A stretch of DNA of 57,983 nucleotides from IMG/VR virus record IMGVR_UViG_3300045743_000846, positions 1-57,983 of that record; one strand, given 5' to 3'. The notes below the pieces were generated by a model. That model had not been told where the DNA came from and made no database searches. It was given only the letters and a program-made list of their open reading frames with translations. A program made the translations under genes and the position numbers. Source of the stretch: a virus. Taxonomy: Duplodnaviria > Caudoviricetes. Shown here in pieces: positions 1 to 57,983 of this stretch. Every line of letters starts with the position of its first letter. Within the stretch, counting starts at the first letter, position 1.

Positions 1-1344
1 ATGAATTTTGATGCCCGTACCGCCAAGTCCCTGCCCGCTGGCCAATCCCTTACTTTCCCTGCCTACCCCGGCTTACGCTTTGCAGCAGGCAAGAAATCCC
101 GAAGCTGGATTTATCGCTACAAAAGCCCGATTGATGACATCATGCGCCAGATCAAGATTGGTGCATGGCCTGCCAAGTCTTGGGAAGGTGCGGTGGTGGA
201 ATGGGAGAAACTGCGCGCCATCCGGCAAAATGATCGTGACCCGGCACTGGAGCAACGCGAACAGCGCACCATCAAGAAACAGAAGGAGAAACAACAGGCG
301 GTAGAAACCCAAGCCGCCACCTATACACTTGGCATGCTGATCCAAGACTATTTGACCGGTCACGTTGAGCGCAACCGCCAAGCAAGTAGTGCCAAAAACA
401 TGCGCCATTTGCTGGAATCGATTCCAGCCGACATCGCCAAGTTACCAGCAGCAGGCATCACCCGCAAACAGGCGTTTGACTTGATTTCGGCCCGGGCCGA
501 TACTCCGGTTGCGGCGCAAACCCTGCGCCAGGAATTGGCAGCAGCGTGGAATTATGGCTTGGATGCCGAACTCTTGCCAGAAACCACGCCCAACTGGTGG
601 CAACGCGTGCTCAAGGGCAAACTCAAGAGTCAGGGCAGGAAGATTAACGGCAAGAACATCGGCGCACAAAAGCGCGTGCTGTCAGAAGCAGAGATTGCCA
701 AGCTCATGTTGTGGCTGCCGAATTTTAATTCCCGTAAAATCAGCGACATCCTAACGCTGTATTTATGGACTGGCACCCGTGGCGGGGAAATTGTGGCAAT
801 GGAAGCCAAGGAAATCACGCAAGAGAATGGTCAATGGTGGTGGACGATTCCCAAGCATAAAACCAAGAACGCGCGCCATGCCGGAGCCACGGATTTACGC
901 GTACCGCTGTTTGGTCGGGCCGAGCGGATTGTGCGGCAACGCTTGGAGACGAATCCCACCGGCTTCCTGTTTGCATCGAAGCGCACCATCAAAACAGGTC
1001 ACTTCAGCCAAAGCAGCATCGGCGATGCGGTGAACTTTCATCAGCCCTATTGCCAAAAAGTCCCGACACAAGCACGGCCACGGCTGGAAGTGGTCTATTG
1101 GGCACCGCATGACCTGCGCCGCACCACCCGCACGCTATTGGCGGCAATTGGCTGCCCGGATGCCGTGGCCGAATCGATTCTTGGCCACATGCAAACCGGA
1201 ATTATCGGCATCTACAACCGCTATGCCTATGACAAGGAACGGGTGGAATGGTTGCGCAAACTGAGCGAGAAGCTGGAGCAAATCATTGCAGACGAATCGG
1301 CGGCACAGTCTGAAACCGTGGCAGACTTCTTGCTGGCGGCTTAG
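1..1344 (+). CDS. int: Tyrosine recombinase / P4-like integrase with N-terminal arm-binding domain
   Basis: N-terminal GLRF..GKKSRSWIYRY..IKIGAWP arm-binding pattern; catalytic motifs TGTRGGE, HDLRRT, LGH and IYNRY are all intact. Confidence 0.95.
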   Translation: MNFDARTAKSLPAGQSLTFPAYPGLRFAAGKKSRSWIYRYKSPIDDIMRQIKIGAWPAKSWEGAVVEWEKLRAIRQNDRDPALEQREQRTIKKQKEKQQAVETQAATYTLGMLIQDYLTGHVERNRQASSAKNMRHLLESIPADIAKLPAAGITRKQAFDLISARADTPVAAQTLRQELAAAWNYGLDAELLPETTPNWWQRVLKGKLKSQGRKINGKNIGAQKRVLSEAEIAKLMLWLPNFNSRKISDILTLYLWTGTRGGEIVAMEAKEITQENGQWWWTIPKHKTKNARHAGATDLRVPLFGRAERIVRQRLETNPTGFLFASKRTIKTGHFSQSSIGDAVNFHQPYCQKVPTQARPRLEVVYWAPHDLRRTTRTLLAAIGCPDAVAESILGHMQTGIIGIYNRYAYDKERVEWLRKLSEKLEQIIADESAAQSETVADFLLAA

Positions 1345-1607
1345 TTCTTGTTGTTGGCGCGCCCGCTACTGCTACGCCCGCCGCTACCACGCCGCCCGCC
1401 GGTATTCGGCGGCGGCGGCAAATCCGACACCGGGCGCTGTTCGCTCCATTCCACCAATTCCCGATACAGCCACGCCACCCGATGCGGTGATATTTGCCGT
1501 GGCTTGGGGAATTGGCCATCGCGCACCAAGCGCTGAATCGTGGCCGGGGCCAGTGCAATCACTTCTGGCAACCCGGCCAAATCAATATACAGCGGTTTGC
1601 TTGCCAT
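1341..1607 (-). CDS. alpA: AlpA-family HTH excisionase / regulator
   Basis: LAPATIQRLVRDGQFPKPRQISPHRVAW is the AlpA signature; convergent with int, stop codons overlap. Confidence 0.9.
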   Translation of the reverse strand: MASKPLYIDLAGLPEVIALAPATIQRLVRDGQFPKPRQISPHRVAWLYRELVEWSEQRPVSDLPPPPNTGGRRGSGGRSSSGRANNKN

Positions 1608-1641
1608 GCAGGAGCCTCAATACAGAATACGAAAGAATCGC

Positions 1642-1682
1642 ACTGTATCACTGGCAAAAACAGAAGTCAAACATTTGTTTAA
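1642..1682 (-). promoter_or_regulatory. Leftward early promoter for alpA with overlapping putative repressor operator
   Basis: Minus strand TTGACT (1670-1665), 17 nt, TACAGT (1647-1642); operator-like TTAAAC-aaat-GTTTGA (1682-1667) overlaps the -35. Confidence 0.6.
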
Positions 1683-1714
1683 GTTTGATTGAACGCCGCT
1701 TGATTGCTCGCCAC

Positions 1715-2686
1715 CTAATTCACCACATGCATCGCAGCGCGCCTGCCCTCGGGCGAGCTTTCATAGTCGGCCAGCATTTGATCGTCGGTCGCGCCATCGG
1801 TGATGTCGGTCAGCACATCCTGCACTTCCGGGGTTAAGCGGGTGATTTTGTCGATCAGGGTCAGCACTTCGGGAGAAAAGTGGTCGGTAAATTCGATTTG
1901 GTCATAGATCAAATCTTCACAGGCATCATACAATTCGATGGCATCTTGCCGTGCCCATTCCATGCGTTGCAGGTCGGCTTGGCGTTGTTCATCATCGAGC
2001 AATTGATCGACCATGACCTTACCAAACCACACGATTCCCGCCAGCGGCAAATCCAGCCAGCGCCAATCAATGTGGGTTGGCATGGAAAACGCTGCCAAGC
2101 CACCCAGCAGCAAGGCCACGACCAGCGCGGCATAAGCGCATCGGTCATGCCGCGTGGTGGGCAACGCCTTGCGCGGATCAGCTTTAAGCATGCCCTGCGA
2201 AACATAGCCATGCGGGCCAAACACCGGCCATCCGGCAAAAGCGCTGCCATCGTCTGTGGTGCCGGGCCACAGCAAGCGCACGACCTTGGCAAACAGAATG
2301 GCAGAATTGAACGCTTGCCAGGCATCAGGCGCTTGATGCAGGCAGGCCATGGCCAGGCCAAACAGTTGAATCAGGCTGTCATAAAATGCCAAATCCAGCA
2401 TATCGCGCACCAGATCACCCTTGCCCCAGTTTCTGAGCAAGATCAGCCACAGCACGGAAAAAAGCAACAACATGCCATGGCGTAGCGGTTCGCTGGTGGC
2501 GTAGTGCGCTATGTAGTCGGTGGCAAGATTCTGGCCAATGGCGATAAACACCGCTCCCAGGGCCAGACGCTGAAACAGTTCATGAGACAAGGCGGTTTTG
2601 CCGGGTAGGCGTGGCAGACGTGGCAGACGCAACAAAGCAATAACGGTGGTAAAGGCGGTGGCAAAGGCGGTGGCAAGGGCGTGCAT
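1715..2686 (-). CDS. Multi-pass membrane protein with C-terminal coiled coil / helical hook; paralogue of 55089..55937
   Basis: About 6 hydrophobic segments; motifs RDMLDLAFYD, RLLW and WPVFGPHG are shared with the 55089 protein; acidic cytoplasmic tail. Confidence 0.8.
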   Translation of the reverse strand: MHALATAFATAFTTVIALLRLPRLPRLPGKTALSHELFQRLALGAVFIAIGQNLATDYIAHYATSEPLRHGMLLLFSVLWLILLRNWGKGDLVRDMLDLAFYDSLIQLFGLAMACLHQAPDAWQAFNSAILFAKVVRLLWPGTTDDGSAFAGWPVFGPHGYVSQGMLKADPRKALPTTRHDRCAYAALVVALLLGGLAAFSMPTHIDWRWLDLPLAGIVWFGKVMVDQLLDDEQRQADLQRMEWARQDAIELYDACEDLIYDQIEFTDHFSPEVLTLIDKITRLTPEVQDVLTDITDGATDDQMLADYESSPEGRRAAMHVVN

Positions 2687-2716
2687 GATTACAGCAAGGA
2701 AATATTGATCAGCGGA

Positions 2717-2725
2717 ATTATATCA
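2717..2725 (-). promoter_or_regulatory. Extended -10 promoter for the membrane protein gene
   Basis: Minus strand TGaTATAAT between the repressor stop (2740) and the ATG at 2686. Confidence 0.5.
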
Positions 2726-2739
2726 AGCAAAAGACTTTT

Positions 2740-3540
2740 TTACCCTGCATTCGCTACATTAATTTCTTGCGAGTAATTATCAGTCGAATCAGACGGGATG
2801 GCGGCGCGTAAAATGGCGCGTTGCACGGCTGGCGTGCTGGTGCGATATTGGGCCACCAAGCGCAATTCGAGCCGGGTGCAACCGGTGTCGCTGTCGATTT
2901 CATCATCATCGGGTAGCACATTGGCACAGTGGGCCGCATGGCGCACCACCCGTTGCAGGCCGGGTTTGAGTCCCCGGAAGCCGAGCAACAGCCGTTGTTC
3001 ATCGATGGCAAATGCCGTCAGATCGATATCCGGTGCCGCTGCCACGCGCAAGGGCAAGCGTTCATTGACCGCACGGCAAAACTGCTGCGCCAATTCTTCA
3101 ATCGTCTCTTCATCGGCAATCCGCATCACGCGCACAATCTTGCGCAAGGCGTTTTGTGTGGCCGGGTCGGCAGAACGGTAGCCATCGAGCAGGCTTTGTT
3201 CCACCGGATCAAGCGTGGTGGCAGGCGATGTAGCAGCCACGGGCGCATTGCTTGCCATGGCTGCGCCCATAGTCGCACCCAAATTCGCCCCCAAATCGGC
3301 CCCCAAATTCGCCCCCATAAACCCCTGATCAAAATACATCGGCGGCAGGTTAAGCGTGGCTTCCAGCTTGCGCGCCACCCCCTCACCAAAATTGCGACCT
3401 TCGCGGAAAGTGCCGGACAGCAATTGCGAAGTGCGGGCTTCGGTGCATTCTGCCGCTTCGGAAAAGCGCGGGCGACTGCCGCCAAACTGGTGGGCAATCA
3501 GGTCGTTCAAGCGTTGGCGGCGGTGTGCATGTATGTCCAT
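2740..3540 (-). CDS. CI-like XRE/HTH prophage repressor lacking an S24 peptidase domain; three C-terminal helical-hairpin repeats
   Basis: N-terminal RRQRLNDLIAHQFGGSRPRFSEA..RTSQLLSG..RNFGEGVARKLEATLNLPPMYFD is typical of betaproteobacterial phage repressors. It is divergent from the replication genes. Start at ATG 3540 preferred, 6 nt after a TGgTTTAAT -10 (possibly leaderless). Confidence 0.8.
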   Translation of the reverse strand: MDIHAHRRQRLNDLIAHQFGGSRPRFSEAAECTEARTSQLLSGTFREGRNFGEGVARKLEATLNLPPMYFDQGFMGANLGADLGANLGATMGAAMASNAPVAATSPATTLDPVEQSLLDGYRSADPATQNALRKIVRVMRIADEETIEELAQQFCRAVNERLPLRVAAAPDIDLTAFAIDEQRLLLGFRGLKPGLQRVVRHAAHCANVLPDDDEIDSDTGCTRLELRLVAQYRTSTPAVQRAILRAAIPSDSTDNYSQEINVANAG

Positions 3541-3547
3541 CCCGCCA

Positions 3548-3563
3548 TTAAACCATAGTTTGA
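3548..3563. promoter_or_regulatory. Putative repressor operator TTAAAC-N4-GTTTGA
   Basis: ttaaaccatagtttga has the same arms as the site at 1667-1682 (minus strand) and resembles 3650-3665. Confidence 0.55.
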
Positions 3564-3638
3564 CCATAAACAACAAACTCAAACAAAAAAAGGAAGATGC
3601 GTGCTTGTCCGCACAAAGATAAAACAAATGCGCATTGT

Positions 3639-3667
3639 TTGACTTTTGTTTAAACTATTGTTATATT
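3639..3667 (+). promoter_or_regulatory. Rightward early promoter (PR-like) with overlapping operator
   Basis: TTGACT (3639-3644), 17 nt, TATATT (3662-3667); operator-like TTAAAC-tatt-GTTATA at 3650-3665. Confidence 0.65.
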
Positions 3668-3743
3668 TCACCCCATGATACGTTTCCCTCTTTCCGATTG
3701 CCTGCCATGACACCCTGCAATAGCACCTAAACCGAACTGACAT

Positions 3744-3786
3744 CCGGGCTGCTGGCGCTTGCCAGTCACCGCCCCGGCTTTCTTTT
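3744..3786 (+). terminator. Possible leader terminator/attenuator upstream of replication genes
   Basis: Interrupted stem ccggg..ctggc-gctt-gccag..cccgg followed by tttctttt. Confidence 0.3.
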
Positions 3787-3870
3787 GCTGTCCCCGATGA
3801 TGGCCCCCAGTGCGGCCACGGGGGACGCTTTGCCCAAAATTTGCCGAACCTAGCCCTGAAAGCCTTGCCT

Positions 3871-5202
3871 ATGCATTATTACCCTCACAATATTGGCGAC
3901 CATAAAAAATTGACCGCGCACTTCTCGGTGTTGGAGCTGGGCGCATACAGCCTGATGCTGGATCGATATTTCGACACTGAAACGCCATTGCTGGCCGACG
4001 AAAGCCGCCTGTTTCGGCTGTTGCGCCTATCCAGCGCCGAAGAACAACAAGCCGGACGGCGCGTACTGCAAGACATTTTTACCCTGACCGAAGCCGGATG
4101 GCAACATAACGGCTGTGAAAAGGCGATAGCGCACTTTCGCAGCAAGAGCGCGCAATCGGCCCGCGCGGCCAACCTGCGCTGGAAAAAACAAAGCGCGACC
4201 AAGGCCAACAGCCAGCCGGGATTGTTCAAGGCCGACACGGGGGGCAAGGGCGGCAAGGGGGACGGGTATCATGAACTCTACGATCACGACCGCATGCCGC
4301 CACCGCTCGATATCATGGAACCGATAGCGGCGTTTGATTTCGATGACAGGGATGTAAAAGCAGCAAAGGAAGCAACGGCGGCACCCGAGACATGGCAAGC
4401 AAGTCCGGCCCCTGTTGCCGATATGGTGGCAGCTTGGGAAGTACCTGCCGATATGGCGGCACCTTGGGATGTCCCTGCCGACCTGGCCCCGCCATGGGAA
4501 GCCCCGGCCAATATGGTTGCACCATGGGAAGAATCTGCCGCAGCAACCGTTGCCGCGCCAGTCGAACCGGTAGCGCCCGCACTGTGTCCGCAATGCCAAC
4601 GCCATGCGGACGCATTGCCGCACAGCGCACAGGCCGAGATAGCGCCGGAAACCACGCCCGAGCCAGCGCCAACCGCAACCCATACCCTGCCCAATGGCCC
4701 CGATCCAGCGCGTTCCCCATTAAAACCGGCTTCTTTTGTGCCGCCGCAATGCGAACCCTATGCGAACGCATTGCCAACCAGTATACCAATAACCGTAGAC
4801 AGTAAACCTCCACCTATAAGGACATCTCCTAGTGGAGAGAGAGCAAGCGCGAAGCGCTTGCCTGCCAACTGGCAACCGAGCGAACAGGATATTCAATTTT
4901 GCCAAACCGAACGGCCCGATCTGGAGCCGCACGCAGTCGCGGCCAAGTTCCGCGATTACTGGATTGCCGCGCCCGACAGGAACGGCAAGAAAGCCGACTG
5001 GCCCGCCACTTGGCGCAATTGGGTACGCAGTGAGCGCAGCGCGCGTACTGATCGTACCGGCGCGTACCGCAACGCCAGCGAAAAACGCCTTGAATTCTCA
5101 CAACAACTCACCGGACAAACCGACCATGAACACCGAATCTTCGACCTCAACCCCTACCCCGAGCACTGCTCTGCCCATCGCGTGGATCAAATTCCTTTTT
5201 AA
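3871..5202 (+). CDS. Phage replication initiator, YdaU/DUF1376 family
   Basis: MHYYPHNIGD..LSVLELGAYSLMLDRYF-like N-terminus; C-terminal RLPANWQP..KFRDYW..KADWPATWRNWVR domain. Confidence 0.88.
   Translation: MHYYPHNIGDHKKLTAHFSVLELGAYSLMLDRYFDTETPLLADESRLFRLLRLSSAEEQQAGRRVLQDIFTLTEAGWQHNGCEKAIAHFRSKSAQSARAANLRWKKQSATKANSQPGLFKADTGGKGGKGDGYHELYDHDRMPPPLDIMEPIAAFDFDDRDVKAAKEATAAPETWQASPAPVADMVAAWEVPADMAAPWDVPADLAPPWEAPANMVAPWEESAAATVAAPVEPVAPALCPQCQRHADALPHSAQAEIAPETTPEPAPTATHTLPNGPDPARSPLKPASFVPPQCEPYANALPTSIPITVDSKPPPIRTSPSGERASAKRLPANWQPSEQDIQFCQTERPDLEPHAVAAKFRDYWIAAPDRNGKKADWPATWRNWVRSERSARTDRTGAYRNASEKRLEFSQQLTGQTDHEHRIFDLNPYPEHCSAHRVDQIPF
4417..4536 (+). repeat. Four degenerate 30-bp tandem repeats inside the replication initiator
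   Basis: Encode ADMVAAWEVP / ADMAAPWDVP / ADLAPPWEAP / ANMVAPWEES. Confidence 0.75.
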
Positions 5203-5848
5203 CAAGATGAATCTGACCTATGGCAAGCGCTTCATCGACCAATGGATTGGCGTAAAACCGGACGCCATGATCGAACACTGGGCGCATGAATTGGCCGGGT
5301 ATTCACGCGAAGAACTGCAAAACGGCTATCTGGCCATGCAAAGCCGCGATTGGCCGCCAACCTTGCCCGAGTTCAAAAAGCTATGCCGCCCGCCACTCGA
5401 TGCGCTGGCCGCGTACTACGAAGCGCTACGCGGCCTCGAAGCACGGCGCAAGGGCCAAATGGGCCATTGGTCACACCCGGCAATTTATTGGGCGGCCTGT
5501 CCGATGACGTTTGACTTATTGCACCAGACTTGGGCCAGCCTGTCCGGGCGCTGGGACAAGGCATTGCACGAACAATTGGCCCAAGGCACATGGCAGCCGA
5601 TTCCCCCGGTGGCACCGGCCTTACCGTATCAACCCGGCAATGCCAACCGAGGCACGGCCAATACGCACGCCTCCCGTGTGCTGGCGCAATTGAACGCACA
5701 TGGAGTAAGCCTGCACGCCAACAGCCGGATCGACCATAAGCGCTGGGCCAAGCGCTTGTTGCAACGGGCCGAACAGGGCGATGTCAACGTCACACCGATC
5801 ATGTTGCGCATGGCCAAAGCCGCGCTGGGGATGATCCATGAAATGTGA
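5126..5848 (+). CDS. Replication protein P-like helicase loader
   Basis: LFNKMNLTYGKRFIDQW, WPPTLPEFKKLCRP, AYYEA and WSHPAIYWAA motifs; overlaps the initiator 3' end; ATG at 5126. Confidence 0.8.
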   Translation: MNTESSTSTPTPSTALPIAWIKFLFNKMNLTYGKRFIDQWIGVKPDAMIEHWAHELAGYSREELQNGYLAMQSRDWPPTLPEFKKLCRPPLDALAAYYEALRGLEARRKGQMGHWSHPAIYWAACPMTFDLLHQTWASLSGRWDKALHEQLAQGTWQPIPPVAPALPYQPGNANRGTANTHASRVLAQLNAHGVSLHANSRIDHKRWAKRLLQRAEQGDVNVTPIMLRMAKAALGMIHEM

Positions 5849-6110
5849 TTTCTGTTTAACCGATGCCGCACGCCTGAACCGAAACCTGCCGTGTTGCCAG
5901 TTGCGCCAGTTGGCCAATGCGCCACCGCACATCGTGCGCGCAGCCGAAGCGGAACCGGCCAAACGCGGGATAGACGCATTGCGCCAATTTCAGGCGCAAC
6001 TTGATGCAGAAAGAAAGCGGCTGGCCGAGCTGCGCCAGCGTCGTGTGAACCATATCGCCAGCCTGAGCATGAACCACATTGCCCAGGTATTGAATAGCGG
6101 GGAGCCATGA
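5838..6110 (+). CDS. Small phage hypothetical protein (Cys pairs, possible Zn binding)
   Basis: Overlaps the upstream stop; CDFC..CCQLR. Confidence 0.6.
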   Translation: MKCDFCLTDAARLNRNLPCCQLRQLANAPPHIVRAAEAEPAKRGIDALRQFQAQLDAERKRLAELRQRRVNHIASLSMNHIAQVLNSGEP

Positions 6111-6191
6111 CCGAACCACAAACCGAACCAAACCGAATCGAAACCACGCAATCAACCTGTATCAACCAACCTCAACAAGGAACCCGCCCCC

Positions 6192-6617
6192 ATGTACTTC
6201 CCGGAAAAGAATTCCCGTGGCCGATTGATCCTGCAAACCCTGCGCCGTGGCCCGATGACGGTATGGCAGGGCATCGAGCAGCACGGCTATTTTGTGACAG
6301 AAGCCCGCCCGAACGGCGTCAAGTATGAAGACATCCTGTACTTGTACTGCCAACTGGTGGAGCGTGGCTGTCTGTTGCGCGACGGCCTGAAATATCGCTT
6401 GAGCAGCGCCGCCAGCAACAAGCTCGATCAACTGAACGCGATCCCGCGCATCACCACCATAGCCGCGCCGCGTGAATTCGACATTTGGAAAGCCCCCGGC
6501 CCCGGCCACCCGAACCGGCTTACCGGGCGCACCACCCGTGTCGATTTTATCCAATTGCCCAAGCCAGCCACCAACCCAGCCACCAACCCAAACAAGGCCA
6601 ACCATGAAACCGCGTGA
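6192..6617 (+). CDS. Phage hypothetical protein, winged-helix-like
   Basis: AAGGA RBS upstream; GRLILQTLRRGPMT..LYCQLVERG; overlaps the next start. Confidence 0.65.
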   Translation: MYFPEKNSRGRLILQTLRRGPMTVWQGIEQHGYFVTEARPNGVKYEDILYLYCQLVERGCLLRDGLKYRLSSAASNKLDQLNAIPRITTIAAPREFDIWKAPGPGHPNRLTGRTTRVDFIQLPKPATNPATNPNKANHETA

Positions 6618-7023
6618 CCCAATTGATGAATATTGCCGTGAATGGGTGATCTGGTGCAGCACCCGCAAATTTTACGCCCAGCCACCCAAGAAAAGCGTAT
6701 TGGCGCGCCTGCAACCGACCCAAACCGGCAAGGAACCGAATGCGCGCAATCATCCCGATATGCAGTACTTCAATATGGCGGTGCATACGCTGGCCGACAT
6801 GGAACCGCATAAAGCGAGCTATCTGGCGTTTGCCGCGCATTATTTGGGCGAAGATGAGGTGGTAAAACGGGTGGCCGACCGGCTGGGGATTGGACGGCAA
6901 ACCTATTACGACCGGGTAAAGCGTTTTGCCAAGGATGCGTACAGCATGAGCCATAGCCTGAAACGCGCTGCCGAACAGCACGGAACAGCAGCCGATGATC
7001 AAGCCAGCGCCGAGGCCGACTAA
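6604..7023 (+). CDS. Late-gene regulator, antiterminator Q-like
   Basis: Last gene before the late leader and terminator; EYCREWVIW N-terminus and C-terminal HTH VKRVADRLGIGRQTYYDRV. Confidence 0.7.
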   Translation: MKPRDPIDEYCREWVIWCSTRKFYAQPPKKSVLARLQPTQTGKEPNARNHPDMQYFNMAVHTLADMEPHKASYLAFAAHYLGEDEVVKRVADRLGIGRQTYYDRVKRFAKDAYSMSHSLKRAAEQHGTAADDQASAEAD

Positions 7024-7208
7024 TCCCCCAAAAAGGGACTGCAAAACCGGGCCAAAGCTGACCCAAAGCCGGTAAAAATCTGACCCAAAGCCAGTGTACG
7101 GAAAAACCCGGACAAAATAGCACTGGCCGTGCCCGTACAAATCGGGCTAAAATTCGCTCCAATTTGATAGTGTCGAAAACTGTCACTTGCGCCAACAGCG
7201 CTCAATGT

Positions 7209-7242
7209 AGCCCGCCTGAACCCGTTCAGCGCGGGCTTTTTT
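7209..7242 (+). terminator. Intrinsic terminator at the start of the late operon (tR'-like)
   Basis: agcccgc-ctgaa-cccg-ttcag-c-gcgggct stem followed by a T run; a TAAAAT -10-like hexamer lies upstream near 7148. Confidence 0.8.
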
Positions 7243-7291
7243 ATTGCCCAATCCGGTAGCCATCCGGCCCCGGTTCAACCGATCCAATCCC

Positions 7292-7486
7292 ATGAACGAA
7301 TCAATCTCCCCCATCTGGTTGCAGATGGCGTTGGCGCTCGCCATGTTGCAGCGCGATTATCAACGCGCCAGTTTGACCACCGCCCGCAGCGCCCTATGGC
7401 AGACACCATGCCATGCACGACAACATGAAGTTACAAAACCGGCCCACATGCTCGACCAGTATGACAGCGCACGGGATGATGCATGA
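7292..7486 (+). CDS. Small hypothetical protein
   Basis: 64-aa ORF whose stop overlaps the terS ATG (ATGA); weak RBS. Confidence 0.35.
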   Translation: MNESISPIWLQMALALAMLQRDYQRASLTTARSALWQTPCHARQHEVTKPAHMLDQYDSARDDA

Positions 7487-8316
7487 CCGAAGTAAAAACC
7501 CTCAACTGGCCCACCATAGAGAAGGACTATCGCGCCGGAGTCAAATCCCTGCGCTCAATTGCGGCTGAACACGGTGTAACTGAAGGTGCCATTCGCAAGC
7601 GCGCCAAGCGCGATCAGTGGGAACGCGACCTGTCGCAACGGATCAAGGCCAAGGCCGATGACCTGGTACGCAGAGCCACGGTACGCGATTTGGTACGCGC
7701 AGAAACGGCGGTTACCGAGCGCGTACTGGTGGAAGTCAATGCCCAGGTGCAAAAAGATGTGATGATGGCGCACCGTAGCGACATCGGCAAAAGCCGCAAA
7801 TTGGCCATGACCCTGATGCGCGAACTGGAGTTGCAAACCGACAATTTGCCGTTGCTGGAACAGTTTGCCGAAATCATGTTCGCGCCGAACGACAAGGGGC
7901 AGGACAAGCAAAACGAGCTGTACCGCAAACTGATTTCGCTCTCTTCCCGCGCCTCCACCCTCAAAACCATGGCCGACGCCCTAAAAACCCTGATCCTGCT
8001 GGAACGGCAGGCGTTTGGGCTGGACAATTTGCAGGAGCAAGACAATGCCGGGGTGGAATCGGTGATTGCGCGCGTGATGGAAAAACATGGCGGGGCCGAA
8101 TTCGTGGAATCGGCGCAGATGGAATTGCCGTATGAGGAAGAAGAAACGCCCGATTCGGTGCCGGGTGGCTTTGTCGGTTCGGGCGATGCTGGCCAGACTG
8201 CGCCGGTTGACGATGCGGAAGATGCGGAGTGGGATGATGATTTTGTCACTGCTGTGGCTGATGAAGTGGCCGATGCGTTGCCCAACCGATTAGCCAACCG
8301 CGCCAACGCAGGCTAA
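7483..8316 (+). CDS. terS: Terminase small subunit
   Basis: N-terminal HTH WPTIEKDYRAGVKSLRSIAAEHGVTEGAIRKRAKRDQWER; LERQAFGLD motif; directly precedes terL; acidic tail. Confidence 0.85.
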   Translation: MTEVKTLNWPTIEKDYRAGVKSLRSIAAEHGVTEGAIRKRAKRDQWERDLSQRIKAKADDLVRRATVRDLVRAETAVTERVLVEVNAQVQKDVMMAHRSDIGKSRKLAMTLMRELELQTDNLPLLEQFAEIMFAPNDKGQDKQNELYRKLISLSSRASTLKTMADALKTLILLERQAFGLDNLQEQDNAGVESVIARVMEKHGGAEFVESAQMELPYEEEETPDSVPGGFVGSGDAGQTAPVDDAEDAEWDDDFVTAVADEVADALPNRLANRANAG

Positions 8317-8319
8317 CCC

Positions 8320-9858
8320 ATGGCGATGCAAACCGAACAAAGCCGCGCCGAGGCACTGGAGCGCACCATTCACGCCTTGCGGCGCGATATGGTCTTGCAC
8401 TGTGAAACCTGCATGCACGTCCAAACCAAAGACGGCAAGCGGGTGCGATTGACGTTCAACCGTGCCCAGCGCCACATTCACCGGCTGATTGAAGAACAAA
8501 GAAAGCGCACCGGCAAGGTACGGGCGATTGTGCTAAAGGGGCGGCAACAAGGGGCTTCTACCTATATCGGTGCGCGCTTTTATTGTCGTTCCAGCATCAA
8601 TTTTGGCCAGAACGCCTTCATCGTGGCGCATGAACAAAAGGCGACCGACAATCTTTTTAGGATGGTCAAGCGCTACCACGCACTTAACCCGTTTTCGCCG
8701 TCAACCAGTGCTACCAATGCCAAGGAACTGGTGTTCGATAAGCTCGATGGCGGCTACAAGCTGGCGACAGCAGGCACCAAGGACGTTGGCCGTTCCAACA
8801 CCGCGCAATTGCTGCACGCTTCCGAATTTGCCTATTGGGACAATGCCCAATTGCATATGGCCGGTTTGGGCAATACCATTTCCGACTTGCCCGGCACGGA
8901 AATTATCATCGAATCGACCGCCAACGGCATTGGCGGCGCATTCCACAGCCTGTGGCAAGACGCCGAAGCCGGGCGCGGTGATTACATCCCGATCTTTGTG
9001 CCGTGGTTTTGGCAACCGGAATATCAGTCCCGCGTGCCAGCCGATTTTGCACTGACGCCGGACGATAGCAAGTATCAAGCCGCCTACGGCCTGAGCTTGG
9101 CCCAAATGGCATGGCGGCGCAGCAAAATTATTACCTATGGCCGGGGCTTTGAATGGCTGTTCGATCAAGAATATCCGGCTACCCCGGCCTTGGCATTCCG
9201 CAGTGCCACGCGTGACCCGCTGATCAATCCTACCACGGTGATGGCTGCCGTCAACAGCCGTTTTAAAGAGCGCTTTGGCGCGTTTGTGATTGGTTGCGAC
9301 CCGGCAGAATATGGCGATGACCGCACCGCCATCTGTTTCCGCCATGGCCGCACCGTCTTTAGAATTGAGTTTCACGAAAAAATGGGGCCGATGGAAGTGG
9401 CCGGTTTGCTGGCCCACTACTGGCGCAAGTTTAACCCTGATGCCTTGCTGGTGGACAAAATCGGCATCGGCAGCGGGATTGTCGGCAGGCTCAAGGAATT
9501 ACACATTCCGGTAATTGGGGTTAACTCTGCCGCCCGTGCCTACGACCACGAGACCTACGCCAATAAACGCGCCGAGATGTGGTACACGCTCAAGGAATGG
9601 TTAGAAGATGGCCCGAACCGCTTACCGAACAATGCCGCCCTGATTGCCGATTTGTCGGCACCGAGTTATAAATATAGCAGCAATGGCAGTCGCCTACTTG
9701 AATCCAAGGAAAGCATGAGAAAGCGCGGTATCCGTTCGCCCGATGGTGCCGATGCGCTGGCGCTCACCTTCGCCGAACCGGTGGTGCCGCGCGCCCTGCG
9801 TGAAACCCGACTTGGCGGGAGTGGCCAACATCAAGCCGCCAGCAATGCCGGGTACTAA
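8320..9858 (+). CDS. terL: Terminase large subunit
   Basis: Walker A LKGRQQGAST, Walker B LLHASEFAYW, IESTANG coupling motif, nuclease motifs GCDPAEYGDD and SPDGADALALTF. Confidence 0.95.
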   Translation: MAMQTEQSRAEALERTIHALRRDMVLHCETCMHVQTKDGKRVRLTFNRAQRHIHRLIEEQRKRTGKVRAIVLKGRQQGASTYIGARFYCRSSINFGQNAFIVAHEQKATDNLFRMVKRYHALNPFSPSTSATNAKELVFDKLDGGYKLATAGTKDVGRSNTAQLLHASEFAYWDNAQLHMAGLGNTISDLPGTEIIIESTANGIGGAFHSLWQDAEAGRGDYIPIFVPWFWQPEYQSRVPADFALTPDDSKYQAAYGLSLAQMAWRRSKIITYGRGFEWLFDQEYPATPALAFRSATRDPLINPTTVMAAVNSRFKERFGAFVIGCDPAEYGDDRTAICFRHGRTVFRIEFHEKMGPMEVAGLLAHYWRKFNPDALLVDKIGIGSGIVGRLKELHIPVIGVNSAARAYDHETYANKRAEMWYTLKEWLEDGPNRLPNNAALIADLSAPSYKYSSNGSRLLESKESMRKRGIRSPDGADALALTFAEPVVPRALRETRLGGSGQHQAASNAGY

Positions 9859-9977
9859 GCCCGCTGTCATCCGTGCGTGAACCACGCCTGCACTATTGTT
9901 TGCCCCGCTGTTGGCACTGATTTTTGCCCCGCTGTTTCCCCCCTGTTTTTGATGTCTGCACCAACCCACCCGAATCC

Positions 9978-12326
9978 ATGAATCCAACCCAAGCCGAACA
10001 AGAATACATCGCCGCCGCCACGCAAGGCATGATGGACAACAACCCGCGCGCCTACATCGCCCTTGATGCGCTCGGTAGCCTGTTGCTGGCCGAATTCCAT
10101 CAGGCGGTGCAGGAACGGCGCGACACCGAGCAGCGCTGGCTCAAGGATTTGCGCCAATACCGGGGCGTGTATGAGCCGGAAACCGAAGCCAAAATCGGCC
10201 CAAACCGTTCCAAAGCCTTTGTCCGGGCCACCCGGGTAAAAGTCAAGACAGCGGATGCACGCGTCACCGATTTACTGTTTCCGGCCAATTCCGAGCGTAA
10301 CTGGACAGCCGAACCGACGCCCGTACCCGCGATTGACCGCAGCACGCGCCGCCAGTTGATTGCCGCCTTGCGCGAAACCTTGCAGCGCCAGCCCAGCCAG
10401 TCAGAAATCGATGGCGCGATTGCCAAATGGGCCAAGGATGCGGCGCAGCGCATGACCCGCGTGATTGACGACCAACTGACCGAAGCGCGCTACAAAGACA
10501 CCGCCCGTAAAGTCTTGCATTCGGGCCACCTGTACGGCACCGGCATCTTGAAAGCGCCGCTGGTAGAGCGCAAAACCCGCACCAAATACCGGATGCAAAA
10601 AGGCGTTTGGCGCAGCAAAACCGAAGCGTATGTGGTGCCGTTCGTTGATTACGTGCCCTTGTGGCGCTTTTACCCGGACATGAGCGCCACCGAACTGGCC
10701 GAATGCCGCTATGTGTTTGAGCGGCACCTGATGACCCGTGCCCAATTGGCCAAACTGGCGAATAACCCCTCATTCGACGCCGATAAAATCCGCGCTACCA
10801 TCCTGAGCAACCCGCACGGCAGCCAAAGCCCGACCGAATACGACAGCGAAATCCGGCAAATCGGCGAGCGCAGTACCGGCAAAAACGATGGCCGCTACGA
10901 AGTACTGGAACGCTGGGGCTGGCTCGATGGCGAACTGTTGGCCGGGGCCGGGGTGGAGGTGCCAATTGAACGGATGCACGAAACCTTTTTTGCCAATTGC
11001 TGGCTGTTGCCCACTGGTGAAGTGTTAAAAATCGTACTGCAACCGATTAATGGCGTGACCTGGCCGTATCACCTGTACTACGCCGACAAAGACGAAACCA
11101 ATCTGTTTGGCGATGGCTTTGCTGCCATCATGCGCGACGATCAAACCATGATCAACGCCGGAACGCGTATGGTGCTGGACAATGCCGCCCTGACCGCCGG
11201 GCCACAGATCGAAGCCAATCTGCGTTTACTGTCTGCCACCGAGCAGGCCGACCAGATGTACCCCTTTAAAATTTGGGCCAGAAACGGAGAAGACCCCGGC
11301 ACCCCGGCGATTCGTGTATTGAATTTACCCAATGGCTTGGATACGCTGATGCCATTGATCAATATGTTCAAACTCAATGCCGATGATGTGACCGCCATTC
11401 CGCGCTACATGCAGGGAGAAAACGCCACCCAGGGCGCGGCGGGCACCGCTTCCGGCATGTCCATGTTGATGACCAATGCCAGCATCGTCATGAAGGATTT
11501 GATTACCAACTACGATGAAGGCGTCACCCGCACCTTCATTGAAGCGCTGTACCGCTGGAACATGCAATTTAACCCGGACAACCGCATCAAGGGCGATTTC
11601 GACATCAAGGCACGCGGCACTGCGTCACTGATGGCGAAAGAAGTGCGCGCCCAGCAGCTTGACCAATTCGCCGCCACCCTTGGCCCGGATGATGCACCGT
11701 ATATCAAACGCGAAGAACTGCTGCGCCAGCGCGCCGAAGCCCATGATTTGGCTTCCGTGATCAAAACCGAGCAAGAAGTCGCCATGGAGCAAAGTAGCGG
11801 TGCAGCCCAGCAGCAAGCGCAAGCCCAACAGCAGGCGCAACAGATGCAGCAGCAAGCGCAGCAACTGCAAATGGCGCAGGCACAACTTAGCTTAACCAAG
11901 ATGCAAGCCGAAGTCGATAAACTGAATGCCGAAGTTGACCGCATCCGCGCTGTGGCGCTTAAAACCAAGGTTGAAGCGGCCTATGCCGGGATGCAGGCCG
12001 GTGGCGTGGCGACTGAGCGGCCCACCATTGCCCCGGCAGGGGATGCGATTTTACTGGCGGCAGGCTGGCAGGCGGCGCTACCGGCGCAGGGGGCGGCAGG
12101 TGATGGCGCAGTAGGCAATGGAGCAGCGGCAAATGACATGGCGGGGAATGGCACAGGCGCAGCGCCAGCCCTTGCCGATAACGGCTTGCCCACCCCGCCC
12201 GCCATGCCGGATGCTGGCACACCCGCTATCACGCCAGTGCTACCGACCAGCGCACAGGCCGGGGCCAATGTCGGCGAACGGCACGGCATCGAAACTGCGC
12301 GCATTGAAGCGACCAACCCGGCATAA
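9978..12326 (+). CDS. Portal protein (podovirus type)
   Basis: ~780 aa after terL; QRWLKDLRQY, GHLYGTGILK and TASGMSMLM motifs; Gln-rich coiled-coil C-terminal region. Confidence 0.9.
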   Translation: MNPTQAEQEYIAAATQGMMDNNPRAYIALDALGSLLLAEFHQAVQERRDTEQRWLKDLRQYRGVYEPETEAKIGPNRSKAFVRATRVKVKTADARVTDLLFPANSERNWTAEPTPVPAIDRSTRRQLIAALRETLQRQPSQSEIDGAIAKWAKDAAQRMTRVIDDQLTEARYKDTARKVLHSGHLYGTGILKAPLVERKTRTKYRMQKGVWRSKTEAYVVPFVDYVPLWRFYPDMSATELAECRYVFERHLMTRAQLAKLANNPSFDADKIRATILSNPHGSQSPTEYDSEIRQIGERSTGKNDGRYEVLERWGWLDGELLAGAGVEVPIERMHETFFANCWLLPTGEVLKIVLQPINGVTWPYHLYYADKDETNLFGDGFAAIMRDDQTMINAGTRMVLDNAALTAGPQIEANLRLLSATEQADQMYPFKIWARNGEDPGTPAIRVLNLPNGLDTLMPLINMFKLNADDVTAIPRYMQGENATQGAAGTASGMSMLMTNASIVMKDLITNYDEGVTRTFIEALYRWNMQFNPDNRIKGDFDIKARGTASLMAKEVRAQQLDQFAATLGPDDAPYIKREELLRQRAEAHDLASVIKTEQEVAMEQSSGAAQQQAQAQQQAQQMQQQAQQLQMAQAQLSLTKMQAEVDKLNAEVDRIRAVALKTKVEAAYAGMQAGGVATERPTIAPAGDAILLAAGWQAALPAQGAAGDGAVGNGAAANDMAGNGTGAAPALADNGLPTPPAMPDAGTPAITPVLPTSAQAGANVGERHGIETARIEATNPA

Positions 12327-12418
12327 AGCGCGACATGCGCCGCCAAACAACGCCGCGCTTATCTACCGCTTATCTGCCGCTCATCCACCAAGTTATCACC
12401 CAACTGACAAGGATAATC

Positions 12419-12628
12419 ATGACCACAGCCTGTTATGGCGACATTTCGCCGCGCACCATGGCTTTTGTAGAAAAACCGGGGATTCAGAAACACACCATCC
12501 AACACATGGTGTTACAACGGCTTGAAGTGCGGGATACGCAACTTAAAATGATTCAAATGCAAGCTGAAATCGATAGGCTGAAGGCAGAAGTCGAACGCCG
12601 CCGCATCGAACCAACCACGGCAGCATAA
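12419..12628 (+). CDS. 69-aa chimeric mini-protein: capsid N-terminus fused to portal C-terminal segments
   Basis: MTTACYGDISPRTMAFVEK matches the capsid start MATTSYGDISPRTAAYAEK; QMQAEIDRLKAEVERRR matches portal KMQAEVDKLNAEVDRIR; RIEPTTAA* matches portal end RIEATNPA*; RBS region ctgacaagga shared with the capsid gene. Confidence 0.7.
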   Translation: MTTACYGDISPRTMAFVEKPGIQKHTIQHMVLQRLEVRDTQLKMIQMQAEIDRLKAEVERRRIEPTTAA

Positions 12629-12636
12629 GACGGCCC

Positions 12637-12885
12637 ATGCTCACCACACCCGAACAACGCCGCGTCAACTTGCAGGCGACCAGCACCGATTTTGTGGCCT
12701 TCCGCAACAGTGCGCAAACTCGTGAACTGGTGGCCCTGTTGGATGCCATGATCGATCAATACCACGCCGATTTGGCCAGCGTCAAGCCGGAACGGTTGCT
12801 GTATGTGCAGGGCGCACTGGCCCAAGTGATGGCGCTACGTGCGCTGGCCTGTAGCGACAGTTTGCACTTGTCGCCGCTGATTTGA
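12637..12885 (+). CDS. Small head-module protein
   Basis: 82 aa between portal and scaffold, helical, LLYVQGALAQV motif typical of this position. Confidence 0.7.
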   Translation: MLTTPEQRRVNLQATSTDFVAFRNSAQTRELVALLDAMIDQYHADLASVKPERLLYVQGALAQVMALRALACSDSLHLSPLI

Positions 12886-12929
12886 GGCACGGCAAGGCAC
12901 GCCACCCGCTTTTATTGTTTTATCCACCG

Positions 12930-12952
12930 ACCCGCCCATGGCGGGTTTTTTT
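12930..12952 (+). terminator. Intrinsic terminator-like hairpin before the scaffold gene
   Basis: acccgcc-cat-ggcgggt followed by a T run. Confidence 0.8.
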
Positions 12953-12975
12953 ATTGTTTGACCCATGAGGAACCC

Positions 12976-13902
12976 ATGCGAAATGAAGAATCCGACCTGC
13001 CCGACCATGACGCCGAATTTGCTGCCGAATTCAACCGGGACGAGCCAAGCGGCACGCCGCCGTCAGCCGGGGCAACGAGCGCGCCGCCAGCGGCTGATAC
13101 CGGCAAAAAATCGAAGACCGCCAAAAAGCCGCGCCAGAAGGTAGGCGATAGCCATATGGCCGAGGCTGGACAAATGGCCCATGAACCGATGCAGGCGGGC
13201 AATGCCGCAAAAATGGCGATGCAGCACGCCGATGAAGCCAAGCGCCTGATGCAAATGGAAGCAAGCTTGCAGGCACGCGCGCGCGAGCTGGATAGCCGGG
13301 AAGCAGCGATGAAGCGGCACGACGGCAAAGCCGGGATGGACAAATCCGGGGCGGGCGGCATGCCAGATGACCATTCCACCGACCCGGCAAGCGACCAAGC
13401 CGACGACCCGATGGCCATCCTTTCCGCTGAATTTGGGGCCGATTTCGGCGATCTGCTGACTCGCGCCATTATCCAAATCTGCCAGCAACAAATCGGCCAC
13501 GGCATGAACAGCCTTGACGCCAAGGTTGAGAGTTTGATTGCCCACCTGAGCCAGGAGCGCCAGCAAAACCACTTGCAAACCATTGCCGCCAGCCACAAGG
13601 ATTTTATGGAAATCGTTGATTCCCCGGCCTTTATGGAGTGGAAAAGCGAACAGGACGCCAGCGGCCAAGCCGATATCGCGCGCGTGATGGAACAAGGCAG
13701 CGCGCAAGAAATCATCGCCATGCTGACCCGGTTTAAGCAGGATCAAGCCGATGACGACGATGATGATGGAAATGCCACCGCTCACGCCAGCGCGCACGAC
13801 CCGGCCATGGCGGCTGCCGAAGGCGTGCGCTCCTCTGGTATCCGTCTGCCCAAAGCCCCCAGTGCGGCAGATGATTTTGCGGCTGCCTGGAACGAAGCCT
13901 GA
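12976..13902 (+). CDS. Capsid scaffolding protein
   Basis: Acidic/helical; HKDFMEIVDSPAFMEW motif and terminal DDFAAAWNEA; GAGGA RBS; precedes capsid. Confidence 0.8.
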   Translation: MRNEESDLPDHDAEFAAEFNRDEPSGTPPSAGATSAPPAADTGKKSKTAKKPRQKVGDSHMAEAGQMAHEPMQAGNAAKMAMQHADEAKRLMQMEASLQARARELDSREAAMKRHDGKAGMDKSGAGGMPDDHSTDPASDQADDPMAILSAEFGADFGDLLTRAIIQICQQQIGHGMNSLDAKVESLIAHLSQERQQNHLQTIAASHKDFMEIVDSPAFMEWKSEQDASGQADIARVMEQGSAQEIIAMLTRFKQDQADDDDDDGNATAHASAHDPAMAAAEGVRSSGIRLPKAPSAADDFAAAWNEA

Positions 13903-14056
13903 ACCAACATCGACCCGGATTGGGCAGTAAGCCGGGCCACGCCGAGGCACCAAGCAACGCCCCAAGTAACGCTCCACCGCAAGCAGCAGCCAGCGCCGTA
14001 CCCGGCTGTTTTCCCGCTTGTTTTTTCACTTATCCCCCACCTGACAAGGACACTCT

Positions 14057-15058
14057 ATGGCCACAACCAGCTATGGCGATATTTCGCCGCGTACCGCCGC
14101 CTACGCAGAAAAGGAATTACTCAAACGCGCCATCCCGTTCATGGTCTTGGAACGCTTTGGCCAAAGCAAGCAATTGCCGAGCAACAAAACCAAAACCGTG
14201 GTATTTCGCCGTTATAACGCACTCGACACCACCCCGACCGCCTTAGTGGAAGGCGTTACCCCCGGTTCGCAAAGCATGACTTCCACCGATGTCACTTGCG
14301 TGCTGACCCAATACGGTTCCCGCATCACGATTACCGACGTGATCATGGATACCCATGAAGATGAGGTATTGAACGAAGCGATTGAAATGTTGGGTGAACA
14401 AGCGCCGCAAGTGATCGAACGCATGCGCTTTGGCGTATTGCGTGCAGGCACCAATGTGGTGTACGGCAACGGGGCCAGCCGCTCTGCCGTGAATACCCCG
14501 ATTACGCTGGCAGCACAGCGGCGCGTGGTCAAAGCCTTAAAACGGCAAAACGCCGAGCAAATCACCAAGGTGATTAAATCTACCCCGGCTTGGGGCACCG
14601 AAGCGGTGGCCAAAAGCTATATTGGCCTGATCCACCCGGACATGGAACCCGATGTGCGCAATATGATTGGGGCCGATGGCAAATCGGTGTTTGTCCCGGT
14701 GGAAAAATACGGTTCGATGGTGCCCTATGAAAACGAAATCGGCAAGGTGGATGATGTGCGCTATCTGTCATCCACCATTTTTACGCCGTTTTTGGATGCA
14801 GGCGGGGCCAAGGGCTTGATGACTTCCACGGGCGGCACCAATGCCGATGTGTATTCGGCACTGTTCATCGGGGCCAATGCCTATGGCGTGGTGGCATTAA
14901 AGGGCATGTTTGCCATGACGCCGTTGGTGGTCAACCCGAAACCGTCCGACTCCGACCCACTGGCCCAGCGTGGCCATGTCGGCTGGAAAGCGTTTCAGGG
15001 CGCGGTGATTCTCAACGATGCATGGATGTGCCGGGGCGAATTTGCCGTGACGGCCTAA
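14057..15058 (+). CDS. Major capsid protein, N4-gp56 family
   Basis: YGDISPRT, FRRY, EGVTP, EIGKVDDVR and DPLAQRGHVGWK motifs. Confidence 0.93.
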   Translation: MATTSYGDISPRTAAYAEKELLKRAIPFMVLERFGQSKQLPSNKTKTVVFRRYNALDTTPTALVEGVTPGSQSMTSTDVTCVLTQYGSRITITDVIMDTHEDEVLNEAIEMLGEQAPQVIERMRFGVLRAGTNVVYGNGASRSAVNTPITLAAQRRVVKALKRQNAEQITKVIKSTPAWGTEAVAKSYIGLIHPDMEPDVRNMIGADGKSVFVPVEKYGSMVPYENEIGKVDDVRYLSSTIFTPFLDAGGAKGLMTSTGGTNADVYSALFIGANAYGVVALKGMFAMTPLVVNPKPSDSDPLAQRGHVGWKAFQGAVILNDAWMCRGEFAVTA

Positions 15059-15126
15059 GCCTGACGTTTTGATTCACCCATTCCACGTTTCTCCATTCCC
15101 ATTCATTTTTATCCCCAAGGAACCCT

Positions 15127-15615
15127 ATGACCCAACAAGAGAGCAGCATTACCACGCTTGACGATGATGAAGACAACCCCAACCACGGCAACCTCAACCA
15201 CGGACAGCCCGATGACGAGGCGCAAGACGAACACGGCAACGAACACATTGCAGTGGCCGACCATGGCGACCGGATGTGCGGCAGGCGCATGGAGCTGGTG
15301 CTACACGCCGGGGAAGGCGAAGCGGGCCGTCAAGCCGCGTTTATCGGGATTAACACCCATGGTTTTAACATTCCGCGCTCGGTCAAGGTATCGGTGCCGG
15401 TGGAAGTGGTGGAAATTATCGAAAACGCCACCATGACCATTTACGAACAGATAGGAGAAAAGATTTATGAGCGCGAAGTGAAGCGCTTTTCTTATACGGC
15501 GCGGCCCTTGCCCAACCCGGCCTCTGCCGACAAGGCAGGTCTGGCCAAATCCGGCAAGGGCCAAAGTGCCAGCCAGCGCAGCGTATCCGGTAAAAAATCC
15601 GGTCAGGGCCGCTGA
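15127..15615 (+). CDS. Phage head-associated hypothetical protein
   Basis: FIGINTHGFNIPRSVKVSVPVEVVEIIENA resembles a motif common after N4-type capsid genes; AAGGA RBS. Confidence 0.7.
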   Translation: MTQQESSITTLDDDEDNPNHGNLNHGQPDDEAQDEHGNEHIAVADHGDRMCGRRMELVLHAGEGEAGRQAAFIGINTHGFNIPRSVKVSVPVEVVEIIENATMTIYEQIGEKIYEREVKRFSYTARPLPNPASADKAGLAKSGKGQSASQRSVSGKKSGQGR

Positions 15616-15617
15616 TC

Positions 15618-16253
15618 ATGGCGCAACTGGCTGAATTTTTACCGTATGTGCTGCCATATGCGGCAGGCTGTTCTGCGCCGCTGGCAGAACAGCAAATCCG
15701 GCAAATCTGCATCGACTTTTGTATGCATGTGCCGGTGGTGCAGCTTACGCTTGACCCGCTCGACTTATTGGCCGGACAGCGTGAGTATGATATCGATAGC
15801 CCGCCCGGCAGTGAAACCAGCGACATTTTACAGGCGTGGTTTCAAGGCCAGCCCTTGCCGATTGTTAGCGGCAAGTCCGGTGCAGGGCCGTGGTTTGCAC
15901 CGAACGCCACGCCCGGGCCACCGCTGGCACTGCGCCAGCGTGCCGCCAACACCTTTGAACTGGATCGTGCGCCCGCAGAAAGCCTGTCGCAAGCGTTGAT
16001 TTTGCAGATTGCCACCCGACCCAGCCGCAACAGCAATCAAATTGCCGATATTTTGTTCAACGATTATGCCTATGGCATCGGTCAGGGTGTGGTGGCGCGC
16101 CTGCTGATGATGCCGGGCCATTCCTTTAGTAATCCGGGCATGGCGGCCTACTACCACAGCGAGTATTTACGGGTACGGGCCGAAGCCCGCATCCGGGTAG
16201 CACGCGATTTTAACCCGGTGGCGCTACGGGTTGCGCCACGCGCTTTTGCCTGA
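15618..16253 (+). CDS. Head-tail adaptor protein
   Basis: FLPYVLPYAAGCS..IDFC start and RLLMMPGHSFSNP motif; position. Confidence 0.75.
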   Translation: MAQLAEFLPYVLPYAAGCSAPLAEQQIRQICIDFCMHVPVVQLTLDPLDLLAGQREYDIDSPPGSETSDILQAWFQGQPLPIVSGKSGAGPWFAPNATPGPPLALRQRAANTFELDRAPAESLSQALILQIATRPSRNSNQIADILFNDYAYGIGQGVVARLLMMPGHSFSNPGMAAYYHSEYLRVRAEARIRVARDFNPVALRVAPRAFA

Positions 16254-16331
16254 ATCTGCCCTGCAATCGTTTCAGAAGCGTCCCGCAATTCTCCCTGAAT
16301 CATCCTTCAATCCAAACCCCAAGGAATCATC

Positions 16332-16991
16332 ATGCCCCTTGTTACCGTAGCGGCCACGCTCGCGCGCGCCGCCACCTTGCTGCAAGATGTCAGCAACATC
16401 CGCTGGCCGCAAGCTGAATTGCTCGATTGGCTAAACGATGGCCAGCGTGACATTGTTCTCAAAAAGCCCAATGCCAGCGTTAAAAACAGCGCTTTGCCCC
16501 TGCAAGCGGGCACCAAACAAAGCTTGCCAGCCGATGGCGTGCAATTAATCGACATCGTGCGCAACCTGCCCGGTGAGGCGATTCGGTTGGTCAGCCGGGA
16601 AATTCTCGATGCTCAGGTGCCCAACTGGCACAGCAGCACAGCCAGCAGCAGCGTAAAGCACTACTGCTATAGCGAGCTGGACTTAAAAAACTTCTATGTC
16701 TGGCCACCCAACAATGGCAACGGCACGGTGGAATTGATCTATAGCGCAGCACCGGCCAATGCCAGCTTGAACGGGGTGATATCGGTCGATGACATTTACC
16801 AATCGGTCTTGCTCGATTACATCCTGTACCGCGCTTGGAGCAAGGATGCCGAATATGCCTCCGACCCGGCGCGCGCGGCGGCGCATTATGCGGCATTTGT
16901 CAATGCCTTGGGCAGCAAAGCCCAGGTGGAAATGGGTGCATCGCCCAATGCCATGGCAAGTGGCAATCCGAATGTGGTGCGGCACGGTTAG
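16332..16991 (+). CDS. Adaptor / structural protein (DUF6682-like)
   Basis: LLQD..RWPQAELLDWLNDGQ and LLDYILYRAWSKDAEY motifs. Confidence 0.75.
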   Translation: MPLVTVAATLARAATLLQDVSNIRWPQAELLDWLNDGQRDIVLKKPNASVKNSALPLQAGTKQSLPADGVQLIDIVRNLPGEAIRLVSREILDAQVPNWHSSTASSSVKHYCYSELDLKNFYVWPPNNGNGTVELIYSAAPANASLNGVISVDDIYQSVLLDYILYRAWSKDAEYASDPARAAAHYAAFVNALGSKAQVEMGASPNAMASGNPNVVRHG

Positions 16992-17076
16992 CCGGTAGCC
17001 GCTTTACCCCGCATTACCCCGCTTTTACTTCGCTTTCCGCCCCAATTTCATTGCTTACCTTGCAAAGGATTAATCC

Positions 17077-17505
17077 ATGCCCGGTTCCCTGTCCGATTAT
17101 CTCGAACAAAACATTATCAACGCCACCTTGCGCGGTGTGGCCTTGCCGCTACCGACCAATGTGTTTCTGGCCCTGTTCACTGCCAGCCCAACCGATGCCA
17201 ATATTACGGCCAATGAAGTCACGCTGGCAGCGTGGCCCGCCTACGTTCGGCAAAATGCAGCCGCAGGCGGGCCGATTGCCAACGGCTGGAGCGCGCCCGT
17301 GAACGGGGTTTCCAACAATGCCTTGCTGCTGACCTTTCCCGCCAATAACGGTGCTGCTGCTGTGACCGTGACCCATATCGGCCTGTATGACGCGGCGACG
17401 GGTGGCAATTTGCTGTATCACAACGTGTTGGCCATCAGCAAAACCATGCAACCGACTGACGTACTGACCTTTCCGGCTAACACCATCAGCATTACGCTGG
17501 ATTAA
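17077..17505 (+). CDS. Small virion structural (tail-associated) protein
   Basis: SDYLEQNIINATLRG..LALFTASPTD..THIGLYDAATGGNLLY family pattern. Confidence 0.75.
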   Translation: MPGSLSDYLEQNIINATLRGVALPLPTNVFLALFTASPTDANITANEVTLAAWPAYVRQNAAAGGPIANGWSAPVNGVSNNALLLTFPANNGAAAVTVTHIGLYDAATGGNLLYHNVLAISKTMQPTDVLTFPANTISITLD

Positions 17506-17507
17506 GC

Positions 17508-18782
17508 ATGGATGGGGCCAGCCTGAACGGGTTTGAGTTCAATGGCAGTGCCTTGAACGGTGGCAGTGGTGTGCCCGTGCAAACCGGTGCGGCCAGTTTG
17601 TTGGCCGGGGCCGATTTGGTCAGCACGGGTAAAGTCGTGCAAAGCGGCAATGCCAGCGGGGCCAGTGGCATTAGCGCTAGCGCCAGCCTGTCGGCCAATC
17701 CTACCCGACAGGTGCAAGGCGGTAGCCAGATCAGTGCCGGGGCCAACTTGGTGGCCGGGGCTACGCTACGGCAAAGCGCCAGTAGTAATGCAACGGCGGG
17801 GGCCACCCTTTCTGCCAATGCTGTGGTGCTACGTTTTGCCAGTGCGCAATTCTCGGTGCAGGCGCAATTGCAGGCGCAGCCACAGCAAAGCCTGTCCGGG
17901 CAAAGTAGCATCAGTGGCGGGGCCAGCCTGAGCGCCAACCCGGTACGTGTTAGCAGCGGCAATGCCAGCGGTGTGGCCAGTATCAGCGCCGGGGCCAATC
18001 TGGATGGCAATCCGACCCGTGTTATCTCTGCCAGCGCGGCGTTCAGTGGCGGGGCGAACCTGCAAGCCAGCCCGCTAACCAATATTCCGAGCGCCAACTT
18101 GCAAGCCGGGGCCAACCTGCTGGCGAATGGCGTGCTGTTGCGTTCCGGTAGCGCCAGTCTGGTGGCGGGGGCCGGGTTGTTGGGTAACCCGGTACTGGTG
18201 CAACGTGCGGCGGCGGGCATGGCAGGCGGGGCCAGTCTGGTTGCCAATCCGGTGCTGTTAAGGGTTGCCGGGGCCAGTTTGAGCGCGGGGGCCGACCTGA
18301 GCGCGCAAGGGCAACGGCGGCAAGTGGCCAGTAGCAGCGCCAATGCCCAAGCCAATCTTGCTGCGCAGCCGGTACAGGTGCTGGCGGGTAGTGCCACGGC
18401 CAGCGTGGTTAGTAACCTCAATGCGGTTGCTGCCCTGGCACGCTTTGGCAGTAGCAGCATCAGCGCGGGGGCCAGCCTGAATGCCAATGGCCAGCGCCTG
18501 CAAAGTGGCGGTGCGGTGCTGACCGGGCAAGCGGGCCTTGTCGCCAATCCGGTTCGGGTGCAAAGCGGTAGTGTGGCCTGCATTGGCGGAGCCAGTTTGT
18601 CGGCCAATCCGGTATTGCTGTTGATGGGCCAAGCCGCCTTGACGGGTGGGGCCAGTCTGGTTGCGCGTGCCGTGAGCAACATCGCCGCGCATGATCCACC
18701 CGAACGCACCATGTGCCGCATGGCCAGCGAGCGTAGTATGCGCCGCCCGGCCACTGAGCGCACCATGCGGCGCAGCCCGTAA
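17508..18782 (+). CDS. Gly/Ala/Ser-rich repeat virion protein (~23-aa repeats)
   Basis: Repeated ASLSAGA(N/S)L.ANPV units; C-terminal PPERTM repeats. Confidence 0.75.
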   Translation: MDGASLNGFEFNGSALNGGSGVPVQTGAASLLAGADLVSTGKVVQSGNASGASGISASASLSANPTRQVQGGSQISAGANLVAGATLRQSASSNATAGATLSANAVVLRFASAQFSVQAQLQAQPQQSLSGQSSISGGASLSANPVRVSSGNASGVASISAGANLDGNPTRVISASAAFSGGANLQASPLTNIPSANLQAGANLLANGVLLRSGSASLVAGAGLLGNPVLVQRAAAGMAGGASLVANPVLLRVAGASLSAGADLSAQGQRRQVASSSANAQANLAAQPVQVLAGSATASVVSNLNAVAALARFGSSSISAGASLNANGQRLQSGGAVLTGQAGLVANPVRVQSGSVACIGGASLSANPVLLLMGQAALTGGASLVARAVSNIAAHDPPERTMCRMASERSMRRPATERTMRRSP

Positions 18783-18836
18783 CGAATGCCGTATTGGTGT
18801 CTTATTTGATCCACCCTGCCAACCCGAAAGCACACC

Positions 18837-19115
18837 ATGAAACTTGGCAGTTTTACCCAACAGCCGCAAGAGCGCGAATCCTACACGATTGACTATGCCG
18901 ATGATTTAACTGAAGGCGACAACCTGAAACAAGCCAATGCCAGTATCAGCCCGGATGGATTGATGCTCGATGGCTTGTTTGTGCTTGATCCACGGCTACG
19001 GCTGTGGCTCAGGGGCGGCACGGCTGGCGTGAGCTACAAAATCAGCGTGACGGCAGAAACGGAAGATGGACGCATCTTGCTCGATCATTTCTTTCTCAAG
19101 ATTAAGGAGTTTTAA
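18837..19115 (+). CDS. Fibre-tail adaptor protein
   Basis: FTQQPQERESYTIDY..LWLRGGTAGVSYKISV..T.DGR pattern. Confidence 0.75.
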   Translation: MKLGSFTQQPQERESYTIDYADDLTEGDNLKQANASISPDGLMLDGLFVLDPRLRLWLRGGTAGVSYKISVTAETEDGRILLDHFFLKIKEF

Positions 19116-19117
19116 CT

Positions 19118-19966
19118 ATGCGGCAATTGTTTGCCAATAACACCAATTCGGTGCTGGCCAGCGCGATAACGGCCAGCGCCACCAGTATCACGCTGGCCAG
19201 CGGCAGCGGGGCCAAATTTCCCAATCCGGGCGCGGGAGACTGGTTTTTGCTGACTTTGTTTCAAATGTCTGGCGGTAATGAAACCAATCATGAAATCGTG
19301 CGCTGCACCGCCCGCGCCGGGGATGTGCTGACGATTTTACGCGCCCAGGAAGGGACGACCGCCCGTGCCTTTAACAGTGCCGACCCGGTATCGATGCGCT
19401 TAACCGCTGGCAGTTTGACCCCGGCAGCCTTGGGCGCGATGGATGCCGGGGCATCGCCCAGCAGTTTGGTGTTACTGGCCAGCTTAACGCCCACGGTTGC
19501 GGCAAGCATCGATGCCTTGAACGTGTTTAGCGCAGCTTATGACAATTATTTGATTATTGGCAACGGTATAACGGTGGGCACATCTGACCAATTGTGCTTG
19601 CGTCTGGCCAATGGCGGGGTGGTGGATGCTGCGGCCAATTACTACACGCGTGACATGGCGGCAGGGGGCATCAGTTCTACGACCAGCAGCAGCCAGGGCG
19701 CGGTGTTTCCCAACAATGTATTGGCCGGGGGCAAGGGTGTGTCGTTCTCGCTGACGCTGATGAATGCCAATGATGCGGCCAATTTAAAAGTCATCGAATC
19801 CCGTGCGGTGGGGCAAGTGCTGACCAATCCGGGCTTTTTGGGAATCGGACAATACACGGCCTACACCGCTGCCAATCCGGTGTCGGGCATCCGGCTGTTC
19901 TGGTTGGGGGCCGCCAACTTCGCCGCCAGTGGTTCGATTCGGATTTATGGCATCAAAAATACTTGA
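19118..19966 (+). CDS. Tail fibre / receptor-binding protein
   Basis: N-terminal FANN..S.LASAI..EIVRCTARAGDVLTILRAQEGT fibre anchor; beta-rich C-terminal domain ending SGSIRIYG. Confidence 0.75.
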   Translation: MRQLFANNTNSVLASAITASATSITLASGSGAKFPNPGAGDWFLLTLFQMSGGNETNHEIVRCTARAGDVLTILRAQEGTTARAFNSADPVSMRLTAGSLTPAALGAMDAGASPSSLVLLASLTPTVAASIDALNVFSAAYDNYLIIGNGITVGTSDQLCLRLANGGVVDAAANYYTRDMAAGGISSTTSSSQGAVFPNNVLAGGKGVSFSLTLMNANDAANLKVIESRAVGQVLTNPGFLGIGQYTAYTAANPVSGIRLFWLGAANFAASGSIRIYGIKNT

Positions 19967-19998
19967 ACACCGTGAAAAAACAATGAGAAAGGCCACCT

Positions 19999-20355
19999 AT
20001 GGCATACAAGGTAGTGTACTGGGACAGTGAAGCACGGCAGCAGCGCGAACGTGATGCCACAGCGGCAGAAGTGCAGGAAATGGACGCGAGACGGGTGGAA
20101 GCAGCCAAGCCGCAAGTGCCGCAGGCGGTGACGATGTTGCAGGCGCGGCTGGTGTTGGTGGCGCAGGGCATGCTGGAGCGGGCCGATGAATTGATCAAGG
20201 GCATACCGGGGCCGGATGGGGATCAAGCGCGCACTTATTGGGAGTTTGCGACTCAGGTGTTGCGAACTGACCCGCTGGTGTTGCTGCTGGCCCGGAATTT
20301 GGGCTTGAGTGAGGCGCAGACTGACCAGTTGTTTGTGGATGCCAGCCGCTTGTAA
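19999..20355 (+). CDS. Tail fibre assembly / chaperone protein
   Basis: VPQAVTMLQARLVL..WEFATQVLRTDPLV..LGLSEAQTDQLF pattern; follows the fibre gene. Confidence 0.75.
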   Translation: MAYKVVYWDSEARQQRERDATAAEVQEMDARRVEAAKPQVPQAVTMLQARLVLVAQGMLERADELIKGIPGPDGDQARTYWEFATQVLRTDPLVLLLARNLGLSEAQTDQLFVDASRL

Positions 20356-20373
20356 GTTGACTTTGTAGCGCCA

Positions 20374-20901
20374 TTACTTGGGCGGTGGTGGGGAACCTCT
20401 TAACGGGCGCTCAAGTTCTGCCAGTGCATCACCGCGTGCGGTTTGATATTGGACAAAGCGCCCGGCCAAGCCATTTTTTTGCGCGACCGGATAGGCAATG
20501 GCATCGCATTTGGCCCATGTCGGATTCAAATCGCGGTTGCATTGTTCCCATGCCTGAAAAACCGGCGCAAGTTCCGGGAAATGCGGCACGACCCGATTAT
20601 TTGCTTCTTCCAACCGTATTGCGGGGTTGAGCGCGGCCACGACTTGGTGCGAAACCTGTACTAAAAGCAATAAAAACAATAGCGGCACTGCCGCCAAGAC
20701 GCCCATTACCTGCCAGACGGCAAATTCTCTGTTCGGCGGCATGAACCGATTAATGGCGCAGGTCAGCAGCAGGCAATCCCCATATCTATCGTTGAACCAG
20801 GATTTTATGGCAATCCAAACCACCTTGAGCCGCCAATATACGACGACAAGCCGATACCAATACGCCCGCATCGCGGTGCGCAGGATCAAGCGGCGCAGCA
20901 A
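20374..20901 (-). CDS. Antisense moron: membrane-anchored protein with a probable periplasmic Cys pair
   Basis: Basic N-terminus, TM VMGVLAAVPLLFLLLLVQV, C..C domain, ends GSPPPPK; start uncertain. Confidence 0.6.
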   Translation of the reverse strand: MLRRLILRTAMRAYWYRLVVVYWRLKVVWIAIKSWFNDRYGDCLLLTCAINRFMPPNREFAVWQVMGVLAAVPLLFLLLLVQVSHQVVAALNPAIRLEEANNRVVPHFPELAPVFQAWEQCNRDLNPTWAKCDAIAYPVAQKNGLAGRFVQYQTARGDALAELERPLRGSPPPPK

Positions 20902-20994
20902 CCATATTTTTTACGACGTTTATCCATGACAGGCAGGCAAGTAGATTGAGGGATGCGCCATATTGTACCCAAATCCACCGCCCCAACACCCAGC

Positions 20995-21018
20995 GCCCGC
21001 CCCCAGCGGGCTTTTTTT
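20995..21018 (+). terminator. Intrinsic terminator-like hairpin before the holin
   Basis: gcccgc-cccca-gcgggc followed by T7. Confidence 0.75.
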
Positions 21019-21041
21019 ATTGTTTTGCCGATGAGGAACCC

Positions 21042-21272
21042 ATGCCCAACTCTGACACCCTGCTAACCCACAGCGCCAGCGCGCCACCCATGGCGGTAGC
21101 CTTTATCAACCACATCGGCATCAGCCTGCCCGACTTGGTGCAACTGGCCACGCTGATCTACACCAGTCTGTTAATCCTGCACAAGCTATGGCGCATGGCG
21201 CGCGAATGGCGCACGAATCGGGCAAGCACAGCAAACCCAAGCAAACTAAATCCCCCCAAGGAAACCCAATGA
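21042..21272 (+). CDS. Putative holin
   Basis: 76 aa; SAPPMAV..GISLPDLVQLATLIYTSLLILHKLWR then a basic tail; GAGGA RBS. Confidence 0.7.
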   Translation: MPNSDTLLTHSASAPPMAVAFINHIGISLPDLVQLATLIYTSLLILHKLWRMAREWRTNRASTANPSKLNPPKETQ

Positions 21273-23317
21273 ACCCCATCAAAATTGACCGCTTCAACGG
21301 CATCCTGCCGCGCATCCCGGCTTCGCTTCTGCCCGAAGGCCACGCCGCTGCGGCGCAAAACTGTGATTTTGCCTATGGTGAACTGCGCCCAACCCGGCAA
21401 GACGGGCTAATCCGCAATATGGATACCGCCCCTATCGGCAGTGTCTACACCGATGACGGGCTGGTGTTCTTCACCTGGCCCGGCGATGTGAACGCGGTAC
21501 GTTCGCCCCTGGCCAATGACCGGTTCAACCGGCTGTACTACACCACCGGCACCGATTTCCGCGTCACGTCCCGTTCCGGCATGCGGCCCACGGGAGGTGC
21601 GCCAGATAGCAGTTATCGGGTAGGCGTGCCGCGCCCGACTCTGCCCCCGCTGCTGGCCAGTGCCAACCCGTCGCCCTTGAACGCTGTAATCATTACCTTC
21701 ACCTTTCATTACGAAGCGGCGGGGGTTAAATATCAGGAAGGGGTGTTTATTCCTGAGATTGTGACGGCGCTCCGCCAATGGCGCTTCACGCCACCGGCCA
21801 AGGCGTTTACCCTGCCAAGGCGTGACCCGGCCAGCGGTGAATATCCCCCCACGCCAACGTTTGAAACCCCGGCGCAGGCGGTGCCGGTGGTGCGCCTCTC
21901 CGCCAAAAGCCAGCTTGACGACAGCGTGGTGCTTGATCTGTACAGCAGCAATTCCAGTCTGGCCAGCACTTCGGCATGGACGCTGGTACTCGGCAAAACC
22001 GGCAACGGCAACGATTACACGCTTGATCTGGCTCCGAACAACAGCGCTGCCGAACAGGAAGCGCGCAGTTATGTGTATACCTTTGTCAATACCTATGACG
22101 AGGAAGGCCCGCCCAGCCCGCCCGCCAATCTGACCCATGCGCTACTGGCCCCGGTGCAGCTTACGGCATATTCAGCCGGGTTTGGCGGGGAGTTTGCCCC
22201 GCTCAAGGAAATCCGGTTGTATCGCACTGCCAGCGGCGCGGCGGAGCATGTTGCATATTCGGCTGACTATTTTCTGGTGACCACCGTGCCGGTGCTGGCG
22301 CAAGCGGCCAGTGAATGGGCATTTTTGGATGATGTACCGGCCAGCGGTTTGAATGAAGCACTGGCTTCGCTAGATTATTACCCGCCCGACCCGCATTTAA
22401 CCGGTTTGTGTTGCCTGCCGAATGGCATTTTAATGGCGTGGCGCGGCAATGAACTGCATTTTTCGGATGCGTATCAACCCTGGTCTTGGCCCCCGGCCTA
22501 TGTGCTGACCTTTGGCGATGCGAATGTGGTGGGGGCGATTGCCAGCGGCAACGGTGCCTTGATTACCACCACCGGCAAGCCGTACCGCATCGCCGGGATC
22601 AGCCCGGACGCGATGACCCCAACCAGCCTGAACGTGTTGCAGGCCGGGGTATCGAAATGGTCGATTGCCGACTTGAACGGCATGCTGGTCTATGCCAGTC
22701 ATGACGGTTTGGTGGTGTTCGATGGCAATCAACCGAGTCTGGCATTATCGAACCGCTATTTTACCCGTGACGTATGGCGCGCACGCTATGCCAATGGTTT
22801 AGCCAGTATGCGCTTTGCGGTGTGGGATGGGCGCTTGCTGGTGTATTCCGGTGGGGTGGCTGCTTCTGCTGCATTCGTGCCGTTCATGCTCAGTCTGGAT
22901 GAGGCGCAAGGGGCCATGACTGATTTGCCGGGTTTGACGGCACAGTGCAGTTTTATTTCGCCATTGGTCGATCAGTGCTATTTGGTACGCGCTGCGGGCG
23001 TGTATCAATTTGCCGGGGGAGAGGCGGCAACGGCCAGTTGGACATCACGCGAATGGGTTAGCAACCGCCCGCTGAATTATGGCGTGATGCAAGTGTTGGG
23101 TAGCGGGCAATGGTCGCTCAGTTTGTGGGGTGATGGCGTATTGCGGCACCGGCAAGACAATCTGTTCGGTGATCGCGAAGCCGGGCATGGTACGGCGCGC
23201 ACATTTCGCTTGCCGGATGGCTATTTGGCTGAACGCTGGCAAGTGACGGTGCAGGGGCAAGGCGTGCTGCGCGAGGTGCGGATTGCCCAAACCGCCAGCG
23301 AGTTGGCAGGGTATTGA
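21269..23317 (+). CDS. Tail tube / nozzle (stabilisation) protein
   Basis: IKIDRFNGILPR start, RSYVYTFVN..EEGPPS, LPNGILMAW..ELHFS, YASHDGLV motifs. Confidence 0.8.
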   Translation: MNPIKIDRFNGILPRIPASLLPEGHAAAAQNCDFAYGELRPTRQDGLIRNMDTAPIGSVYTDDGLVFFTWPGDVNAVRSPLANDRFNRLYYTTGTDFRVTSRSGMRPTGGAPDSSYRVGVPRPTLPPLLASANPSPLNAVIITFTFHYEAAGVKYQEGVFIPEIVTALRQWRFTPPAKAFTLPRRDPASGEYPPTPTFETPAQAVPVVRLSAKSQLDDSVVLDLYSSNSSLASTSAWTLVLGKTGNGNDYTLDLAPNNSAAEQEARSYVYTFVNTYDEEGPPSPPANLTHALLAPVQLTAYSAGFGGEFAPLKEIRLYRTASGAAEHVAYSADYFLVTTVPVLAQAASEWAFLDDVPASGLNEALASLDYYPPDPHLTGLCCLPNGILMAWRGNELHFSDAYQPWSWPPAYVLTFGDANVVGAIASGNGALITTTGKPYRIAGISPDAMTPTSLNVLQAGVSKWSIADLNGMLVYASHDGLVVFDGNQPSLALSNRYFTRDVWRARYANGLASMRFAVWDGRLLVYSGGVAASAAFVPFMLSLDEAQGAMTDLPGLTAQCSFISPLVDQCYLVRAAGVYQFAGGEAATASWTSREWVSNRPLNYGVMQVLGSGQWSLSLWGDGVLRHRQDNLFGDREAGHGTARTFRLPDGYLAERWQVTVQGQGVLREVRIAQTASELAGY

Positions 23318-23455
23318 GGCCGATTCACCCAAGGGCAAAGCCCTATCCATCGAACTTCCATCCAAAAAAATAATAAATAGATATCTATACATTCAACAAG
23401 CGAGCACTTCGCATGCAGTCAATCAGCCATAAACCAGCGAAAGGGACAGCAAACG

Positions 23456-25267
23456 ATGATGGCACAACCCATCAGAAAACAGGTGGCCGGTGTGCCCATG
23501 GCGGCACTGGAAGCGATTACCGACCCGAACACGCGTGAGGTGTTGCGCGCCTTGGTGGATGCGCATCATGTGCGCAATGGCCAAGCCGGGGATGGCGCGC
23601 AGCGCTTTGTGACGGCGCAGGAATTGGGTTTGGTCAAGGGGCAATCCGCTTTAAACACGCTGGCGGCACGGCTTGGGGTGGCCGGTGGCGGAGGTGCTGC
23701 CAATCCGGCCAATGCCCAAGGCGGCATGGGGGCGCAAGCACTGGCCAATCTAATCAATCAATTGCAGGCGCAGATTTTGGAATCAGCCCTGTTCAAGGAT
23801 TTGGGCAGTAAGCTGGCCTTGCTCGATCATGCCTTGATCGATGAAATTACCCAGCGCAGCAATGCGATTGTGAACGAAGCCAATGCCCGGATTGCCGCCT
23901 TGCTGGCCGAAGCCACGGCACGCGGCACGGCGATTACGGAAGAGAGAACTTTGCGCGAGACGGCGCAGGCGTCACTGGCGCAATCGATTAATGAATGGTC
24001 TGCCGTGACCGGGCGCAATGTGGCGGCACTGCAAACCGAGGTAACGGCGCGCACCGATGCGATTTCTGCCGAAGCGACAGAGCGGATCACGCTGGCGGCA
24101 CGGGTGGGCGGTGCGGAATCGGGGATTGGTACGCTGATTAGCACCACCGCCACCATCGCCAGCAGCGCCACGGTGTTGCAAAGCCGGGTGAACCAAACCG
24201 AATCGACGGTGAGCAATTTGTCCAGCAGCAGCGCCGACCACGCGCAGGCGATTAGCCAACTGACTACCCGCACCAGTGGTGCAGAAGCCGGGTTGGCCAG
24301 TGAGCAAGATACCCGGCTGGCGCAAGATAACCTGATCGCCAGCGCGGTGCAAACCATTTGGGCCGCGCTGGGCGGCAATGCCGGGTTGATTCAGGGTGGC
24401 GCATCGATTAGCGTGAACCTGTCCGGCGCGGTGGCCAGCCAGTGGAATCAGGTGCAGGCGGCATTGAAAGATGGCAGCGGCAACTTGATTGCTTCGGCTG
24501 CCATCAAACAAACCACGCAAACGCTGGTGGACAGGCAGGGGCAGATTGAAAGCAAGTGGGTGATTAATCTGGATTCGGGCGGCAATGCGCTGGGCTATCG
24601 GCAAGCCGGGTTTGGCATTAGCGGTTCCAGCAGTGCCGATGGCCCGCAATATGCGTTTGGGGTACAGGCTGATCAATTTTGGATTGCGGCACCGGGCGAT
24701 GCGGCGCAAAGCAGTGCGCCAGCGGCCAAACTGCCGTTTATTGTCAAAACCACGCCGTGGATTGATGGCCAGGGGGTGAGCCAGCCACCGGGCGTGTATT
24801 TAAATGAATTGTTTGCCACCAGTGCCAAGATAGGCCGCGCCCAAATCAACAGCGCCATGATAGGCGAGGCGCAGGTATCGACCCTGCACATTGGCAACAA
24901 TGCGGTAACGGTGCCGTTTACCCAAACCTTTCCCGGTGAAACGGCGGGGCAAGGGGTGAATACGGCGTTGGCGGTGGCCAGCGGCACGATTATGCTTGAT
25001 GCCCCGGCCATGGTGTTTGCCAGTTGTACCGGTTTGATTGCGTATGGGCAAGGCTGGGTGACGGCCAATTCCAATTTGGTGATTGATGGCAGCATTGTCA
25101 GCTTTGGCGGCGGGGCCGAAGCATGGGTTAATGCCGCGCATTCGGGCGGGAAGTATGTGGATGCCGGGCCGTTTCCGCGCACGGTGACGGTGGTGTTGAA
25201 TTTTTTGGCTGATCCACGGGCCAGGATGATTAGCCCGACGATTTTTATTATGGGAGCGAAGCGCTGA
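23456..25267 (+). CDS. Tail tip / host-specificity protein (coiled coil plus DUF1983-like region)
   Basis: Long heptad region, then AGFGISG..FGVQADQFWIA..PFIV and SAKIGRAQINSAMIGEAQVSTLHIGNNAVTVP. Confidence 0.8.
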   Translation: MMAQPIRKQVAGVPMAALEAITDPNTREVLRALVDAHHVRNGQAGDGAQRFVTAQELGLVKGQSALNTLAARLGVAGGGGAANPANAQGGMGAQALANLINQLQAQILESALFKDLGSKLALLDHALIDEITQRSNAIVNEANARIAALLAEATARGTAITEERTLRETAQASLAQSINEWSAVTGRNVAALQTEVTARTDAISAEATERITLAARVGGAESGIGTLISTTATIASSATVLQSRVNQTESTVSNLSSSSADHAQAISQLTTRTSGAEAGLASEQDTRLAQDNLIASAVQTIWAALGGNAGLIQGGASISVNLSGAVASQWNQVQAALKDGSGNLIASAAIKQTTQTLVDRQGQIESKWVINLDSGGNALGYRQAGFGISGSSSADGPQYAFGVQADQFWIAAPGDAAQSSAPAAKLPFIVKTTPWIDGQGVSQPPGVYLNELFATSAKIGRAQINSAMIGEAQVSTLHIGNNAVTVPFTQTFPGETAGQGVNTALAVASGTIMLDAPAMVFASCTGLIAYGQGWVTANSNLVIDGSIVSFGGGAEAWVNAAHSGGKYVDAGPFPRTVTVVLNFLADPRARMISPTIFIMGAKR

Positions 25268-25488
25268 TGGGGATTTTTTATGTGGTGCAGGGGGAGTATT
25301 TGGTGTCGCATGGGTTTGCGCAGGATGGGCAGGAGTGCTTGCAGGCGGGGCCGGGGCAGACGGTGGTGTTGGGGGCGGTGCCGGGGTTTGGGCAGGGGCA
25401 GATGCAGGGGCTGGAACTGGCCCCGCATGCGGGGGCGCGCTGGCATGTGGGGCGGTGTGAGTGGGTGGACGAAGTAATCTCCGTTTGA
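25267..25488 (+). CDS. Small tail-associated protein, possibly 3'-truncated
   Basis: Start overlaps the upstream stop (TGATG); ends shortly after W..EWVD where composition turns AT-rich. Confidence 0.55.
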   Translation: MGIFYVVQGEYLVSHGFAQDGQECLQAGPGQTVVLGAVPGFGQGQMQGLELAPHAGARWHVGRCEWVDEVISV

Positions 25489-25689
25489 ATTAATGGCGCA
25501 AAGAGCCAAGAGTAGGTTATAATATCGCCATTTAGGTAGCATCCAGTTTCCTACGGTTGCCCCAGTTTGCTACCGCAGTGCGAGTTGAATTTTTCATTCA
25601 CAGCGGCTTCGGCTATAAACCGGTATTCTGGCTTTAAAGATGCCGCTTATTCTAAACTTGAAAAAACCTGAAGAGCCAGATTCTAAAAA

Positions 25690-26367
25690 ATGGGAAACAC
25701 ATGGAAAAGGCAAAAAACGCCTGAAGCGCTTTTAAATGAATCCAAGCCGACTGCCGAGGTTCAGGCACTCTATGATAAATATTGGGCTGAAGTTCAGATA
25801 AGGCAACGCTCTAGCTCCGAGAATTTTGACAAGTCCATTTTAACTTATTCAAGCAGTGGGCTTGCAATTTCACTGACTTTTTTAAAGGATTTTGTACCTG
25901 CCCCGGTAGCAAAAGTATGGCCTAGTTTACTTTACGGCTCTTGGGCCTTGTTTTTATTGGCAACAAGCTTGACCATTATCTCATTTTTAGTCAGCTATAG
26001 GGCGCAAGAGCTATCATTGAAATACGCTGAAGCGTATTTGATTCATGGCGATGTTAATTCGCAAAACAGGAAATCCCCACTTGATGTATTCATTAAGTGG
26101 TCGAATATATTATCGGGTGGGGCTTTCATTGTAGCACTGATACTTACCTCACTTTTTGTGGGCTTAAACTTGGAAAAGAGGAATGAAATGAATTTGAAGA
26201 AGGGAATTGCACAGGACGGAATGCCGACTGCCATAATGCCAACGGTGGGTTCCGGCTTCCAAAAAGGTATGCCAACCGCATCAATGCCACTCGCACCCGC
26301 AAGCCAAAAACCGGCATCACAGCCGACCGGACAGGGGCAAGGTGGGAGTGCAACAAAGACAAAGTAG
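25690..26367 (+). CDS. Cargo membrane protein (3 TM)
   Basis: AT-rich; FDKSILTYSSSGLAISLTFL, three hydrophobic segments, C-terminal GMPTA.MP repeat twice. Confidence 0.75.
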   Translation: MGNTWKRQKTPEALLNESKPTAEVQALYDKYWAEVQIRQRSSSENFDKSILTYSSSGLAISLTFLKDFVPAPVAKVWPSLLYGSWALFLLATSLTIISFLVSYRAQELSLKYAEAYLIHGDVNSQNRKSPLDVFIKWSNILSGGAFIVALILTSLFVGLNLEKRNEMNLKKGIAQDGMPTAIMPTVGSGFQKGMPTASMPLAPASQKPASQPTGQGQGGSATKTK

Positions 26368-26722
26368 GTCACGCATGCTCGCGGTGTCAGCAAGCCCGAA
26401 CCACCCACCTGATTCGGGCTGAATGCTAATTAAAGCCGGGCATAGCTTGCATGGCACATGCCACACCATCAGGAAATGGAAAGAACACACTCTGGTGGAA
26501 GACGGCTCAACCTAAAACTTGTATATGATCACTGGCGGCTTGATAACTACACAAGCAACTGCTGCTGGCCACCGATATGCTCCTGACTTAGACACGCCAC
26601 CCAGCCCGGATAACCGGCACGGGTGGCACATCACTTTTTGCTTTGGCTCGAACCGGTCGGCGGCGGAACGGAGGAAGTACGCCATTGCACCGCGAATAGA
26701 TTGATGAATAGGCGTTATTTAA

Positions 26723-27451
26723 TTACTGCGTAAAAATACCCAGTACAGAAAATGCATACCCACTCTGAAATGCCCAGCCGAAAAGAAGCATAAATATGCA
26801 AGCCACACCACCCGGCAATGGACGAAATCGATTAAAGAATTTCAAAATAACGCTAGGGATATATTTTTGAATTGATGAAAAATTCAATAAAACAGAGATA
26901 TTCATTAGGAAGATACATGTTGCAGTAAAACTTATCAAAATACATCCAGCGAGGTTTCTTAACACCATTCCGTGCCCGTGATCAGTCAATCCATTCCAAA
27001 AGTGCATCGCACCGGTAGACTCATGGCCAAACTGAATTATGGCTGGGCTTAATCCCTGAAAGCCTTGATATGTTAAGAAAATGCCAAAAATTGATCCGGC
27101 AGTGCAAGCTATAGTGGCAACAATATTCGTGTCCGCTGCATATTCACCATTGTAAATTTTTATTGCCGTAAAGGCGACAGGGAATAGTGAAACCGACCAA
27201 GCGCCAAAAATAGCCAAATAAACCATATCTGCATTTCTAATGAATTGCCAGGATGCCCAGGCTACCATAAAAGAGATGCCTATCAAAACAGCCACCATAT
27301 CGCTGCCATTTTCATTTTCTCCAGCAGTCTTTTTAGGCTTCTCATAGTGATGGTGGTGGTGGTGCTCTTCTTGGTGGCTATTTACAACATTGCCGCTCCC
27401 AATTACATTGCTATTGCCAACGATGTTTGTGCTTAAATGATTATTGTTCAC
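26723..27451 (-). CDS. Cargo multi-pass membrane protein with N-terminal His tract
   Basis: GTG at 27451 after GGAG; GNSNVIGSGNVV, HHHHHH, ~5 TM segments; AT-rich. Confidence 0.7.
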   Translation of the reverse strand: MNNNHLSTNIVGNSNVIGSGNVVNSHQEEHHHHHHYEKPKKTAGENENGSDMVAVLIGISFMVAWASWQFIRNADMVYLAIFGAWSVSLFPVAFTAIKIYNGEYAADTNIVATIACTAGSIFGIFLTYQGFQGLSPAIIQFGHESTGAMHFWNGLTDHGHGMVLRNLAGCILISFTATCIFLMNISVLLNFSSIQKYIPSVILKFFNRFRPLPGGVACIFMLLFGWAFQSGYAFSVLGIFTQ

Positions 27452-27553
27452 TATCAACTCCAGATTTACCAATATAAAAATACGTGGGAGTAAAAAATTT
27501 AATCGCCAGCAATGGCGTTTGTGAAAAGTTACGAAGTTTAATCCGCTATAATT

Positions 27554-28444
27554 TTATAACCCATAATATTTTGAGATAGCCCCAGAGAGAATTCCCCCTG
27601 CAACCGCCACACCAATTTCCCACCCTCCCGTTGCCGCTTTCGTGATCATTTTCCCTATCCAATTACTTACCTGTGGGCCAAAATGCTTTGAAGATACTGG
27701 AGGCGGGTCAGCCCGCAAAGCGATTTCTAGCGACTGGATATCATTCTTTTCTACCCCCTTCTCGACAAGAAAATTAGCGAGGGACTGTAAATCATTTGGG
27801 GACACAGTGATGGAATTCGTTTGGGAAATTGTTCCACCACTTACATCACCTAAAACACCTTGGAAATTTTCGATTGTAATTGAATTGTGTGTCATTGCCA
27901 ATTTCCTTTCTTTTTCAGAAAAAGTAATTCCGGTTCCAATAATCCCCTGTCGCTCCAGAGAAAGTGCCCAGTCCAATATTTTCGTTCTAACTGTTTGTAT
28001 AATTCCATAAAACTGATTCACGGGAATCACCAGCACTGGAGCAAAGGCGGGAGGAGTCTGAAAATCCATTAATAATTTCTCCTTCTCTGGCGGAAAAGAT
28101 GACCAGATAGTCCCATTATGCTTATCGGAAACTATTAAGCTATTTATTTCGTCACAGGAACTTGTTACCTCAAGCGTCTGGACCAATTCGGCGACATCTG
28201 GGGGTAAAAAAAATCGCACTAGCCCATGGTAAGGATTTTTAACATTGAGATTCCCAAATAGTAACCTGTAAGGTGGCACCATGTTGTGATGCCGATAACC
28301 ATTTAATTCAAGAATAACCCAGTTTCGAAAATCTTCTAGATTAAGCTTGGTTGCAACCATTAATGCTTTTCGTAACACTTCAGATATCTTAACGCCATCA
28401 TCTGAAGCAAGCTCTTGCAGTTGCAAAACTATTGACTGATTCAT
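27554..28444 (-). CDS. AbiTii-domain protein (candidate abortive infection)
   Basis: IVLQLQ..ISEVLRKALMVATKLNLEDFRNWVILELNGY..VPPYR is the AbiTii N-terminal pattern; C-terminal FGPQVSNWIGKM..ISKYYGL. Confidence 0.85.
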   Translation of the reverse strand: MNQSIVLQLQELASDDGVKISEVLRKALMVATKLNLEDFRNWVILELNGYRHHNMVPPYRLLFGNLNVKNPYHGLVRFFLPPDVAELVQTLEVTSSCDEINSLIVSDKHNGTIWSSFPPEKEKLLMDFQTPPAFAPVLVIPVNQFYGIIQTVRTKILDWALSLERQGIIGTGITFSEKERKLAMTHNSITIENFQGVLGDVSGGTISQTNSITVSPNDLQSLANFLVEKGVEKNDIQSLEIALRADPPPVSSKHFGPQVSNWIGKMITKAATGGWEIGVAVAGGILSGAISKYYGL

Positions 28445-28826
28445 AAATTACCATCCATATATTTACCAATTATTTAAAACTTTAAGTATGAATTTCACAG
28501 CAAAATAATTTGCAAACTATCACCAGCACCTTCTAAATAATTCCATTGAATTAGTGAAAAGCGAGCATATTGGCAAATCATAACAAAACCGATTAAAAGG
28601 AACGCACAGGAGTAAAAAAATAAAAAATCGCCATATAAATTTTAGTTTTTGCAACCCTCAAAAATATCCTGCTCGAATGTTTGCACCAATCGTAACCGAA
28701 AACGGCGGCGAGATTGCAATAGTCATCATTTTGCCACTGATTAGTAATAAAAACACTTAGTCCCCATACTGTCGTTGTTTTCTTGCTATTTGCGCGGCAT
28801 CTAAGCAACCGAAGCACGCCCGCAGA

Positions 28827-29464
28827 CAACTAAATTCCAAGATTTTTCCAAGTCACTCTTACCATGCCATCCGTCCCCAACCCAAGGAGAACCGGATGCC
28901 CAATTTCAACGCATCGCCCCACTTTCACCACCTGCTGCATTCTCTGCCAGTCGCCCCGGTAGTGGCCGCCATAGCCAGCCAGCCGCACCTGTTCGGCCAG
29001 CACACTGACCGCACCCGCGCCCCCAACTCGCCCCACCGCGAAGCGACCGACATCTGGCTACGCTACAACGACCACCGCAATCTTGGCCCTACCTTTAACG
29101 ATGAACACGATTCGGTGTGGTATCCCGCCTGGTATGCGCTGTCGGAACTGGCCCCGCTGGTATTTGGCCTGATGCACGAAGTGCAGGGCGAACGGCTGGG
29201 CGGCATTCTGATTACCAAACTGCCACCCGGTGGCCAAATCGCCCGCCACAGCGCCCACAGTTGGCACGCCCGCTACTACGACAAGTTTTACATCGCCCTG
29301 CAAAACGCCCCCGGCAGCGTGTTTTCTTTCCCGGATGGCGACATCCACGCCCAAGCCGGGGATTGCTATTGGTTCGACAACAACGTGCCGCACAGCGTCC
29401 ACAACCAGTCCGGGCAAGACCGGCTTTCCCTCATCGGCTGCATTAAAACCGACCTGTTCAAGGA
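28827..29464 (+). repeat. Direct repeat copy 1 (~640 bp)
   Basis: Matches 31414..32051, including upstream attccaagatttttccaa and the RBS; manual count of about 29 mismatches in 569 coding nt. Confidence 0.95.
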
Positions 29465-29627
29465 ATCCCGCCATGCCGCCCCACAAAACCAACGGCAAGG
29501 TGGGGGCTTCAATGGCCAAATTTCAGAATACTTGGCCAGACCTGATTCCCTTCACTGCAAGCCTTTATCGACATCTTGCACGAATACATACGAGATTATA
29601 ACCAAAGCATTCGGCAATGTTCTTTGA
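28896..29627 (+). pseudogene. Duplicate Asp/Asn beta-hydroxylase-like gene with lost HxD ligand and foreign C-terminal extension
   Basis: ORF is open, but HTD has become HSA and LIVC has become LIGC; after KTDLFK the frame runs into unrelated AT-rich sequence. Confidence 0.6.
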
Positions 29628-29907
29628 GGCATCAAATATCTGTTCAGGATTTAAAATTGTGGCAAGTATCCAACCGTAGGCTATATGTCTAACGTGTATG
29701 TGATCAGGCGGGTCTTGACACAAACCTTTTTCAGTTTTTCGCATACAACCTAGCGCGCATCTCAACGATGCTAAGCGGCAATTGGTTAATGTTGGGGGAG
29801 CCAAAATCCGCTTAGCAAGCGGAAAAGAGTAAAATTGAAAAATAATTTATTTAATATTTTTATAGTAAATTTTAAAACCAATAAATTAACTTTGCGTTGT
29901 TTTACGG

Positions 29908-29957
29908 AAAATCCCCCAATTTCACAGGTATGTCGCAGTGTGAAGATTGGGGTTTTT
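29908..29957. terminator. Long hairpin, possible bidirectional terminator
   Basis: aaaatcccccaat-ttcaca...tgtgaa-g-attggggttttt downstream of the 30028 gene. Confidence 0.55.
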
Positions 29958-30027
29958 CAACGTCATTCTAATCCGATGAAACAACATTCCAAAATAGCTG
30001 GCTAATCGGATAGGCGAGGCAAAACTT

Positions 30028-31182
30028 TTACTCTTTGTCAGTGTTGGCTGCGTAGAACTCCTTCAGTGAGACAACACTTAAATCAATTGTACGCTCCCAT
30101 GGTGTTTGCCCTCCAGGATGTTTCCAAGTTGGCTTAAAAGGATTGGCTAACCCGCTTCCGGCGTTTGATTGCGCGATGCGTCCCGATGGATTGCCATTTG
30201 CATCCCACTGAACTTCTGTGATGATTGCAGAATGCGAATTGTCATTCTTAAATGCGTACATGCTTGGCCTATAGTTACCAGCTGATTCTTTTCCCAAACC
30301 ATATACTTTGGTTTTGCCGGCACCTTGTAGCACCATTCGGTCAGCAAATTCTTTGCATTGAGCGCGTATCCCCAAAAAAGTAAGCATCTCCCCCTCGCCT
30401 GCGGGGATTGTGCCAGTATAACGTGCAATCATCCTATCAACGGTACTTGCCCGCTCTGTGTCGTTGTAACTGGTATACCTCTTCATTTCAAGTAACATTA
30501 AGGCTTTGATATCCGTCTTCTTGTCCTTGGAAATTACCGGTTTGCCAAGTTTCACCCACTTATCATAGCCGCCAATTTCTTTGGAGGTTACCCAAGTGGC
30601 AAGAACAGTTGCCGTTCGTTTCATGCCAGGCCCATCGCCGGAATAGTCTGTAACCCAGGGTGAACCAGGTATTGACGCGGGGGCATCACTTCCCGCCATA
30701 ACAGTATTGTAGGCTGCGCTCGATATTCCGGGGTGAGAAGTTGGGGAAAATCGCCAACTATTTGACCATGGGCCGACGAGGCCGGTCGAAGTCATTGTTT
30801 TTACCTTCCAGAAATAATCCCGCCCTTTCCACCAAAAATTTGACAAGCCAGTTTTACTGGCAGAGTTGGTTCTGACCACCGTCGTAACACACGAATTATC
30901 GCAAGTACCAACACCATTGGTATCACGGTAGCCTGCGAAATCAATTTTCTCACTCACGACAATGACGTAGGTTGCTTTTTTATCAGCTTGGAAGATGGAC
31001 CACGAAAACGATTGCCCACTGTTAAAAAGCCATTCTGAAGCCTTGTCAGCTGGAGCATTGAGTAACGGAGCAGGCGGCGTCGGAATGGCGGGAGGCTTGG
31101 TTGTTTGAGCTGCCATCGTGTTGGAGCAAACTCCAAGGCTTACCAAAACGGTAAACGAGGCTACGGATGCGCACGGATACAT
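30028..31182 (-). CDS. Secreted protein with Fn3-like beta domain and C-terminal CHAP/NlpC-like domain
   Basis: Signal-like N-terminus; YFWKVKT..GPWSNSWRF (Fn3-like); AQCKEFA, NSHSAII and AQSN match CHAP Cys/His spacing. Confidence 0.6.
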   Translation of the reverse strand: MYPCASVASFTVLVSLGVCSNTMAAQTTKPPAIPTPPAPLLNAPADKASEWLFNSGQSFSWSIFQADKKATYVIVVSEKIDFAGYRDTNGVGTCDNSCVTTVVRTNSASKTGLSNFWWKGRDYFWKVKTMTSTGLVGPWSNSWRFSPTSHPGISSAAYNTVMAGSDAPASIPGSPWVTDYSGDGPGMKRTATVLATWVTSKEIGGYDKWVKLGKPVISKDKKTDIKALMLLEMKRYTSYNDTERASTVDRMIARYTGTIPAGEGEMLTFLGIRAQCKEFADRMVLQGAGKTKVYGLGKESAGNYRPSMYAFKNDNSHSAIITEVQWDANGNPSGRIAQSNAGSGLANPFKPTWKHPGGQTPWERTIDLSVVSLKEFYAANTDKE

Positions 31183-31413
31183 AAATTCCCTTTCGATGAT
31201 CAAGAATCGGTGTTTGTATACTACCCCGAATGATTTCCATCGGTCAACATTTATTTCTATACATATTTGTTGTCACCTTGAATTGTTGCACGCGTGTCCG
31301 ACCTGATAGTGCAACCAATCTGCCATTTACGTTTTTGAGCTGGCACGGCAAGGCCAACACTCCAATCGCATCCCCTAACTATTTTTTGTAAAAAACAACA
31401 AAACCCAGCGTTT

Positions 31414-32051
31414 CAACAAAATTCCAAGATTTTTCCAAACCAAACTTACCATGCCATCCGTCCCCAACCCAAGGAGAACCGGATGCCCAATTTCACCTCA
31501 TCGCCCCACTTTCACCACCTGCTGCACTCCCTGCCAGTGGCCCCGGTAGTGGCCGCCCTTGGCGCGCAACCGCACCTGTTCGGCCAACACCCTGACCGCG
31601 CCCGCGCCCCCAACTCGCCCCACCGCGAAGCGACGGACATCTGGCTACGCTACAACGACTACCGCAATCTTGGCCCCACCTTTAACGATGAACACGATTC
31701 GGTGTGGTATCCCGCCTGGTATGCGCTGCCCGAACTGGCCCCGCTGGTGTTTGGCCTGATGCACGAAGTGCAAGGCGAACGGCTGGGCGGCATTCTGATC
31801 ACCAAACTGCCACCCGGTGGCCAAATCGCCCGCCACACCGACCACAGTTGGCACGCCCGCTACTACGACAAGTTTTACATCGCCCTGCAAAACGCCCCCG
31901 GCAGCGTGTTTTCTTTCCCCGATGGCGACATCCACGCCCAAGCCGGGGATTGCTATTGGTTCGACAACAGCGTGCCGCACAGCGTCCACAACCAGTCCGG
32001 GCAAGACCGGCTTGCCCTCATCGTCTGCATTAAAACCGACCTGTTCAAGGA
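31414..32051 (+). repeat. Direct repeat copy 2 (~640 bp)
   Basis: Matches 28827..29464 at an offset of 2587 bp. Confidence 0.95.
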
Positions 32052-32067
32052 CACACCCCATGCTTGA
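31483..32067 (+). CDS. Aspartyl/asparaginyl beta-hydroxylase-like 2OG-Fe(II) oxygenase
   Basis: LPPGGQIARHTD (HxD), YWFDNSVPHSV.N (distal His), DRLALIVCI (2OG-binding Arg). Confidence 0.88.
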   Translation: MPNFTSSPHFHHLLHSLPVAPVVAALGAQPHLFGQHPDRARAPNSPHREATDIWLRYNDYRNLGPTFNDEHDSVWYPAWYALPELAPLVFGLMHEVQGERLGGILITKLPPGGQIARHTDHSWHARYYDKFYIALQNAPGSVFSFPDGDIHAQAGDCYWFDNSVPHSVHNQSGQDRLALIVCIKTDLFKDTPHA

Positions 32068-32368
32068 TCTTGCCATCCAACACCATTTTGGCCGCAACGT
32101 GTACGCCAAACAAATGCACCTGCCCGCCGGGCACTTCGCGCAAAGCCACAAACACAGCTTCGATCACCTTTCGATTCTGGCAGTCGGCCATGCGCAGGTA
32201 ACGGTAGACGGCCACACCACCGACTACCCGCCCGGAAGCTGCATTTTGATCCGGGCGCATGCGGTTCACACCATTACCGCCATAACAAGCATCGTGTGGT
32301 TTTGCATTCACGCCACGGACATTACCGATGTTGCCCAAATCGACCACACCTTAATAGAAGGAGCCTGA
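32060..32368 (+). CDS. Cupin-fold protein
   Basis: HHFG..VYAKQM..SHKHSFDHLSIL..H.I.A..VWFCIHAT; overlaps the hydroxylase stop. Confidence 0.85.
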   Translation: MLDLAIQHHFGRNVYAKQMHLPAGHFAQSHKHSFDHLSILAVGHAQVTVDGHTTDYPPGSCILIRAHAVHTITAITSIVWFCIHATDITDVAQIDHTLIEGA

Positions 32369-32369
32369 T

Positions 32370-33071
32370 ATGCCCTGGGCCGCAGCCGCAGCCGTTGCCT
32401 CTGCCGTCGTCGGAGGTGTCGCCGCCAACAAAGCCGCCAGCAAAGCGGCAGATGCCAATCAAAAAGCCATTGATGCCAATGCGTATCAGGGCCAGATTGC
32501 ACTCGATCAATTCGACGACTATAAAACCACGTTTCGCCCGCTGGAACACAGTCTGGCCAGTGACGCACAGCAATACGACAGCGCGCAAGGCTATGAACGT
32601 GCCGCAGGCGAAGCACAAGCCGCTGTGTCCAGCCAGCTTGGGCTGGCCCGCGCCCGCCTGATGCGCACACCCGGCCTTGATCCATCCTCCGCCGCTGCCC
32701 AAGCCGCGCACACCAATCTGGAACTGCACGGTGCCGCCATGGCCGCCACCGAGCAAAATCTGGCGCGCGAACGGGTGCGCGATAAAGCTTTCGCCAGAAA
32801 ACTCGATGCCGCTGGCCTGGGCAGAGGTTTAGTCGCCAACGCATCCACCGGCTTCGCCAATGCCGCCAGCACCGCTTCCAGTCTGGCCCGCGCCAATTTC
32901 AACGAAGGCAACCAAACCGCCGCCGGTATCGGTTCACTGGTTAATGGCGTGGTGGGTGGCTTGTCCAAAGTCAATTGGGACAAGGTGGGCGGGATTTTTG
33001 GCACTGGCGGCAGCGGTGGCAGCACCACCCCGGCCAGCACAGGCGAAACCAACCCAATTTTGGAGATTTAA
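32370..33071 (+). CDS. Internal virion / ejection (pilot) protein
   Basis: MPWAAAAAVASAVVGGV hydrophobic start, Ala-rich helices, FRPLE motif; position. Confidence 0.75.
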   Translation: MPWAAAAAVASAVVGGVAANKAASKAADANQKAIDANAYQGQIALDQFDDYKTTFRPLEHSLASDAQQYDSAQGYERAAGEAQAAVSSQLGLARARLMRTPGLDPSSAAAQAAHTNLELHGAAMAATEQNLARERVRDKAFARKLDAAGLGRGLVANASTGFANAASTASSLARANFNEGNQTAAGIGSLVNGVVGGLSKVNWDKVGGIFGTGGSGGSTTPASTGETNPILEI

Positions 33072-33074
33072 CAT

Positions 33075-34709
33075 ATGGCACTCAACTGGAGCGGCATCGC
33101 CGCCGCCTACCAAGGCTACCAAGACCAGCAACGGCGCGTGGATGACGATGCACGGCGCGCCAAGGCTGACCAAAGGCAAGAGCAAGACAACCAATTCACC
33201 GAACAGGCGCGCAACCAACAACGGCGCGATTGGGAGCGAGAAAACCAAACCCGTTCAGAGGATGACGCCAGCCGTCAGGAACTGGCACGCCAAGCCAGCC
33301 AAGCCGCGACATCACCCGCCGTGCTGCCAGCCGTGGGTGGCTTGCCCACGGCTGCGCCCACGGGCGACGGCAGCACCCCGGCCAATGATCCAAGCACCAG
33401 TACAGGCACCAGCGCAGGCACCAGCGCAGGCACCAGCCCAAGCCCGGCAGCCAGCCCGGCCAGCAATAGCAGCAAAAGCGGCCCCAATTCCACCAGCATC
33501 AGCGCCGCCCTGCCTGCCAGCCCCGGCGGCATTCCGGCCCCGCACAATTTCAATAACATGCTCGATCAGCAACGCCAGTTCTTGAACGGCAAGCTGGCAC
33601 GCGGCACGCTTTCTGCGCAGGATTACAGCACCAGCGTGGCCGCGTTAAATAAGATGCAATCCGAAGGCATCCACGATGCGCTCACCCTGATGGCGCAGGG
33701 CCGCTATGAAGACGGCATCGCCCACTACAACCAAAGCGGCCTGATGCGCGGGGCCAGCATCGTCAAGGGCGAACCCGGCACCACCCAAATCAATGGCCAG
33801 CCAGTGCCAACCCATTTTGTTACGGTGCAAAATGCCGATGGTTCGCGCAGCGTGATGGATGTGGCCAAGGCGCAATACCAAATGCTGGACATGAACAACC
33901 AACTGGCCCATATCGACAAAACGCGCCAAACCGAGATGATGCGGCAACACTATGCTGATAGCGCGCAACTGGGGCGCGATCAATTGTCGCAGCATGCCAA
34001 AGATGCCGCCGCCAGCCGGGCGATTCAAAACGGCCACTTGTCGCTGGCCATGCAACAGTTTAACGCCAGCACGGCACCGGGCTTGATTGGTGCCAAAGAA
34101 AAGGCATTGGGCAGGCCACTTTCCCCGGATGAAAAAGCCACCCTGCTGGGCATCGACACCATGGCCCCGGCGCAGCGCCTGCAATTGCAAAGTGTTTTAA
34201 AAGAGCAGGATCAACTGGCGCAAGCGATTAACCAAGCCCAAGCCAGCGGCACATGGCAAGAAACGGATAAGGATGGCAAATCCAATCCGCTGCTGGTGCG
34301 GCAAGCGGCCCTGACTGGCCAAAGGCGGCAACTGCTGCAAGGTGCGGGGCAAGCTGCGCCGCTTGGCAGCAATCCGCTTGGTTTGACTCTGCCCGGCACT
34401 GGCCCGGCCACTGCCCCGACCACCGCCCCGGCCACGTCCGCCGCTGCCGCGCCTGTGGCCGCACCCATTATCAAATCAGTCGGCGGTATCCGGCCTGCAC
34501 CCACTGCTACACCCGCTGCCACACCAGCGGGCGCAATCGATGTGCGCAATGACCCGATTTTGCTATCACTGCGCAAATCAATCAGCCAGCTTAATCCGCA
34601 AGACCCGGCCAATACCCAAGCCATGATGGCCATCGGCACGGCCATTAACCAACGCATTGAGCAATTGCAGCAAAGCAACGGCAGCATGACCCAACTGATT
34701 ACCCAATAA
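33075..34709 (+). CDS. Internal virion / ejection protein
   Basis: Gln/Ala-rich helical protein with Ser/Thr/Pro linkers, between the pilot and giant protein genes; GGAG RBS. Confidence 0.7.
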   Translation: MALNWSGIAAAYQGYQDQQRRVDDDARRAKADQRQEQDNQFTEQARNQQRRDWERENQTRSEDDASRQELARQASQAATSPAVLPAVGGLPTAAPTGDGSTPANDPSTSTGTSAGTSAGTSPSPAASPASNSSKSGPNSTSISAALPASPGGIPAPHNFNNMLDQQRQFLNGKLARGTLSAQDYSTSVAALNKMQSEGIHDALTLMAQGRYEDGIAHYNQSGLMRGASIVKGEPGTTQINGQPVPTHFVTVQNADGSRSVMDVAKAQYQMLDMNNQLAHIDKTRQTEMMRQHYADSAQLGRDQLSQHAKDAAASRAIQNGHLSLAMQQFNASTAPGLIGAKEKALGRPLSPDEKATLLGIDTMAPAQRLQLQSVLKEQDQLAQAINQAQASGTWQETDKDGKSNPLLVRQAALTGQRRQLLQGAGQAAPLGSNPLGLTLPGTGPATAPTTAPATSAAAAPVAAPIIKSVGGIRPAPTATPAATPAGAIDVRNDPILLSLRKSISQLNPQDPANTQAMMAIGTAINQRIEQLQQSNGSMTQLITQ

Positions 34710-34731
34710 ACACGCTATCAAGGATTATTCA

Positions 34732-37700
34732 ATGAATTTAGCGCAAGCACGTTACAAATTGCCGGAATTGGCCGGGTTGGATGACCAATCGGCCCTGGAA
34801 GTGATTCAACAAAACTATTACCCGATGCTGGACAAGCACGACTTGGCCAAACAATTGGGCGTTACCCTGCCCGAGCCACCCGTTAAACAAGCCGGAGTAC
34901 TGCGCACGGCGGGCGATGTCGGCATCAAACTGGCGCAAGGTGTGGTGGATTTGGGCAGTTCTGCTGTTGGCCTCGGTAGTTTGGCTACCGGTGGTTTAGT
35001 CGGCAAGGGCATGCGCGCCGCCGGTTATGACCCGAAGGCCGCCAATGAGATATTGGGCAGTTACCTGTCCGACAGCCAAAAAGCCGCCGATGACAAGGTG
35101 CAGCATGCCGATGGCTTTGTCGATACCCTTGCTGCCTCGCTGCAAAATCCGCGTTCGATACTGGGCAGCATCGCCGAATCGGCCCCCGGCATGCTGGCGG
35201 GCATGGGCGTAAGCAATGCGGTGGCGCGTGGCATTGCCGCCAAAGCCGCCTTGGCCACGGGTGAAGGGGCCGCCGCCAGTGCCAGCGCGCGCGCAGCCGG
35301 GCAAACTGCCAGCCAAGCCGGACGTGCCGCACTGGCAACCGATCTTGGTAGCCAAGCCGCCAGCCGTGCAGTGGATGCTGCCGGGAACAAGCTGTTGGCC
35401 TTGGGTGCGGCCACCGAAGGCGCACAGGCTGCCGGGCAGATTGCCGATGATGCGCAAGCCGCTGGCCGTGCCTATGCCGATTACGCTTTGCCTGCCATCG
35501 CTGCCGGTACATTGACCGGTTCCATTGGCTATGGTGCCGGGCGCTTGTTGGGCGATGCCGCCACCCACATTGCCACCGGGGCCAGATCGACCGGGGTGCG
35601 CGGTAGCCTTGCGGCACGGGTAGGCAAGGAATTATTCAGTGAAGGCGTGTTGGAAGAATTGCCGCAATCGGCGCAAGAACAAGCCTTTACCAATTTGGCG
35701 CAGGGTGAACCGGATGTAATGCACGGCGTGGCCAATGCCGCCGCCACCGGCTTGGTAACCGGTGGCGTAATGGGGGCAGGCATGGGTGCCTTGCAAGGCA
35801 GACATCACCCGGCCAACCCAAGCACCAGCAACCCGGCGCAGCGCAGCAATCCGCCCGTGGTATTGCCGGACAGTGGCCCACTCTCACAGGCGGCCAATGC
35901 CGGGCAACAGGCAACGGCAACCATTCAACCCGCCGCCAGTAGCGCCCCCGCGAAAAATACCGCCGATGCGGGCGACCTGCCGTTAAACAGCGCACCGCCG
36001 TTGTCGCTGGACGAAATCGACGCCCGCATGGCTCAACTGGTAGCGCTTGGCCATGGCCGTTTGGCCAGCCGGGTACGCGATGAACAGGGTAATCTGCAAA
36101 CCGTCCCGGCCATCAAAGGCCGCCGCCTGACGCAGGAAGAAACGGCAGAATACCAAGCCCTGAACCAAGCGCGCCAGCAACGCACCGCCATTCCGCCCGA
36201 GCAACAAGCCGACTACCAAGCCCTGTTGGCACAAGAGCAAGCCGAACAGCAACAAAAAGCCGCCGCCACGCTGGCGCGGCAAGCACAACAGGCGCAACAA
36301 GCACAGCAGGCCCAGCAAGAGGCAGAACTGGCGCAACTGCTGGCCGAGGAACAAGCCGAGCGGCAGGCGCAGGCACAGCAAGCGCAACAAGCACGGGCCG
36401 CACAGGAACGGCAGCAACTTGATATTACCAATGCCATTGTGGCGCATGAACGGCAAACCCGCAGCGAGGCCGAGCGCGCCGCCTTGCGCCAGCAAGTGAT
36501 TAATGATCATTCAATTGCCCCGCAGCAAAAAGTCGCTGCCCTGCAAAAGCTGTATCAATTATCCGGCTACGCCGACCCCAGCCTGTCGGCGCAGGATCGA
36601 CATGAAATCGAGTTGGCCACCGTACCGGTTCGGGCGCTGCCGAATGAATTGATTGACCCGGTACCGGAGCGCAGGCCCGCCACCCATAACAAAACCGTGC
36701 AGCCGAATTTGCAGGCAGTCGATAACGCGATTGCGCAAGGCATGCGCTTGCGCACTGCCAAGGGCAATCTGTTGCACAAAAAGGGTTCGAGTAAAATCTT
36801 TAGGCTGAATGGCGCGCAAAAGGCGTATTACCTGGAACAGATGGCGCGCTTGGCGCAAGGGCAAGCGCAGGAGCCAGCACAGGCAGAACAGGCAGAACAG
36901 GCAGAACAGGTGGCCAATGAACCCGCCCGCACGCCAGCACTGGAAGCCAATGCCGAGCCAGCCGCCGCCCGGGTGGAAAGTCCCGCGCCATTGCTGCCTG
37001 CCGACACCGCCAATGCGGAACCGGCCAGCGTGGCAAACGCACCCGCTACGCCTGCCTTGCCGGATGCGGTGCCAGCGCCCCAAGCTGCACCGGCACCGGC
37101 CAAGGAACTGACTACCCGGCAAGCACTGAACCGCAAAACCGTCAAGGACATGAGCGATGATGAGTTGCGGCAAGCGAAACAGGTGTTAGCCGATAGCCCG
37201 CGTGCGCCAAAAATCGACAAGGAAATGGCCCGCCGGGGCTTGCACGCTGAACCGGCCCCGGCAAGCAGCACGCCTGCCGAAGCGGCACAGCCGCCGATAC
37301 CACAAGGATTTGTTCGGGCGGTGGATGGGCAGGTACAGGCCAATCGGCCCGCTACCGAACCGGTTACCGCGCCAGCGAGCGGATCAAGTGATACCGACCG
37401 CACCAGTCAACCGGCCAAGTCGGCATCCTACTTTGCTGATGCGGCAGTTGAACCCAACCCGTTAACCCAACCCGTGAATGAAAGGGGGGACAAGGGAATA
37501 GTCACTCACCCAATACCCGGTATCGCGCCGGAACCCACGAACACTGCCGACCTGATACAAGGGGCGGCGAACCCGCAGGCTTCAGCACCACAAGCTGGCA
37601 CCCATTCACAAGAGACGATTGGGCGAACGATAGTGTCGCCAGATGACTATCCGCTGGCAGAGTCCGAACGAAGTTATTCCGGCATCAGCCTCCATCCGAA

Positions 37701-40700
37701 TCAGCGTGCGCAGGGGGATCGGGATGAATTTGTCAAAGTGGTGCAGAACACCTATGACGCTGCGAAAAAGTTGGTGATGACAGAAGCGCAACAAGCGGCG
37801 CTTGATGCGGCGATTTCCCGTTTCAAAAATGAGTATCTGCTCGAAACGCGCAAGGTAATTCGAGTGCGTTCGGGTACGTACAGTGCGTTTGTGGCCGGGC
37901 GCTCAAAAATAAACACAAAACAAGCCGATGCGCGCAACCGGGCGTATGACAAGGCACTGGTGGATTTCTTCGGGTGGCAGAAAAATGCAGCGCCACGGGT
38001 GGCGCAGGCGGTGCTTGATGCCCGCACGCCGGAACAATTGGCAGAAGTGGCGCGGGAAAAAGCGGCAAAGGCAGCGGCGCGGCAGGAAAAAAATGATGCG
38101 TTTTTGCGCCGGTTGTTGAATTTTAAGCCGGGTGCAGATACGGTCACACTCGGTGAGGCGAAGCTGACGCGTATAACCTATGACCGGACTGGTCTGCCCA
38201 ATGCGCTGATACTGGAAGAACCGGGTTTGATCAAGGGTGTAACCGATAAGTTCATGATAGTGCCTACCTTGTATGCCAGCAAGGATGCATTGCGGGTAGC
38301 GGTGGAACGGGTGCGCAACGCTGTGCAAGCCGAACCAAGCCTTGAAACGAGCCAAGTCCAGGATTACAACGCTGTGGCGGGGAATGGGGCGGCACATGTC
38401 GAAGCCGGGCGCGTAGAACCGGCAACACCGGCAGTAATTGGGGAATCCATTGCCAAGTCTGCCGCCAATACGCCAATGAACCTGAAACAGGCCAAGGCCG
38501 ATCTGTTGGCGAAAATTGACGAGGAACTTGCCAAGGCACCTGAAAGCGCACGCACTGCCGAACATCGGCTTGCTACCAAATTGGCTGAAGCTGATCTGGC
38601 CGCTGCCCAAGAAAAATACCGGTCTAACCGAACCAACGCCAACGAAAAAGCGGTGTCCGAACTGATGAAAACCGTGGAAGTGCTGCGTACCATGGGCAAC
38701 CGGGTAACCTTCGATGTACCGGGCGATGGTAAATTCACGGTGCTATTTGATAAGCCGCACTTGCAGAAATTCCGCGATAAGGTTGCGGCAAACCCCGGCT
38801 TCAATGATAAAACCCGCCCAGTCAGCAAACCAAAGGCGCTCCCCTTTACCCCGGAAACCACCCTTTTGGATTTGTTGAAAGATGGCGAATTGCAAGCCGC
38901 TTACCAGTTTGCCAAGCAGATTGGAAAACCATTCCGCTTTACCACTGACCGCACCAGCAATGTGCCAAATCTGTATATTAATGCCGCCCCCGTGGATTTG
39001 GTGCCCGGTGTTGCGACCTGGGTTGGCAAGCAAACCAAGCGTGAGCCGAATGGCGGCATCACGCCCACGGCAAGTTGGTATGTGATTGAAAATAGCACAG
39101 GTTCATCGCTGGGTACGGATGGCACGGCACAAGGTGCTATCGCGGCTGCGAAAAAAAGGGTAGCCAACAAAGGCGTTGATCAATTTTTTCAGGCATTGGC
39201 AGAGGCTCCAAAAGTCGAGGAAAGCACGCTGGAACAGCAATGGCTACAGTACCATCATGCGGAAAGCATAGACGATTCGCACACACCGCCGCCTGAAGCC
39301 CCGACACAACAGGAGCCAGCGCCACAGCATGACGCCATTGTCACGCCAGTCATTGCTACACCAACCGATACCCAACAACCCAATCCAGCCATCGAAACGG
39401 CGGCGATTCCAACCAGTGAACCGGAACCGGCAAAGGAAACCGCCCAGTCTGAAGTTGAAGAGCCATTGCGGATTCCAGAAGGATACAAGCCGGTTGGCGA
39501 ATACTACCGATATGACATTCCCACAGAAGGCTATGCCCCGTTCAAAGAAGGGGATCGAGTCAGGATGCTCGAAAGTGGCTGGCGCGGCACCGTCGATTCC
39601 CTGTTTGGGGAAGGGCCAATTTTTTCCAGCGGCATCATTAAATACGACAATGGCACCACGGTAAGGCAGTTTTGGCACCAAGTTGAAGCGGCACCAGAAC
39701 AGGCTACCGTGCAGCCAAGCGCACCAGACAGCGCACAAACCAACGTACCAACCAGCACGCAAGCAGCGGCCAGCCCCGTGAACAGCCTGGCCGCGATTGA
39801 ACAGGTATTCGAGCGGGCCAGCCATGGCCAATTGCCACTGCAAGAGTTTCATGCGGCTTATGCCAGCTTTAACGAACACGAAGCGGCAATCACGGCAGAA
39901 CTCTCTGCCATGAAAAAGGATGAATTGCTGCGCTATGGTGGCCCGGCATTTACTTATCAGAACAGGGATGACAAAAAGGCAGAAGTCGTCAAGGATTTAT
40001 ATAGCACCTTGCGTGAACAATTTGCCTTTGCGCGGGAAAGAACGCTTTCCTACACGCTTTCCGGCAAGAATGAAAGTTGGGAAACCGCGCGCAAGAATGC
40101 AATCGACCAAGCCGTGGCAGACACGACACAGGCCGATCTTGAGCGCTATGCCGCCGACCGGCAAGCGCTGCGCGACAAGCAGGCTGCCAAGCTGGAAGGC
40201 ATGCAAGACCCGAAAACGCTGGACGATTTTATTGGGCTGATGCGGGAAAAGGTGCGTGATGGGATGTCGTTCAAGGCGGCGCGCTTGTCATTGCCCTTGG
40301 CCCAGCGCGCCATGTTCGACAGGCTGACCGCCGAAAAAAGCCAGGCAGAACGGGGCGCGAACAAGGTGCCCGTGCTGCGGGCACCAAATGCCCCGGTTGG
40401 CAGCACCGATATCATCCAGACCAAACACACCAAACACGGCCATGATTTATGGCAATTTAATCTGGAGCAACGGGTGTCACCAGACCAATTCAAGGCATTG
40501 GTGGTGCAAGCCCGGCGCTTGGGTGGGGATTATTCCAGCTATCGCGGCCATGGTGCCATTCCGGGCTGGCAATTTCGCAGCGAGGAATCGGCCAAAGCGT
40601 TCAAGGCGCTGGTGGCAGGCGATACCGGGGCGGCAGAAACCGTTATTCAGGCGCGGCGCGATGCCTTCGCCGATGACCGGACGCAAAGTGCAACCGAGCG

Positions 40701-43700
40701 CCTGAGCGAAATGGCCGATGCGCTGGAACAGTCGGCCACGGCATCGCTCAACCAAGATCGAAAAGCCAATACGGCGCGTCGGGCCGAGATGGCCAGCCGG
40801 GCCGATTCTGCCGCGCGCCATGCTTTGGCGTTGGCCCAGACCATGAAAAACATGGCTGCGGCACTGACCGATGGCAGTGCGCCGTTTTTGCGCCATGTTC
40901 GGCAAAAAACACAGGTGGCGTTTCTGAACAATACGGTTGAGCGGGCATTGCTGGCGCAGTGGCAGGCCAGCGGTAAAGCCTATTTTGAAATTGAGAACCT
41001 GAAAGGCAGCCCGGCCACGGTTGAGGCAGCGGATTATGCCGAATGGCCGACTTATTCTGCATACCGCTCGGACTTGGCCCAGCTTGGCAGGCGCTTGCTT
41101 GAAGTGGATGGCACGCGCATGCTCGGTAAGCAGATTCTGAAGGAAGCCGATGATGTTACTGACGCCTATATGGCATTTGCCAAGAAAAATCTTCATCTGG
41201 TGCGGGGGTTTTCTTCGCAAAGCGGTGGGCCTTTGGTCACAAGCGCCAAGGCTGAAGCCGAAGCGATTATCTACCGTAGCGGGTTCCGGGGCCGGGCAAT
41301 TCCGTTTAGCCCGAAGGCGCGGGAATGGACGGTCATTTATAGCCCGGGCGAAGCGATTGAGCGCGGAATCTGGCCAGGTGACGGCGACAAGCGCATTTCA
41401 CTGGCTGACCAGTTTGGGCGGGAACTGGTGGCCAAGATTGGCCGGGCCAATAATCGGGGAGCCAAGGTAACGGTGCCGTGGCAGTTTGAAAATGCGTATG
41501 AGCGGCAAGCCATGCTGGCGCGCATGGGTATCGAAACCCCGGCAGAATTTCGCGCCACCTTACGCGAGTTCATCAATTTGCAGGGCCAACAACAGGTGGC
41601 CGACCCAATCCGGGAGTTGGAACGCAAAATGGTGGGCCGCACCAACGATGGACTGGACTTTTTTCCGACCGGTGAAGCGGCTGTCGATGAAATGATTGAT
41701 GTGGCCGGGATCGAGCCGGGTATGCGGGTGCTGGAACCGGAGGCGGGCTGGGGCCATATCGCGGAACAGATTCGCCAAGCGGGTGTTGAACCGGATGTGG
41801 TGGAATTGTCGCATGACCGGCGGCAATTGCTGGAAGCCAAGGGTTTTACGGTGGTTGGCCACGATTTTATGGACATTTCGCCCGAGACGCGTGGGCGCTA
41901 TGACCGGATTTTGATGAACCCGCCGTTTTCTGACCGGCGCGATGCCCAGCATGTCATGCATGCTTTTACCTTGCTGGCACCACGCGGGCGACTGGTGGCG
42001 ATCATGGGCGAAGGGGTGTTTTTCGGGCAGGATGCCAAGGCCAAGGCGTTTCGGGAATGGCTGGAATCAGTGGGGGGCACCAGTGAAAAACTGCCGCCGA
42101 ATTCGTTCATGGATGCCAACTTGCCGGTAAATACCAGCGTGAACGCGCGCATGGTGGTGATTGATGCGCCGGAAACCCTGGCTGATGGTGTTGCCGCGCA
42201 GCCTGCGGTACAGCCTGCCGCAACCGAAGCGACCACGGCACCGGCACCAAAGCTATCACAGCGTACTACCGCAGCCGATGCATTGGGCCATACCCCGGCA
42301 TCATTGGCCGCTGCCATGAATGGGGCACTGGCCCGGTATGGTGATCACTTTTTTACCGATTTGCTGGCCACAGGCCGGGTGCAGGTTATCGACCAAGCCG
42401 CCGCGAATGCGATTTTGCATTTTGCCGGGGTTGAATCTGGCGGCAGCGCAACACCTGTTGCGTTTTATAATCCGGCTGACCAAATCACCTATTTTATTGC
42501 CGATGCCATCCCAAGCAATACCAGTGATGCCGCACTGTACGGGCTGGTGTTGCATGAAATTGCCAATCATGCCTTGCAAATGGGGCGCACCGAACCGGAG
42601 TTTGGTCAATTGTTGCGCCAGTTTGCCTTGATGCAAGGGGGCAATGCGCAAGTGGCAGCCGCATTTGCCCGTGCGCGCGAGCTGGGTACGGCACCGGCCC
42701 GACTGGCCGAAGAAGCGCTGGGTTATTATTTGGAGGCGAACCCCACACTGGGGTTTGCCCAAAAGGTATTGGCATGGTGGCGTACCCTATTGCGCAAGCT
42801 GGGGCAAGCCTTGCCAGCGCTGAACCGGTTGCGCTGGTTCCGGGCAGTGCAAGCGCTGTCGGCCCCGGATTTGGTACTGGCGGCGCAGCAAGCATTGCGG
42901 CAAGCACCGTATGTCTTGCCCCTTAATCAGGCTTCGCTGCGTGAGCCTGAGCGGGCACCTGCCATGAGCCAAAGCACACCCAACACCGCACCCAACACCA
43001 CATCAAACAGCCAACTGGTGGCCATCTGGCAACGTATCGGGCAAGCGCAAGACGGGTATCAATATCCGGTGTCATCAGCCAGGGATTTGGCCAGCGTGAT
43101 GCAAAAGGTATTGCCTGATAGCAAAGTGGTACGACTGGACAGGGATGCGCCCAAGGCGCGCAGCCTTGCCAGCTTGCAATGGAAAATAACGATGCCGGAT
43201 GGAAAGCACGCCTATGTGTATGAATTTGGCCGCGATCTGCAAATCGATGCATCGCAACTGGCATCGGGCAGCTCGCGCGGTTCTGCGCTGTATGCCGCGC
43301 TGGCCAATTATGCGTTTAATACCGGCAAGGTGCTGGAGGGGGACAGTGCGGGCCTGTCGCCGGTTGGCCAGATGCGCCGTTTGGAGAACATGATTGCCAG
43401 TGCCATCAAATTCGGCAGCACCGACCACATGCGGCCCCATCCGGCACAAAAGCAGCCTAATTCGGGATTGACCCAGCAAATTGGCTTGCATGGCATTCGC
43501 TGGGCAACCGGTGATTATCAACACAACCTTGCGCAAATGCTCAGGGCTTCGTATGATTATGTATCTTTCCTTGTTCCTGAGATTGGCCATGTCAACTTTA
43601 CCGAGTACGGAGATTTCACCGGAGCAGATGGTGATTTATTCACAGATGATAATTTCCGGCACTTGGCAGAGCGTGCCACCGGCATACTTCACCAGCGCTT

Positions 43701-46700
43701 GGCGGCATCAGGAATTGACACGCCTGCGAAAATTGGAAGCGCAACGCTTAAAAGAGCAGCTATCACCGGAACCATTTTACGCGCAGAACGCAGCCCGGCT
43801 GGGCGAATCCTATTGGGACAGCTTGGCACAGAGTTACACACCCATATAGGGCAGGCGCAACACATTCTGTACAGCCATGGCTTGGGCCGGGCGTTAAACC
43901 AAGCGGCCAACAACATCGCACAGGTACGGCTGCCTGCCGGGTATGTGGTGGGTGATTTGTTCAACCAGTCCGGCCAAATCAGTTGGTGGCACAAAACCAT
44001 AGGAACCATGGACAATTTGGCGCGCCGCCACCGCGAATTTGCCCCGGTGTATGAGTCGGCACAAAGCTTTTTGGGCGATGTGTCGCGCTATGCGGTGGTG
44101 GCTGCCGATGCCGCGCCGACCCTGCTGCCGAAACTGGAGCAGGTCAGGGATATTATCGGGGCCAAGCGCAAGAAGGCAGTCAGCGCGGAAGATACGCGCA
44201 TGATTGCCGCACCGATTTTTGAGGGCACTTTGCTTTGGGCGCGGGATGAGGATGGCGTGCCGGTGCAACTCAAGCAGTTGGAAGACCGGGCCAAGGCCAT
44301 GAGCGTGGATGAGAAAGCCGCGATTTTATTGCGGCAGGGGGTGATCGATGCGCAGCAGCAGGCGGCATGGCAAAAGATGGGGCCAAAGATGGGCCAAAAT
44401 TCGCATGACCGCATCATTGCTGAAAAGTTTGAGCAAAGCCAGTTGCAGGCGGGCATTGTTTGGGAGGATGAGGAATTGCGCACGCTGTTTCACTTGTCGG
44501 AGCCGCAAATTGCGCTGTATCGGGAATTCCGGGCCGGGGTGGATCAAAGTTTGAGCCATTTGACGATTAGCGAAATGCTGAAATTGGGCGGCAAGGAAAC
44601 GGAATTATTGCGTGATGCAGCGATGGCAGCCGAGAATTTGCCGGGTGCGGCCAAGCTGTTGACTGATTACCTGATGGAATTGGCGCAAGCCGAACCGCAA
44701 AACCAAAAGATTTATCTCGATACCGCACAGCAGATTGCCAAGCTGGCCGGGCGTGGCATCGATTTGATGAAGAAGGGCTATGCCCCCTTGTCGCGCTTTG
44801 GTCGCCATGCGGTGTATGTGCAGGAAGACGGGGAACAGGCGTATTTTGGGTTGTTTGAATCGCGCTTTGAGGCGGGCAAGATGGCGCGGAAAATGCGCGC
44901 CAATTACCCGAATGCACAGGTGACGCACGGCACGGTGTCCGATGAAGCCTATAAACTGTTTGCCGGGGTGGCCCCGGAGACGGTGGAATTGTTTGGTGAC
45001 ATGCTGGGGCTGGATCGTTTGGGCGACGATAAGAGCCGGGAACTGTATCAAACCTATTTAAAACTGACCAAGAACAATCGCAGTGCCTTGAAACGGCTGA
45101 TCGAGCGCAAGGGGATTGCCGGGTTCTCGGAAGATGCGGGCCGGGTGTTGGCCGGGTTTATCTATTCCAATGCCCGGCTGACGGCAGGTAACCTGCACCT
45201 GGGCGAGATTGACCGGGCGATTACCGAGATACCGAAGCAGCAAGGGCAATTGATTGATGCCGCAGTGCAGTTGCGCGAGCATATCCGCAACCCGCAAGGC
45301 GGGAATCTGTTGGGTGGGCTGATGTTTGCACAGTTTTTGGGCGGTTCAGTCGCTTCGGCCATGGTCAATTTAACCCAGCCCTTGACCATGACTTTGCCGT
45401 ATTTGAGCCAGTTTGGCGGTGCGCTGGCAGCAGCGCGGCAATTAACCACGGCAGCGCGGGATGCACGGCGGGCCAAAACCGGGGATGCCCGACTGGATGC
45501 GGCTTTGCAATGGGCCACCGAAGAAGGGATTGTGGCCCCGCAAGAGGTGCATTACTTGCGGGCGCAAGCCGCTGGCAAGGGCGCATTGCAAGCCGGGGAT
45601 GGGTCGAAATTGGGCAATGCCCGTGCTACGCTGAACAATGCCGTGGCTAAACTTTCGCTTGGTTGGGGCAAAATGTTTGCACTGGCTGAATTGGCTAACC
45701 GGCGCATTACCTTTATTGCGGCTTATCGCACGGCGCAGGCGCAAGGGTTGCAAAATCCGGCCTTGTTTGCACGCGATGCGGTGACGCAAACCCAGGGCGT
45801 GTACAACAGCGGCAACAAACCGGCTTGGGCGCGCGGTGCGATTGGTGGCTTGGCACTGACCTTTAAACAGTATTCGATTAATTACATTGAATTGCTGTCG
45901 CGCATGGCCATGGCAGGGCAAGCCGGATCAGCCGAGCGTGCCGCTGGCAGGCGCGCCGCTTTGTTAATGGTGGCCGTGCTGTTTTTTCTGTCCGGCGTGG
46001 ATGGTTTGCCGTTTGAAAAGAATCTGGAAGATGTGATCGATGGCATCTTGCAGCGGCTCGGGTATAACTTTGCCAGCAAGCGGCAAAAGCAGGCTTTTTT
46101 AACCGAGGTGTTGGGCGAAGGCGCGGCAGACTTTGTATTAAAAGGGGTATCGAGCCTGCCCGGCATGCCGATTGATGTGGCGGGCCGTTTGGGTATGGGC
46201 AATTTGCTGCCCGGCACCGGGTTATTGACGCAAAAGGCATCGTATACCAGTGACATCGGGGAATTGGCCGGGCCTGCCGGGGATATTGCCAAACGGGTGT
46301 TTACCGGCAGCGGCAAGCTGCTGGGCGGGGATGTGGCCGGGGCGGCGCTGGATGTGGCACCACAAGCGCTACGCAACCTGCAAAAGGGCGTGGATATGCT
46401 GGCCACTGGCCAGTATAACGATGCACGCGGCTATCAGGTCAACCCGGTGACGGTGCCCGAAGCCATCATGAAACTGGCCGGGTTTCAGCCGAACAGCACC
46501 GCCAATATTCAGGATGCCAAGGGGCAAGCATTAAACATGATTGCGCAAACCCGGCTGCGTGCCAACCAGATTCAGGAACATATGGCGCAGGGTATGGCGC
46601 AAGATGACCCGGATAGGGTACGCGAAGCACGGGCTTGGCGCGATGACTGGAATGCCAAGAATCCAGAAACGCCGATACAACTGAATATGCCGGGGGTGTT

Positions 46701-46806
46701 GCACCGGGTGCGCGCCATGCGGCAGGATGCTTTGTTGCGCACCCAGCAGACGGCACCGAAGGCGATTCGGCAGGCGGTGCAGCGCGAATTGTCTCAGGTG
46801 CGGTAA
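34732..46806 (+). CDS. 4024-aa large polyvalent internal virion protein (N6-adenine MTase, zincin-like motif, PLxRFG domain)
   Basis: Gly/Ala hydrophobic N-terminus; DFFPT, VLEPEAGWG and MNPPF (41917-41928); HEIANH (from 42553); PLSRFG (44785-44802); helical C-terminus. Confidence 0.9.
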   Translation: MNLAQARYKLPELAGLDDQSALEVIQQNYYPMLDKHDLAKQLGVTLPEPPVKQAGVLRTAGDVGIKLAQGVVDLGSSAVGLGSLATGGLVGKGMRAAGYDPKAANEILGSYLSDSQKAADDKVQHADGFVDTLAASLQNPRSILGSIAESAPGMLAGMGVSNAVARGIAAKAALATGEGAAASASARAAGQTASQAGRAALATDLGSQAASRAVDAAGNKLLALGAATEGAQAAGQIADDAQAAGRAYADYALPAIAAGTLTGSIGYGAGRLLGDAATHIATGARSTGVRGSLAARVGKELFSEGVLEELPQSAQEQAFTNLAQGEPDVMHGVANAAATGLVTGGVMGAGMGALQGRHHPANPSTSNPAQRSNPPVVLPDSGPLSQAANAGQQATATIQPAASSAPAKNTADAGDLPLNSAPPLSLDEIDARMAQLVALGHGRLASRVRDEQGNLQTVPAIKGRRLTQEETAEYQALNQARQQRTAIPPEQQADYQALLAQEQAEQQQKAAATLARQAQQAQQAQQAQQEAELAQLLAEEQAERQAQAQQAQQARAAQERQQLDITNAIVAHERQTRSEAERAALRQQVINDHSIAPQQKVAALQKLYQLSGYADPSLSAQDRHEIELATVPVRALPNELIDPVPERRPATHNKTVQPNLQAVDNAIAQGMRLRTAKGNLLHKKGSSKIFRLNGAQKAYYLEQMARLAQGQAQEPAQAEQAEQAEQVANEPARTPALEANAEPAAARVESPAPLLPADTANAEPASVANAPATPALPDAVPAPQAAPAPAKELTTRQALNRKTVKDMSDDELRQAKQVLADSPRAPKIDKEMARRGLHAEPAPASSTPAEAAQPPIPQGFVRAVDGQVQANRPATEPVTAPASGSSDTDRTSQPAKSASYFADAAVEPNPLTQPVNERGDKGIVTHPIPGIAPEPTNTADLIQGAANPQASAPQAGTHSQETIGRTIVSPDDYPLAESERSYSGISLHPNQRAQGDRDEFVKVVQNTYDAAKKLVMTEAQQAALDAAISRFKNEYLLETRKVIRVRSGTYSAFVAGRSKINTKQADARNRAYDKALVDFFGWQKNAAPRVAQAVLDARTPEQLAEVAREKAAKAAARQEKNDAFLRRLLNFKPGADTVTLGEAKLTRITYDRTGLPNALILEEPGLIKGVTDKFMIVPTLYASKDALRVAVERVRNAVQAEPSLETSQVQDYNAVAGNGAAHVEAGRVEPATPAVIGESIAKSAANTPMNLKQAKADLLAKIDEELAKAPESARTAEHRLATKLAEADLAAAQEKYRSNRTNANEKAVSELMKTVEVLRTMGNRVTFDVPGDGKFTVLFDKPHLQKFRDKVAANPGFNDKTRPVSKPKALPFTPETTLLDLLKDGELQAAYQFAKQIGKPFRFTTDRTSNVPNLYINAAPVDLVPGVATWVGKQTKREPNGGITPTASWYVIENSTGSSLGTDGTAQGAIAAAKKRVANKGVDQFFQALAEAPKVEESTLEQQWLQYHHAESIDDSHTPPPEAPTQQEPAPQHDAIVTPVIATPTDTQQPNPAIETAAIPTSEPEPAKETAQSEVEEPLRIPEGYKPVGEYYRYDIPTEGYAPFKEGDRVRMLESGWRGTVDSLFGEGPIFSSGIIKYDNGTTVRQFWHQVEAAPEQATVQPSAPDSAQTNVPTSTQAAASPVNSLAAIEQVFERASHGQLPLQEFHAAYASFNEHEAAITAELSAMKKDELLRYGGPAFTYQNRDDKKAEVVKDLYSTLREQFAFARERTLSYTLSGKNESWETARKNAIDQAVADTTQADLERYAADRQALRDKQAAKLEGMQDPKTLDDFIGLMREKVRDGMSFKAARLSLPLAQRAMFDRLTAEKSQAERGANKVPVLRAPNAPVGSTDIIQTKHTKHGHDLWQFNLEQRVSPDQFKALVVQARRLGGDYSSYRGHGAIPGWQFRSEESAKAFKALVAGDTGAAETVIQARRDAFADDRTQSATERLSEMADALEQSATASLNQDRKANTARRAEMASRADSAARHALALAQTMKNMAAALTDGSAPFLRHVRQKTQVAFLNNTVERALLAQWQASGKAYFEIENLKGSPATVEAADYAEWPTYSAYRSDLAQLGRRLLEVDGTRMLGKQILKEADDVTDAYMAFAKKNLHLVRGFSSQSGGPLVTSAKAEAEAIIYRSGFRGRAIPFSPKAREWTVIYSPGEAIERGIWPGDGDKRISLADQFGRELVAKIGRANNRGAKVTVPWQFENAYERQAMLARMGIETPAEFRATLREFINLQGQQQVADPIRELERKMVGRTNDGLDFFPTGEAAVDEMIDVAGIEPGMRVLEPEAGWGHIAEQIRQAGVEPDVVELSHDRRQLLEAKGFTVVGHDFMDISPETRGRYDRILMNPPFSDRRDAQHVMHAFTLLAPRGRLVAIMGEGVFFGQDAKAKAFREWLESVGGTSEKLPPNSFMDANLPVNTSVNARMVVIDAPETLADGVAAQPAVQPAATEATTAPAPKLSQRTTAADALGHTPASLAAAMNGALARYGDHFFTDLLATGRVQVIDQAAANAILHFAGVESGGSATPVAFYNPADQITYFIADAIPSNTSDAALYGLVLHEIANHALQMGRTEPEFGQLLRQFALMQGGNAQVAAAFARARELGTAPARLAEEALGYYLEANPTLGFAQKVLAWWRTLLRKLGQALPALNRLRWFRAVQALSAPDLVLAAQQALRQAPYVLPLNQASLREPERAPAMSQSTPNTAPNTTSNSQLVAIWQRIGQAQDGYQYPVSSARDLASVMQKVLPDSKVVRLDRDAPKARSLASLQWKITMPDGKHAYVYEFGRDLQIDASQLASGSSRGSALYAALANYAFNTGKVLEGDSAGLSPVGQMRRLENMIASAIKFGSTDHMRPHPAQKQPNSGLTQQIGLHGIRWATGDYQHNLAQMLRASYDYVSFLVPEIGHVNFTEYGDFTGADGDLFTDDNFRHLAERATGILHQRLAASGIDTPAKIGSATLKRAAITGTILRAERSPAGRILLGQLGTELHTHIGQAQHILYSHGLGRALNQAANNIAQVRLPAGYVVGDLFNQSGQISWWHKTIGTMDNLARRHREFAPVYESAQSFLGDVSRYAVVAADAAPTLLPKLEQVRDIIGAKRKKAVSAEDTRMIAAPIFEGTLLWARDEDGVPVQLKQLEDRAKAMSVDEKAAILLRQGVIDAQQQAAWQKMGPKMGQNSHDRIIAEKFEQSQLQAGIVWEDEELRTLFHLSEPQIALYREFRAGVDQSLSHLTISEMLKLGGKETELLRDAAMAAENLPGAAKLLTDYLMELAQAEPQNQKIYLDTAQQIAKLAGRGIDLMKKGYAPLSRFGRHAVYVQEDGEQAYFGLFESRFEAGKMARKMRANYPNAQVTHGTVSDEAYKLFAGVAPETVELFGDMLGLDRLGDDKSRELYQTYLKLTKNNRSALKRLIERKGIAGFSEDAGRVLAGFIYSNARLTAGNLHLGEIDRAITEIPKQQGQLIDAAVQLREHIRNPQGGNLLGGLMFAQFLGGSVASAMVNLTQPLTMTLPYLSQFGGALAAARQLTTAARDARRAKTGDARLDAALQWATEEGIVAPQEVHYLRAQAAGKGALQAGDGSKLGNARATLNNAVAKLSLGWGKMFALAELANRRITFIAAYRTAQAQGLQNPALFARDAVTQTQGVYNSGNKPAWARGAIGGLALTFKQYSINYIELLSRMAMAGQAGSAERAAGRRAALLMVAVLFFLSGVDGLPFEKNLEDVIDGILQRLGYNFASKRQKQAFLTEVLGEGAADFVLKGVSSLPGMPIDVAGRLGMGNLLPGTGLLTQKASYTSDIGELAGPAGDIAKRVFTGSGKLLGGDVAGAALDVAPQALRNLQKGVDMLATGQYNDARGYQVNPVTVPEAIMKLAGFQPNSTANIQDAKGQALNMIAQTRLRANQIQEHMAQGMAQDDPDRVREARAWRDDWNAKNPETPIQLNMPGVLHRVRAMRQDALLRTQQTAPKAIRQAVQRELSQVR

Positions 46807-46848
46807 AGGAACCGTATGGCGCGGTTGACGCGGTGGCTGGCCTGTGTT

Positions 46849-47193
46849 TTATGCCGGGTTGGCCGCTGGTTGTACCTCTAACCCGTCACGCGAACCGTGT
46901 TGTTCTTCCCACACCACCACCCAGTACGGGGCGCGTCCGCGTCCTGTCCATTGCAAGTCTGACTTTTCTGGATGGCGGTAGCGCACCGCCACCGGATTGG
47001 CCGATTTGACCCGCCCCGAACCGGTGGTCAGACCGCCCAACACCGTTTCAAGCGGTACGCCGACTTGCTGGACAATCGCCAGTATCTGCTGCCGTGCATC
47101 GTTGATTGCTTGTTGTTGCTTACGCGGCAATTCGGCTTGTACTTGCTTTTGCAGGGCTTGCAGTTCAAGAAGGGTCATATTGGATAAATCCAT
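46849..47193 (-). CDS. hns: H-NS family nucleoid protein
   Basis: VRYRHPE..QWTGRGRAPYW DNA-binding motif; N-terminal coiled coil; AAGGA RBS. Confidence 0.93.
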   Translation of the reverse strand: MDLSNMTLLELQALQKQVQAELPRKQQQAINDARQQILAIVQQVGVPLETVLGGLTTGSGRVKSANPVAVRYRHPEKSDLQWTGRGRAPYWVVVWEEQHGSRDGLEVQPAANPA

Positions 47194-47267
47194 GGTGTTT
47201 TTCCTTTAAGGGTGGGTAAAAAAGTGGAATGCGATGCGGCACGGCGATTTGGCTTGCCACTGCGATG

Positions 47268-47984
47268 CTATTTTACTGGCTTGCCACGCTTGGCCAAGGC
47301 CACGCGCAGAATTTGGCTGATATCGGGGCGGCCCATGCTCTTGGCCAAACCAAGCGTATCCCATTTGCTGGGGTCAAGCCCGGCATCGAGCGCATGTTGC
47401 AATTTGGCAGTGTTGCCGTGTTCGATGACGGTTTGCAATAAGTCGGCATCATGAAAACCGGTGACGCTGCTTTGTTGCAGCAGAAAATCAAACACCGGCA
47501 AGGCAACATCGGCTTGCGCGGCACGGGTGAGCAAAATTTCGGACAGGGTTAATTCGGGCGGGTTGGCGCGGCGGCATGGCAGGCGCAGCAAACCGGCATC
47601 GTCCAATACGGTCAGCTTTGCCAGCACTTCGGTAGGCAGGCCGGACAGTTGCGCCAATAAGAAGGTTTTGGCTTGATCCTGATGCGGGCCATTGCTGGGC
47701 CATTGTTGCCGCAATTGTGGCGCGAGCCGCGCGCGGATCAGGGAAGCAATTGCGCCCTTGGGATTGGCCCACTGGCTGCCGGGCTGCTGCAATAGATCGT
47801 CCAGCCGTGTCCAGTCGAGCCGTTCTTGTCCGATGGGGGGTAACAGTGGTAGCGCGGGCATCGGGCTTGGGCCGGGGTGCGGTGGTTGGTTTTGATGGGC
47901 GTGGCTGATGGCCGGAGCAAGCCGCACGCCCATGGCCAGCAAAAGGGTAGTCAGACAGATAAGAAGTGGCAGGGAACGGCGCAT
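47268..47984 (-). CDS. Exported protein with ankyrin-like C-terminus
   Basis: Signal peptide MRRSLPLLICLTTLLLAMG; LLQTVIEHGNTAKLQHALDAGLDP..LGLAKSMGRPDISQIL. Confidence 0.6.
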   Translation of the reverse strand: MRRSLPLLICLTTLLLAMGVRLAPAISHAHQNQPPHPGPSPMPALPLLPPIGQERLDWTRLDDLLQQPGSQWANPKGAIASLIRARLAPQLRQQWPSNGPHQDQAKTFLLAQLSGLPTEVLAKLTVLDDAGLLRLPCRRANPPELTLSEILLTRAAQADVALPVFDFLLQQSSVTGFHDADLLQTVIEHGNTAKLQHALDAGLDPSKWDTLGLAKSMGRPDISQILRVALAKRGKPVK

Positions 47985-48044
47985 GGTCAGTCCTTGAGCA
48001 AAACGGTAAGGGATGAGCGTTGGAAGGGGCGGGTGTTCACAAGG

Positions 48045-48722
48045 CTACCGTTGCGAGCGCGGTGCGCTGGGGGCTTTCATGTCACGCATCTCGATGCAGA
48101 TATCGGCGATGTCCCTCAGTTCAAACGGTGCATGGCGACCGGTCAAGAGCACGGTGAGCTGTGGCGGGCGTTGCTGCAAACCGCGTAGCACGGCATCGAT
48201 ATTCAGGTAATTGTGATGCAGCATCAGGTTGATGTCGTCCAGAATGAGCATGGCCAAATCAGGTTGGTGCATTTTTTCTGTGGCGTATTGCCACGCGTGC
48301 CGGATTAAATCGGTATCCTGCATGCGGTCTTGCTTGTTCCAGGTGCAGCCCCGGCCAAAGGTCTCAAAAACGCACTGCGCATGCTGCCCCAAAAACTGGC
48401 GCGCCGGGCTGTTTTGTGGGGTATCCAGAAATTGCACTACCGCCAGTGGTCGGTTTTGCGCCAATACCGCCATGCCCATGCCGAAAGCGGTGTTCGATTT
48501 GCCCAGTCCATCGCCTGTGAGAACGATGATTTGGCCCGTGGCGGGATTCGCTGCGGCGGTAGCGGGTTGTGGCCTGACCGGGTTTTCCGGGTTGGTGGGC
48601 AGGCTGGCGCGTGGCGCTGGCACTAATTTCTGTTGCCACCGCTGTTGCCATTGGTACTGGCGCTGGGTGTGTTCTTGCATTTCGTTTGGCGGGGTTGTGC
48701 TTGGTTCGGCCAAGGCGGACAT
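48045..48722 (-). CDS. cobO: Degenerate cob(I)alamin adenosyltransferase (CobO/BtuR/CobA-like)
   Basis: GQIIVLTGDGLGKSNTAFG, VVQF, G.GCTW, LILDD and LLTGRHAP..ADICIEM align to CobO, with motif substitutions and no C-terminal tail. Confidence 0.8.
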   Translation of the reverse strand: MSALAEPSTTPPNEMQEHTQRQYQWQQRWQQKLVPAPRASLPTNPENPVRPQPATAAANPATGQIIVLTGDGLGKSNTAFGMGMAVLAQNRPLAVVQFLDTPQNSPARQFLGQHAQCVFETFGRGCTWNKQDRMQDTDLIRHAWQYATEKMHQPDLAMLILDDINLMLHHNYLNIDAVLRGLQQRPPQLTVLLTGRHAPFELRDIADICIEMRDMKAPSAPRSQR

Positions 48723-48844
48723 CGTTATCTCCTTAGAATGGGTGATCTTTATCGGTTTTGCGCAAGGTTTGGGCTAACCGGTTCATAGTGGGTTGTCTTC
48801 AAAAAAATGGGGAAGGTTGGCCGATTGAGGCACCGCTGCCCAAT

Positions 48845-50515
48845 TCACACGGGCTTTTTTTGCCAACTTCCCCCCGGCACCACACCGGTTCCGGGAACCG
48901 GATTGGTGCCAAATGCCCGCCATACTGCACGGGCGGTGCTACCAGCATCGCTATCGCTACCACTGCTACTACCACTACCACTGCTACTGCTACTACCACT
49001 GCCACTGCTACTACCACTGCTACTACCACTGCCACTGCTACTACTACCACTGCTACTACCACTGCCACTGCTACTACTACCACTGCTACTACTTCCTCTG
49101 CTGCTACTGCTTCTACTGCCACTGTTGCCGCCACCGCTCTCCGGTGGGCTGTTGCCCGCATCTGCCGCGTGGCGTGGTGGGGCATAGTCGGCCAACAACA
49201 GGCTATATTCGTTTGCGGCCAGGTTATCGTTGCCTACCCTGTGCAAATACGGGTGTTGGCCTTGCACCTGACTGGCTTGCCATGCGCGTTTGATGGAGTG
49301 GGCGTCGTAGCGAGGTGGGGCAATGCCCGCACCGAGCAGAGCCGGGATGCGCGGATGGATGAAGGCCACCTGTTTGGCGGTGTTTTGGCCGCGCAACAGC
49401 AGGATCAGGGGCTGTGGGGCAGACTGCCCCTGTTGGCGCGGCAGTTCGATCACGGTATCGAGTTGCTGGTGCTGCACCACATAGCGCCAGAGTACTTGGG
49501 CGTCGGGATCGTGGATCAGGTTTTGTGGCACCACCAGCGCCATGCGCCCGTTTTCGGCAAGGCTGGCCAGCATGTGCCAGATCAGCGCGATTCTGGCATC
49601 TTGCGGAACTTGTACCGGGAAGCGTTGCCAAGTATCAAAGCGGGCAAAGGCATAATCCCATTCGGTGGCTTGCTCGGGCAATTGGCACAGGATCAGGTCA
49701 CTTTTTAATAGTTGTGCGGTTTCGACAGGGCTGCCGGGGGAGTGGATCAGGCTGTTCAGGAGTGGCGCGGTCAGGGTGTCGCCGCGCTGGAGTTGGTGAT
49801 AATCGATTTCTTTGGCCAGCAGGTACAGGGCGGCGCACGCCCATTGGTCGGGGTCGGTGGTTTGGCCACGCAGGCGCAGTAAATGGGTGCGGTTGTGGGC
49901 TTCGACATAGGCTAATACGGCAAACAGCAGTTGACCGGTGCCAAAGGCGGGGTCATATACGCTGTTTCTGCGCAGCGGGGCCAACAAGGTTGCGATGAGT
50001 TTAGCCAGATGGGCGGGCAACGGGTGGGCTTTGGGTAGCAGGTGTGCCATGGCTTGCTGGTAGACGGTTCCGGCGGACAGAAAGGGGGTGGCGGGGATGC
50101 TGCCGAGCAGTTGCATGATGTCGGCCCAAATGCTGTTATCGGCAAAGAGTGCTGCCCATGGGGCATCCGGCCCGAAGCGTTCGGGCCGAAAGATACGGTC
50201 AAGCTGCGGTTGTTGCTGACACAGGGTAAACAGGCTTTGGTGAATCGCGCTGCCAGCGTCATCTTGCCGCCATTGGCAGGCATCGAACAGGCATTCGGGC
50301 GAAAACGGAATCGGGATGGCACTGAGCATATCGGCCACGACGCTGGTTTGCCCGGCGCATTGGCCGGATACGAGTTTGCTTTCTACCCGGTAACGCACCG
50401 AGAGTTGTTGCCACATCAGAAGCGTGACTAATAAATCAGCTCCGATGGTTTGCGGCAAGCCAACCGGCAGGCGCTTTTGGGCTTGATCGAGTTGGATCAG
50501 AAAGGCGCTCATCAC
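48845..50515 (-). CDS. Type I R-M M-subunit (HsdM)-like protein lacking catalytic NPPF; Gly/Ser tail
   Basis: SVYDPAFGTGQLL, RGQ, RGDTLTAP, GRMALVVP, VIELP and ANEYSL; motif IV reads SDLILCQLPE. Confidence 0.8.
   Translation of the reverse strand: MMSAFLIQLDQAQKRLPVGLPQTIGADLLVTLLMWQQLSVRYRVESKLVSGQCAGQTSVVADMLSAIPIPFSPECLFDACQWRQDDAGSAIHQSLFTLCQQQPQLDRIFRPERFGPDAPWAALFADNSIWADIMQLLGSIPATPFLSAGTVYQQAMAHLLPKAHPLPAHLAKLIATLLAPLRRNSVYDPAFGTGQLLFAVLAYVEAHNRTHLLRLRGQTTDPDQWACAALYLLAKEIDYHQLQRGDTLTAPLLNSLIHSPGSPVETAQLLKSDLILCQLPEQATEWDYAFARFDTWQRFPVQVPQDARIALIWHMLASLAENGRMALVVPQNLIHDPDAQVLWRYVVQHQQLDTVIELPRQQGQSAPQPLILLLRGQNTAKQVAFIHPRIPALLGAGIAPPRYDAHSIKRAWQASQVQGQHPYLHRVGNDNLAANEYSLLLADYAPPRHAADAGNSPPESGGGNSGSRSSSSRGSSSSGSSSSGSGSSSGSSSSGSGSSSGSSSGSGSSSSSGSGSSSGSDSDAGSTARAVWRAFGTNPVPGTGVVPGGSWQKKPV
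48950..49125. repeat. Trinucleotide-based microsatellite (acc/act/gct) encoding a GSSS linker on the minus strand
   Basis: Repeated accactgctact units. Confidence 0.9.
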
Positions 50516-52038
50516 AGGTTGTCCAAAGGTTGTTGGTTGGCGGCGGGATAGTCGCGCCAGTTCAGGCTGTACTGCTGGTGGGCGATGCTGCTATGGCTAA
50601 TCGTGCGCACGTTGGGGTGGCTGTGGCGCGATTGGATGGCGTACCAGGCATGCAAGATGGTTTTGGCATCGTAACGGGCCGGGTAATCCGGTTGCGACAG
50701 ATCGGGCTGAATATCGGGCTGAATATCGGAATGGATATCGGCATGAATATCGGGCTGAAGGTCGGGGTCACGGGTCAGATCGGCATCCGGGTCAGCCGCA
50801 ATCGGCGCATTGGTAGAGCCGCTCTGGTTTGGGTTTGACTGAGCCGGAACAATGAAGCTAACGTGCCGCCTTTGGGCTTGTTTGATGCAGATCAGCAGCA
50901 GCAGCGCGCCATCCTGCCTCCAGGGTAACAGCGAGGGCGGCAGATCGATTACGGCAGATAACCCGTTTCTTAGCAGGTATTGCACCAAGGGTTGGGCGCG
51001 GGTATCGGCCAGCACGCTGGCGGGCACGATCAGGGCAATGCGGGCGTTGTGCGGGCGGGCGCAGGCGATGGCGTGCCAGATGTGCGCCAGTTCGGGCGTC
51101 TCGGGCAGGCCATGCGGAAAGCGCTGGGCAAAGATGCCAGCGGCAGCGGGTAAGCGCTCGGGTGTTGATCTTGCGACATGTGCCGCCGTGGCTGAATCTG
51201 GCCCGATGGCGCTTAGGACGATATCGGCGCTACGCAGTGCCTGTAGTGGTGGCATGGTTAGCGGCGCATCCAAAAAGCGGCCCCGGCTCAGGTTGGCGGG
51301 CGGGTAGCCATGGGCCAACAGGCGCAGCTTGGCGAGCGCGAGCTGTTCCGGGTTGGGGTCTTGGCCATACAGGTTCAGACTGGCTTGCACCGGTTCCCCG
51401 GCGCTTTGGGTGGTTTGCGCCAGTTGGGTGGCGCAGGCCATGAGTAAATCCCCTTGACCGCACAGCGGGTCAAGAATGGTTTCATGCGGAAACACTTGTA
51501 CCAGTTGCGCCGCCAGTTGTGCCAGCCGGGGCGGTGCGCCGTCTTCCTGCAAGCCAAGCTGTAGCATGGCGCGCTCCACCAGTGGCCCAAGTGGCATTTT
51601 GGGTTGATACCGGATAGCACCGAGTATGGTCATCAGGCTGGCCAGCACCGGGGTGGCGAACAGTTGGGCGGCAAATTCGCTTTGGTAGCCGAAGCGTTCC
51701 GGCAGCAGGATATCGTTCAGTGCGTGGTCGGGCTGCGCTGCCATCCAGCCATACAGGCTGGTGCGAATTGCGTTGCCGAATTGGCGTAGATCGGGACTGT
51801 GGCAGGCGCTAAACAGGCAGTCGGGGTGAAATTGTAGGGTGCTGGCCAGTGTGGCGGGTGTGCTGTGGCTTGGGGTGGGCCGGTGTTGCCAGGCATCGGA
51901 CAGGCATTTCCACACCAGCAAGGTCAGGATCATTGCACCGCTGGTGGCGCGCGGCATGGCTTTGGGCATCAGGTTTTGGGCTTCTTTGAGCCGGGTCAGT
52001 ATCGGTTGCATGGGTTGCATGGGTTGCGTGGTTGGCAT
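50512..52038 (-). CDS. Type I R-M M-subunit (HsdM)-like protein lacking catalytic NPPF
   Basis: HsdM_N-like ILTLLVWKCLSD; TILDPLCGQGDLL, LYGQD, ARIALIVP, AVIDLPPSL and QYSLN; motif IV reads ADIVLSAIGP; stop overlaps the next start. Start could be TTG 52062. Confidence 0.8.
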   Translation of the reverse strand: MPTTQPMQPMQPILTRLKEAQNLMPKAMPRATSGAMILTLLVWKCLSDAWQHRPTPSHSTPATLASTLQFHPDCLFSACHSPDLRQFGNAIRTSLYGWMAAQPDHALNDILLPERFGYQSEFAAQLFATPVLASLMTILGAIRYQPKMPLGPLVERAMLQLGLQEDGAPPRLAQLAAQLVQVFPHETILDPLCGQGDLLMACATQLAQTTQSAGEPVQASLNLYGQDPNPEQLALAKLRLLAHGYPPANLSRGRFLDAPLTMPPLQALRSADIVLSAIGPDSATAAHVARSTPERLPAAAGIFAQRFPHGLPETPELAHIWHAIACARPHNARIALIVPASVLADTRAQPLVQYLLRNGLSAVIDLPPSLLPWRQDGALLLLICIKQAQRRHVSFIVPAQSNPNQSGSTNAPIAADPDADLTRDPDLQPDIHADIHSDIQPDIQPDLSQPDYPARYDAKTILHAWYAIQSRHSHPNVRTISHSSIAHQQYSLNWRDYPAANQQPLDNL

Positions 52039-52199
52039 GAGTTGGCCGGGCGGTGATGTCAATCGGGTTCAAAAAAATGGGGGTGACGACGTGGACAGTT
52101 TGGCACGGCCAGTTTGGCACGGCACACCAAGCAGGCCATTCTGTTCGCCATCCCCCCATCAAACCTTGTCGTAGAGGAGACTAAGGATCGGTTGCCGGG

Positions 52200-52670
52200 T
52201 TAATTGGCCAATGGTGGTGGATGGGCAGCGGTGGACAGTGGTAAACCGTGTTCGTTCAGCATCGCTTGCAACAGTTCACCCAAGGCGCTTTGCTCGCGCC
52301 ACAGGGCGGCGCGGGCGCTGACCAGACCATCGAGTTCGGCCAGGGCGGTTTCGTGCTCGCTGCGGCCGGGGGTGGTTTCGGAGAGGTCAAGGGTTTTTTG
52401 CCACATTTCCTGATCCATGCTGGCCAGTTCCACGCTGCCATCGCGTTGTCTTGTCAATACTTCGAGCAAGGCGGTAAAACCGGTGGGAATCGGGTCGCCA
52501 GACGCTACGGCAAAGATGCTGCGGCACGCTGATGTAAAGGCAGAGAAACGCGGTTCCGTGCCAGTCAGACGTTGGTATTCCTGCTCTATCTGCCGCGCCA
52601 ATTTTGCAGATTGCGCGGTGAGGGCTTTGTGTATGAGTTGCAAGTCTATAAAGCTCGGTTGCTTGTTCAT
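52200..52670 (-). CDS. Hypothetical helical protein upstream of the HsdM-like pair
   Basis: ATG 52670 (MNKQPSF) after AAGG; amphipathic helices; the frame is open further upstream. Confidence 0.6.
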   Translation of the reverse strand: MNKQPSFIDLQLIHKALTAQSAKLARQIEQEYQRLTGTEPRFSAFTSACRSIFAVASGDPIPTGFTALLEVLTRQRDGSVELASMDQEMWQKTLDLSETTPGRSEHETALAELDGLVSARAALWREQSALGELLQAMLNEHGLPLSTAAHPPPLAN

Positions 52671-53590
52671 CGCGGTGCCTTGATCGTTCGGGGTTGGCTG
52701 GTACGGTCGGGTGATAAGGGGAGCGGGAACCGGTGGCGGTGGGCTAACTGGAGAGATAGATTTTTGCCACCGGCCCCGCTTTGCTACGCTTGGTAAGGCT
52801 GCTGATTGGGCAGCCTTGTTAATCAGGGGCACGGGTTGTGGCCAAGGCTGCGGCGCGCCCGTTTCAGGTAGCACAGCAAGCGGGCCGCTTGGTAACGCAT
52901 GGTGCGGCAGTGGGTTAGCACGCCGGACAGTTTCAGGGCCATGCCCCGGTAACGCGGGCGGGCCATGGCGGCGGGGGCGTGGTGCCGGGCCGCTGCGCGC
53001 CGGGGTTGCGAGTGCTGGCCGGGGCTGTGGGCCGGGCGATGGCTGGCCGGATGTGACCGGCCCATGTGGCGTGGGTGGTGCGTGGTGGCATGTTGCAATG
53101 TATGTTTCTGGTTAAGCATTTTTCAATCTCGGTAGTTTGGTTTGAACTGTGTTCATTAACGCTTGTGGCGCGGCCCCTGTGGTATGCCTTGGCTAGCTGC
53201 TTCGGGCAATGGGGTATTGCAAATGTTTCAAGTTATGGGACGGGTGCAAGGGCTTACTGACCCATGGTGTAAGCTTTCGGCCCTTGCCACCGTCGATGCA
53301 ACCATTTCCCTTACACTGCCATGCAGGTACGATTTGTTCTGCGTGGCAGATACATTTGTGCGTGGGTTTTTGAATGCACCAGGTACTAGCATACCGGCAA
53401 AAAGAGTCATACGCAACACGGAAATTAAATAAATTTCGACAAATGACACTTTTATCGCACCGAGAACGCTTTTTCCGAGGAAAACGCCGGTTAACTTAGA
53501 ATTTTTTGGCGACTGTTGAAAGATATGACTCATTGTGCAATAATTGCGACCTATTGCCAGACATCCTGTTTATCTCCCCGACATGACCAC

Positions 53591-54055
53591 ATGAATGATG
53601 CGCCCGTGCCAACCGACCAAGCACATCGGATTAAAGTAGAGCGGAAACGGCTGGGCAAGACCCAAGACCAAATCGCGGCATTGTGTGGCGCATCACGCGA
53701 AATGTGGGGGCGCTACGAACGGGGTGCATTTCCGATGCCGGGCAGTGTTTTTCGAGCTTTTGTGGCAGAGGGAGCGAATGCCGATTTTCTGAGGACGGGA
53801 ACCCATGCGCAGGCGTTGACGATGCAGCTAGCGCAGGAAAAGGAAAGCACTGCCGAGGCAACAGGTGCTGCATTTGCCCTGTTGCAGGCTGCATTGGCAA
53901 TCGGCACGCACATTGCGCAGTATGGCAATGATGCCCCGCTGGCATTGACGACAGCCGAGTATGCATTGGTGTTGGCGTACCGCGTGGCGAGCGTTGCACG
54001 CAAGGCTGATTTTCACGATCTGGTGGTGGCGCAAACCGAAAAAAAGAGGGATTAA
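53591..54055 (+). CDS. XRE-family HTH regulator (paralogue 1)
   Basis: RIKVERKRLGKTQDQIAALCGASREMWGRYERG..FLRTG; C-terminal LTTAEYALVLAYRVAS. Confidence 0.88.
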   Translation: MNDAPVPTDQAHRIKVERKRLGKTQDQIAALCGASREMWGRYERGAFPMPGSVFRAFVAEGANADFLRTGTHAQALTMQLAQEKESTAEATGAAFALLQAALAIGTHIAQYGNDAPLALTTAEYALVLAYRVASVARKADFHDLVVAQTEKKRD

Positions 54056-54211
54056 TGTGATATTTTTTTGAATACCTCTGAAGAAGCACAACCCGATTCG
54101 ATTTTAGGCGCGTCATTTGTTGTATTTTTGATTTTTTATGGTTTGCTAGGCAAAAACCTTGTTTCATACGGCGTGTTGTGGAATAATTCGCTACCTATTA
54201 CACTGTGGCAC

Positions 54212-54781
54212 ATGACTTCGTATACGACAATGAGAGAATCGCTTATTCCTGCCGACCTGACCCATCGGCTCAAAGTAGAACGCAAGCGGCTTGGCAAAAG
54301 TCAGGGCGAAATGGCTGATATGTGCGGCTCCTCGCGGGAAATGTGGGGCAGATATGAACGCGGCACTTATCCTATTTCGGAAGGCGTGTTGCGTGCATTC
54401 ATTGATTGCGGGGCCGATGCCACGTATTTAAGTACCGGCACCCGAGCAACCACCGTGCCGAAGCCACCGCTTGCGCGGGCAGTGCCGGAGGCGCAGCAAT
54501 CCACCATTACCCTGCCTGCCGCCACCGTGGTCGACATCGGCGCGGCCAATGCCAATACGCCCAACAACGGCATGTCTGCCCAAGCTGTGGACATGGCGTT
54601 TCAGGTATTGCATGCCGCGCTGACAGGTGGCCAGCACGCAGGCCAAGCGGACGGCGGCACGCTGCTTCGGGTTTCCCCCGCTGAACACGAACTGGTCATG
54701 GCCTACCGGCAAGCCAGTCTGGATCGCAAGGAGGTTTTTCATGATTTGGTCTTCGCGCAGAAACGCAGGGCAGCACTATGA
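54212..54781 (+). CDS. XRE-family HTH regulator (paralogue 2)
   Basis: RLKVERKRLGKSQGEMADMCGSSREMWGRYERG..YLSTG; C-terminal VSPAEHELVMAYRQAS; start 54212 or 54230. Confidence 0.88.
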   Translation: MTSYTTMRESLIPADLTHRLKVERKRLGKSQGEMADMCGSSREMWGRYERGTYPISEGVLRAFIDCGADATYLSTGTRATTVPKPPLARAVPEAQQSTITLPAATVVDIGAANANTPNNGMSAQAVDMAFQVLHAALTGGQHAGQADGGTLLRVSPAEHELVMAYRQASLDRKEVFHDLVFAQKRRAAL

Positions 54782-54791
54782 AGCACGAATT

Positions 54792-54819
54792 TTGCACGGC
54801 TGAACCTATCCGATATAAT
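54792..54819 (+). promoter_or_regulatory. Sigma70-type promoter for the peptide and membrane protein genes
   Basis: TTGCAC (54792-54797), 16 nt, TATAAT (54814-54819). Confidence 0.65.
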
Positions 54820-54851
54820 ACTCGCTCTGCCCACCACCTTGCGAGGATATT

Positions 54852-55019
54852 ATGTTTGATTTGCCCATTACCCCCGATGCTGTTTTGCCAGTTTCGCTTG
54901 ATCCCGCTGTTACATCCGGTGGCCCTTACCCGCCGCCGCCACCTAAATTTGCTTTTTTGCCGGTTTCGCTTGACCCCAATATCACACCAGGCTACCCGCT
55001 CCCGCCGCCGCCCAAATAA
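54852..55019 (+). CDS. 55-aa proline-rich two-repeat peptide (below the ORF-track cutoff)
   Basis: GAGGA RBS then MFDLPITPDAV-LPVSLDPAVTSGGPYPPPPPK-FAF-LPVSLDPNITPGYPLPPPPK-stop (translated by hand). Confidence 0.75.
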   Translation: MFDLPITPDAVLPVSLDPAVTSGGPYPPPPPKFAFLPVSLDPNITPGYPLPPPPK

Positions 55020-55088
55020 CCCGTCCGTTGGCAACCCGGTGACAGCGCTAGCAAGTAGCCACCCGTTAAACCGTTGCGCGGGGGCACA

Positions 55089-55937
55089 ATGACCGCGCCA
55101 ATCACCCCACCCAAAGTCACGTTAACGGATCGGGTCTTATGTTGGGTTGCCGTTATTTCTATTCAGCTATTGGTTACCTCGCAAGTATTTGGAAACTTCC
55201 CCAATAATCATATGATTTTGGTGGCGAAAGCAGCTATTGAAGTGCTGTCCATTTTACTGTTTTTCCGGATTAACGCGGGTGAGGTCGGGCGCGATCTGAT
55301 TGATTTGTCGCTGTATGAGTTGGCCGTTGAATTGTTGGTGCTATGGGCCTATTTTTTTTCGCCAACAATTTATAAGGTGGCGGCTGATGGGCTGGCGCTT
55401 ATTGTTTCAAACATGTTTTTCTTGGGCGCATTGGGGCGGTTGCTCTGGTGCAGTTTTCATAACGGGCGTTATGCATTGGCCGAATGGCCTGTTATCGGCC
55501 CCTACGGCATTGTATGGCGGCGCAAGTACACCGCCAGCGTCACGGGTGTGCCCGCTTATTTCCGGGTGGTGGCCACACTGATCATTTCGGCGGAAATTGC
55601 CGCCATTTTCTTACCCGCCGATTTTGGCATTTATCAGGCATTACCGGCGTGCATTGGCATGGTGTTGCTATGGCAATTCGCCCGCCCGGTGCGGCAGGAA
55701 GTGGTGGCCACCGTACAAGACGTGAACGAGCAGGCCGACAGGATTGACCAACTTGAAGACATCATCGAACTTGCCGGAAGAAAACTTCGCCCGGATTTGT
55801 TTGAATTCATGCCGCCGCGCGGGGATGTGCCGCCACCGCCAGCCGAAAAAACCAATGCCACCGTCACACCGCTACGCGTGGTGCCGCGCGAACCAGAACC
55901 GCCGAATGAGGGCGACAAGCCGGATAACAGTGGCTAA
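55089..55937 (+). CDS. Multi-pass membrane protein with C-terminal coiled coil; paralogue of 1715..2686
   Basis: ~6 TM; RDLIDLSLYE, RLLW and WPVIGPYG motifs; ATG 55089 after GGGGG. Confidence 0.8.
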   Translation: MTAPITPPKVTLTDRVLCWVAVISIQLLVTSQVFGNFPNNHMILVAKAAIEVLSILLFFRINAGEVGRDLIDLSLYELAVELLVLWAYFFSPTIYKVAADGLALIVSNMFFLGALGRLLWCSFHNGRYALAEWPVIGPYGIVWRRKYTASVTGVPAYFRVVATLIISAEIAAIFLPADFGIYQALPACIGMVLLWQFARPVRQEVVATVQDVNEQADRIDQLEDIIELAGRKLRPDLFEFMPPRGDVPPPPAEKTNATVTPLRVVPREPEPPNEGDKPDNSG

Positions 55938-56007
55938 CCGGTGCGGGCGCACAAAACGGAGAAGGTTCAACCATTACGATAATGCACGGAAAGCTTGTGC
56001 TGTGTTA

Positions 56008-56277
56008 TTAGCTGACGCGATTGGTATTACCCACAGTCGCCATTAACTTCGCGCCACAACTGGTCTTGTGTCCATCCAGCGCCACCGGTTTGCCATTGAT
56101 CAACCAATTGCCATCACCTTCGGCAATCACGCAATGGTTGTGCCCCGGTAGCGGGCAACTGCATTTATCACCGACACAGGCCAGTGCCTTACCCATCAGG
56201 TTGGTTTGACTTTGCGCGGTTTGTACCGCACCGCCATGGCTAGTTGGGTCGCCCAAGCGAATCGGGGCCACCATCAA
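56008..56277 (-). CDS. PAAR domain protein (T6SS spike tip)
   Basis: IRLGDPTSHGG..GDKCSCP..GH..INGKPVALDGHKTSCGAKL. Confidence 0.93.
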   Translation of the reverse strand: MMVAPIRLGDPTSHGGAVQTAQSQTNLMGKALACVGDKCSCPLPGHNHCVIAEGDGNWLINGKPVALDGHKTSCGAKLMATVGNTNRVS

Positions 56278-57983
56278 TTTTCCCCTTGCGCTGCGTCATG
56301 CGCAATCAGCGTCCAACTTGCGCCAACTTGTACCAGTTCCGGCGCGCCCGCTACCTTTTGCAGCAGGCTACGATTTTGCTGGATTTGGATGTACGGCAAG
56401 GCTTGCCCTTGGCGCAGCGGGTGGTCGGCACCATATCTTGCATCGGCTGGAGTGCAACGCCAGATGCCGCTTTGTGGACAGGTTTGGCCGGTATTGAGCG
56501 TGGTGCCGAGTGGCACGGCTGGGGCCATGGCCGATAAGGCCGGGATGGCCATTTCAAGCGGTATGGTCGCATCCGGGTCGAAATTATCGGGCAGTGGCTG
56601 GCCGGGGGTAGCGGCTACGCTGGCCGGTTCTACGTTTGCCAGTATGGCTGGTTCGGGCACGGTGGGAATATCACTTAGCACCGGGGCCAGGCCAAAATCA
56701 ATCGGATCACCCGCCGGATGTTTGCGTTTGTCATTGCCGGGGCTGATCACGGTAATGGTGGCTTGGTTTGGATCACGCAAATTGACGGCAACAGACGGGT
56801 TCTTGTTGCGGTAGCTGGCAATCAAGCCCAAATTCCACATCACGAACGGGGATGCAGCACCGGTTTCACCGAGACGGCGATGGATGTTGTAGCCGTTCTT
56901 CGGGTCAAACATATCAAAATGTGGGTCGTTCAGGTGCAGGTTCAGGGACAGCGGCACCACGGCCTTGCCATGGGATGCGTCACCATGGTCGTAGAAGATG
57001 CGCGCCTGTTTTTGCCCTTCCGGTAAGACGCCGAGTGCTGTTTTCCAACCGGCCTGAAATGCCAATTGTTTGTCGTGGTCGCTCATCAAGGTCTTTTTGA
57101 GTTTCGGCTCAAGCGTTGGGTGGCCGTCTTTGTCCTTCATGTAGGTCACGGTAACGGGCCGGTGCAAAATGCCGATGGTGGGCAGGTCGTCAAATTGTTT
57201 GATTTGCCAATCCAGCCAAGTTTCGGGCATGAATTCCGATGGTTTAAAGGGGGGCTTGCCCTTTGGATTGACTTCGTTGTAGGCGTTTGGCCCCTTGCTG
57301 GCGCGCACATATGGGCGCATGGCTTCGATGCGGTCGCGCCGGGCGAGTAGGATGGAGGCGATGCTTTCGGTGGGGTCGCCTTGTTTGTGGTAGCCTTCCG
57401 GGGTGCCGTTCCAGTCACGCACTGCGATGAGCAGGACGGGAACTTCAGGATGGTATTCAAAGAACTGGAATGCACTTTCCAAGACACTTTCCGGCAAGTC
57501 ACTGTATATCGGCTTTCTTATTTGCTTGGTTTGGTGTCCATGCAATCCGGCAGGTTGAAATATGGTGCCAATCCAATCGTAGTCGTCATTTCCTGGGCGT
57601 GTGCGCGTTTCAATCCGTCTGGTTGGCATCACATACACGTTGGGTATTACCCAACCTGCGGTAAAGTAACGGACACAATGCTCAATCGAGTCCGCTTCAC
57701 GTTGCCTGCTAATCAAGCCACGATAAGTGGCGTCCCAATAATAGAATTTTTGATCTTGTGGGACGATGGATTTGTCGCCCGCTTCATCCATCTTGCGCAG
57801 GGCGGTAGATTGCCTGAAATGTTCGATCGAGAGGCCAAGGCCAAGGACATCGAGCGTTTGCAGTCGTTTTTCAGCGGGTATCGTCATTTTTTTTTCGCTT
57901 AATTGGGTTGACAAATCAGTGGCTTGTACCGTCGTGATCAAGAAACCAATCAGGGCGATGATTACCGGATAGAATATTTTCAT
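56274..57983 (-). CDS. T6SS lipase-adaptor Tla3 / DUF2875-like protein
   Basis: FQFFEYHPEVP, W..WQIKQFDDLPTIGILHRP and RRLGETGAASPF..LGLIASY motifs; C-terminal TGQTCPQSGIW; overlaps the PAAR start. Confidence 0.75.
   Translation of the reverse strand: MKIFYPVIIALIGFLITTVQATDLSTQLSEKKMTIPAEKRLQTLDVLGLGLSIEHFRQSTALRKMDEAGDKSIVPQDQKFYYWDATYRGLISRQREADSIEHCVRYFTAGWVIPNVYVMPTRRIETRTRPGNDDYDWIGTIFQPAGLHGHQTKQIRKPIYSDLPESVLESAFQFFEYHPEVPVLLIAVRDWNGTPEGYHKQGDPTESIASILLARRDRIEAMRPYVRASKGPNAYNEVNPKGKPPFKPSEFMPETWLDWQIKQFDDLPTIGILHRPVTVTYMKDKDGHPTLEPKLKKTLMSDHDKQLAFQAGWKTALGVLPEGQKQARIFYDHGDASHGKAVVPLSLNLHLNDPHFDMFDPKNGYNIHRRLGETGAASPFVMWNLGLIASYRNKNPSVAVNLRDPNQATITVISPGNDKRKHPAGDPIDFGLAPVLSDIPTVPEPAILANVEPASVAATPGQPLPDNFDPDATIPLEMAIPALSAMAPAVPLGTTLNTGQTCPQSGIWRCTPADARYGADHPLRQGQALPYIQIQQNRSLLQKVAGAPELVQVGASWTLIAHDAAQGEN

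Follow-up and report, generated by a model that had tools for sequence, protein, structure and literature searches.

Chimeric genes that arise by partial tandem duplication and fusion are best documented in Drosophila and plants. In phages, small extra genes between conserved late genes are familiar as morons, which are foreign DNA and often carry their own promoter and terminator. Fragments of capsid proteins are known from a different setting, as in the Gol peptide of T4 gp23, which activates the Lit protease. To our knowledge, the capsid peptides that are sensed by hosts are parts of the full protein and are not separately encoded chimeras, and we know of no sensor for the capsid family considered here. 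A keyword search of open-access text, which was not exhaustive, returned neither a phage capsid-portal chimera nor a separately encoded capsid-fragment decoy. Among the described defence systems, CapRelSJ46 is evaded by mutations that map to capsid residue L114 (PMC9712102), and Avs sensors bind core folds (PMC13581612).

The window analysed here, 57,983 nucleotides in length, is an IMG/VR provirus record of a GP4-like podophage. It encodes a Gp80 fibre domain, a 4024-aa polyvalent protein with LPD37 and cargo genes that include AbiTii and two N6 methylases, and its portal has a single match among solved structures, 8jov (E 6e-5). The neighbouring genes on the upstream side are the small terminase (7483-8316), the large terminase (8320-9858) and a full-length portal of 800 aa (9924-12326, + strand; Pfam SU10_portal). 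Downstream lie X82 (12637-12885, +; 82 aa), a conserved gene found 3' of the portal in relatives, an acidic scaffold-like protein of 314 aa (12958-13902), and a full-length major capsid protein of 333 aa (14057-15058, +; Pfam Phage_capsid_4, PHROG major head protein). Between the portal and X82 is a mini-ORF of 69 aa (12419-12628, +), which runs from ATG 12419 to TAA 12626-12628 with its own Shine-Dalgarno sequence, AAGGA at 12409-12413, 5 nt upstream of the ATG; X82 starts 8 nt past its stop. The ORF list gives a long form of 97 aa (12335-12628, +), which begins 8 nt past the portal stop at a copied X82 start codon (see below), and this is the form that a public protein collection carries, as a JGI/IMG singleton cluster. 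The frame is open for 106 codons upstream of the mini-ORF stop. In one metagenome run (X1), probably the source sample, a single contig at depth 38 covers 9900-15100 without any difference from the window. A terminator-like hairpin with a T run follows X82 (12929-12947, +) in a consensus scan and may be the end of a terminase-portal-mini-ORF-X82 unit. Fusion of the portal to the mini-ORF by frameshifting was considered and rejected, as the frame of the mini-ORF is open only from 12308 and no slippery heptamer was read in 12300-12326.

The first-pass annotation had described this ORF as a mini-gene stitched together from the capsid N-terminus and two segments of the portal. The analysis below leads us to regard it, with considerable confidence, as a lineage-specific chimeric ORF that would have formed by duplication and deletion of the resident capsid and portal genes. 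Judged from its sequence, the mini-ORF is in structure a chimeric gene by partial tandem duplication. As in the chimeric duplication genes described elsewhere, pieces of two parents are joined in frame, both parents remain intact, the regulatory region comes from one parent, and the copy has diverged rapidly. It differs from them in its location within a phage head-assembly operon, its length of only 69 codons, its use of two pieces of one parent and one of the other, and the two later deletions. The likeness to morons and ORFan inserts is that of a small extra ORF between conserved late genes with an overall GC content below that of the neighbouring genes. In contrast to morons, however, the mini-ORF derives from genes of the phage itself, and a consensus scan returned no promoter or terminator signal above background for the insert; a promoter-like site at 12522-12549 was dismissed as one of three found where 4.7 were expected.

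A repeat search over the 5.2-kb region, in effect a self-comparison, recovered both the capsid and the coiled-coil repeats on which the earlier description depends. In blastn, 12393-12519 aligns with 14030-14154 at 72.9% identity over 129 columns (E 5.7e-14), and direct repeats D2 and D9 of the repeat search represent this same pair. The match begins with a copy of the capsid 5' UTR that includes the Shine-Dalgarno sequence (12393-12418, +), 85% identical over 26 nt to 14030-14055. A 21-nt UTR pattern is found exactly at 12393 and 14030 only, with 0.03 occurrences expected by chance; the element, which the mini-ORF and the resident capsid share at 19/21 positions, is present in none of the 88 related loci. 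A third site with three mismatches (47823-47843, - strand) lies inside an ORF, has no start downstream and was discarded as a chance occurrence. Following the UTR, the first 33 capsid codons are copied as 34 codons, one of them extra (12419-12520, +), with the YGDISPRT motif intact and codons 14-34 heavily changed; the first parent comprises the capsid 5' UTR and first 33 codons (14030-14154, +). The protein alignment of mini-ORF residues 1-34 with capsid residues 1-33 has a score of 84, reached in 0 of 2000 shuffles. Both capsid claims of the first-pass annotation, that the leader matches the capsid UTR and that the first ~35 aa match the capsid start, are thus confirmed. Upstream of the copied UTR, a diverged stretch (12359-12392, +) shows a weak global alignment to ~14000-14029 and is probably the scaffold-capsid intergenic region that precedes the capsid UTR.

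The remainder of the mini-ORF resembles the 3' part of the portal gene. A linker of codons 35-40 (LEVRDT; 12521-12538, +), which faintly resembles the portal sequence immediately preceding the coiled-coil match, leads into a copy of portal residues 654-675 (12539-12604, +) whose parent is the portal coiled-coil segment at 11883-11948 (+). The two are 73% identical over 66 ungapped nucleotides, the top direct repeat (D1) of the 5.2-kb region, and blastn reports 79.2% over 48 nt between 12557-12604 and 11901-11948 (E 2.3e-6). The protein score of 67 was reached by 0 of 2000 shuffles, and the coiled-coil assignment made previously is therefore sound. Among all relatives, the copy is closest to the resident portal, with which it has an EVDKL-type sequence in common. 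The copied segment lies beyond the portal's SU10_portal match (239-651).

The assignment of the last residues to the portal terminus is a more delicate matter. Taken by itself the match is weak: its score is reached by 93 of 2000 shuffles against the whole portal and by 10 of 2000 when the comparison is confined to the last 30 aa, and for the coding 24-mer alone an unrelated site scores equally well (17/24). When the flanking nucleotides are included, the claim stands on better ground: when the 36-mer 12605-12640 (seven codons, TAA, 8 nt, ATGC) is compared without gaps with both strands of the whole window, the highest non-self match falls exactly at 12303, with 24/36 against 22 for the runner-up. 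This stretch (12605-12640, +) comprises a copy of the portal's last seven codons, the TAA, the 8-nt spacer and the ATG, which here is the working X82 start; its parent is the portal terminus with the same elements (12303-12338, +). The protein ending, RIE followed by five residues and the stop, mirrors an unusual five-residue extension of the resident portal after the family ending GIETxRIE. The in-frame character of all the joins, also noted previously, was verified.

Inspection of the region between the portal and the mini-ORF reveals a further copied element. An ATG and ~24 nt at 12335-12358 (+) are a remnant of the X82 start, with a 5-nt shift relative to X82 itself. The 12-mer AACAACGCCGCG is found in the window only at 12346 and 12653 (0.06 expected; two or more matches in 0 of 100 shuffles), 11 nt past ATG 12335 in the first case and 16 nt past ATG 12637 in the second. 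In addition, the geometry of TAA, 8 nt and ATG is identical at 12324-12337 and 12626-12639. The remnant and the repeated geometry together delimit an insert of ~300 nt that has a direct repeat (portal end, spacer, X82 start) on either side. The order of elements is thus the portal end, the copied X82 start, the copied capsid upstream region, UTR and codons 1-34, the copied portal helix and the copied portal end, followed by X82.

Because the insert presents capsid before portal, a duplication is needed to account for it. The first-pass annotation had reasoned from this reversed order to a tandem duplication with deletions, and the flanking repeat strengthens that proposal, as it reads as the footprint of a tandem duplication from the portal 3' end to the capsid 5' end followed by two deletions. 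The duplication would have spanned ~2.3 kb, from ~11865 in the portal coiled-coil region to ~14160 at about capsid codon 35. A deletion in the first copy would have removed the DNA from about codon 9 of X82 to ~100 nt beyond the scaffold stop (most of X82, the scaffold gene and part of the intergenic region), and a deletion in the second copy would have removed the ~345 nt that separate the coiled coil of the portal from its terminus. The residue would be the ~300 nt now found between the portal stop and X82, equipped with a working ribosome-binding site from the capsid gene and ending in the copied portal junction of stop, 8 nt and ATG ahead of X82. We infer the order of the duplication and deletion events, and a single template switch with multiple jumps would lead to the same product. 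With its parents, breakpoints, flanking repeat and inherited ribosome-binding site all readable, the mini-ORF offers a clean, datable snapshot of a new phage ORF made from the phage's own structural genes.

The parents are the genes of the resident lineage. The capsid-like segment has a local alignment score of 53 against the resident region and at most 31 in the 88 relatives, and for the helix-like segment the scores are 30 with the resident portal and at most 20 in the relatives; the end-like segment is non-discriminating (19 vs 18). Together with the unique UTR, these scores indicate that the copies were drawn from the lineage's own genes and not from a foreign donor. On a different account, the chimera would stem from a co-infecting close relative, whether put together there or taken over from it, through illegitimate recombination or template switching. 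The attraction of such an origin is that the divergence from the resident parents (pS 0.48-0.62 per segment) is as large as that of the nearest sampled relative and is easier to explain with a donor that had already diverged. However, the UTR element is shared with no locus but the resident capsid, for both main segments the resident genes are clearly the nearest, and the portal-specific EVDKL-type helix and five-residue extension after RIE are both matched. The flanking repeat, moreover, is the expected leftover of a tandem duplication, and no donor was found in the viral, genome or metagenome contig collections. We consider an origin in a co-infecting relative highly improbable; it concerns only where the chimera came from and would fit any view of its function.

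The comparison with relatives covered 80 IMG/VR loci and 8 genome loci obtained by capsid-based searches, with capsid identities of 48-83% to the window. Each of the 88 loci has a single capsid match. With the mini-ORF as the tblastn query, a match was obtained in 65 of the 88, always to the locus's own capsid start and over residues 1-35 of the mini-ORF only; the portal-like part was covered by no match in any of them, and a second copy of such pieces was found in 0/88. L003, the closest relative, has no DNA between the portal and X82, whose start overlaps the portal stop, and unrelated ORFs occupy the same portal-X82 slot in four other relatives (L006, L007, L008 and L015).

Searches for homologues of the mini-ORF itself recovered the window's own ORF only, whether by a word-indexed search of 5.8 billion proteins of 37-121 aa, by HMMER against 1.84 billion representatives, or by peptide-pattern scans of viral, genome and metagenome contigs. 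In the ESM Atlas the best score was 0.80, below any useful level, and blastn of 11800-14200 against phage GenBank records gave no match. The 90% clusters of the mini-ORF, X82 and the capsid are all singletons among ~15 billion proteins, and the pattern of the portal's lineage-specific C-terminus has no match in the viral, genome and metagenome contig collections. The lineage is therefore unsampled, and the absence of the mini-ORF elsewhere is uninformative with regard to its conservation. A freshwater metagenome run (X2) contains pieces that are ~97% identical to 11962-12213 and 14246-14393 at a depth of ~2, with nothing usable over 12336-12628. The mini-ORF is an unusual and instructive singleton of secure origin rather than a demonstrated new system.

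The first-pass annotation had also remarked that the conserved stretches show synonymous or conservative changes. By the Nei-Gojobori method, dN/dS of the mini-ORF segments against their resident parents is 0.26 for the capsid part, 0.34 for the helix and 0.21 for the end, and pooling 62 codons gives pS 0.55 and pN 0.23. Since this pS is as large as the synonymous divergence between the capsid of the window and that of its nearest relative L003 (0.52), the copy is not recent. We simulated neutral change with the mini-ORF free to vary except for stops and the parents accepting synonymous changes only. The observed counts are not exceptional under this model, with a best joint P of 0.10 at d = 0.3 per site. 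If the mini-ORF had evolved freely, a dN/dS of ~0.5 would be expected, and the observed values of 0.21-0.34 are lower but not significantly so. As the neutral stop-free model is not rejected, the changes do not establish purifying selection, and dN/dS was dropped as proof of it; the earlier remark is numerically correct but describes a pattern indistinguishable from neutral decay in the simulation. Codon use gives a similar picture. The GC3 of the mini-ORF is 0.51, compared with 0.62-0.71 in the other tabulated genes (among them eight head-module neighbours), and ranks at the 5.6th percentile among 69-codon windows taken from real genes, which points to weak selection on its codon use.

The distribution of changes along the mini-ORF is uneven. 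By a hand count on the alignment, the UTR and codons 1-13 are ~82% identical to the parent and codons 14-34 only ~58%; in the latter, pS is 0.78 and pN 0.32. YGDISPRT is kept at 8/8 residues, with 22/24 nucleotides identical and both changes synonymous, whereas the AAYAEKELLKR that follows it, near-invariant in the 88 capsids, is changed. Between positions 14 and 36 the capsid family has 17 invariant or near-invariant positions, and 8 of these have been lost in the mini-ORF. In the coiled-coil copy, 7 of 9 replacements are conservative by BLOSUM62 (hand count).

A bare scar, one of the options offered by the first-pass annotation, would account for several of these features. According to this explanation, the insert would be what duplication and deletion left behind, still open by chance, unneeded for X82, without function as a protein and destined to be lost. 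The non-rejection of neutral substitution, the GC3 and GC below those of the neighbours, the heavy divergence of codons 14-34 and the absence of the insert from 88/88 relatives all agree with it. Nor is an open frame by chance rare: under free decay at d = 0.3-0.4, the probability that 68 codons contain no stop is 0.17-0.23, falling to 0.08-0.12 if the start is also kept. When the two internal in-frame joins (1/9) are counted as well, the chance drops to roughly 0.01-0.03, and in addition the frame continues through the upstream join with the 12335 ATG, and the Shine-Dalgarno sequence and the start are retained. The mini-ORF was noticed as an ORF in the first place, and the argument from its open frame therefore carries an ascertainment bias, which favours the scar. 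Phage genomes usually shed useless DNA between direct repeats, yet this copy has reached a pS of ~0.55, and its conservation is patchy instead of uniform. On balance we consider a functionless scar unlikely.

The position of the insert suggests another reason for its open frame. In all 29 distinct X82 contexts among the relatives, the upstream ORF, of at least 90 open codons, ends between -3 and +11 nt from the X82 start, and this stop-start packing holds for the portal and for inserted genes as the upstream ORF. A simple motif scan found no Shine-Dalgarno sequence before X82 in the window, nor in 14 of the 29 contexts of relatives. Both junctions in the window, portal to the 12335 ATG and mini-ORF to X82, have 8-nt gaps between stop and start. 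The module may thus be a chain of translationally coupled genes that ends at X82, in which an insert would have to be an ORF that delivers ribosomes. The arrangement resembles known termination-reinitiation coupling in that stop and start are a few nucleotides apart, X82 has no Shine-Dalgarno motif and the layout recurs in 29/29 relatives; it would differ in that the only selected property of the partner ORF is its openness.

The explanation that we rank first, although at somewhat below even confidence, is accordingly that of a relay ORF whose peptide is under weak constraint; the first-pass annotation had not raised such coupling to X82. An open frame throughout the insert would be maintained mainly because ribosomes must traverse it to restart at X82, having entered either 8 nt past the portal stop, yielding the 97-aa form, or at the strong capsid-derived Shine-Dalgarno sequence, yielding the 69-aa form. 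The peptide, a flexible N-terminal capsid tail on one long helix, would be a weakly constrained by-product. If X82 expression is selected for, this would account for the joins being in frame, for the pair of indels (+4/-1) after which the DNA alignment is back in frame within 7 nt, for the preserved initiation region and for the long survival of the insert. Consistent with such a relay, an open frame is unlikely under free decay even before the two in-frame joins are counted, the amino-acid changes are compatible with no constraint beyond an absence of stops, and GC3 is low. Several observations sit less easily with it. Phage late operons often have tightly packed stops and starts, which is by itself no proof of dependence, and the 8-nt gaps of the window are the widest seen (-3 to +11 in the relatives). 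The uneven conservation, with YGDISPRT intact, is more than a pure relay needs, dN/dS lies below the free expectation, though not significantly, and the open-frame argument is ascertainment-biased here too. It is the geometry that suggests a dependence of X82 on coupling; likewise, we infer that the peptide lacks a role. A relay would suggest why inserts stay open in tightly coupled late operons, where the downstream gene needs ribosomes, and would in general lay 'free' peptides open to selection.

In a further alternative, the peptide itself would be selected. A single-sequence AlphaFold model of the mini-ORF product has a disordered tail (residues 1-19) and one helix (20-63), with pLDDT >90 over ~30-60, and the predicted helix spans the capsid-portal join; heptad spacing, read by eye, runs from V37 to V58. 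In the AlphaFold model of the capsid, the corresponding region forms two helices, 11-24 and 27-34, broken at P27. That model has a mean pLDDT of 59.8, with the N-arm below 50, and was set aside as too poor to guide docking of the N-arm. The helix breakers of the capsid are replaced in the mini-ORF, P27 by Q and G35 by E, and these replacements would extend the helix, which is suggestive only. A complex prediction of the capsid (35-row alignment) with the mini-ORF product gave no support for an interaction and, run without controls, carries no weight either way.

Family searches do not assign the peptide to a known class. The only Pfam match is to DUF1192 (PF06698) at 17.1 bits (E 0.0063), below the gathering cut-off of 25.5, and is a generic coiled-coil likeness. 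There was no Pfam or PHROG match to the HK97-fold capsid family (PF25209, Phage_capsid_4), of which only the 34-aa N-arm is copied, and none to the portal families (PF23899 SU10_portal, PF16510 P22_portal). PHROGs hold no family for the mini-ORF, and the PADLOC-DB defence and anti-defence models gave 0 families.

A functional micro-protein could bind at the docking site of the capsid N-arm or of the portal helix, and might tune or poison head assembly of its own phage or of a competitor, enter the procapsid, or bait sensors of capsid or portal. The distantly related phage GP4 has a capsid N-arm that makes inter-subunit and inter-capsomer contacts and supports the cement protein (PMC9698820), so that a free mimic of the N-arm could in principle interfere with assembly. 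The retention of YGDISPRT, near-invariant in the capsid family and altered only at synonymous nucleotides while the following residues changed, speaks for such a function, as do the loss of the helix breakers in favour of a single predicted helix, the largely conservative replacements in the coiled coil, the low dN/dS, the strong and preserved Shine-Dalgarno sequence and start, and survival of the insert to a divergence similar to that between the capsids of the window and L003. On the other hand, neutral change is not rejected and GC3 is low, about half of the conserved capsid positions between 14 and 36 are gone, and neither a homologue (among the 1.84 billion representatives and three contig collections) nor a Pfam, PHROG or PADLOC family was found. 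Both the core folds bound by Avs and capsid residue 114 are absent from the mini-ORF. We therefore view selection on the peptide itself as doubtful.

The first-pass annotation had proposed that the product acts as a decoy for CapRel or Avs, an assembly modulator or a superinfection inhibitor. None of these gained support, in that no defence or anti-defence model matches and neutrality is not rejected; exclusion mediated by the prophage would, from a late-operon position, need a promoter, and none stands out. As with the Gol peptide and the triggers of CapRelSJ46 and Avs, the mini-ORF presents a capsid fragment as a separate entity that could in principle be visible to host sensors, but the known sensed regions are internal or whole-fold and not the N-terminal arm. 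A more specific proposal, which we hold to be unlikely, is a mimic built from the phage's own parts, with YGDISPRT displayed on a portal-derived coiled-coil stalk, that would serve as a procapsid regulator, a poison for competing relatives, head-targeted cargo or a sensor bait. If it were true, the mini-ORF would be a first example of a structural-protein mimic from intragenomic duplication, and activity of the peptide in assembly modulation, as a packaging signal or as a sensor bait would make it a new kind of phage accessory protein.

The initiation regions of the mini-ORF and its capsid parent were also compared by RNA folding, which gave z -0.81 for the mini-ORF and z -2.09 for the capsid. 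As a side observation from which we draw nothing, both have a small GGCGA/UCGCC hairpin at the GDISP codons.

The region between the portal gene (9924-12326) and X82, the 82-aa ORF that follows portal in relatives, holds the chimeric capsid-portal mini-gene in the window and is occupied by other ORFs in some relatives. In four relatives (L006, 3900-4725; L007, 1416-2748; L008, 2889-3550; and L015, 4394-4696), this slot contains unrelated, inserted ORFs of 60-237 aa, each chained by overlapping stop and start codons. From these sequences, the portal-X82 slot is a predicted insertion hot spot that is always ORF-filled. In the gap between X82 and the scaffold-like gene, a consensus scan located a strong terminator-like hairpin (12929-12947, plus strand; 8 pairs, 6 of them G-C, followed by TTTTTATT). 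Its position suggests that terminase, portal, the mini-gene and X82 may form a unit of their own, apart from scaffold and capsid.

In this capsid family, as seen at window positions 14057-14100 and in the 88 related loci, conservation is highest in the N-arm, comprising the first ~36 residues (YGDISPRTAAYAEKELLKR..P..V.EKFGQ). This conservation persists even in capsids whose overall identity falls to 48-54%, which points to an important, putative docking role for the N-arm.

Two features put this phage close to the GP4-like podophages of Ralstonia: a Pfam Gp80 domain (podophage GP4 fibre I; 17077-17505, plus strand), and the C-terminal region of the portal, the sole portion of that protein with a match to a solved structure (8jov). 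In anything searched, the only apparent sign of a close relative came from contig pieces in X2, a second freshwater metagenome run, that are ~97% identical to window positions 11962-12213 and 14246-14393 at a depth of ~2. Among the related loci, L090, from a MAG labelled as a Nitrososphaerota archaeon, and L080, from IMG/VR, gave identical capsid and portal matches at identical coordinates; the presence of a bacterial-type podophage contig in an archaeal MAG probably reflects misbinning.

Elsewhere in the window, a 4024-aa ORF (34732-46806, plus strand) probably encodes a giant virion or ejected protein; in Pfam it matches LPD37 alone (large polyvalent protein associated domain 37), over residues 2765-3018. 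An AbiTii abortive-infection gene (27554-28444, minus strand; Pfam 4.5e-39, PADLOC 2e-40) lies within the provirus as part of a minus-strand cargo block. At 48045-52062 (minus strand), two neighbouring N6_Mtase ORFs (556 and 516 aa) adjoin a 225-aa homologue of CobA/CobO/BtuR-type ATP:corrinoid adenosyltransferases, an unusual combination as phage cargo.

Follow-up and report, generated by a model that had tools for sequence, protein, structure and literature searches.

Components of restriction-modification systems have been reused repeatedly in other immune systems, including BREX, DISARM, MADS and Ronin. Among type I enzymes, the M1M2S systems are known to encode two differing methylase subunits in tandem (PMC5100572; PMC9613975), and for these systems it is reported that APPA mutants of motif IV abolish methylation by the mutated subunit (PMC5100572) and that deletion of the C-terminal tail abolishes M1M2S assembly (PMC9613975). 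Ronin is an HsdMS decoy in which a motif IV mutant (F287G) is still functional (bioRxiv 10.1101/2023.04.06.535777).

Here we describe MA and MB, two HsdM-fold paralogues in a podovirus-like prophage, encoded within a window of 57,983 nucleotides (the whole stretch of viral DNA analyzed). Tandem, differing M genes such as those described in the initial annotation are not unusual as such; M1M2S type I systems share this layout (PMC5100572; PMC9613975). The locus comprises the following features:

34732..46806, plus strand: 4024-aa giant protein carrying an LPD37 domain ('polyvalent protein'), convergent with the module
46849..47193, minus strand: H-NS C-terminal DNA-binding domain protein, 114 aa (PF00816, E 3.4e-9)
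47268..47984, minus strand: u238, 238 aa, basic (pI 9.6), its N-terminus hydrophobic and signal-like
48045..48722, minus strand: CobA/BtuR/CobO-like P-loop protein, 225 aa (PF02572, 119.9 bits)
48783..48861, minus strand: A run at 48855-48861 (inside CAA AAA AAG) and its -1 frame continuation at 48783-48854
48845..50512, minus strand: MB, the downstream HsdM-like pseudo-methylase, 555 aa from ATG 50512
50512..52011, minus strand: MA, the upstream HsdM-like pseudo-methylase, 499 aa from ATG 52011
52200..52670, minus strand: U, 156 aa, all-helical, with a hairpin of two long helices; ORF open to GTG 52874
53516-54055 and 54068-54781, plus strand: two HTH_31 regulator genes, divergent from the module

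Tandem HsdM-fold proteins

The MA ORF extends over 50512..52062 (516 aa if a TTG start is used) and includes a further in-frame ATG at 52038, where the region given in the initial annotation ends; MA relatives start at the position equivalent to ATG 52011. The MB ORF spans 48845..50515 (556 aa with a GTG start). The two proteins are 29% identical (E 4e-37) and translationally coupled: at their junction, CTG TGA TGA GCG, a single A belongs to both the TGA stop codon and the ATG start codon (TGATG). MA contains an acidic low-complexity insert at approximately residues 395-455, and in MB a Ser/Gly-rich linker (approximately 49138 to 48938) leads into a short peptide that is conserved at the C-terminus.

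The earlier description of two long HsdM-like frames with overlapping stop and start is confirmed; both lie on the minus strand. That description had also called the ORFs uninterrupted, which has to be qualified in one respect: MB ends 23 codons before its orthologues do. The conserved MB ending, ARVNWAAVPQSANLPHFFEDNPL, which is in frame in the orthologues P0004 and P0005, is encoded in the -1 frame directly after CAA AAA AAG; in the window MB, the last 23 conserved codons have moved to the -1 frame past A AAA AAG. A Logan contig of run X1 spans 48700-49031 with zero differences from the window.

Both ORFs match Pfam N6_Mtase (PF02384; 88.7 bits, E 5.9e-25, and 39.7 bits, E 4.9e-10) above its cut-off of 20.4 bits. 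An AF2 model of MB residues 1-451 (pLDDT 90.0, pTM 0.89) finds its best PDB match in PacII M1 (7VRU_A; Foldseek E 3.9e-20, TMq 0.78), and an ESM Atlas model of MA resembles HsdM clusters carrying HsdM_N over residues 1-490 (TM 0.75). Similarly, the A3 family profile matches PacII M1 at E 4.5e-43 and PacII M2 at E 1.1e-39. By these profiles and models, MA and MB have the N6_Mtase fold of gamma-class amino-methyltransferases and, in front of it, the N-terminal domain typical of HsdM. Across the family the HsdM fold is retained in full, both the N-terminal and the Rossmann domain, together with most of motif I.

In NCBIfam, MB scores 29.6 bits against TIGR00497 (cut-off 242.75), to which MA has no match, and the pair score 28.9 and 17.7 bits against MADS mad2 (NF047738), below its cut-off of 720. 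PADLOC returned only generic MTase_I and mad2 matches, the mad2 match (E ~1e-10) being confined to the generic MTase region, and nothing for U, the CobA-like protein or u238, so no known defense system is recognized. Both proteins match phrog_2713 (4.8e-26, profile positions 197-479 of 520, and 3.1e-14), a phage protein family that carries no annotation and no assigned function, and a tblastn search of 50,697 phage records yielded 12 with partial matches, in ordinary HsdM-like genes at <30% identity.

Motif losses in a conserved clade

Motif I reads DPLCGQG in MA (residues 181-187; 51451-51471) and DPAFGTG in MB (residues 187-193; 49934-49954), and the C-terminal YSLxxxDY occurs in both. The motif IV position reads SAIGPD in MA (residues 267-272; 51196-51213) and CQLPEQ in MB (residues 276-281; 49670-49687), in agreement with the initial annotation, which had seen motif I kept and motif IV replaced by AIGP and QLPE. 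Among the 39 rows that cover this site in the best 41 family rows, 38 are missing both N/D/S and PP[F/Y/W], and 32 read x[LVI]Px. The Trp after motif IV is retained in 34/41 rows, and the former Phe position is Asp/Glu in 20/41, a substitution that, judged from the alignment, could mark a new active site instead of a dead one. More distant relatives have a canonical motif IV in 38/113 cases and HPP[FYW] in 11.

Motif X (FxTP) covers the methionine part of SAM. In its place stand PLPA in MB and GAPP in MA, and its Thr is found in 5/41 family rows vs 88/113 more distant hits. Motif I is largely retained in the family (D in 35, P in 34 and the two Gly in 33 and 35, each of 41 rows) and is broken in several members (GDA, ASA, EQG, SDP). 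An acidic motif II residue is present in 29/41 rows and the motif III Asp in 21/41; because MB has Thr at motif II and MA has Arg at motif III, SAM binding by either protein is uncertain. A family-specific PERF motif, RPERF in MB at 50174-50188, has its P in 34 and its F in 33 of 35 non-gap rows.

The C-termini are also reduced. MA ends 11 residues past its YSLNWRDY motif, MB runs past YSLxxxDY into the Ser/Gly-rich stretch without a tail helix, and family proteins generally stop shortly after YSLxxxY, whereas canonical neighbors (~495-520 aa) continue with RYVDTFEEE and a coiled coil. As read from the aligned sequences, the clade lacks motif IV, motif X and the C-terminal HsdS-binding tail. 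With these elements lost, MA and MB would therefore neither act as M2S methylase subunits nor join a host HsdS.

The family forms a single clade (SH-aLRT 100) of approximately 40 cluster representatives, in which the MA sub-clade is sister to that of MB (98). Frames of 417-471 aa have stayed open across members that are just 25-35% identical, and dN/dS at dS ~0.8 is 0.29 for MA and 0.33 for MB, indicating that neither is decaying; the CobA-like neighbor has a dN/dS of 0.30. The earlier proposal of conserved pseudo-methylases as opposed to decay is thus upheld by the near-uniform absence of motif IV (38/39 rows), the single clade and the dN/dS values.

The clade's evolution reads as fast and of conflict type. 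Compared with the related phage locus L003, the M-like proteins are 31% identical and the C-terminal third of the convergent giant protein is 67.6% identical. In 401 sampled genomes of the order of genome G001, a strong family match occurs in G001 alone, and three MAGs have several family copies each. Tandem arrays hold 2 copies in the window, 3 in L003 and at least 3 in L008, and U strain variants occur beside one single MA-MB contig in the same metagenome. Solo chromosomal copies are present in L009, L010 and L092, where the flanks examined are without phage genes. In L005 and L006 (alleles 99.3% identical), MB has an in-frame deletion of the entire Rossmann core, so that either the core is dispensable or this copy is decaying. 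The match in G001:C50 shows one internal TAA in the genome search, and the ORF at that locus is intact to 441 aa.

Partner genes and candidate functions

No match to Methylase_S (PF01420), ResIII (PF04851) or HSDR_N (PF04313) was found in the window, consistent with the earlier statement that it holds no hsdS or hsdR. The label 'orphan' given to the two genes does not fit, as the upstream U and the downstream CobA-like P-loop gene are conserved and a related phage, at L003, has a weak HsdS-like ORF. U, for which searches of Pfam, PHROG and PADLOC returned nothing, has counterparts upstream of M-like genes in the window, L003, L005, L007, L009, L091 and L092, and a weak one in L008. A CobA-like gene lies 3' of an M-like gene in the window, L003, L004, L005, L006, G002:C774 and G003:C647 (seven loci, six of them independent), while L009 and L010 have no CobA-like gene. 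The window's CobA-like protein has a 55-aa N-terminal extension and a P-loop reading GDGLGKS; its residues 54-216 align with Salmonella CobA (1G5R/4HUT, E 5.5e-25), and it scores above the Pfam cut-off for PF02572 and below both NCBIfam cobA cut-offs (TIGR00708, 128.8 vs 167.75; NF004637, 144 vs 185). Beyond this gene, no cobalamin genes were found among the window ORFs scanned.

Downstream, u238 is on the same strand as the module and absent from the related loci examined, and the 114-aa H-NS-domain gene is the final minus-strand gene before the convergent giant gene, which has its counterpart in the convergent giant ORF of L003. The divergent HTH_31 arrangement also occurs in L091, and the prophage also encodes AbiTii. 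Temperate phages carry the U-M-CobA-like module beside the immunity region. The module also adjoins a giant polyvalent virion protein, a position that fits counter-defense and defense alike; polyvalent proteins of this class have been proposed to act against host defenses (PMC5512222). We found no description of this module in print.

The analysis establishes the fold, the motif losses, the clade, the purifying selection and the gene linkage, and our tentative reading of them is that MA and MB are binding or sensing subunits, devoid of catalysis, in a fast-evolving conflict module carried by phages, U-M(1-3)-CobA-like. The module would be a self-contained accessory unit of U, one to three M-like copies and the CobA-like P-loop protein, in which MA and MB probably form a heteromer of the M1-M2 kind, with the TGATG coupling keeping their amounts equal, and possibly still bind an adenosyl ligand. 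Its enzymatic part would be the CobA-like protein, as a putative NTPase/adenosyltransferase. As for the direction of the conflict, we lean slightly toward a lysogen-protecting sensor-plus-effector, a type I derivative like Ronin, over counter-defense. More speculatively, and with considerable doubt, the module may be an undescribed immune or counter-immune system of phages, with a dead M1/M2-type heteromer as the sensor and the CobA-like protein as the effector or signal maker; for example, the latter could turn ATP into an adenosyl compound and triphosphate, and a vestigial SAM pocket could read that compound.

The alternative that survives best, although we consider it unlikely, is an anti-restriction decoy, in which early HsdM look-alikes sequester host HsdR or HsdM and so poison restriction, several diverged paralogues covering several host type I families. 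The initial annotation had suggested titration of host HsdS/HsdR, of which HsdS is disfavored as a target by the family-wide loss of the C-terminal tail, whose deletion abolishes M1M2S assembly (PMC9613975); in practice a decoy would target HsdR or HsdM. The full retention of the modeled HsdM fold including its N-terminal domain, the position of the operon adjoining the immunity region and converging on a giant polyvalent protein (of the class in PMC5512222), the fast evolution and the variable copy number all suit such a role. Against it stand the missing tail, the constant presence of U and the frequent presence of a CobA-like NTPase, neither of which a plain decoy needs, and the solo copies in chromosomal settings whose examined flanks are free of phage genes.

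It is rather doubtful that MA and MB are active enzymes with a new chemistry, in which the Rossmann domain, still binding SAM, passes on its methyl group or a different portion of it, not to exocyclic amines of DNA but to some other substrate, and an [LVI]-P-[D/E]...W loop replaces NPPF. Motif X is lost, the motif II and III acidic residues are partly eroded (29/41 and 21/41), and several members have a broken motif I, although a cofactor site should be preserved in a working enzyme. In addition, the entire core is deleted in one lineage, and motif IV APPA mutants are inactive in the closest characterized relatives (PMC5100572). These losses are set against the purifying selection, the retention of motif I in ~85% of members and both window proteins, the acidic residue and following Trp at motif IV, and the odd motif IV of many distant relatives (38/113 canonical), by which variation need not mean death.

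Less probable still is a module for an adenosyl ligand or cofactor, with the CobA-like protein as a true ATP:corrinoid adenosyltransferase or the maker of another adenosyl compound and the M-like proteins binding or buffering SAM or the product, whether to soak up an immune signal derived from SAM or to serve an auxiliary metabolic function. The alignment with Salmonella CobA, the intact P-loop, the tight linkage to M-like genes and the retention of nucleotide-binding motif I with loss of methionine-side motif X and catalytic motif IV agree with this, but the sub-threshold cobA scores, the P-loop GLGKSN in place of GKGKTT and the lack of further cobalamin genes among the window ORFs scanned do not. 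Finally, decay of an M1M2S type I system into functionless remnants heading for loss is very improbable: the loss of three functional elements, the -1 shift in MB, the core-less MB of L005/L006 and the internal TAA in the G001:C50 match would agree with it, but not the open frames across so divergent a clade, the dN/dS of 0.29-0.33 at dS 0.8, the conserved PERF residues or the conserved U and CobA-like linkage.

Collectively, a whole HsdM-descended clade has shed catalysis and S-docking, yet is under selection and is accompanied by two fixed partners in temperate phages. If the module protects lysogens or disarms the host, it would provide a clear natural example of a methylase that became a pure binding or sensing protein and would offer the first non-cobalamin role for a CobA-like enzyme; the sensor/effector reading, if true, would add a new rewiring of the restriction-modification scaffold. 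Since both proteins pass the Pfam N6_Mtase cut-off, they are likely to be mislabeled as type I methylase subunits or N-6 DNA methylases, and should not be counted as active methylases.

Comparison with known systems

Canonical HsdM proteins (EcoKI, EcoR124I; TIGR00497) resemble MA/MB in having the PF02384 fold, in motif I and in the YxL subdomain at the C-terminus. They differ in NPPF, FxTP and the S-binding tail, all lacking in MA/MB, and the TIGR00497 score of MB is 29.6 bits vs a cut-off of 242.75. Compared with CobA/BtuR/CobO (PF02572; 1G5R, 4HUT), the window protein matches PF02572 positions 2-159 of 172 and keeps the P-loop GK[ST], while the CobA-like proteins have N-terminal extensions of 55-110 aa and sit in a phage accessory operon rather than among cobalamin genes, and the window lineage has GLGKSN where CobA has GKGKTT.

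PacII (M1M2S; 7VRU, 7VS4; Morgan et al. 2016, PMC5100572; Zhu et al. 2022, PMC9613975) also has two related, differing tandem HsdM genes; its M1 and M2 are the best sequence and fold matches of the MA/MB family, with which they share the N-terminal plus catalytic domain architecture and the Trp after motif IV. PacII M1 carries NPPF, M2 carries NPPY, and an AGEF/AAEF-YTP motif is present, in contrast to MA/MB, which are without motif IV and motif X; the PacII C-terminal tail forms a four-helix bundle with S and is gone in MA/MB; and S and R genes follow in PacII, whereas the MA/MB window is without S or R and the neighbors are U and the CobA-like gene. Of the M1M2S definition in PMC5100572 (an upstream NPPF M1 and a downstream NPPY M2, then S and R), MA/MB display the two tandem M genes and not the remainder.

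From Ronin (hsdS-hsdM-ronA, no hsdR; Silas et al. 2023), the gene set differs: the window has no hsdS, and u238 has a hydrophobic N-terminus but is unconserved in the related loci. Ronin combines a catalytically competent HsdM with HsdS and a 61-aa membrane effector, while MA/MB have no HsdS, M proteins that are natively dead and tail-less, and the CobA-like P-loop protein as candidate effector. Ronin is nonetheless the precedent for the bait idea put forward in the initial annotation, as its decoy is described as acting independently of methylase activity (bioRxiv 10.1101/2023.04.06.535777), and the proposed module resembles it as an hsdR-less type I derivative that would bind rather than methylate.

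The MA-MB pair and its family

The HsdM-like genes MA (50512-52011, -) and MB (48845-50512, -) are coupled open reading frames that meet at the junction CTG TGA TGA GCG, where the MA stop codon and the MB start codon overlap by one base (TGATG). Both exceed the Pfam N6_Mtase cut-off (E 5.9e-25, 4.9e-10), they share 29% identity, and each keeps an intact motif I (DPLCGQG in MA, DPAFGTG in MB). At the position of motif IV, MA has AIGP and MB has QLPE; in addition, motif II of MB has Thr and motif III of MA has Arg. Methylase_S, ResIII and HSDR_N were all without a match in the window. The initial annotation, which described a strongly diverged HsdM-like pair with motif I, without catalytic motif IV and without hsdS or hsdR in the window, is borne out on each of these points. 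It also called the two frames uninterrupted; both are indeed long and open, but MB stops about 23 residues before its orthologs end.

In the window MB terminates in GGSWQKKPV-stop, and the orthologs P0004 and P0005 continue in frame for about 23 further residues (...W-L-K-x-A-x-V-N-W...). The ortholog-type ending, ARVNWAAVPQSANLPHFFEDNPL, is present in the window in the -1 frame, right after CAA AAA AAG (48783-48861, -). The sequence A AAA AAG is a classical -1 slippery heptamer. The seven A's of CAA AAA AAG also occur in a separately assembled Logan contig (record 1, 48700-49031, 0 differences). This excludes a slip of the assembly; a real mutation may still lie behind the A tract, as the contig comes from the sole run with this stretch, which may be the source sample. 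The shift could be a programmed frameshift, a recent one-base deletion or phase variation.

MA residues ~395-455 (window 50650-50830) form a lineage-specific acidic low-complexity insert with DIHxDIQPD-type repeats, which is missing from the MA relative P0009. In MB, a linker of about 65 residues rich in Ser and Gly recruited very many unrelated contigs (depth 26710, 48982-49122). DNA mimicry was rejected for MA, MB and U, the helical protein encoded upstream of MA, since their pI of 5.2-7.0 is not strongly acidic.

Word-based searches returned few relatives: P0004 (58%) and P0005 (51%) for MB, P0009 (50%) and P0010 (26%) for MA. In a full HMMER scan, a profile made from six sequences drew 6029 matches at E ≤0.001, 117 of them at ≤1e-30, and 154 rows were aligned to the profile, comprising MA, MB, the 150 of the 6029 matches that were listed, P0005 and P0010. 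Loss of NPPF is shared by the homologs, as the initial annotation had proposed to check: among the 41 best rows, MA and MB included, 38 of the 39 that cover motif IV lack it, 32 reading x-[LVI]-P-x and six AIGP, TIAP, HLER, DLSE, HLRA or MLVH, all without PP. P0043 alone reads HPPF, and the other two rows are fragments short of motif IV. The motif X Thr is found in 5/41 family rows versus 88/113 more distant listed matches, the motif II acidic residue in 29/41 versus 108/113, the motif III Asp in 21/41 versus 93/113, the Trp after motif IV in 34/41 versus 102/113, and D/P/G/G of motif I in 35/34/33/35 of 41 versus 112/111/105/96 of 113. The best-kept site is P-E-R-F in the N-terminal domain (P in 34/35 and F in 33/35 non-gap rows), a motif specific to the family. 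Family members are ~417-471 aa long and end just past a YSLxxxY element, whereas canonical relatives in the same genomes have ~495-520 aa, FYTP, NPPFSLxKW and a C-terminal RYVDTFEEE with a coiled coil. Collectively, the alignment and these lengths indicate that the family has lost three working parts of an HsdM, namely the tail that docks to S and motifs IV and X; the HsdM fold and most of motif I are retained.

Canonical [NDS]PP[FYW] is found in only 38 of the 113 distant listed matches (P0046-P0158); others read HPP[FYW] (11), x[LVI]Px such as HLPF or DLPF (16) or something different (26). There may be a wider gray zone of HsdM homologs with an odd motif IV, some of it possibly alignment slippage.

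A confident AF2 model of MB residues 1-451 (pLDDT 90.0, pTM 0.89) has as its best PDB matches the A and B chains of the PacII methylase M1M2S (7VRU, 7VS4; E 3.9e-20 to 6.3e-19, TMq 0.71-0.78), followed by ordinary HsdM structures. The family profile again has PacII chains A and B as its top matches (E 4.5e-43, 1.1e-39), and the Atlas model of MA (residues 1-490) aligns with HsdM clusters bearing HsdM_N (TM 0.75). These fold and profile matches identify tandem, differing M genes as a known layout.

A recurrent gene module in a prophage

The window is recorded as a provirus in IMG/VR, and its gene content agrees.

Features of the prophage and the module
1-1344: tyrosine integrase
After the integrase, left part of the window: DUF1376 protein
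9924-12326: SU10-type portal
14057-15058: capsid protein
16332-16991: SU10 adaptor
27554-28444, -: AbiTii abortive-infection gene (E 4.5e-39)
34732-46806, +: 4024-aa giant protein with LPD37 "polyvalent protein" domain
46849-47193, -: 114-aa protein with H-NS C-terminal DNA-binding domain (PF00816, E 3.4e-9)
47268-47984, -: u238
48045-48722, -: CobA-like P-loop gene
48845-50512, -: MB
50512-52011, -: MA
52200-52670: U
53516-54781, +: two HTH_31 regulator genes, divergent from the minus-strand row
56274-57983, -: Tla3-like type VI secretion lipase-adaptor gene (Tla3_C E 1.9e-29), at the right edge

MA and MB lie in a minus-strand gene row that is convergent with the giant gene and has the H-NS-like gene as its final member; the H-NS-like product could act on xenogeneic silencing, either as a mimic or as an antagonist. 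Pfam recognizes only LPD37 (residues 2765-3018) in the giant protein, leaving ~3700 residues unannotated, and its C-terminal third has 67.6% identity to the giant ORF of the viral contig L003. A scan of 46600-54200 for promoters and terminators found sites no more numerous than in shuffles. The AbiTii gene sits in a low-GC island (26000-30000, 44-46% versus ~58% elsewhere) that looks like a defense moron. The Tla3-like gene is probably host DNA past the prophage end; a search of genome contigs found zero relatives of it.

The description of MA and MB as orphans has to be given up, as U upstream and the CobA-like gene downstream recur around M-like genes at related loci. The CobA/BtuR-like gene directly after MB (PF02572, 119.9 bits; Salmonella CobA, E 5.5e-25) keeps the P-loop GK[ST] and scores below the NCBIfam cobA cut-offs. 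The order M-like then CobA-like is found also in L003, L004, L005, L006, G002:C774 and G003:C647, so that with the window there are seven loci, which count as six independent ones because the L005 and L006 alleles are 99.3% identical; at L009 and L010 no CobA-like gene lies downstream of the M-like gene. U is called as 156 aa in the database, and three other long contigs carry copies with 87-91% identity to it. U-like ORFs, joined by a chain of BLAST matches, lie 5' of M-like genes in L003, L005 (two copies), L007, L009, L091, L092 and, weakly, L008, and in L122 a U-like ORF is followed by a CobA-like gene. The locus L091, from a Burkholderiaceae MAG, mirrors the window order (u287, HTH, HTH, divergent U-like and M-like genes). 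U is predicted to be an all-helical hairpin (long helices 63-97 and 104-140; model pLDDT 74.6). Against the PDB its model gave at least 500 matches, none reaching E 0.001, and the Atlas gave no usable match; the predicted U-MA complex scored 0.00, which speaks neither for nor against binding.

L003, a 57-kb contig, carries three tandem M-like genes (best 31% identity to the window) and a CobA-like gene. Past the latter, a 385-aa ORF (6545-7702, +) matches Methylase_S at E 1.4e-4, and its three best PDB matches are all HsdS chains (E 0.08-0.13), a weak apparent likeness to HsdS; its counterpart is absent from the window. The candidate u238, a secreted-looking protein, was rejected as a hidden HsdS, having no similarity to the L003 ORF and no PDB match. 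At four loci with chromosomal-looking flanks (L009, L010, L092 and L006), HATPase_c genes of the histidine-kinase type or response regulators lie no more than a few genes from the M-like gene, with an additional Fic-like_C/HATPase_c_4 gene at L009; as L010 and L092 share one MAG, these neighbors may be chance.

Selection, distribution and mosaicism

A tree was built from 40 family rows and 14 canonical ones. It omits the fragments P0025, P0026, P0029, P0031, P0034, P0037, P0039, P0041 and P0044, row P0043 with its HPPF, and the 99 remaining distant matches, and in it the family splits from the canonical rows with SH-aLRT 100. The MA group (window, L007, P0009) is sister to the MB group (window, L004, P0005, P0017; SH-aLRT 98), and the three L003 copies fall in other sub-clades; by this placement, the tandem arrays join old paralog lines and not fresh duplicates. 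The initial annotation had looked to a dN/dS below 1, and the NG86 estimates are 0.29 for MA (window versus L007, dS 0.81), 0.33 for MB (window versus L004, dS 0.84) and 0.30 for the CobA-like gene (window versus L006, dS 0.82). All three point to purifying but not strict selection.

Related loci were sought with the sub-family alignments A5 and A6; searches of viral contigs with A4 and with U (P0160), and of genome contigs with A2, each returned 0. Relatives occur in MAGs of Burkholderiaceae, Oxalobacteraceae and "Pseudomonadota", and each of three MAGs holds several family copies on short contigs. Of 401 genomes taken as a sample of the order to which the Janthinobacterium MAG G001 belongs, only G001 gave a strong family match (545.7 bits), and the 12 other genomes with matches carry canonical HsdM. 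In the phage record collection the MB core matched 12 records, all partial and below 30% identity, and the CobA-like protein one weak record.

The riverine metagenome run that contains the window holds the U region (52166-52900) in several variant contigs, each with ~8-12 differences per 130-190 aligned bases and continuing into unlike sequence, and one contig only that covers MA-MB. Here related phages meet at a mosaic boundary. The MB orthologs of L005 (1995-2843) and L006 (198-1046) have an in-frame deletion of residues ~186-395 that removes the whole Rossmann core and leaves the N-terminal domain and C-terminal subdomain; upstream of these nearly identical alleles the context differs, U-U in L005 and the MA end in L006, with the switch point ~60 nt before the MB start codon. 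Taken together, divergence is fast beside a slowly changing giant gene, copy number varies, borders are mosaic and occurrence is patchy. These are the usual marks of phage-host conflict genes, to which we infer that the module belongs.

Possible roles and comparison with M1M2S methylases

Judged by its sequence, MA-MB cannot be a standard methylase and cannot dock to HsdS by the known route. The TGATG coupling and the M1-M2 precedent suggest that MA and MB may form a heteromer, the retained motif I suggests that an adenosine-type ligand may still bind, and the constant P-loop partner suggests that the M-like proteins would do the binding or sensing, with enzyme activity supplied by the CobA-like protein.

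We lean slightly toward a role in protecting the lysogen, given a multi-gene module with an NTPase, moron-like neighbors (the H-NS-like gene at 46849-47193 and the secreted-looking u238), chromosomal solo copies and the precedent of Ronin, a type I derivative that works without methylase activity (bioRxiv 10.1101/2023.04.06.535777). Counter-defense is a serious rival to lysogen protection: the module lies next to the immunity region and to a virion protein of the polyvalent class, and is conserved within one phage lineage. The family may also be an enzyme with new chemistry, as the former Phe position is acidic in 20/41 family rows. The HsdS-titrating form of the decoy that the initial annotation proposed falls with the lost docking to HsdS.

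PADLOC recognized no known defense system, giving generic matches only, and PHROGs gave generic or unnamed ones. The literature searched held neither a tail-less, NPPF-less HsdM family nor a link to U or the CobA-like gene, which supplementary tables may hold unnamed; HsdM, CobA, LPD37 and adenosyltransferase are not mentioned in the polyvalent-protein paper (PMC5512222), and a review (PMC3874165) yielded no information on HsdR-HsdM contact.

We regard the MA/MB family as a branch of M1/M2-type HsdM that is dead and has no tail, set in a new three-part module. The m6A/m4C type I systems are laid out differently: an NPPF M1 gene is followed by an NPPY M2 gene and then S and R, and mutation of NPPF or NPPY to APPA abolishes the corresponding methylation (PMC5100572). 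In the PacII structure, the M subunits contact each other through their N-terminal and catalytic domains. The C-terminal tails of both pack with S into a four-helix bundle, and assembly is lost when the tails are deleted (PMC9613975). The PacII type combines an NPPF M1, an NPPY M2, S-docking tails and S and R genes, whereas the MA-MB pair has neither these motifs nor such tails, and the window has no S or R gene.

Follow-up and report, generated by a model that had tools for sequence, protein, structure and literature searches.

The transmembrane domain shared by two proteins encoded in the window (the whole 57,983-nucleotide stretch of viral DNA analysed here) is a homologue of the input domain of a rare family of histidine kinases, and is a membrane input domain absent from Pfam, PHROG, NCBIfam and PADLOC. 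The two proteins, which we call S_A and S_B, lack the kinase. Our best explanation of them, a tentative one whose chances we put somewhat below even, is that S is a sensor anchored in the membrane whose direct target is the adjacent repressor, which it would probably deliver to the ClpXP protease. The cassette would consist of R, a repressor of the XRE/CI type with one to three C-terminal helical hairpins ('YR' hairpins), P, a small cytoplasmic polyproline protein, and S, a six-TM protein in which the kinase has been swapped for a long helix, a hairpin (in B-type proteins only) and a disordered tail; the window holds two copies, the second without P. S would sense a signal either within the membrane or on the cytoplasmic side of it, the long helix would carry that signal down, as in the kinase relatives, and S would hold the neighbouring repressor and either hand it to ClpXP or let it go. 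In the copy behind the prophage repressor, S_B would set repressor stability, leading to maintenance of lysogeny or to induction, while the copy at 53.6-55.9 kb would control whatever its two regulators, XRE1 and XRE2, repress. What the results show is how the proteins are related, how they are built and oriented in the membrane, which motifs they carry and that their gene neighbourhood is conserved; the contact between S and R, the tethering of ClpX, which way the effect would run and what kind of signal S would sense are what we infer here.

Two copies of the cassette and their neighbourhoods

At 53.6-55.9 kb the original prediction had claimed two XRE genes, a TTGCAC-N16-TATAAT promoter, a 55-amino acid repeat peptide and a protein with about six TM helices, and all of these elements are present on the + strand. 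XRE1 (53591-54055, 154 amino acids; Pfam HTH_31, E 5.8e-6) and XRE2 (54230-54781, 183 amino acids; HTH_31, E 1.3e-8) are HTH regulators that share 42% identity (E 8e-44), each with a single C-terminal YR hairpin (nt 53945-54037 and 54671-54763, respectively). XRE2 ends in ...KRRAAL. Between XRE2 and the P ORF lies the promoter-like site (54792-54819), with TTGCAC at 54792-54797 separated by 16 nt from TATAAT at 54814-54819; the scan calls it as TTTGCA-17-TATAAT (10/12). Four such sites are found in the region compared with 2.9 ± 1.6 in shuffled sequence, so little weight can be given to the match beyond its position.

The P ORF (54852-55019) encodes 55 amino acids, with GAGGA 4 nt upstream of its ATG, and is built from a tandemly repeated unit (54878-54940 and 54950-55012) that terminates both times in PPPP(P)K. 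The repeat is a duplication of 72 nt, in frame, with 76% identity over 63 nt, and the two DNA copies of the repeated LPVSLDP stretch differ at synonymous sites only. The protein begins MFDLPITPD..., with no hydrophobic signal sequence apparent on inspection, and matches no PHROG or PADLOC family. It is followed by S_A (55089-55937, 282 amino acids), for which a TTG at 55074 was set aside as the start in favour of the ATG at 55089.

The second copy, on the - strand of the prophage immunity region, was predicted to lie behind the prophage repressor and to have its own TATAAT. S_B (1715-2686, 323 amino acids) does indeed follow a repressor-like protein, RepB (2740-3540, 266 amino acids), which bears three YR hairpins (nt 3121-3210, 2920-3009 and 2788-2877), and the 53-nt gap between the genes holds an extended -10-like site, TGATATAAT (2725-2717), a sequence match only. 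The layout said to occur twice, of regulator, promoter-like site and membrane protein, does recur; the S_B copy has no small P ORF. RepB matches no Pfam family and has a weak PHROG match to a transcriptional regulator (PHROG 5736, E 0.0036); it has, therefore, no recognisable self-cleaving domain of the LexA type and would need some other route of inactivation. Nor is an S24 peptidase domain found in XRE1, XRE2 or RepB (Pfam, E ≤ 0.1), whose C-termini are YR hairpins instead, and a phmmer search of PDB sequences with XRE2 and RepB gave nothing below E 0.28. Downstream of S_B is a gene for an AlpA-type DNA-binding protein (1341-1607, - strand; Pfam Phage_AlpA, E 3.2e-8), the same S-then-AlpA order being seen in locus L004. 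The left edge of the provirus record is occupied by an integrase gene (1-1344, + strand), named from a reading of its translation and from its likeness to the sequence at the integrase end of G001, a related provirus (tblastx, 74% identity).

Eight S genes have readable surroundings (two in the window, one each in L004, L005, L007 and L057, and two in L006), in two phage types and two non-phage contigs. The original prediction had set as its check the consistency of upstream XRE genes and small Pro-rich ORFs, and the association proves to be non-random: a hairpin-bearing HTH regulator adjoins all eight S genes, and a polyproline ORF precedes every one except S_B (7/8). In four phage loci (two integrase-type, two Mu-like), the S gene comes after that of the lysogeny repressor and has the same orientation; in both Mu-like phages, it lies behind the c-type repressor gene, which is divergent from ner. 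The L006 regulator is 64% identical to XRE2. The L005 repressor, from one of the Mu-like phages, joins an XRE2-like HTH (46% identity) to a hairpin domain like the C-terminal domain of RepB (31% identity, E 6e-15), a composition that ties the two window copies together. Among 53 viral loci with this HTH type, on the other hand, a strong S-family match was found within the fetched 4-kb flanks in only two, with a third, weak match (E 2e-4) 2 kb away, suggesting that repressors of this class mostly work without S.

Whether the 53.6-55.9 kb copy is part of the prophage, as the original prediction had it, is less certain than the presence of its elements. The copy lies outside the region collinear with G001, from which it is absent, and in another contig from the same sample the segment from 52.0 to 56.05 kb is replaced by 4264 other bases with the flanks conserved. 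A copy that lies beyond the common backbone, in a replaceable segment, cannot be assigned to the prophage with confidence. These observations suit an alternative in which the A-type cassettes (this one and those of L006 and L007) are stress-responsive regulators of defence or cargo genes in variable islands, unrelated to the prophage switch, with a role like that of the repressor-plus-sensor pairs of immune operons; the two tandem cassettes of L006 adjoin the Septu genes PtuA and PtuB. We consider this distinctly unlikely. The B-type copy and two Mu-like phages carry the cassette in the immunity region, and the alternative can point to no regulated target gene. It concerns, moreover, the target rather than the mechanism and would be compatible with S acting on the adjacent XRE protein.

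The seven P ORFs, meanwhile, allow a reading of P itself that differs from its being a ligand or partner. It could be a leader that is translated only to stall ribosomes at its polyproline run, depending on EF-P or proline supply, and that in this way gates the translation or transcription of S in cis. Polyproline is known to stall ribosomes that lack EF-P; each of the seven ORFs has a run of at least three prolines close to its end (at least four in five of them), and in five of the seven a gap of 23-70 nt separates the P stop codon from the probable start of S. In L057, the called S ORF overlaps P and we favour an in-frame ATG ~55 nt past the P stop, although the S start there is uncertain. 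Set against this, the N-terminal part of P is conserved as protein (M..L..P..GVLPV), the unit has been duplicated in frame in the window and the distance from the proline run to the S start varies widely. In addition, six stretches between P and S fold no better than shuffled sequence (z -0.55 to +0.92) and have no pairing in common between the proline codons and the S ribosome-binding site, and an RNA structure coupling the two was accordingly dropped. We see the leader as possible, if on the unlikely side.

The membrane domain and its histidine-kinase relatives

S_A and S_B share 31% identity over 91 amino acids (BLASTP, E 2e-8), belong to a single HMM family and are both recovered by one search of the record, bearing out the homology proposed between them. 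The AlphaFold2 model of S_A (pLDDT 87.3) has the six TM helices expected, together with a beta hairpin, one long helix and a disordered tail; in the gene, the TM domain spans ~55089-55688, the helix extends to ~55808 and the tail occupies 55809-55934. S_B has a similar predicted fold (pLDDT 83.6) with an additional two-helix hairpin at residues 272-310 (nt 1787-1876, - strand). Lysine and arginine residues are confined to the N-terminus and to loops 2 and 4, which places both ends of the protein in the cytoplasm. The outer loops do not exceed 10 residues and the conserved residues (R15, R68, D69, Y76, R117, W120, W133, P134, G137 and G140) lie on the cytoplasmic side, so S is not expected to be an envelope receptor. 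The envelope or extracellular peptide signal originally suggested is thus unlikely, all the more so as no signal sequence is apparent in the peptide on inspection.

Neither S_A nor S_B belongs to a Pfam family, and the TM domain matched no Pfam, PHROG, NCBIfam or PADLOC model. Foldseek comparison with solved structures (PDB) and viral predicted folds (BFVD) gave best E values of 0.17 and 0.11, respectively, against a cut-off of E ≤ 0.001, and the ESM Atlas yielded no usable match. Scans for the TM family found nothing in viral or genome contigs or, with a first alignment, in metagenome contigs; a scan of genome contigs for the Tla3 protein, meant to trace the host, also found nothing, and tblastn of S_B against phage and plasmid collections was likewise negative; a second, B-type alignment and an alignment of RepB recovered only two viral records, both already in the set.

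Relatives were identified using a profile built from the two window proteins and two relatives (threshold E ≤ 1e-3), which picked out, from 1.84 billion cluster representatives, a mere 70, and of these 23 are longer than 376 amino acids. All ten of the long relatives scanned contain HATPase_c and three contain HisKA, while HATPase_c is present in 7 of the first 40 family members. The kinase-fused proteins are recovered over profile positions ~14-240, and in the alignment the common domain is N-terminal, ahead of the H-box, with invariant D, Y, K, R, W, WP, G and G columns. An H[DE]hxxP box is present in 21 of 25 kinase-length relatives. S_A and S_B contain neither this box nor any Pfam match to HisKA or HATPase_c: the likeness between kinase-fused and kinase-less forms covers the TM domain and runs into the beginning of the long helix, and where the kinase would be, the kinase-less members have the long helix and a disordered tail. 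The proposal that S is a membrane protein of sensor type is in this respect well founded, its TM domain being the input domain of a kinase family.

The same relationship could be accounted for if S were a kinase-less decoy that pairs with a host histidine kinase of its own family and rewires that pathway, the XRE genes serving only to regulate S expression. The common domain and helix start would allow such pairing, and the B-type proteins are nearer to the kinases than to the A-type (S_B matches the kinase P0028 with E 1.4e-20 and S_A with E 1.6e-6). With only 23 kinase-length representatives in the entire search, however, few hosts would be expected to carry a matching kinase, and no kinase of the family is encoded in the L004, L005, L006, L007 or L057 loci. 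The decoy would also leave unexplained the conserved tail motif and the hairpin described below, and we judge it very unlikely.

Tails, hairpins and a possible route to ClpX

The S tails are disordered, acidic and proline-rich, and contain a short sequence similar to XB, the terminal motif by which SspB tethers ClpX. E. coli SspB ends in ...RGGRPALRVVK, and the last 12 residues are identical in 109 of 121 close SspB relatives, all of which match PF04386, a family without a match in S_A or S_B. Among 48 kinase-less members, 23 have the pattern [LM][RKTHQ][VILM][VI] within their last 50 residues, compared with 1.5 ± 1.3 in shuffled tails, and 33 of 46 have a broader form (5.8 ± 2.2 expected); the strict form is absent from all 25 kinase-length members. 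In S_A, the motif is PLRVVP (55869-55886, + strand). Several family members have an SspB-like sequence at the very C-terminus (...KLTRIK, ...KLKRIK or ...KLTVIK), and S_B ends in RRAAMHVVN (1718-1744, - strand). The motif is just 4-8 residues long, too short to establish a function by itself, and the S_B version (AAMHVVN) is a weak match. Judged by its sequence, the output end of S looks like a putative ClpX-tethering motif, a possibility that the original prediction did not raise. One published study describes the XB peptide as a ligand of the dimeric zinc-binding domain of ClpX, whatever its position in a chain, and as sufficient to deliver a tethered protein (PMC12373786). A search for open-access papers naming SspB, ClpX and 'LRVVK' together found none.

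A second element points from S to the regulators. Comparison of the B-type tails with the regulators' hairpins by hhalign gave a score of 23.9 (E 3.3e-5), against 7.4 ± 1.6 for column shuffles, in 0 of 200 of which the real score was reached. The coupling of membrane protein to regulators envisaged by the original prediction gains substance from this common hairpin. The hairpin is absent from the A-type tails, that of S_A included (E 0.32), and so the argument for contact between S and R rests on the B-type members.

A protein behind a repressor may, however, serve the prophage otherwise, in superinfection exclusion, in abortive infection or in a RexB-like damping of host proteases, and its XB-like tail might then occupy or relocate ClpX or set the turnover of S itself. 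S would be behind the repressor simply because that operon is on in lysogens. The position, on the repressor's strand in four phage loci, is like that of the rex genes in lambda cI-rexA-rexB, and rexB is described in one paper as expressed in the lysogen, its product preventing degradation of the MazE antitoxin (PMC4255059). The genes around the non-phage copies are also of defence type, with Septu in L006 and two DNA methylase genes adjoining the 53.6-55.9 kb copy. A TM domain in common with histidine kinases that pass signals would, on the other hand, be unexpected in an exclusion pore, the hairpin common to B-type tails and regulators would be left without a role, and S has no PHROG or PADLOC family. 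On this evidence we regard such a service as unlikely, and prefer direct action of S on its repressor.

A more specific version of the preferred reading would make S a phage 'sensor-adaptor', in which a histidine-kinase input domain has a proteolytic output in place of phosphorylation. S would tether ClpX by its SspB-like tail and deliver the repressor, and its aromatic-rich cytoplasmic face (W120, W133, P134) would read the level of the polyproline micro-protein. As synthesis of P would depend on EF-P and proline supply, the prophage would in effect read the translational state of its host when deciding on induction. We put forward this version as a speculation with only a slim chance of being correct.

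Significance and comparison with known systems

Most of the prophage switches that are well understood respond to DNA damage, either by RecA-dependent cleavage or through SOS-controlled antirepressors, and to our knowledge the routes by which Gram-negative phages report membrane or physiological state are poorly known. The cassette hints at a means, as yet undescribed, of coupling a phage genetic switch to a signal at the membrane, and offers a candidate that can be tested: a repressor in which no self-cleaving domain is recognisable, followed in two unrelated phage types by a sensor-type membrane protein whose output end resembles a known protease-tethering signal. As the S domain is joined to a kinase in some proteins and to a tail in others, two outputs can be compared directly, and the polyproline micro-protein, although conserved, is encoded by an ORF of a kind that gene callers would miss. 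The rarity of the family limits its general importance; if the proposal is true, the design principle would be new. No described system of the S-P-R kind was found in open-access papers and preprints.

SspB is an adaptor for ClpXP whose cargo includes RseA fragments and ssrA-tagged proteins. SspB and S both combine a cargo-binding part (for S, a presumed one) with a disordered, acidic, proline-rich linker and a C-terminal sequence of the form P-x-L-(R/K/T)-(V/I/L)-(V/I), in S a putative XB motif, as can be seen by setting ...PPRGGRPALRVVK of SspB beside ...TPLRVVPREP of S_A and ...RPALVW, ...PPALRLIK and ...KLTRIK of its relatives. Unlike SspB, S lacks PF04386, the SspB domain; it is instead embedded in the membrane as an integral protein and carries a sensor-type domain. 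In that domain it resembles the intramembrane-sensing histidine kinases of the DesK, LiaS and BceS types, with a multi-helix input domain, minimal outer loops and a long signalling helix, but S_A and S_B have no H-box and no ATPase domain and the TM domain has no Pfam match.

The original prediction had likened the system to BlaR/BlaI and to arbitrium, and in both cases the conceptual likeness stands while the defining parts are absent. As in BlaR1/BlaI and MecR1/MecI, a membrane sensor gene lies beside a repressor gene, and the repressor would be inactivated by proteolysis without phosphotransfer. S has, however, no penicillin-binding sensor and no M56 metalloprotease, its face is cytoplasmic or intramembrane and any proteolysis would be carried out by ClpXP. 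With arbitrium (AimR-AimP-AimX) it shares the association of a small peptide gene with the region of the lysis-lysogeny decision; on inspection P lacks a signal peptide, the neighbouring proteins include no TPR or AimR family member and the candidate receptor sits in the membrane, its conserved face turned to the cytoplasm.

The stability of the Mu repressor is set by ClpXP. S lies behind the c-type repressor in two Mu-like phages, whereas phage Mu itself is not known to have such a membrane protein. In lambda cI-rexA-rexB, finally, the gene for a polytopic inner-membrane protein is again downstream of the repressor, and RexB is expressed in lysogens, with a reported effect on Clp-dependent proteolysis (PMC4255059). 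S differs in having no sequence relationship to the rex proteins (no PHROG match) and no RexA-like partner, and in possessing a kinase-type sensor domain and a polyproline partner gene.

Two copies of the membrane protein gene in the provirus record

All of the elements that the original prediction listed for the segment at 53.6-55.9 kb are present: genes for two HTH_31 proteins that are 42% identical to each other, XRE1 (53591-54055) and XRE2 (54230-54781), a promoter-like site (TTGCAC-16-TATAAT, 54792-54819), a small ORF designated P (54852-55019, with GAGGA 4 nt ahead of the ATG) and the six-TM membrane protein S_A (55089-55937). Promoter-like sites as such are not in excess in the region (four, against 2.9 ± 1.6 in shuffles). 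P carries an in-frame duplication with a spacing of 72 nt, and its LPVSLDP stretch shows only synonymous differences between the two copies. A 17-nt element is found in inverted orientation (82% complementary) 5' of XRE1 (53431-53447) and of XRE2 (54112-54128); judged by sequence, these may be operator sites. The predicted homology between S_A and the second membrane protein, S_B, also stands (31% over 91 residues, E 2e-8). S_B begins 53 nt past the stop codon of the repressor-like gene RepB; the gap includes TGATATAAT, and a small ORF was not found within it.

The IMG/VR provirus record is 57,983 bases in length. At its left end lie an integrase (1-1344, + strand), an AlpA-type gene (1341-1607, -), S_B (1715-2686, -), RepB (2740-3540, -) and, divergent from RepB, a DUF1376 replication gene (3841-5202, +). 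The middle of the record is occupied by terminase, portal/adaptor, capsid, internal virion and tail genes (7.4-25 kb) and by a single 4024 amino acid ORF (34732-46806, +) encoding a polyvalent protein with an LPD37 'large polyvalent protein' domain (E 1.2e-55), which is partially conserved in the related provirus G001. Near the prophage end (46849-52062, -) are genes for an H-NS C-terminal domain protein, a CobA/BtuR-type corrinoid adenosyltransferase, an unusual passenger for a phage, and two tandem N6 DNA methylases. Two type VI secretion genes at the right edge, PAAR (56008-56277, -) and the lipase adaptor Tla3 (56274-57983, -), are probably host flank.

Two comparisons show that the segment bearing S_A, which is flanked by the PAAR gene and the last shared phage gene, is a replaceable cassette. 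G001 matches the window collinearly over the first 52 kb or so and has no sequence matching 52-58 kb, and a 6982-nt contig, from a run possibly of the source sample, carries other bases there. This contig matches the window at 51884-52002 and 56051-56206, with 4264 other bases between the matches versus 4048 in the window, and retains the PAAR flank though 52.0-56.05 kb has been swapped. The S_A copy might be a regulator of island cargo, a less likely rival reading that bears on its target and not on its mechanism. Summed contig depth (run X1) is several-fold higher at 52136-52936 and 56141-56407, with many variant letters, and in that sample these flanks seem to be common to a number of related strains or elements. 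Elsewhere, a low-GC stretch at 25000-31000 (0.42-0.49 versus 0.55-0.62 in the rest of the window) that includes an AbiTii-family gene (27554-28444, -) is likely to be inserted cargo, since G001 has next to nothing that corresponds to it. Two Asp/Arg beta-hydroxylase cupin-like ORFs (28896-29627 and 31483-32067, +) lie on either side of this stretch.

Regulators and small ORFs beside the membrane protein genes

Surroundings could be read for eight genes of the S type (S_A, S_B and their kinase-less relatives). All eight adjoin an HTH regulator (R), as the original prediction would have it, and each of these regulators has a C-terminal hairpin motif; the small proline-rich ORF that the prediction made part of the cassette is found ahead of seven and is missing at S_B. 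The order is XRE1-XRE2-P-S in the variable segment at the prophage end and RepB-S at the other window copy, in an integrase-type prophage. A phage of the same type as the window (L004) has Rep-P-S-AlpA-int, and R-P-S is found both in a Mu-like phage with a transposase, ner and a divergent repressor (L005) and in a second Mu-like phage (L057). One metagenome contig (L006) has two S genes, the first between P (only the end of which, ...PPPNPPPKK, is seen before the contig edge) and an XRE gene, the second as XRE-P-S beside Septu PtuA/PtuB; another (L007) has P, S and an HTH gene. The R-P-S neighbourhood is conserved in phages of two types and in two contexts outside phages. The Septu pair on L006 (3783-5616, -; PtuA E 4.6e-147, PtuB E 3.5e-45) adjoins two tandem P-S cassettes.

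The C-terminal motif of the regulators consists of E-x-x-L-L-x-x-(Y/F)-R with a second helix after it. RepB and the repressors of L004 and L005 have three copies each; XRE1, XRE2 and the regulators of L006, L007 and L057 have a single one. On sequence grounds, the two window copies have regulators that belong together, because the L005 repressor joins an XRE2-like HTH (46% over 65 amino acids, E 2e-15) to a RepB-like triple-hairpin domain (31% over 154 amino acids, E 6e-15). XRE2 (54764-54781) and its L006 homologue (1730-1748) share the C-terminal end ...KRRAAL, which may resemble the class of ClpX recognition signals that MuA carries at its C-terminus (...RRKKAI).

Strong S-family matches within 4-kb flanks are limited to two of 53 viral loci that encode the HTH type of these regulators (L057 and L056, the latter the same record as L005), whilst a third locus has a weak match 2 kb from the regulator; of the 53 regulators, 32 have at least one hairpin by a simple pattern. 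This cuts against obligate coupling: the repressor class is common, and S joins it as an add-on, not as a constant partner. In L042-L055 and other loci with this HTH, many phage repressors are followed by a conserved ORF of ~325-350 amino acids with one predicted TM segment, the stop and start codons overlapping. This looks like a different, commoner repressor-partner pairing.

The seven P ORFs lie on the same strand as S and comprise 39-56 codons in six cases, the seventh being seen by its end only. Five of the seven have their stop codon 23-70 nt 5' of the likely S start; at the second L006 gene, the 52-nt distance depends on the internal methionine chosen. At L057, P is overlapped by the S ORF as called and the position of the S start is uncertain; the favoured in-frame ATG is about 55 nt after the P stop. 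An alignment of the first six gives M..L..P..GVLPV, then 13-30 spacer residues that include a conserved aspartate, and PPPP(P); the seventh, from L057, reads MIEFVLSTPLGVLPIP...DPGSQTPPPPTR. Proline runs occur in the right frame, strand and place at five loci, with PPPxPPP and PPPRP at two more, a recurrence far beyond chance given that PPPP has a frequency of only 0.11-0.29 per 1000 residues in six-frame translation of these sequences. P has no family match in Pfam, PHROGs, NCBIfam or PADLOC and no signal peptide by inspection, and the intergenic stretches from P to S showed neither better folding than shuffles nor a common structure. For these reasons we prefer to see P as a peptide that would work in the cytoplasm, perhaps at the conserved, aromatic-rich face of S, with a role as ribosome-stalling leader less likely. 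The N-terminal extension of S_B (2600-2650, -) contains LPRLPRLPRLPG, a proline-rich repeat occupying the place that the separate polyproline ORF has in other loci.

A histidine kinase input domain without the kinase

Neither S_A nor S_B belongs to a family in Pfam, PHROGs, NCBIfam or PADLOC. The window's own proteins aside, a word-based search of 5.8 billion proteins returned two relatives of S_A (85% and 28% identity) and none of S_B. A profile built from these four proteins and searched against 1.84 billion cluster representatives matched 70 proteins at E ≤ 1e-3 (30 at E ≤ 1e-10), 23 of which exceed 376 amino acids. All ten long members scanned have HATPase_c and three have HisKA; alignment places the shared domain at the N-terminus, followed by a long alanine-rich helix, the H-box and the ATPase. 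Two types can be distinguished: A-type proteins (WPxIGxxG), including S_A, are kinase-less only, and B-type proteins (WPVFGxxG), including S_B, are kinase-less or kinase-fused, S_B being nearer to the kinases than to S_A. The input domain of S is that of a rare histidine kinase family and the kinase has been lost; a rival reading would make such a protein a kinase decoy.

Confident AlphaFold2 models (S_A pLDDT 87.3, pTM 0.77; S_B pLDDT 83.6) have six TM helices, with a short beta hairpin and helix between TM4 and TM5, and TM6 extending into the cytoplasm as a helix of about 40-60 residues; neither matches a PDB or viral library structure at E ≤ 0.001. Lysine and arginine are confined to the N-terminus, loop 2 and loop 4, the other three loops (1-10 residues) having zero basic residues. 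Both termini are thus inside and nearly all conserved residues (R15, R68, D69, Y76, R117, W120, W133, P134, G137, G140) face the cytoplasm or inner leaflet. The domain is a sensing domain, intramembrane or cytoplasm-facing; with conserved residues on the inner side and such short outer loops, the envelope receptor originally proposed is not borne out. A RexB-like membrane function in the lysogen is a rival explanation for S.

Tail motifs, a possible mechanism and known systems

In place of the kinase, the long helix of kinase-less members is followed by a disordered tail rich in proline and acidic residues, with a short motif near its end: TPLRVVPREP in S_A, and RPALVW, VPALKIV, RPNLTIVP or PPALRLIK in relatives, several members ending exactly in KLTRIK, KLKRIK or KLTVIK. 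A strict form, [LM][RKTHQ][VILM][VI], is present in the last 50 residues of 23 of 48 kinase-less members (1.5 ± 1.3 in shuffled tails) and of none of 25 kinase-length members, and a broader form in the last 45 residues of 33 of 46 (5.8 ± 2.2), counts that are not fully independent because, among the 48, a few are close cluster mates (P0002, P0072) and two were taken from loci. The ClpX N-domain is the tethering site of SspB, which attaches by its C-terminal residues. E. coli sspB, from the annotated genome, ends ...DDEPPQPPRGGRPALRVVK; the same 12 C-terminal residues occur in 109 of 121 close SspB relatives, all enterobacterial and so not a broad consensus. According to an excerpt of PMC12373786, the XB peptide, a C-terminal fragment of SspB, is bound by the dimeric ClpX zinc-binding domain whatever its chain position, and tethering by XB can lead to breakdown of a bound protein.

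A two-helix hairpin is found in B-type tails only (residues 272-310 of the S_B model). Profile-profile comparison of six B-type tails with twelve regulator hairpins aligned 29 columns in the expected register (score 23.9, E 3.3e-5; column-shuffled controls 7.4 ± 1.6, 0/200 as high), whilst for A-type tails no match to the regulator hairpin was found (E 0.32).

We tentatively propose that S would pick up a signal within the membrane or at its inner face and transmit it via the helix to the tail. The tail would contact the adjacent repressor, in B-type proteins via the shared hairpin and in A-type proteins by some other means, and would tether ClpX, such that repressor stability would track the signal. 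This scheme as a whole is possible; ClpX as the partner of the tail is more doubtful. RepB has no Pfam family match, hence no recognisable self-cleaving peptidase domain, leaving room for a proteolysis route via S.

The cassette resembles BlaR1/BlaI in pairing a sensor with a repressor and bypassing phosphotransfer, and SspB in the look of the S tail. Membership of either system was rejected, the defining domains having been tested and found absent, and S was likewise rejected as a histidine kinase though its input domain is a histidine kinase one. No description of such a system was found among open-access papers and preprints. The cassette would be of a known type, in which a membrane sensor governs a repressor through proteolysis or sequestration; its parts are an undescribed input domain, a putative protease-tethering tail and a conserved polyproline micro-protein.
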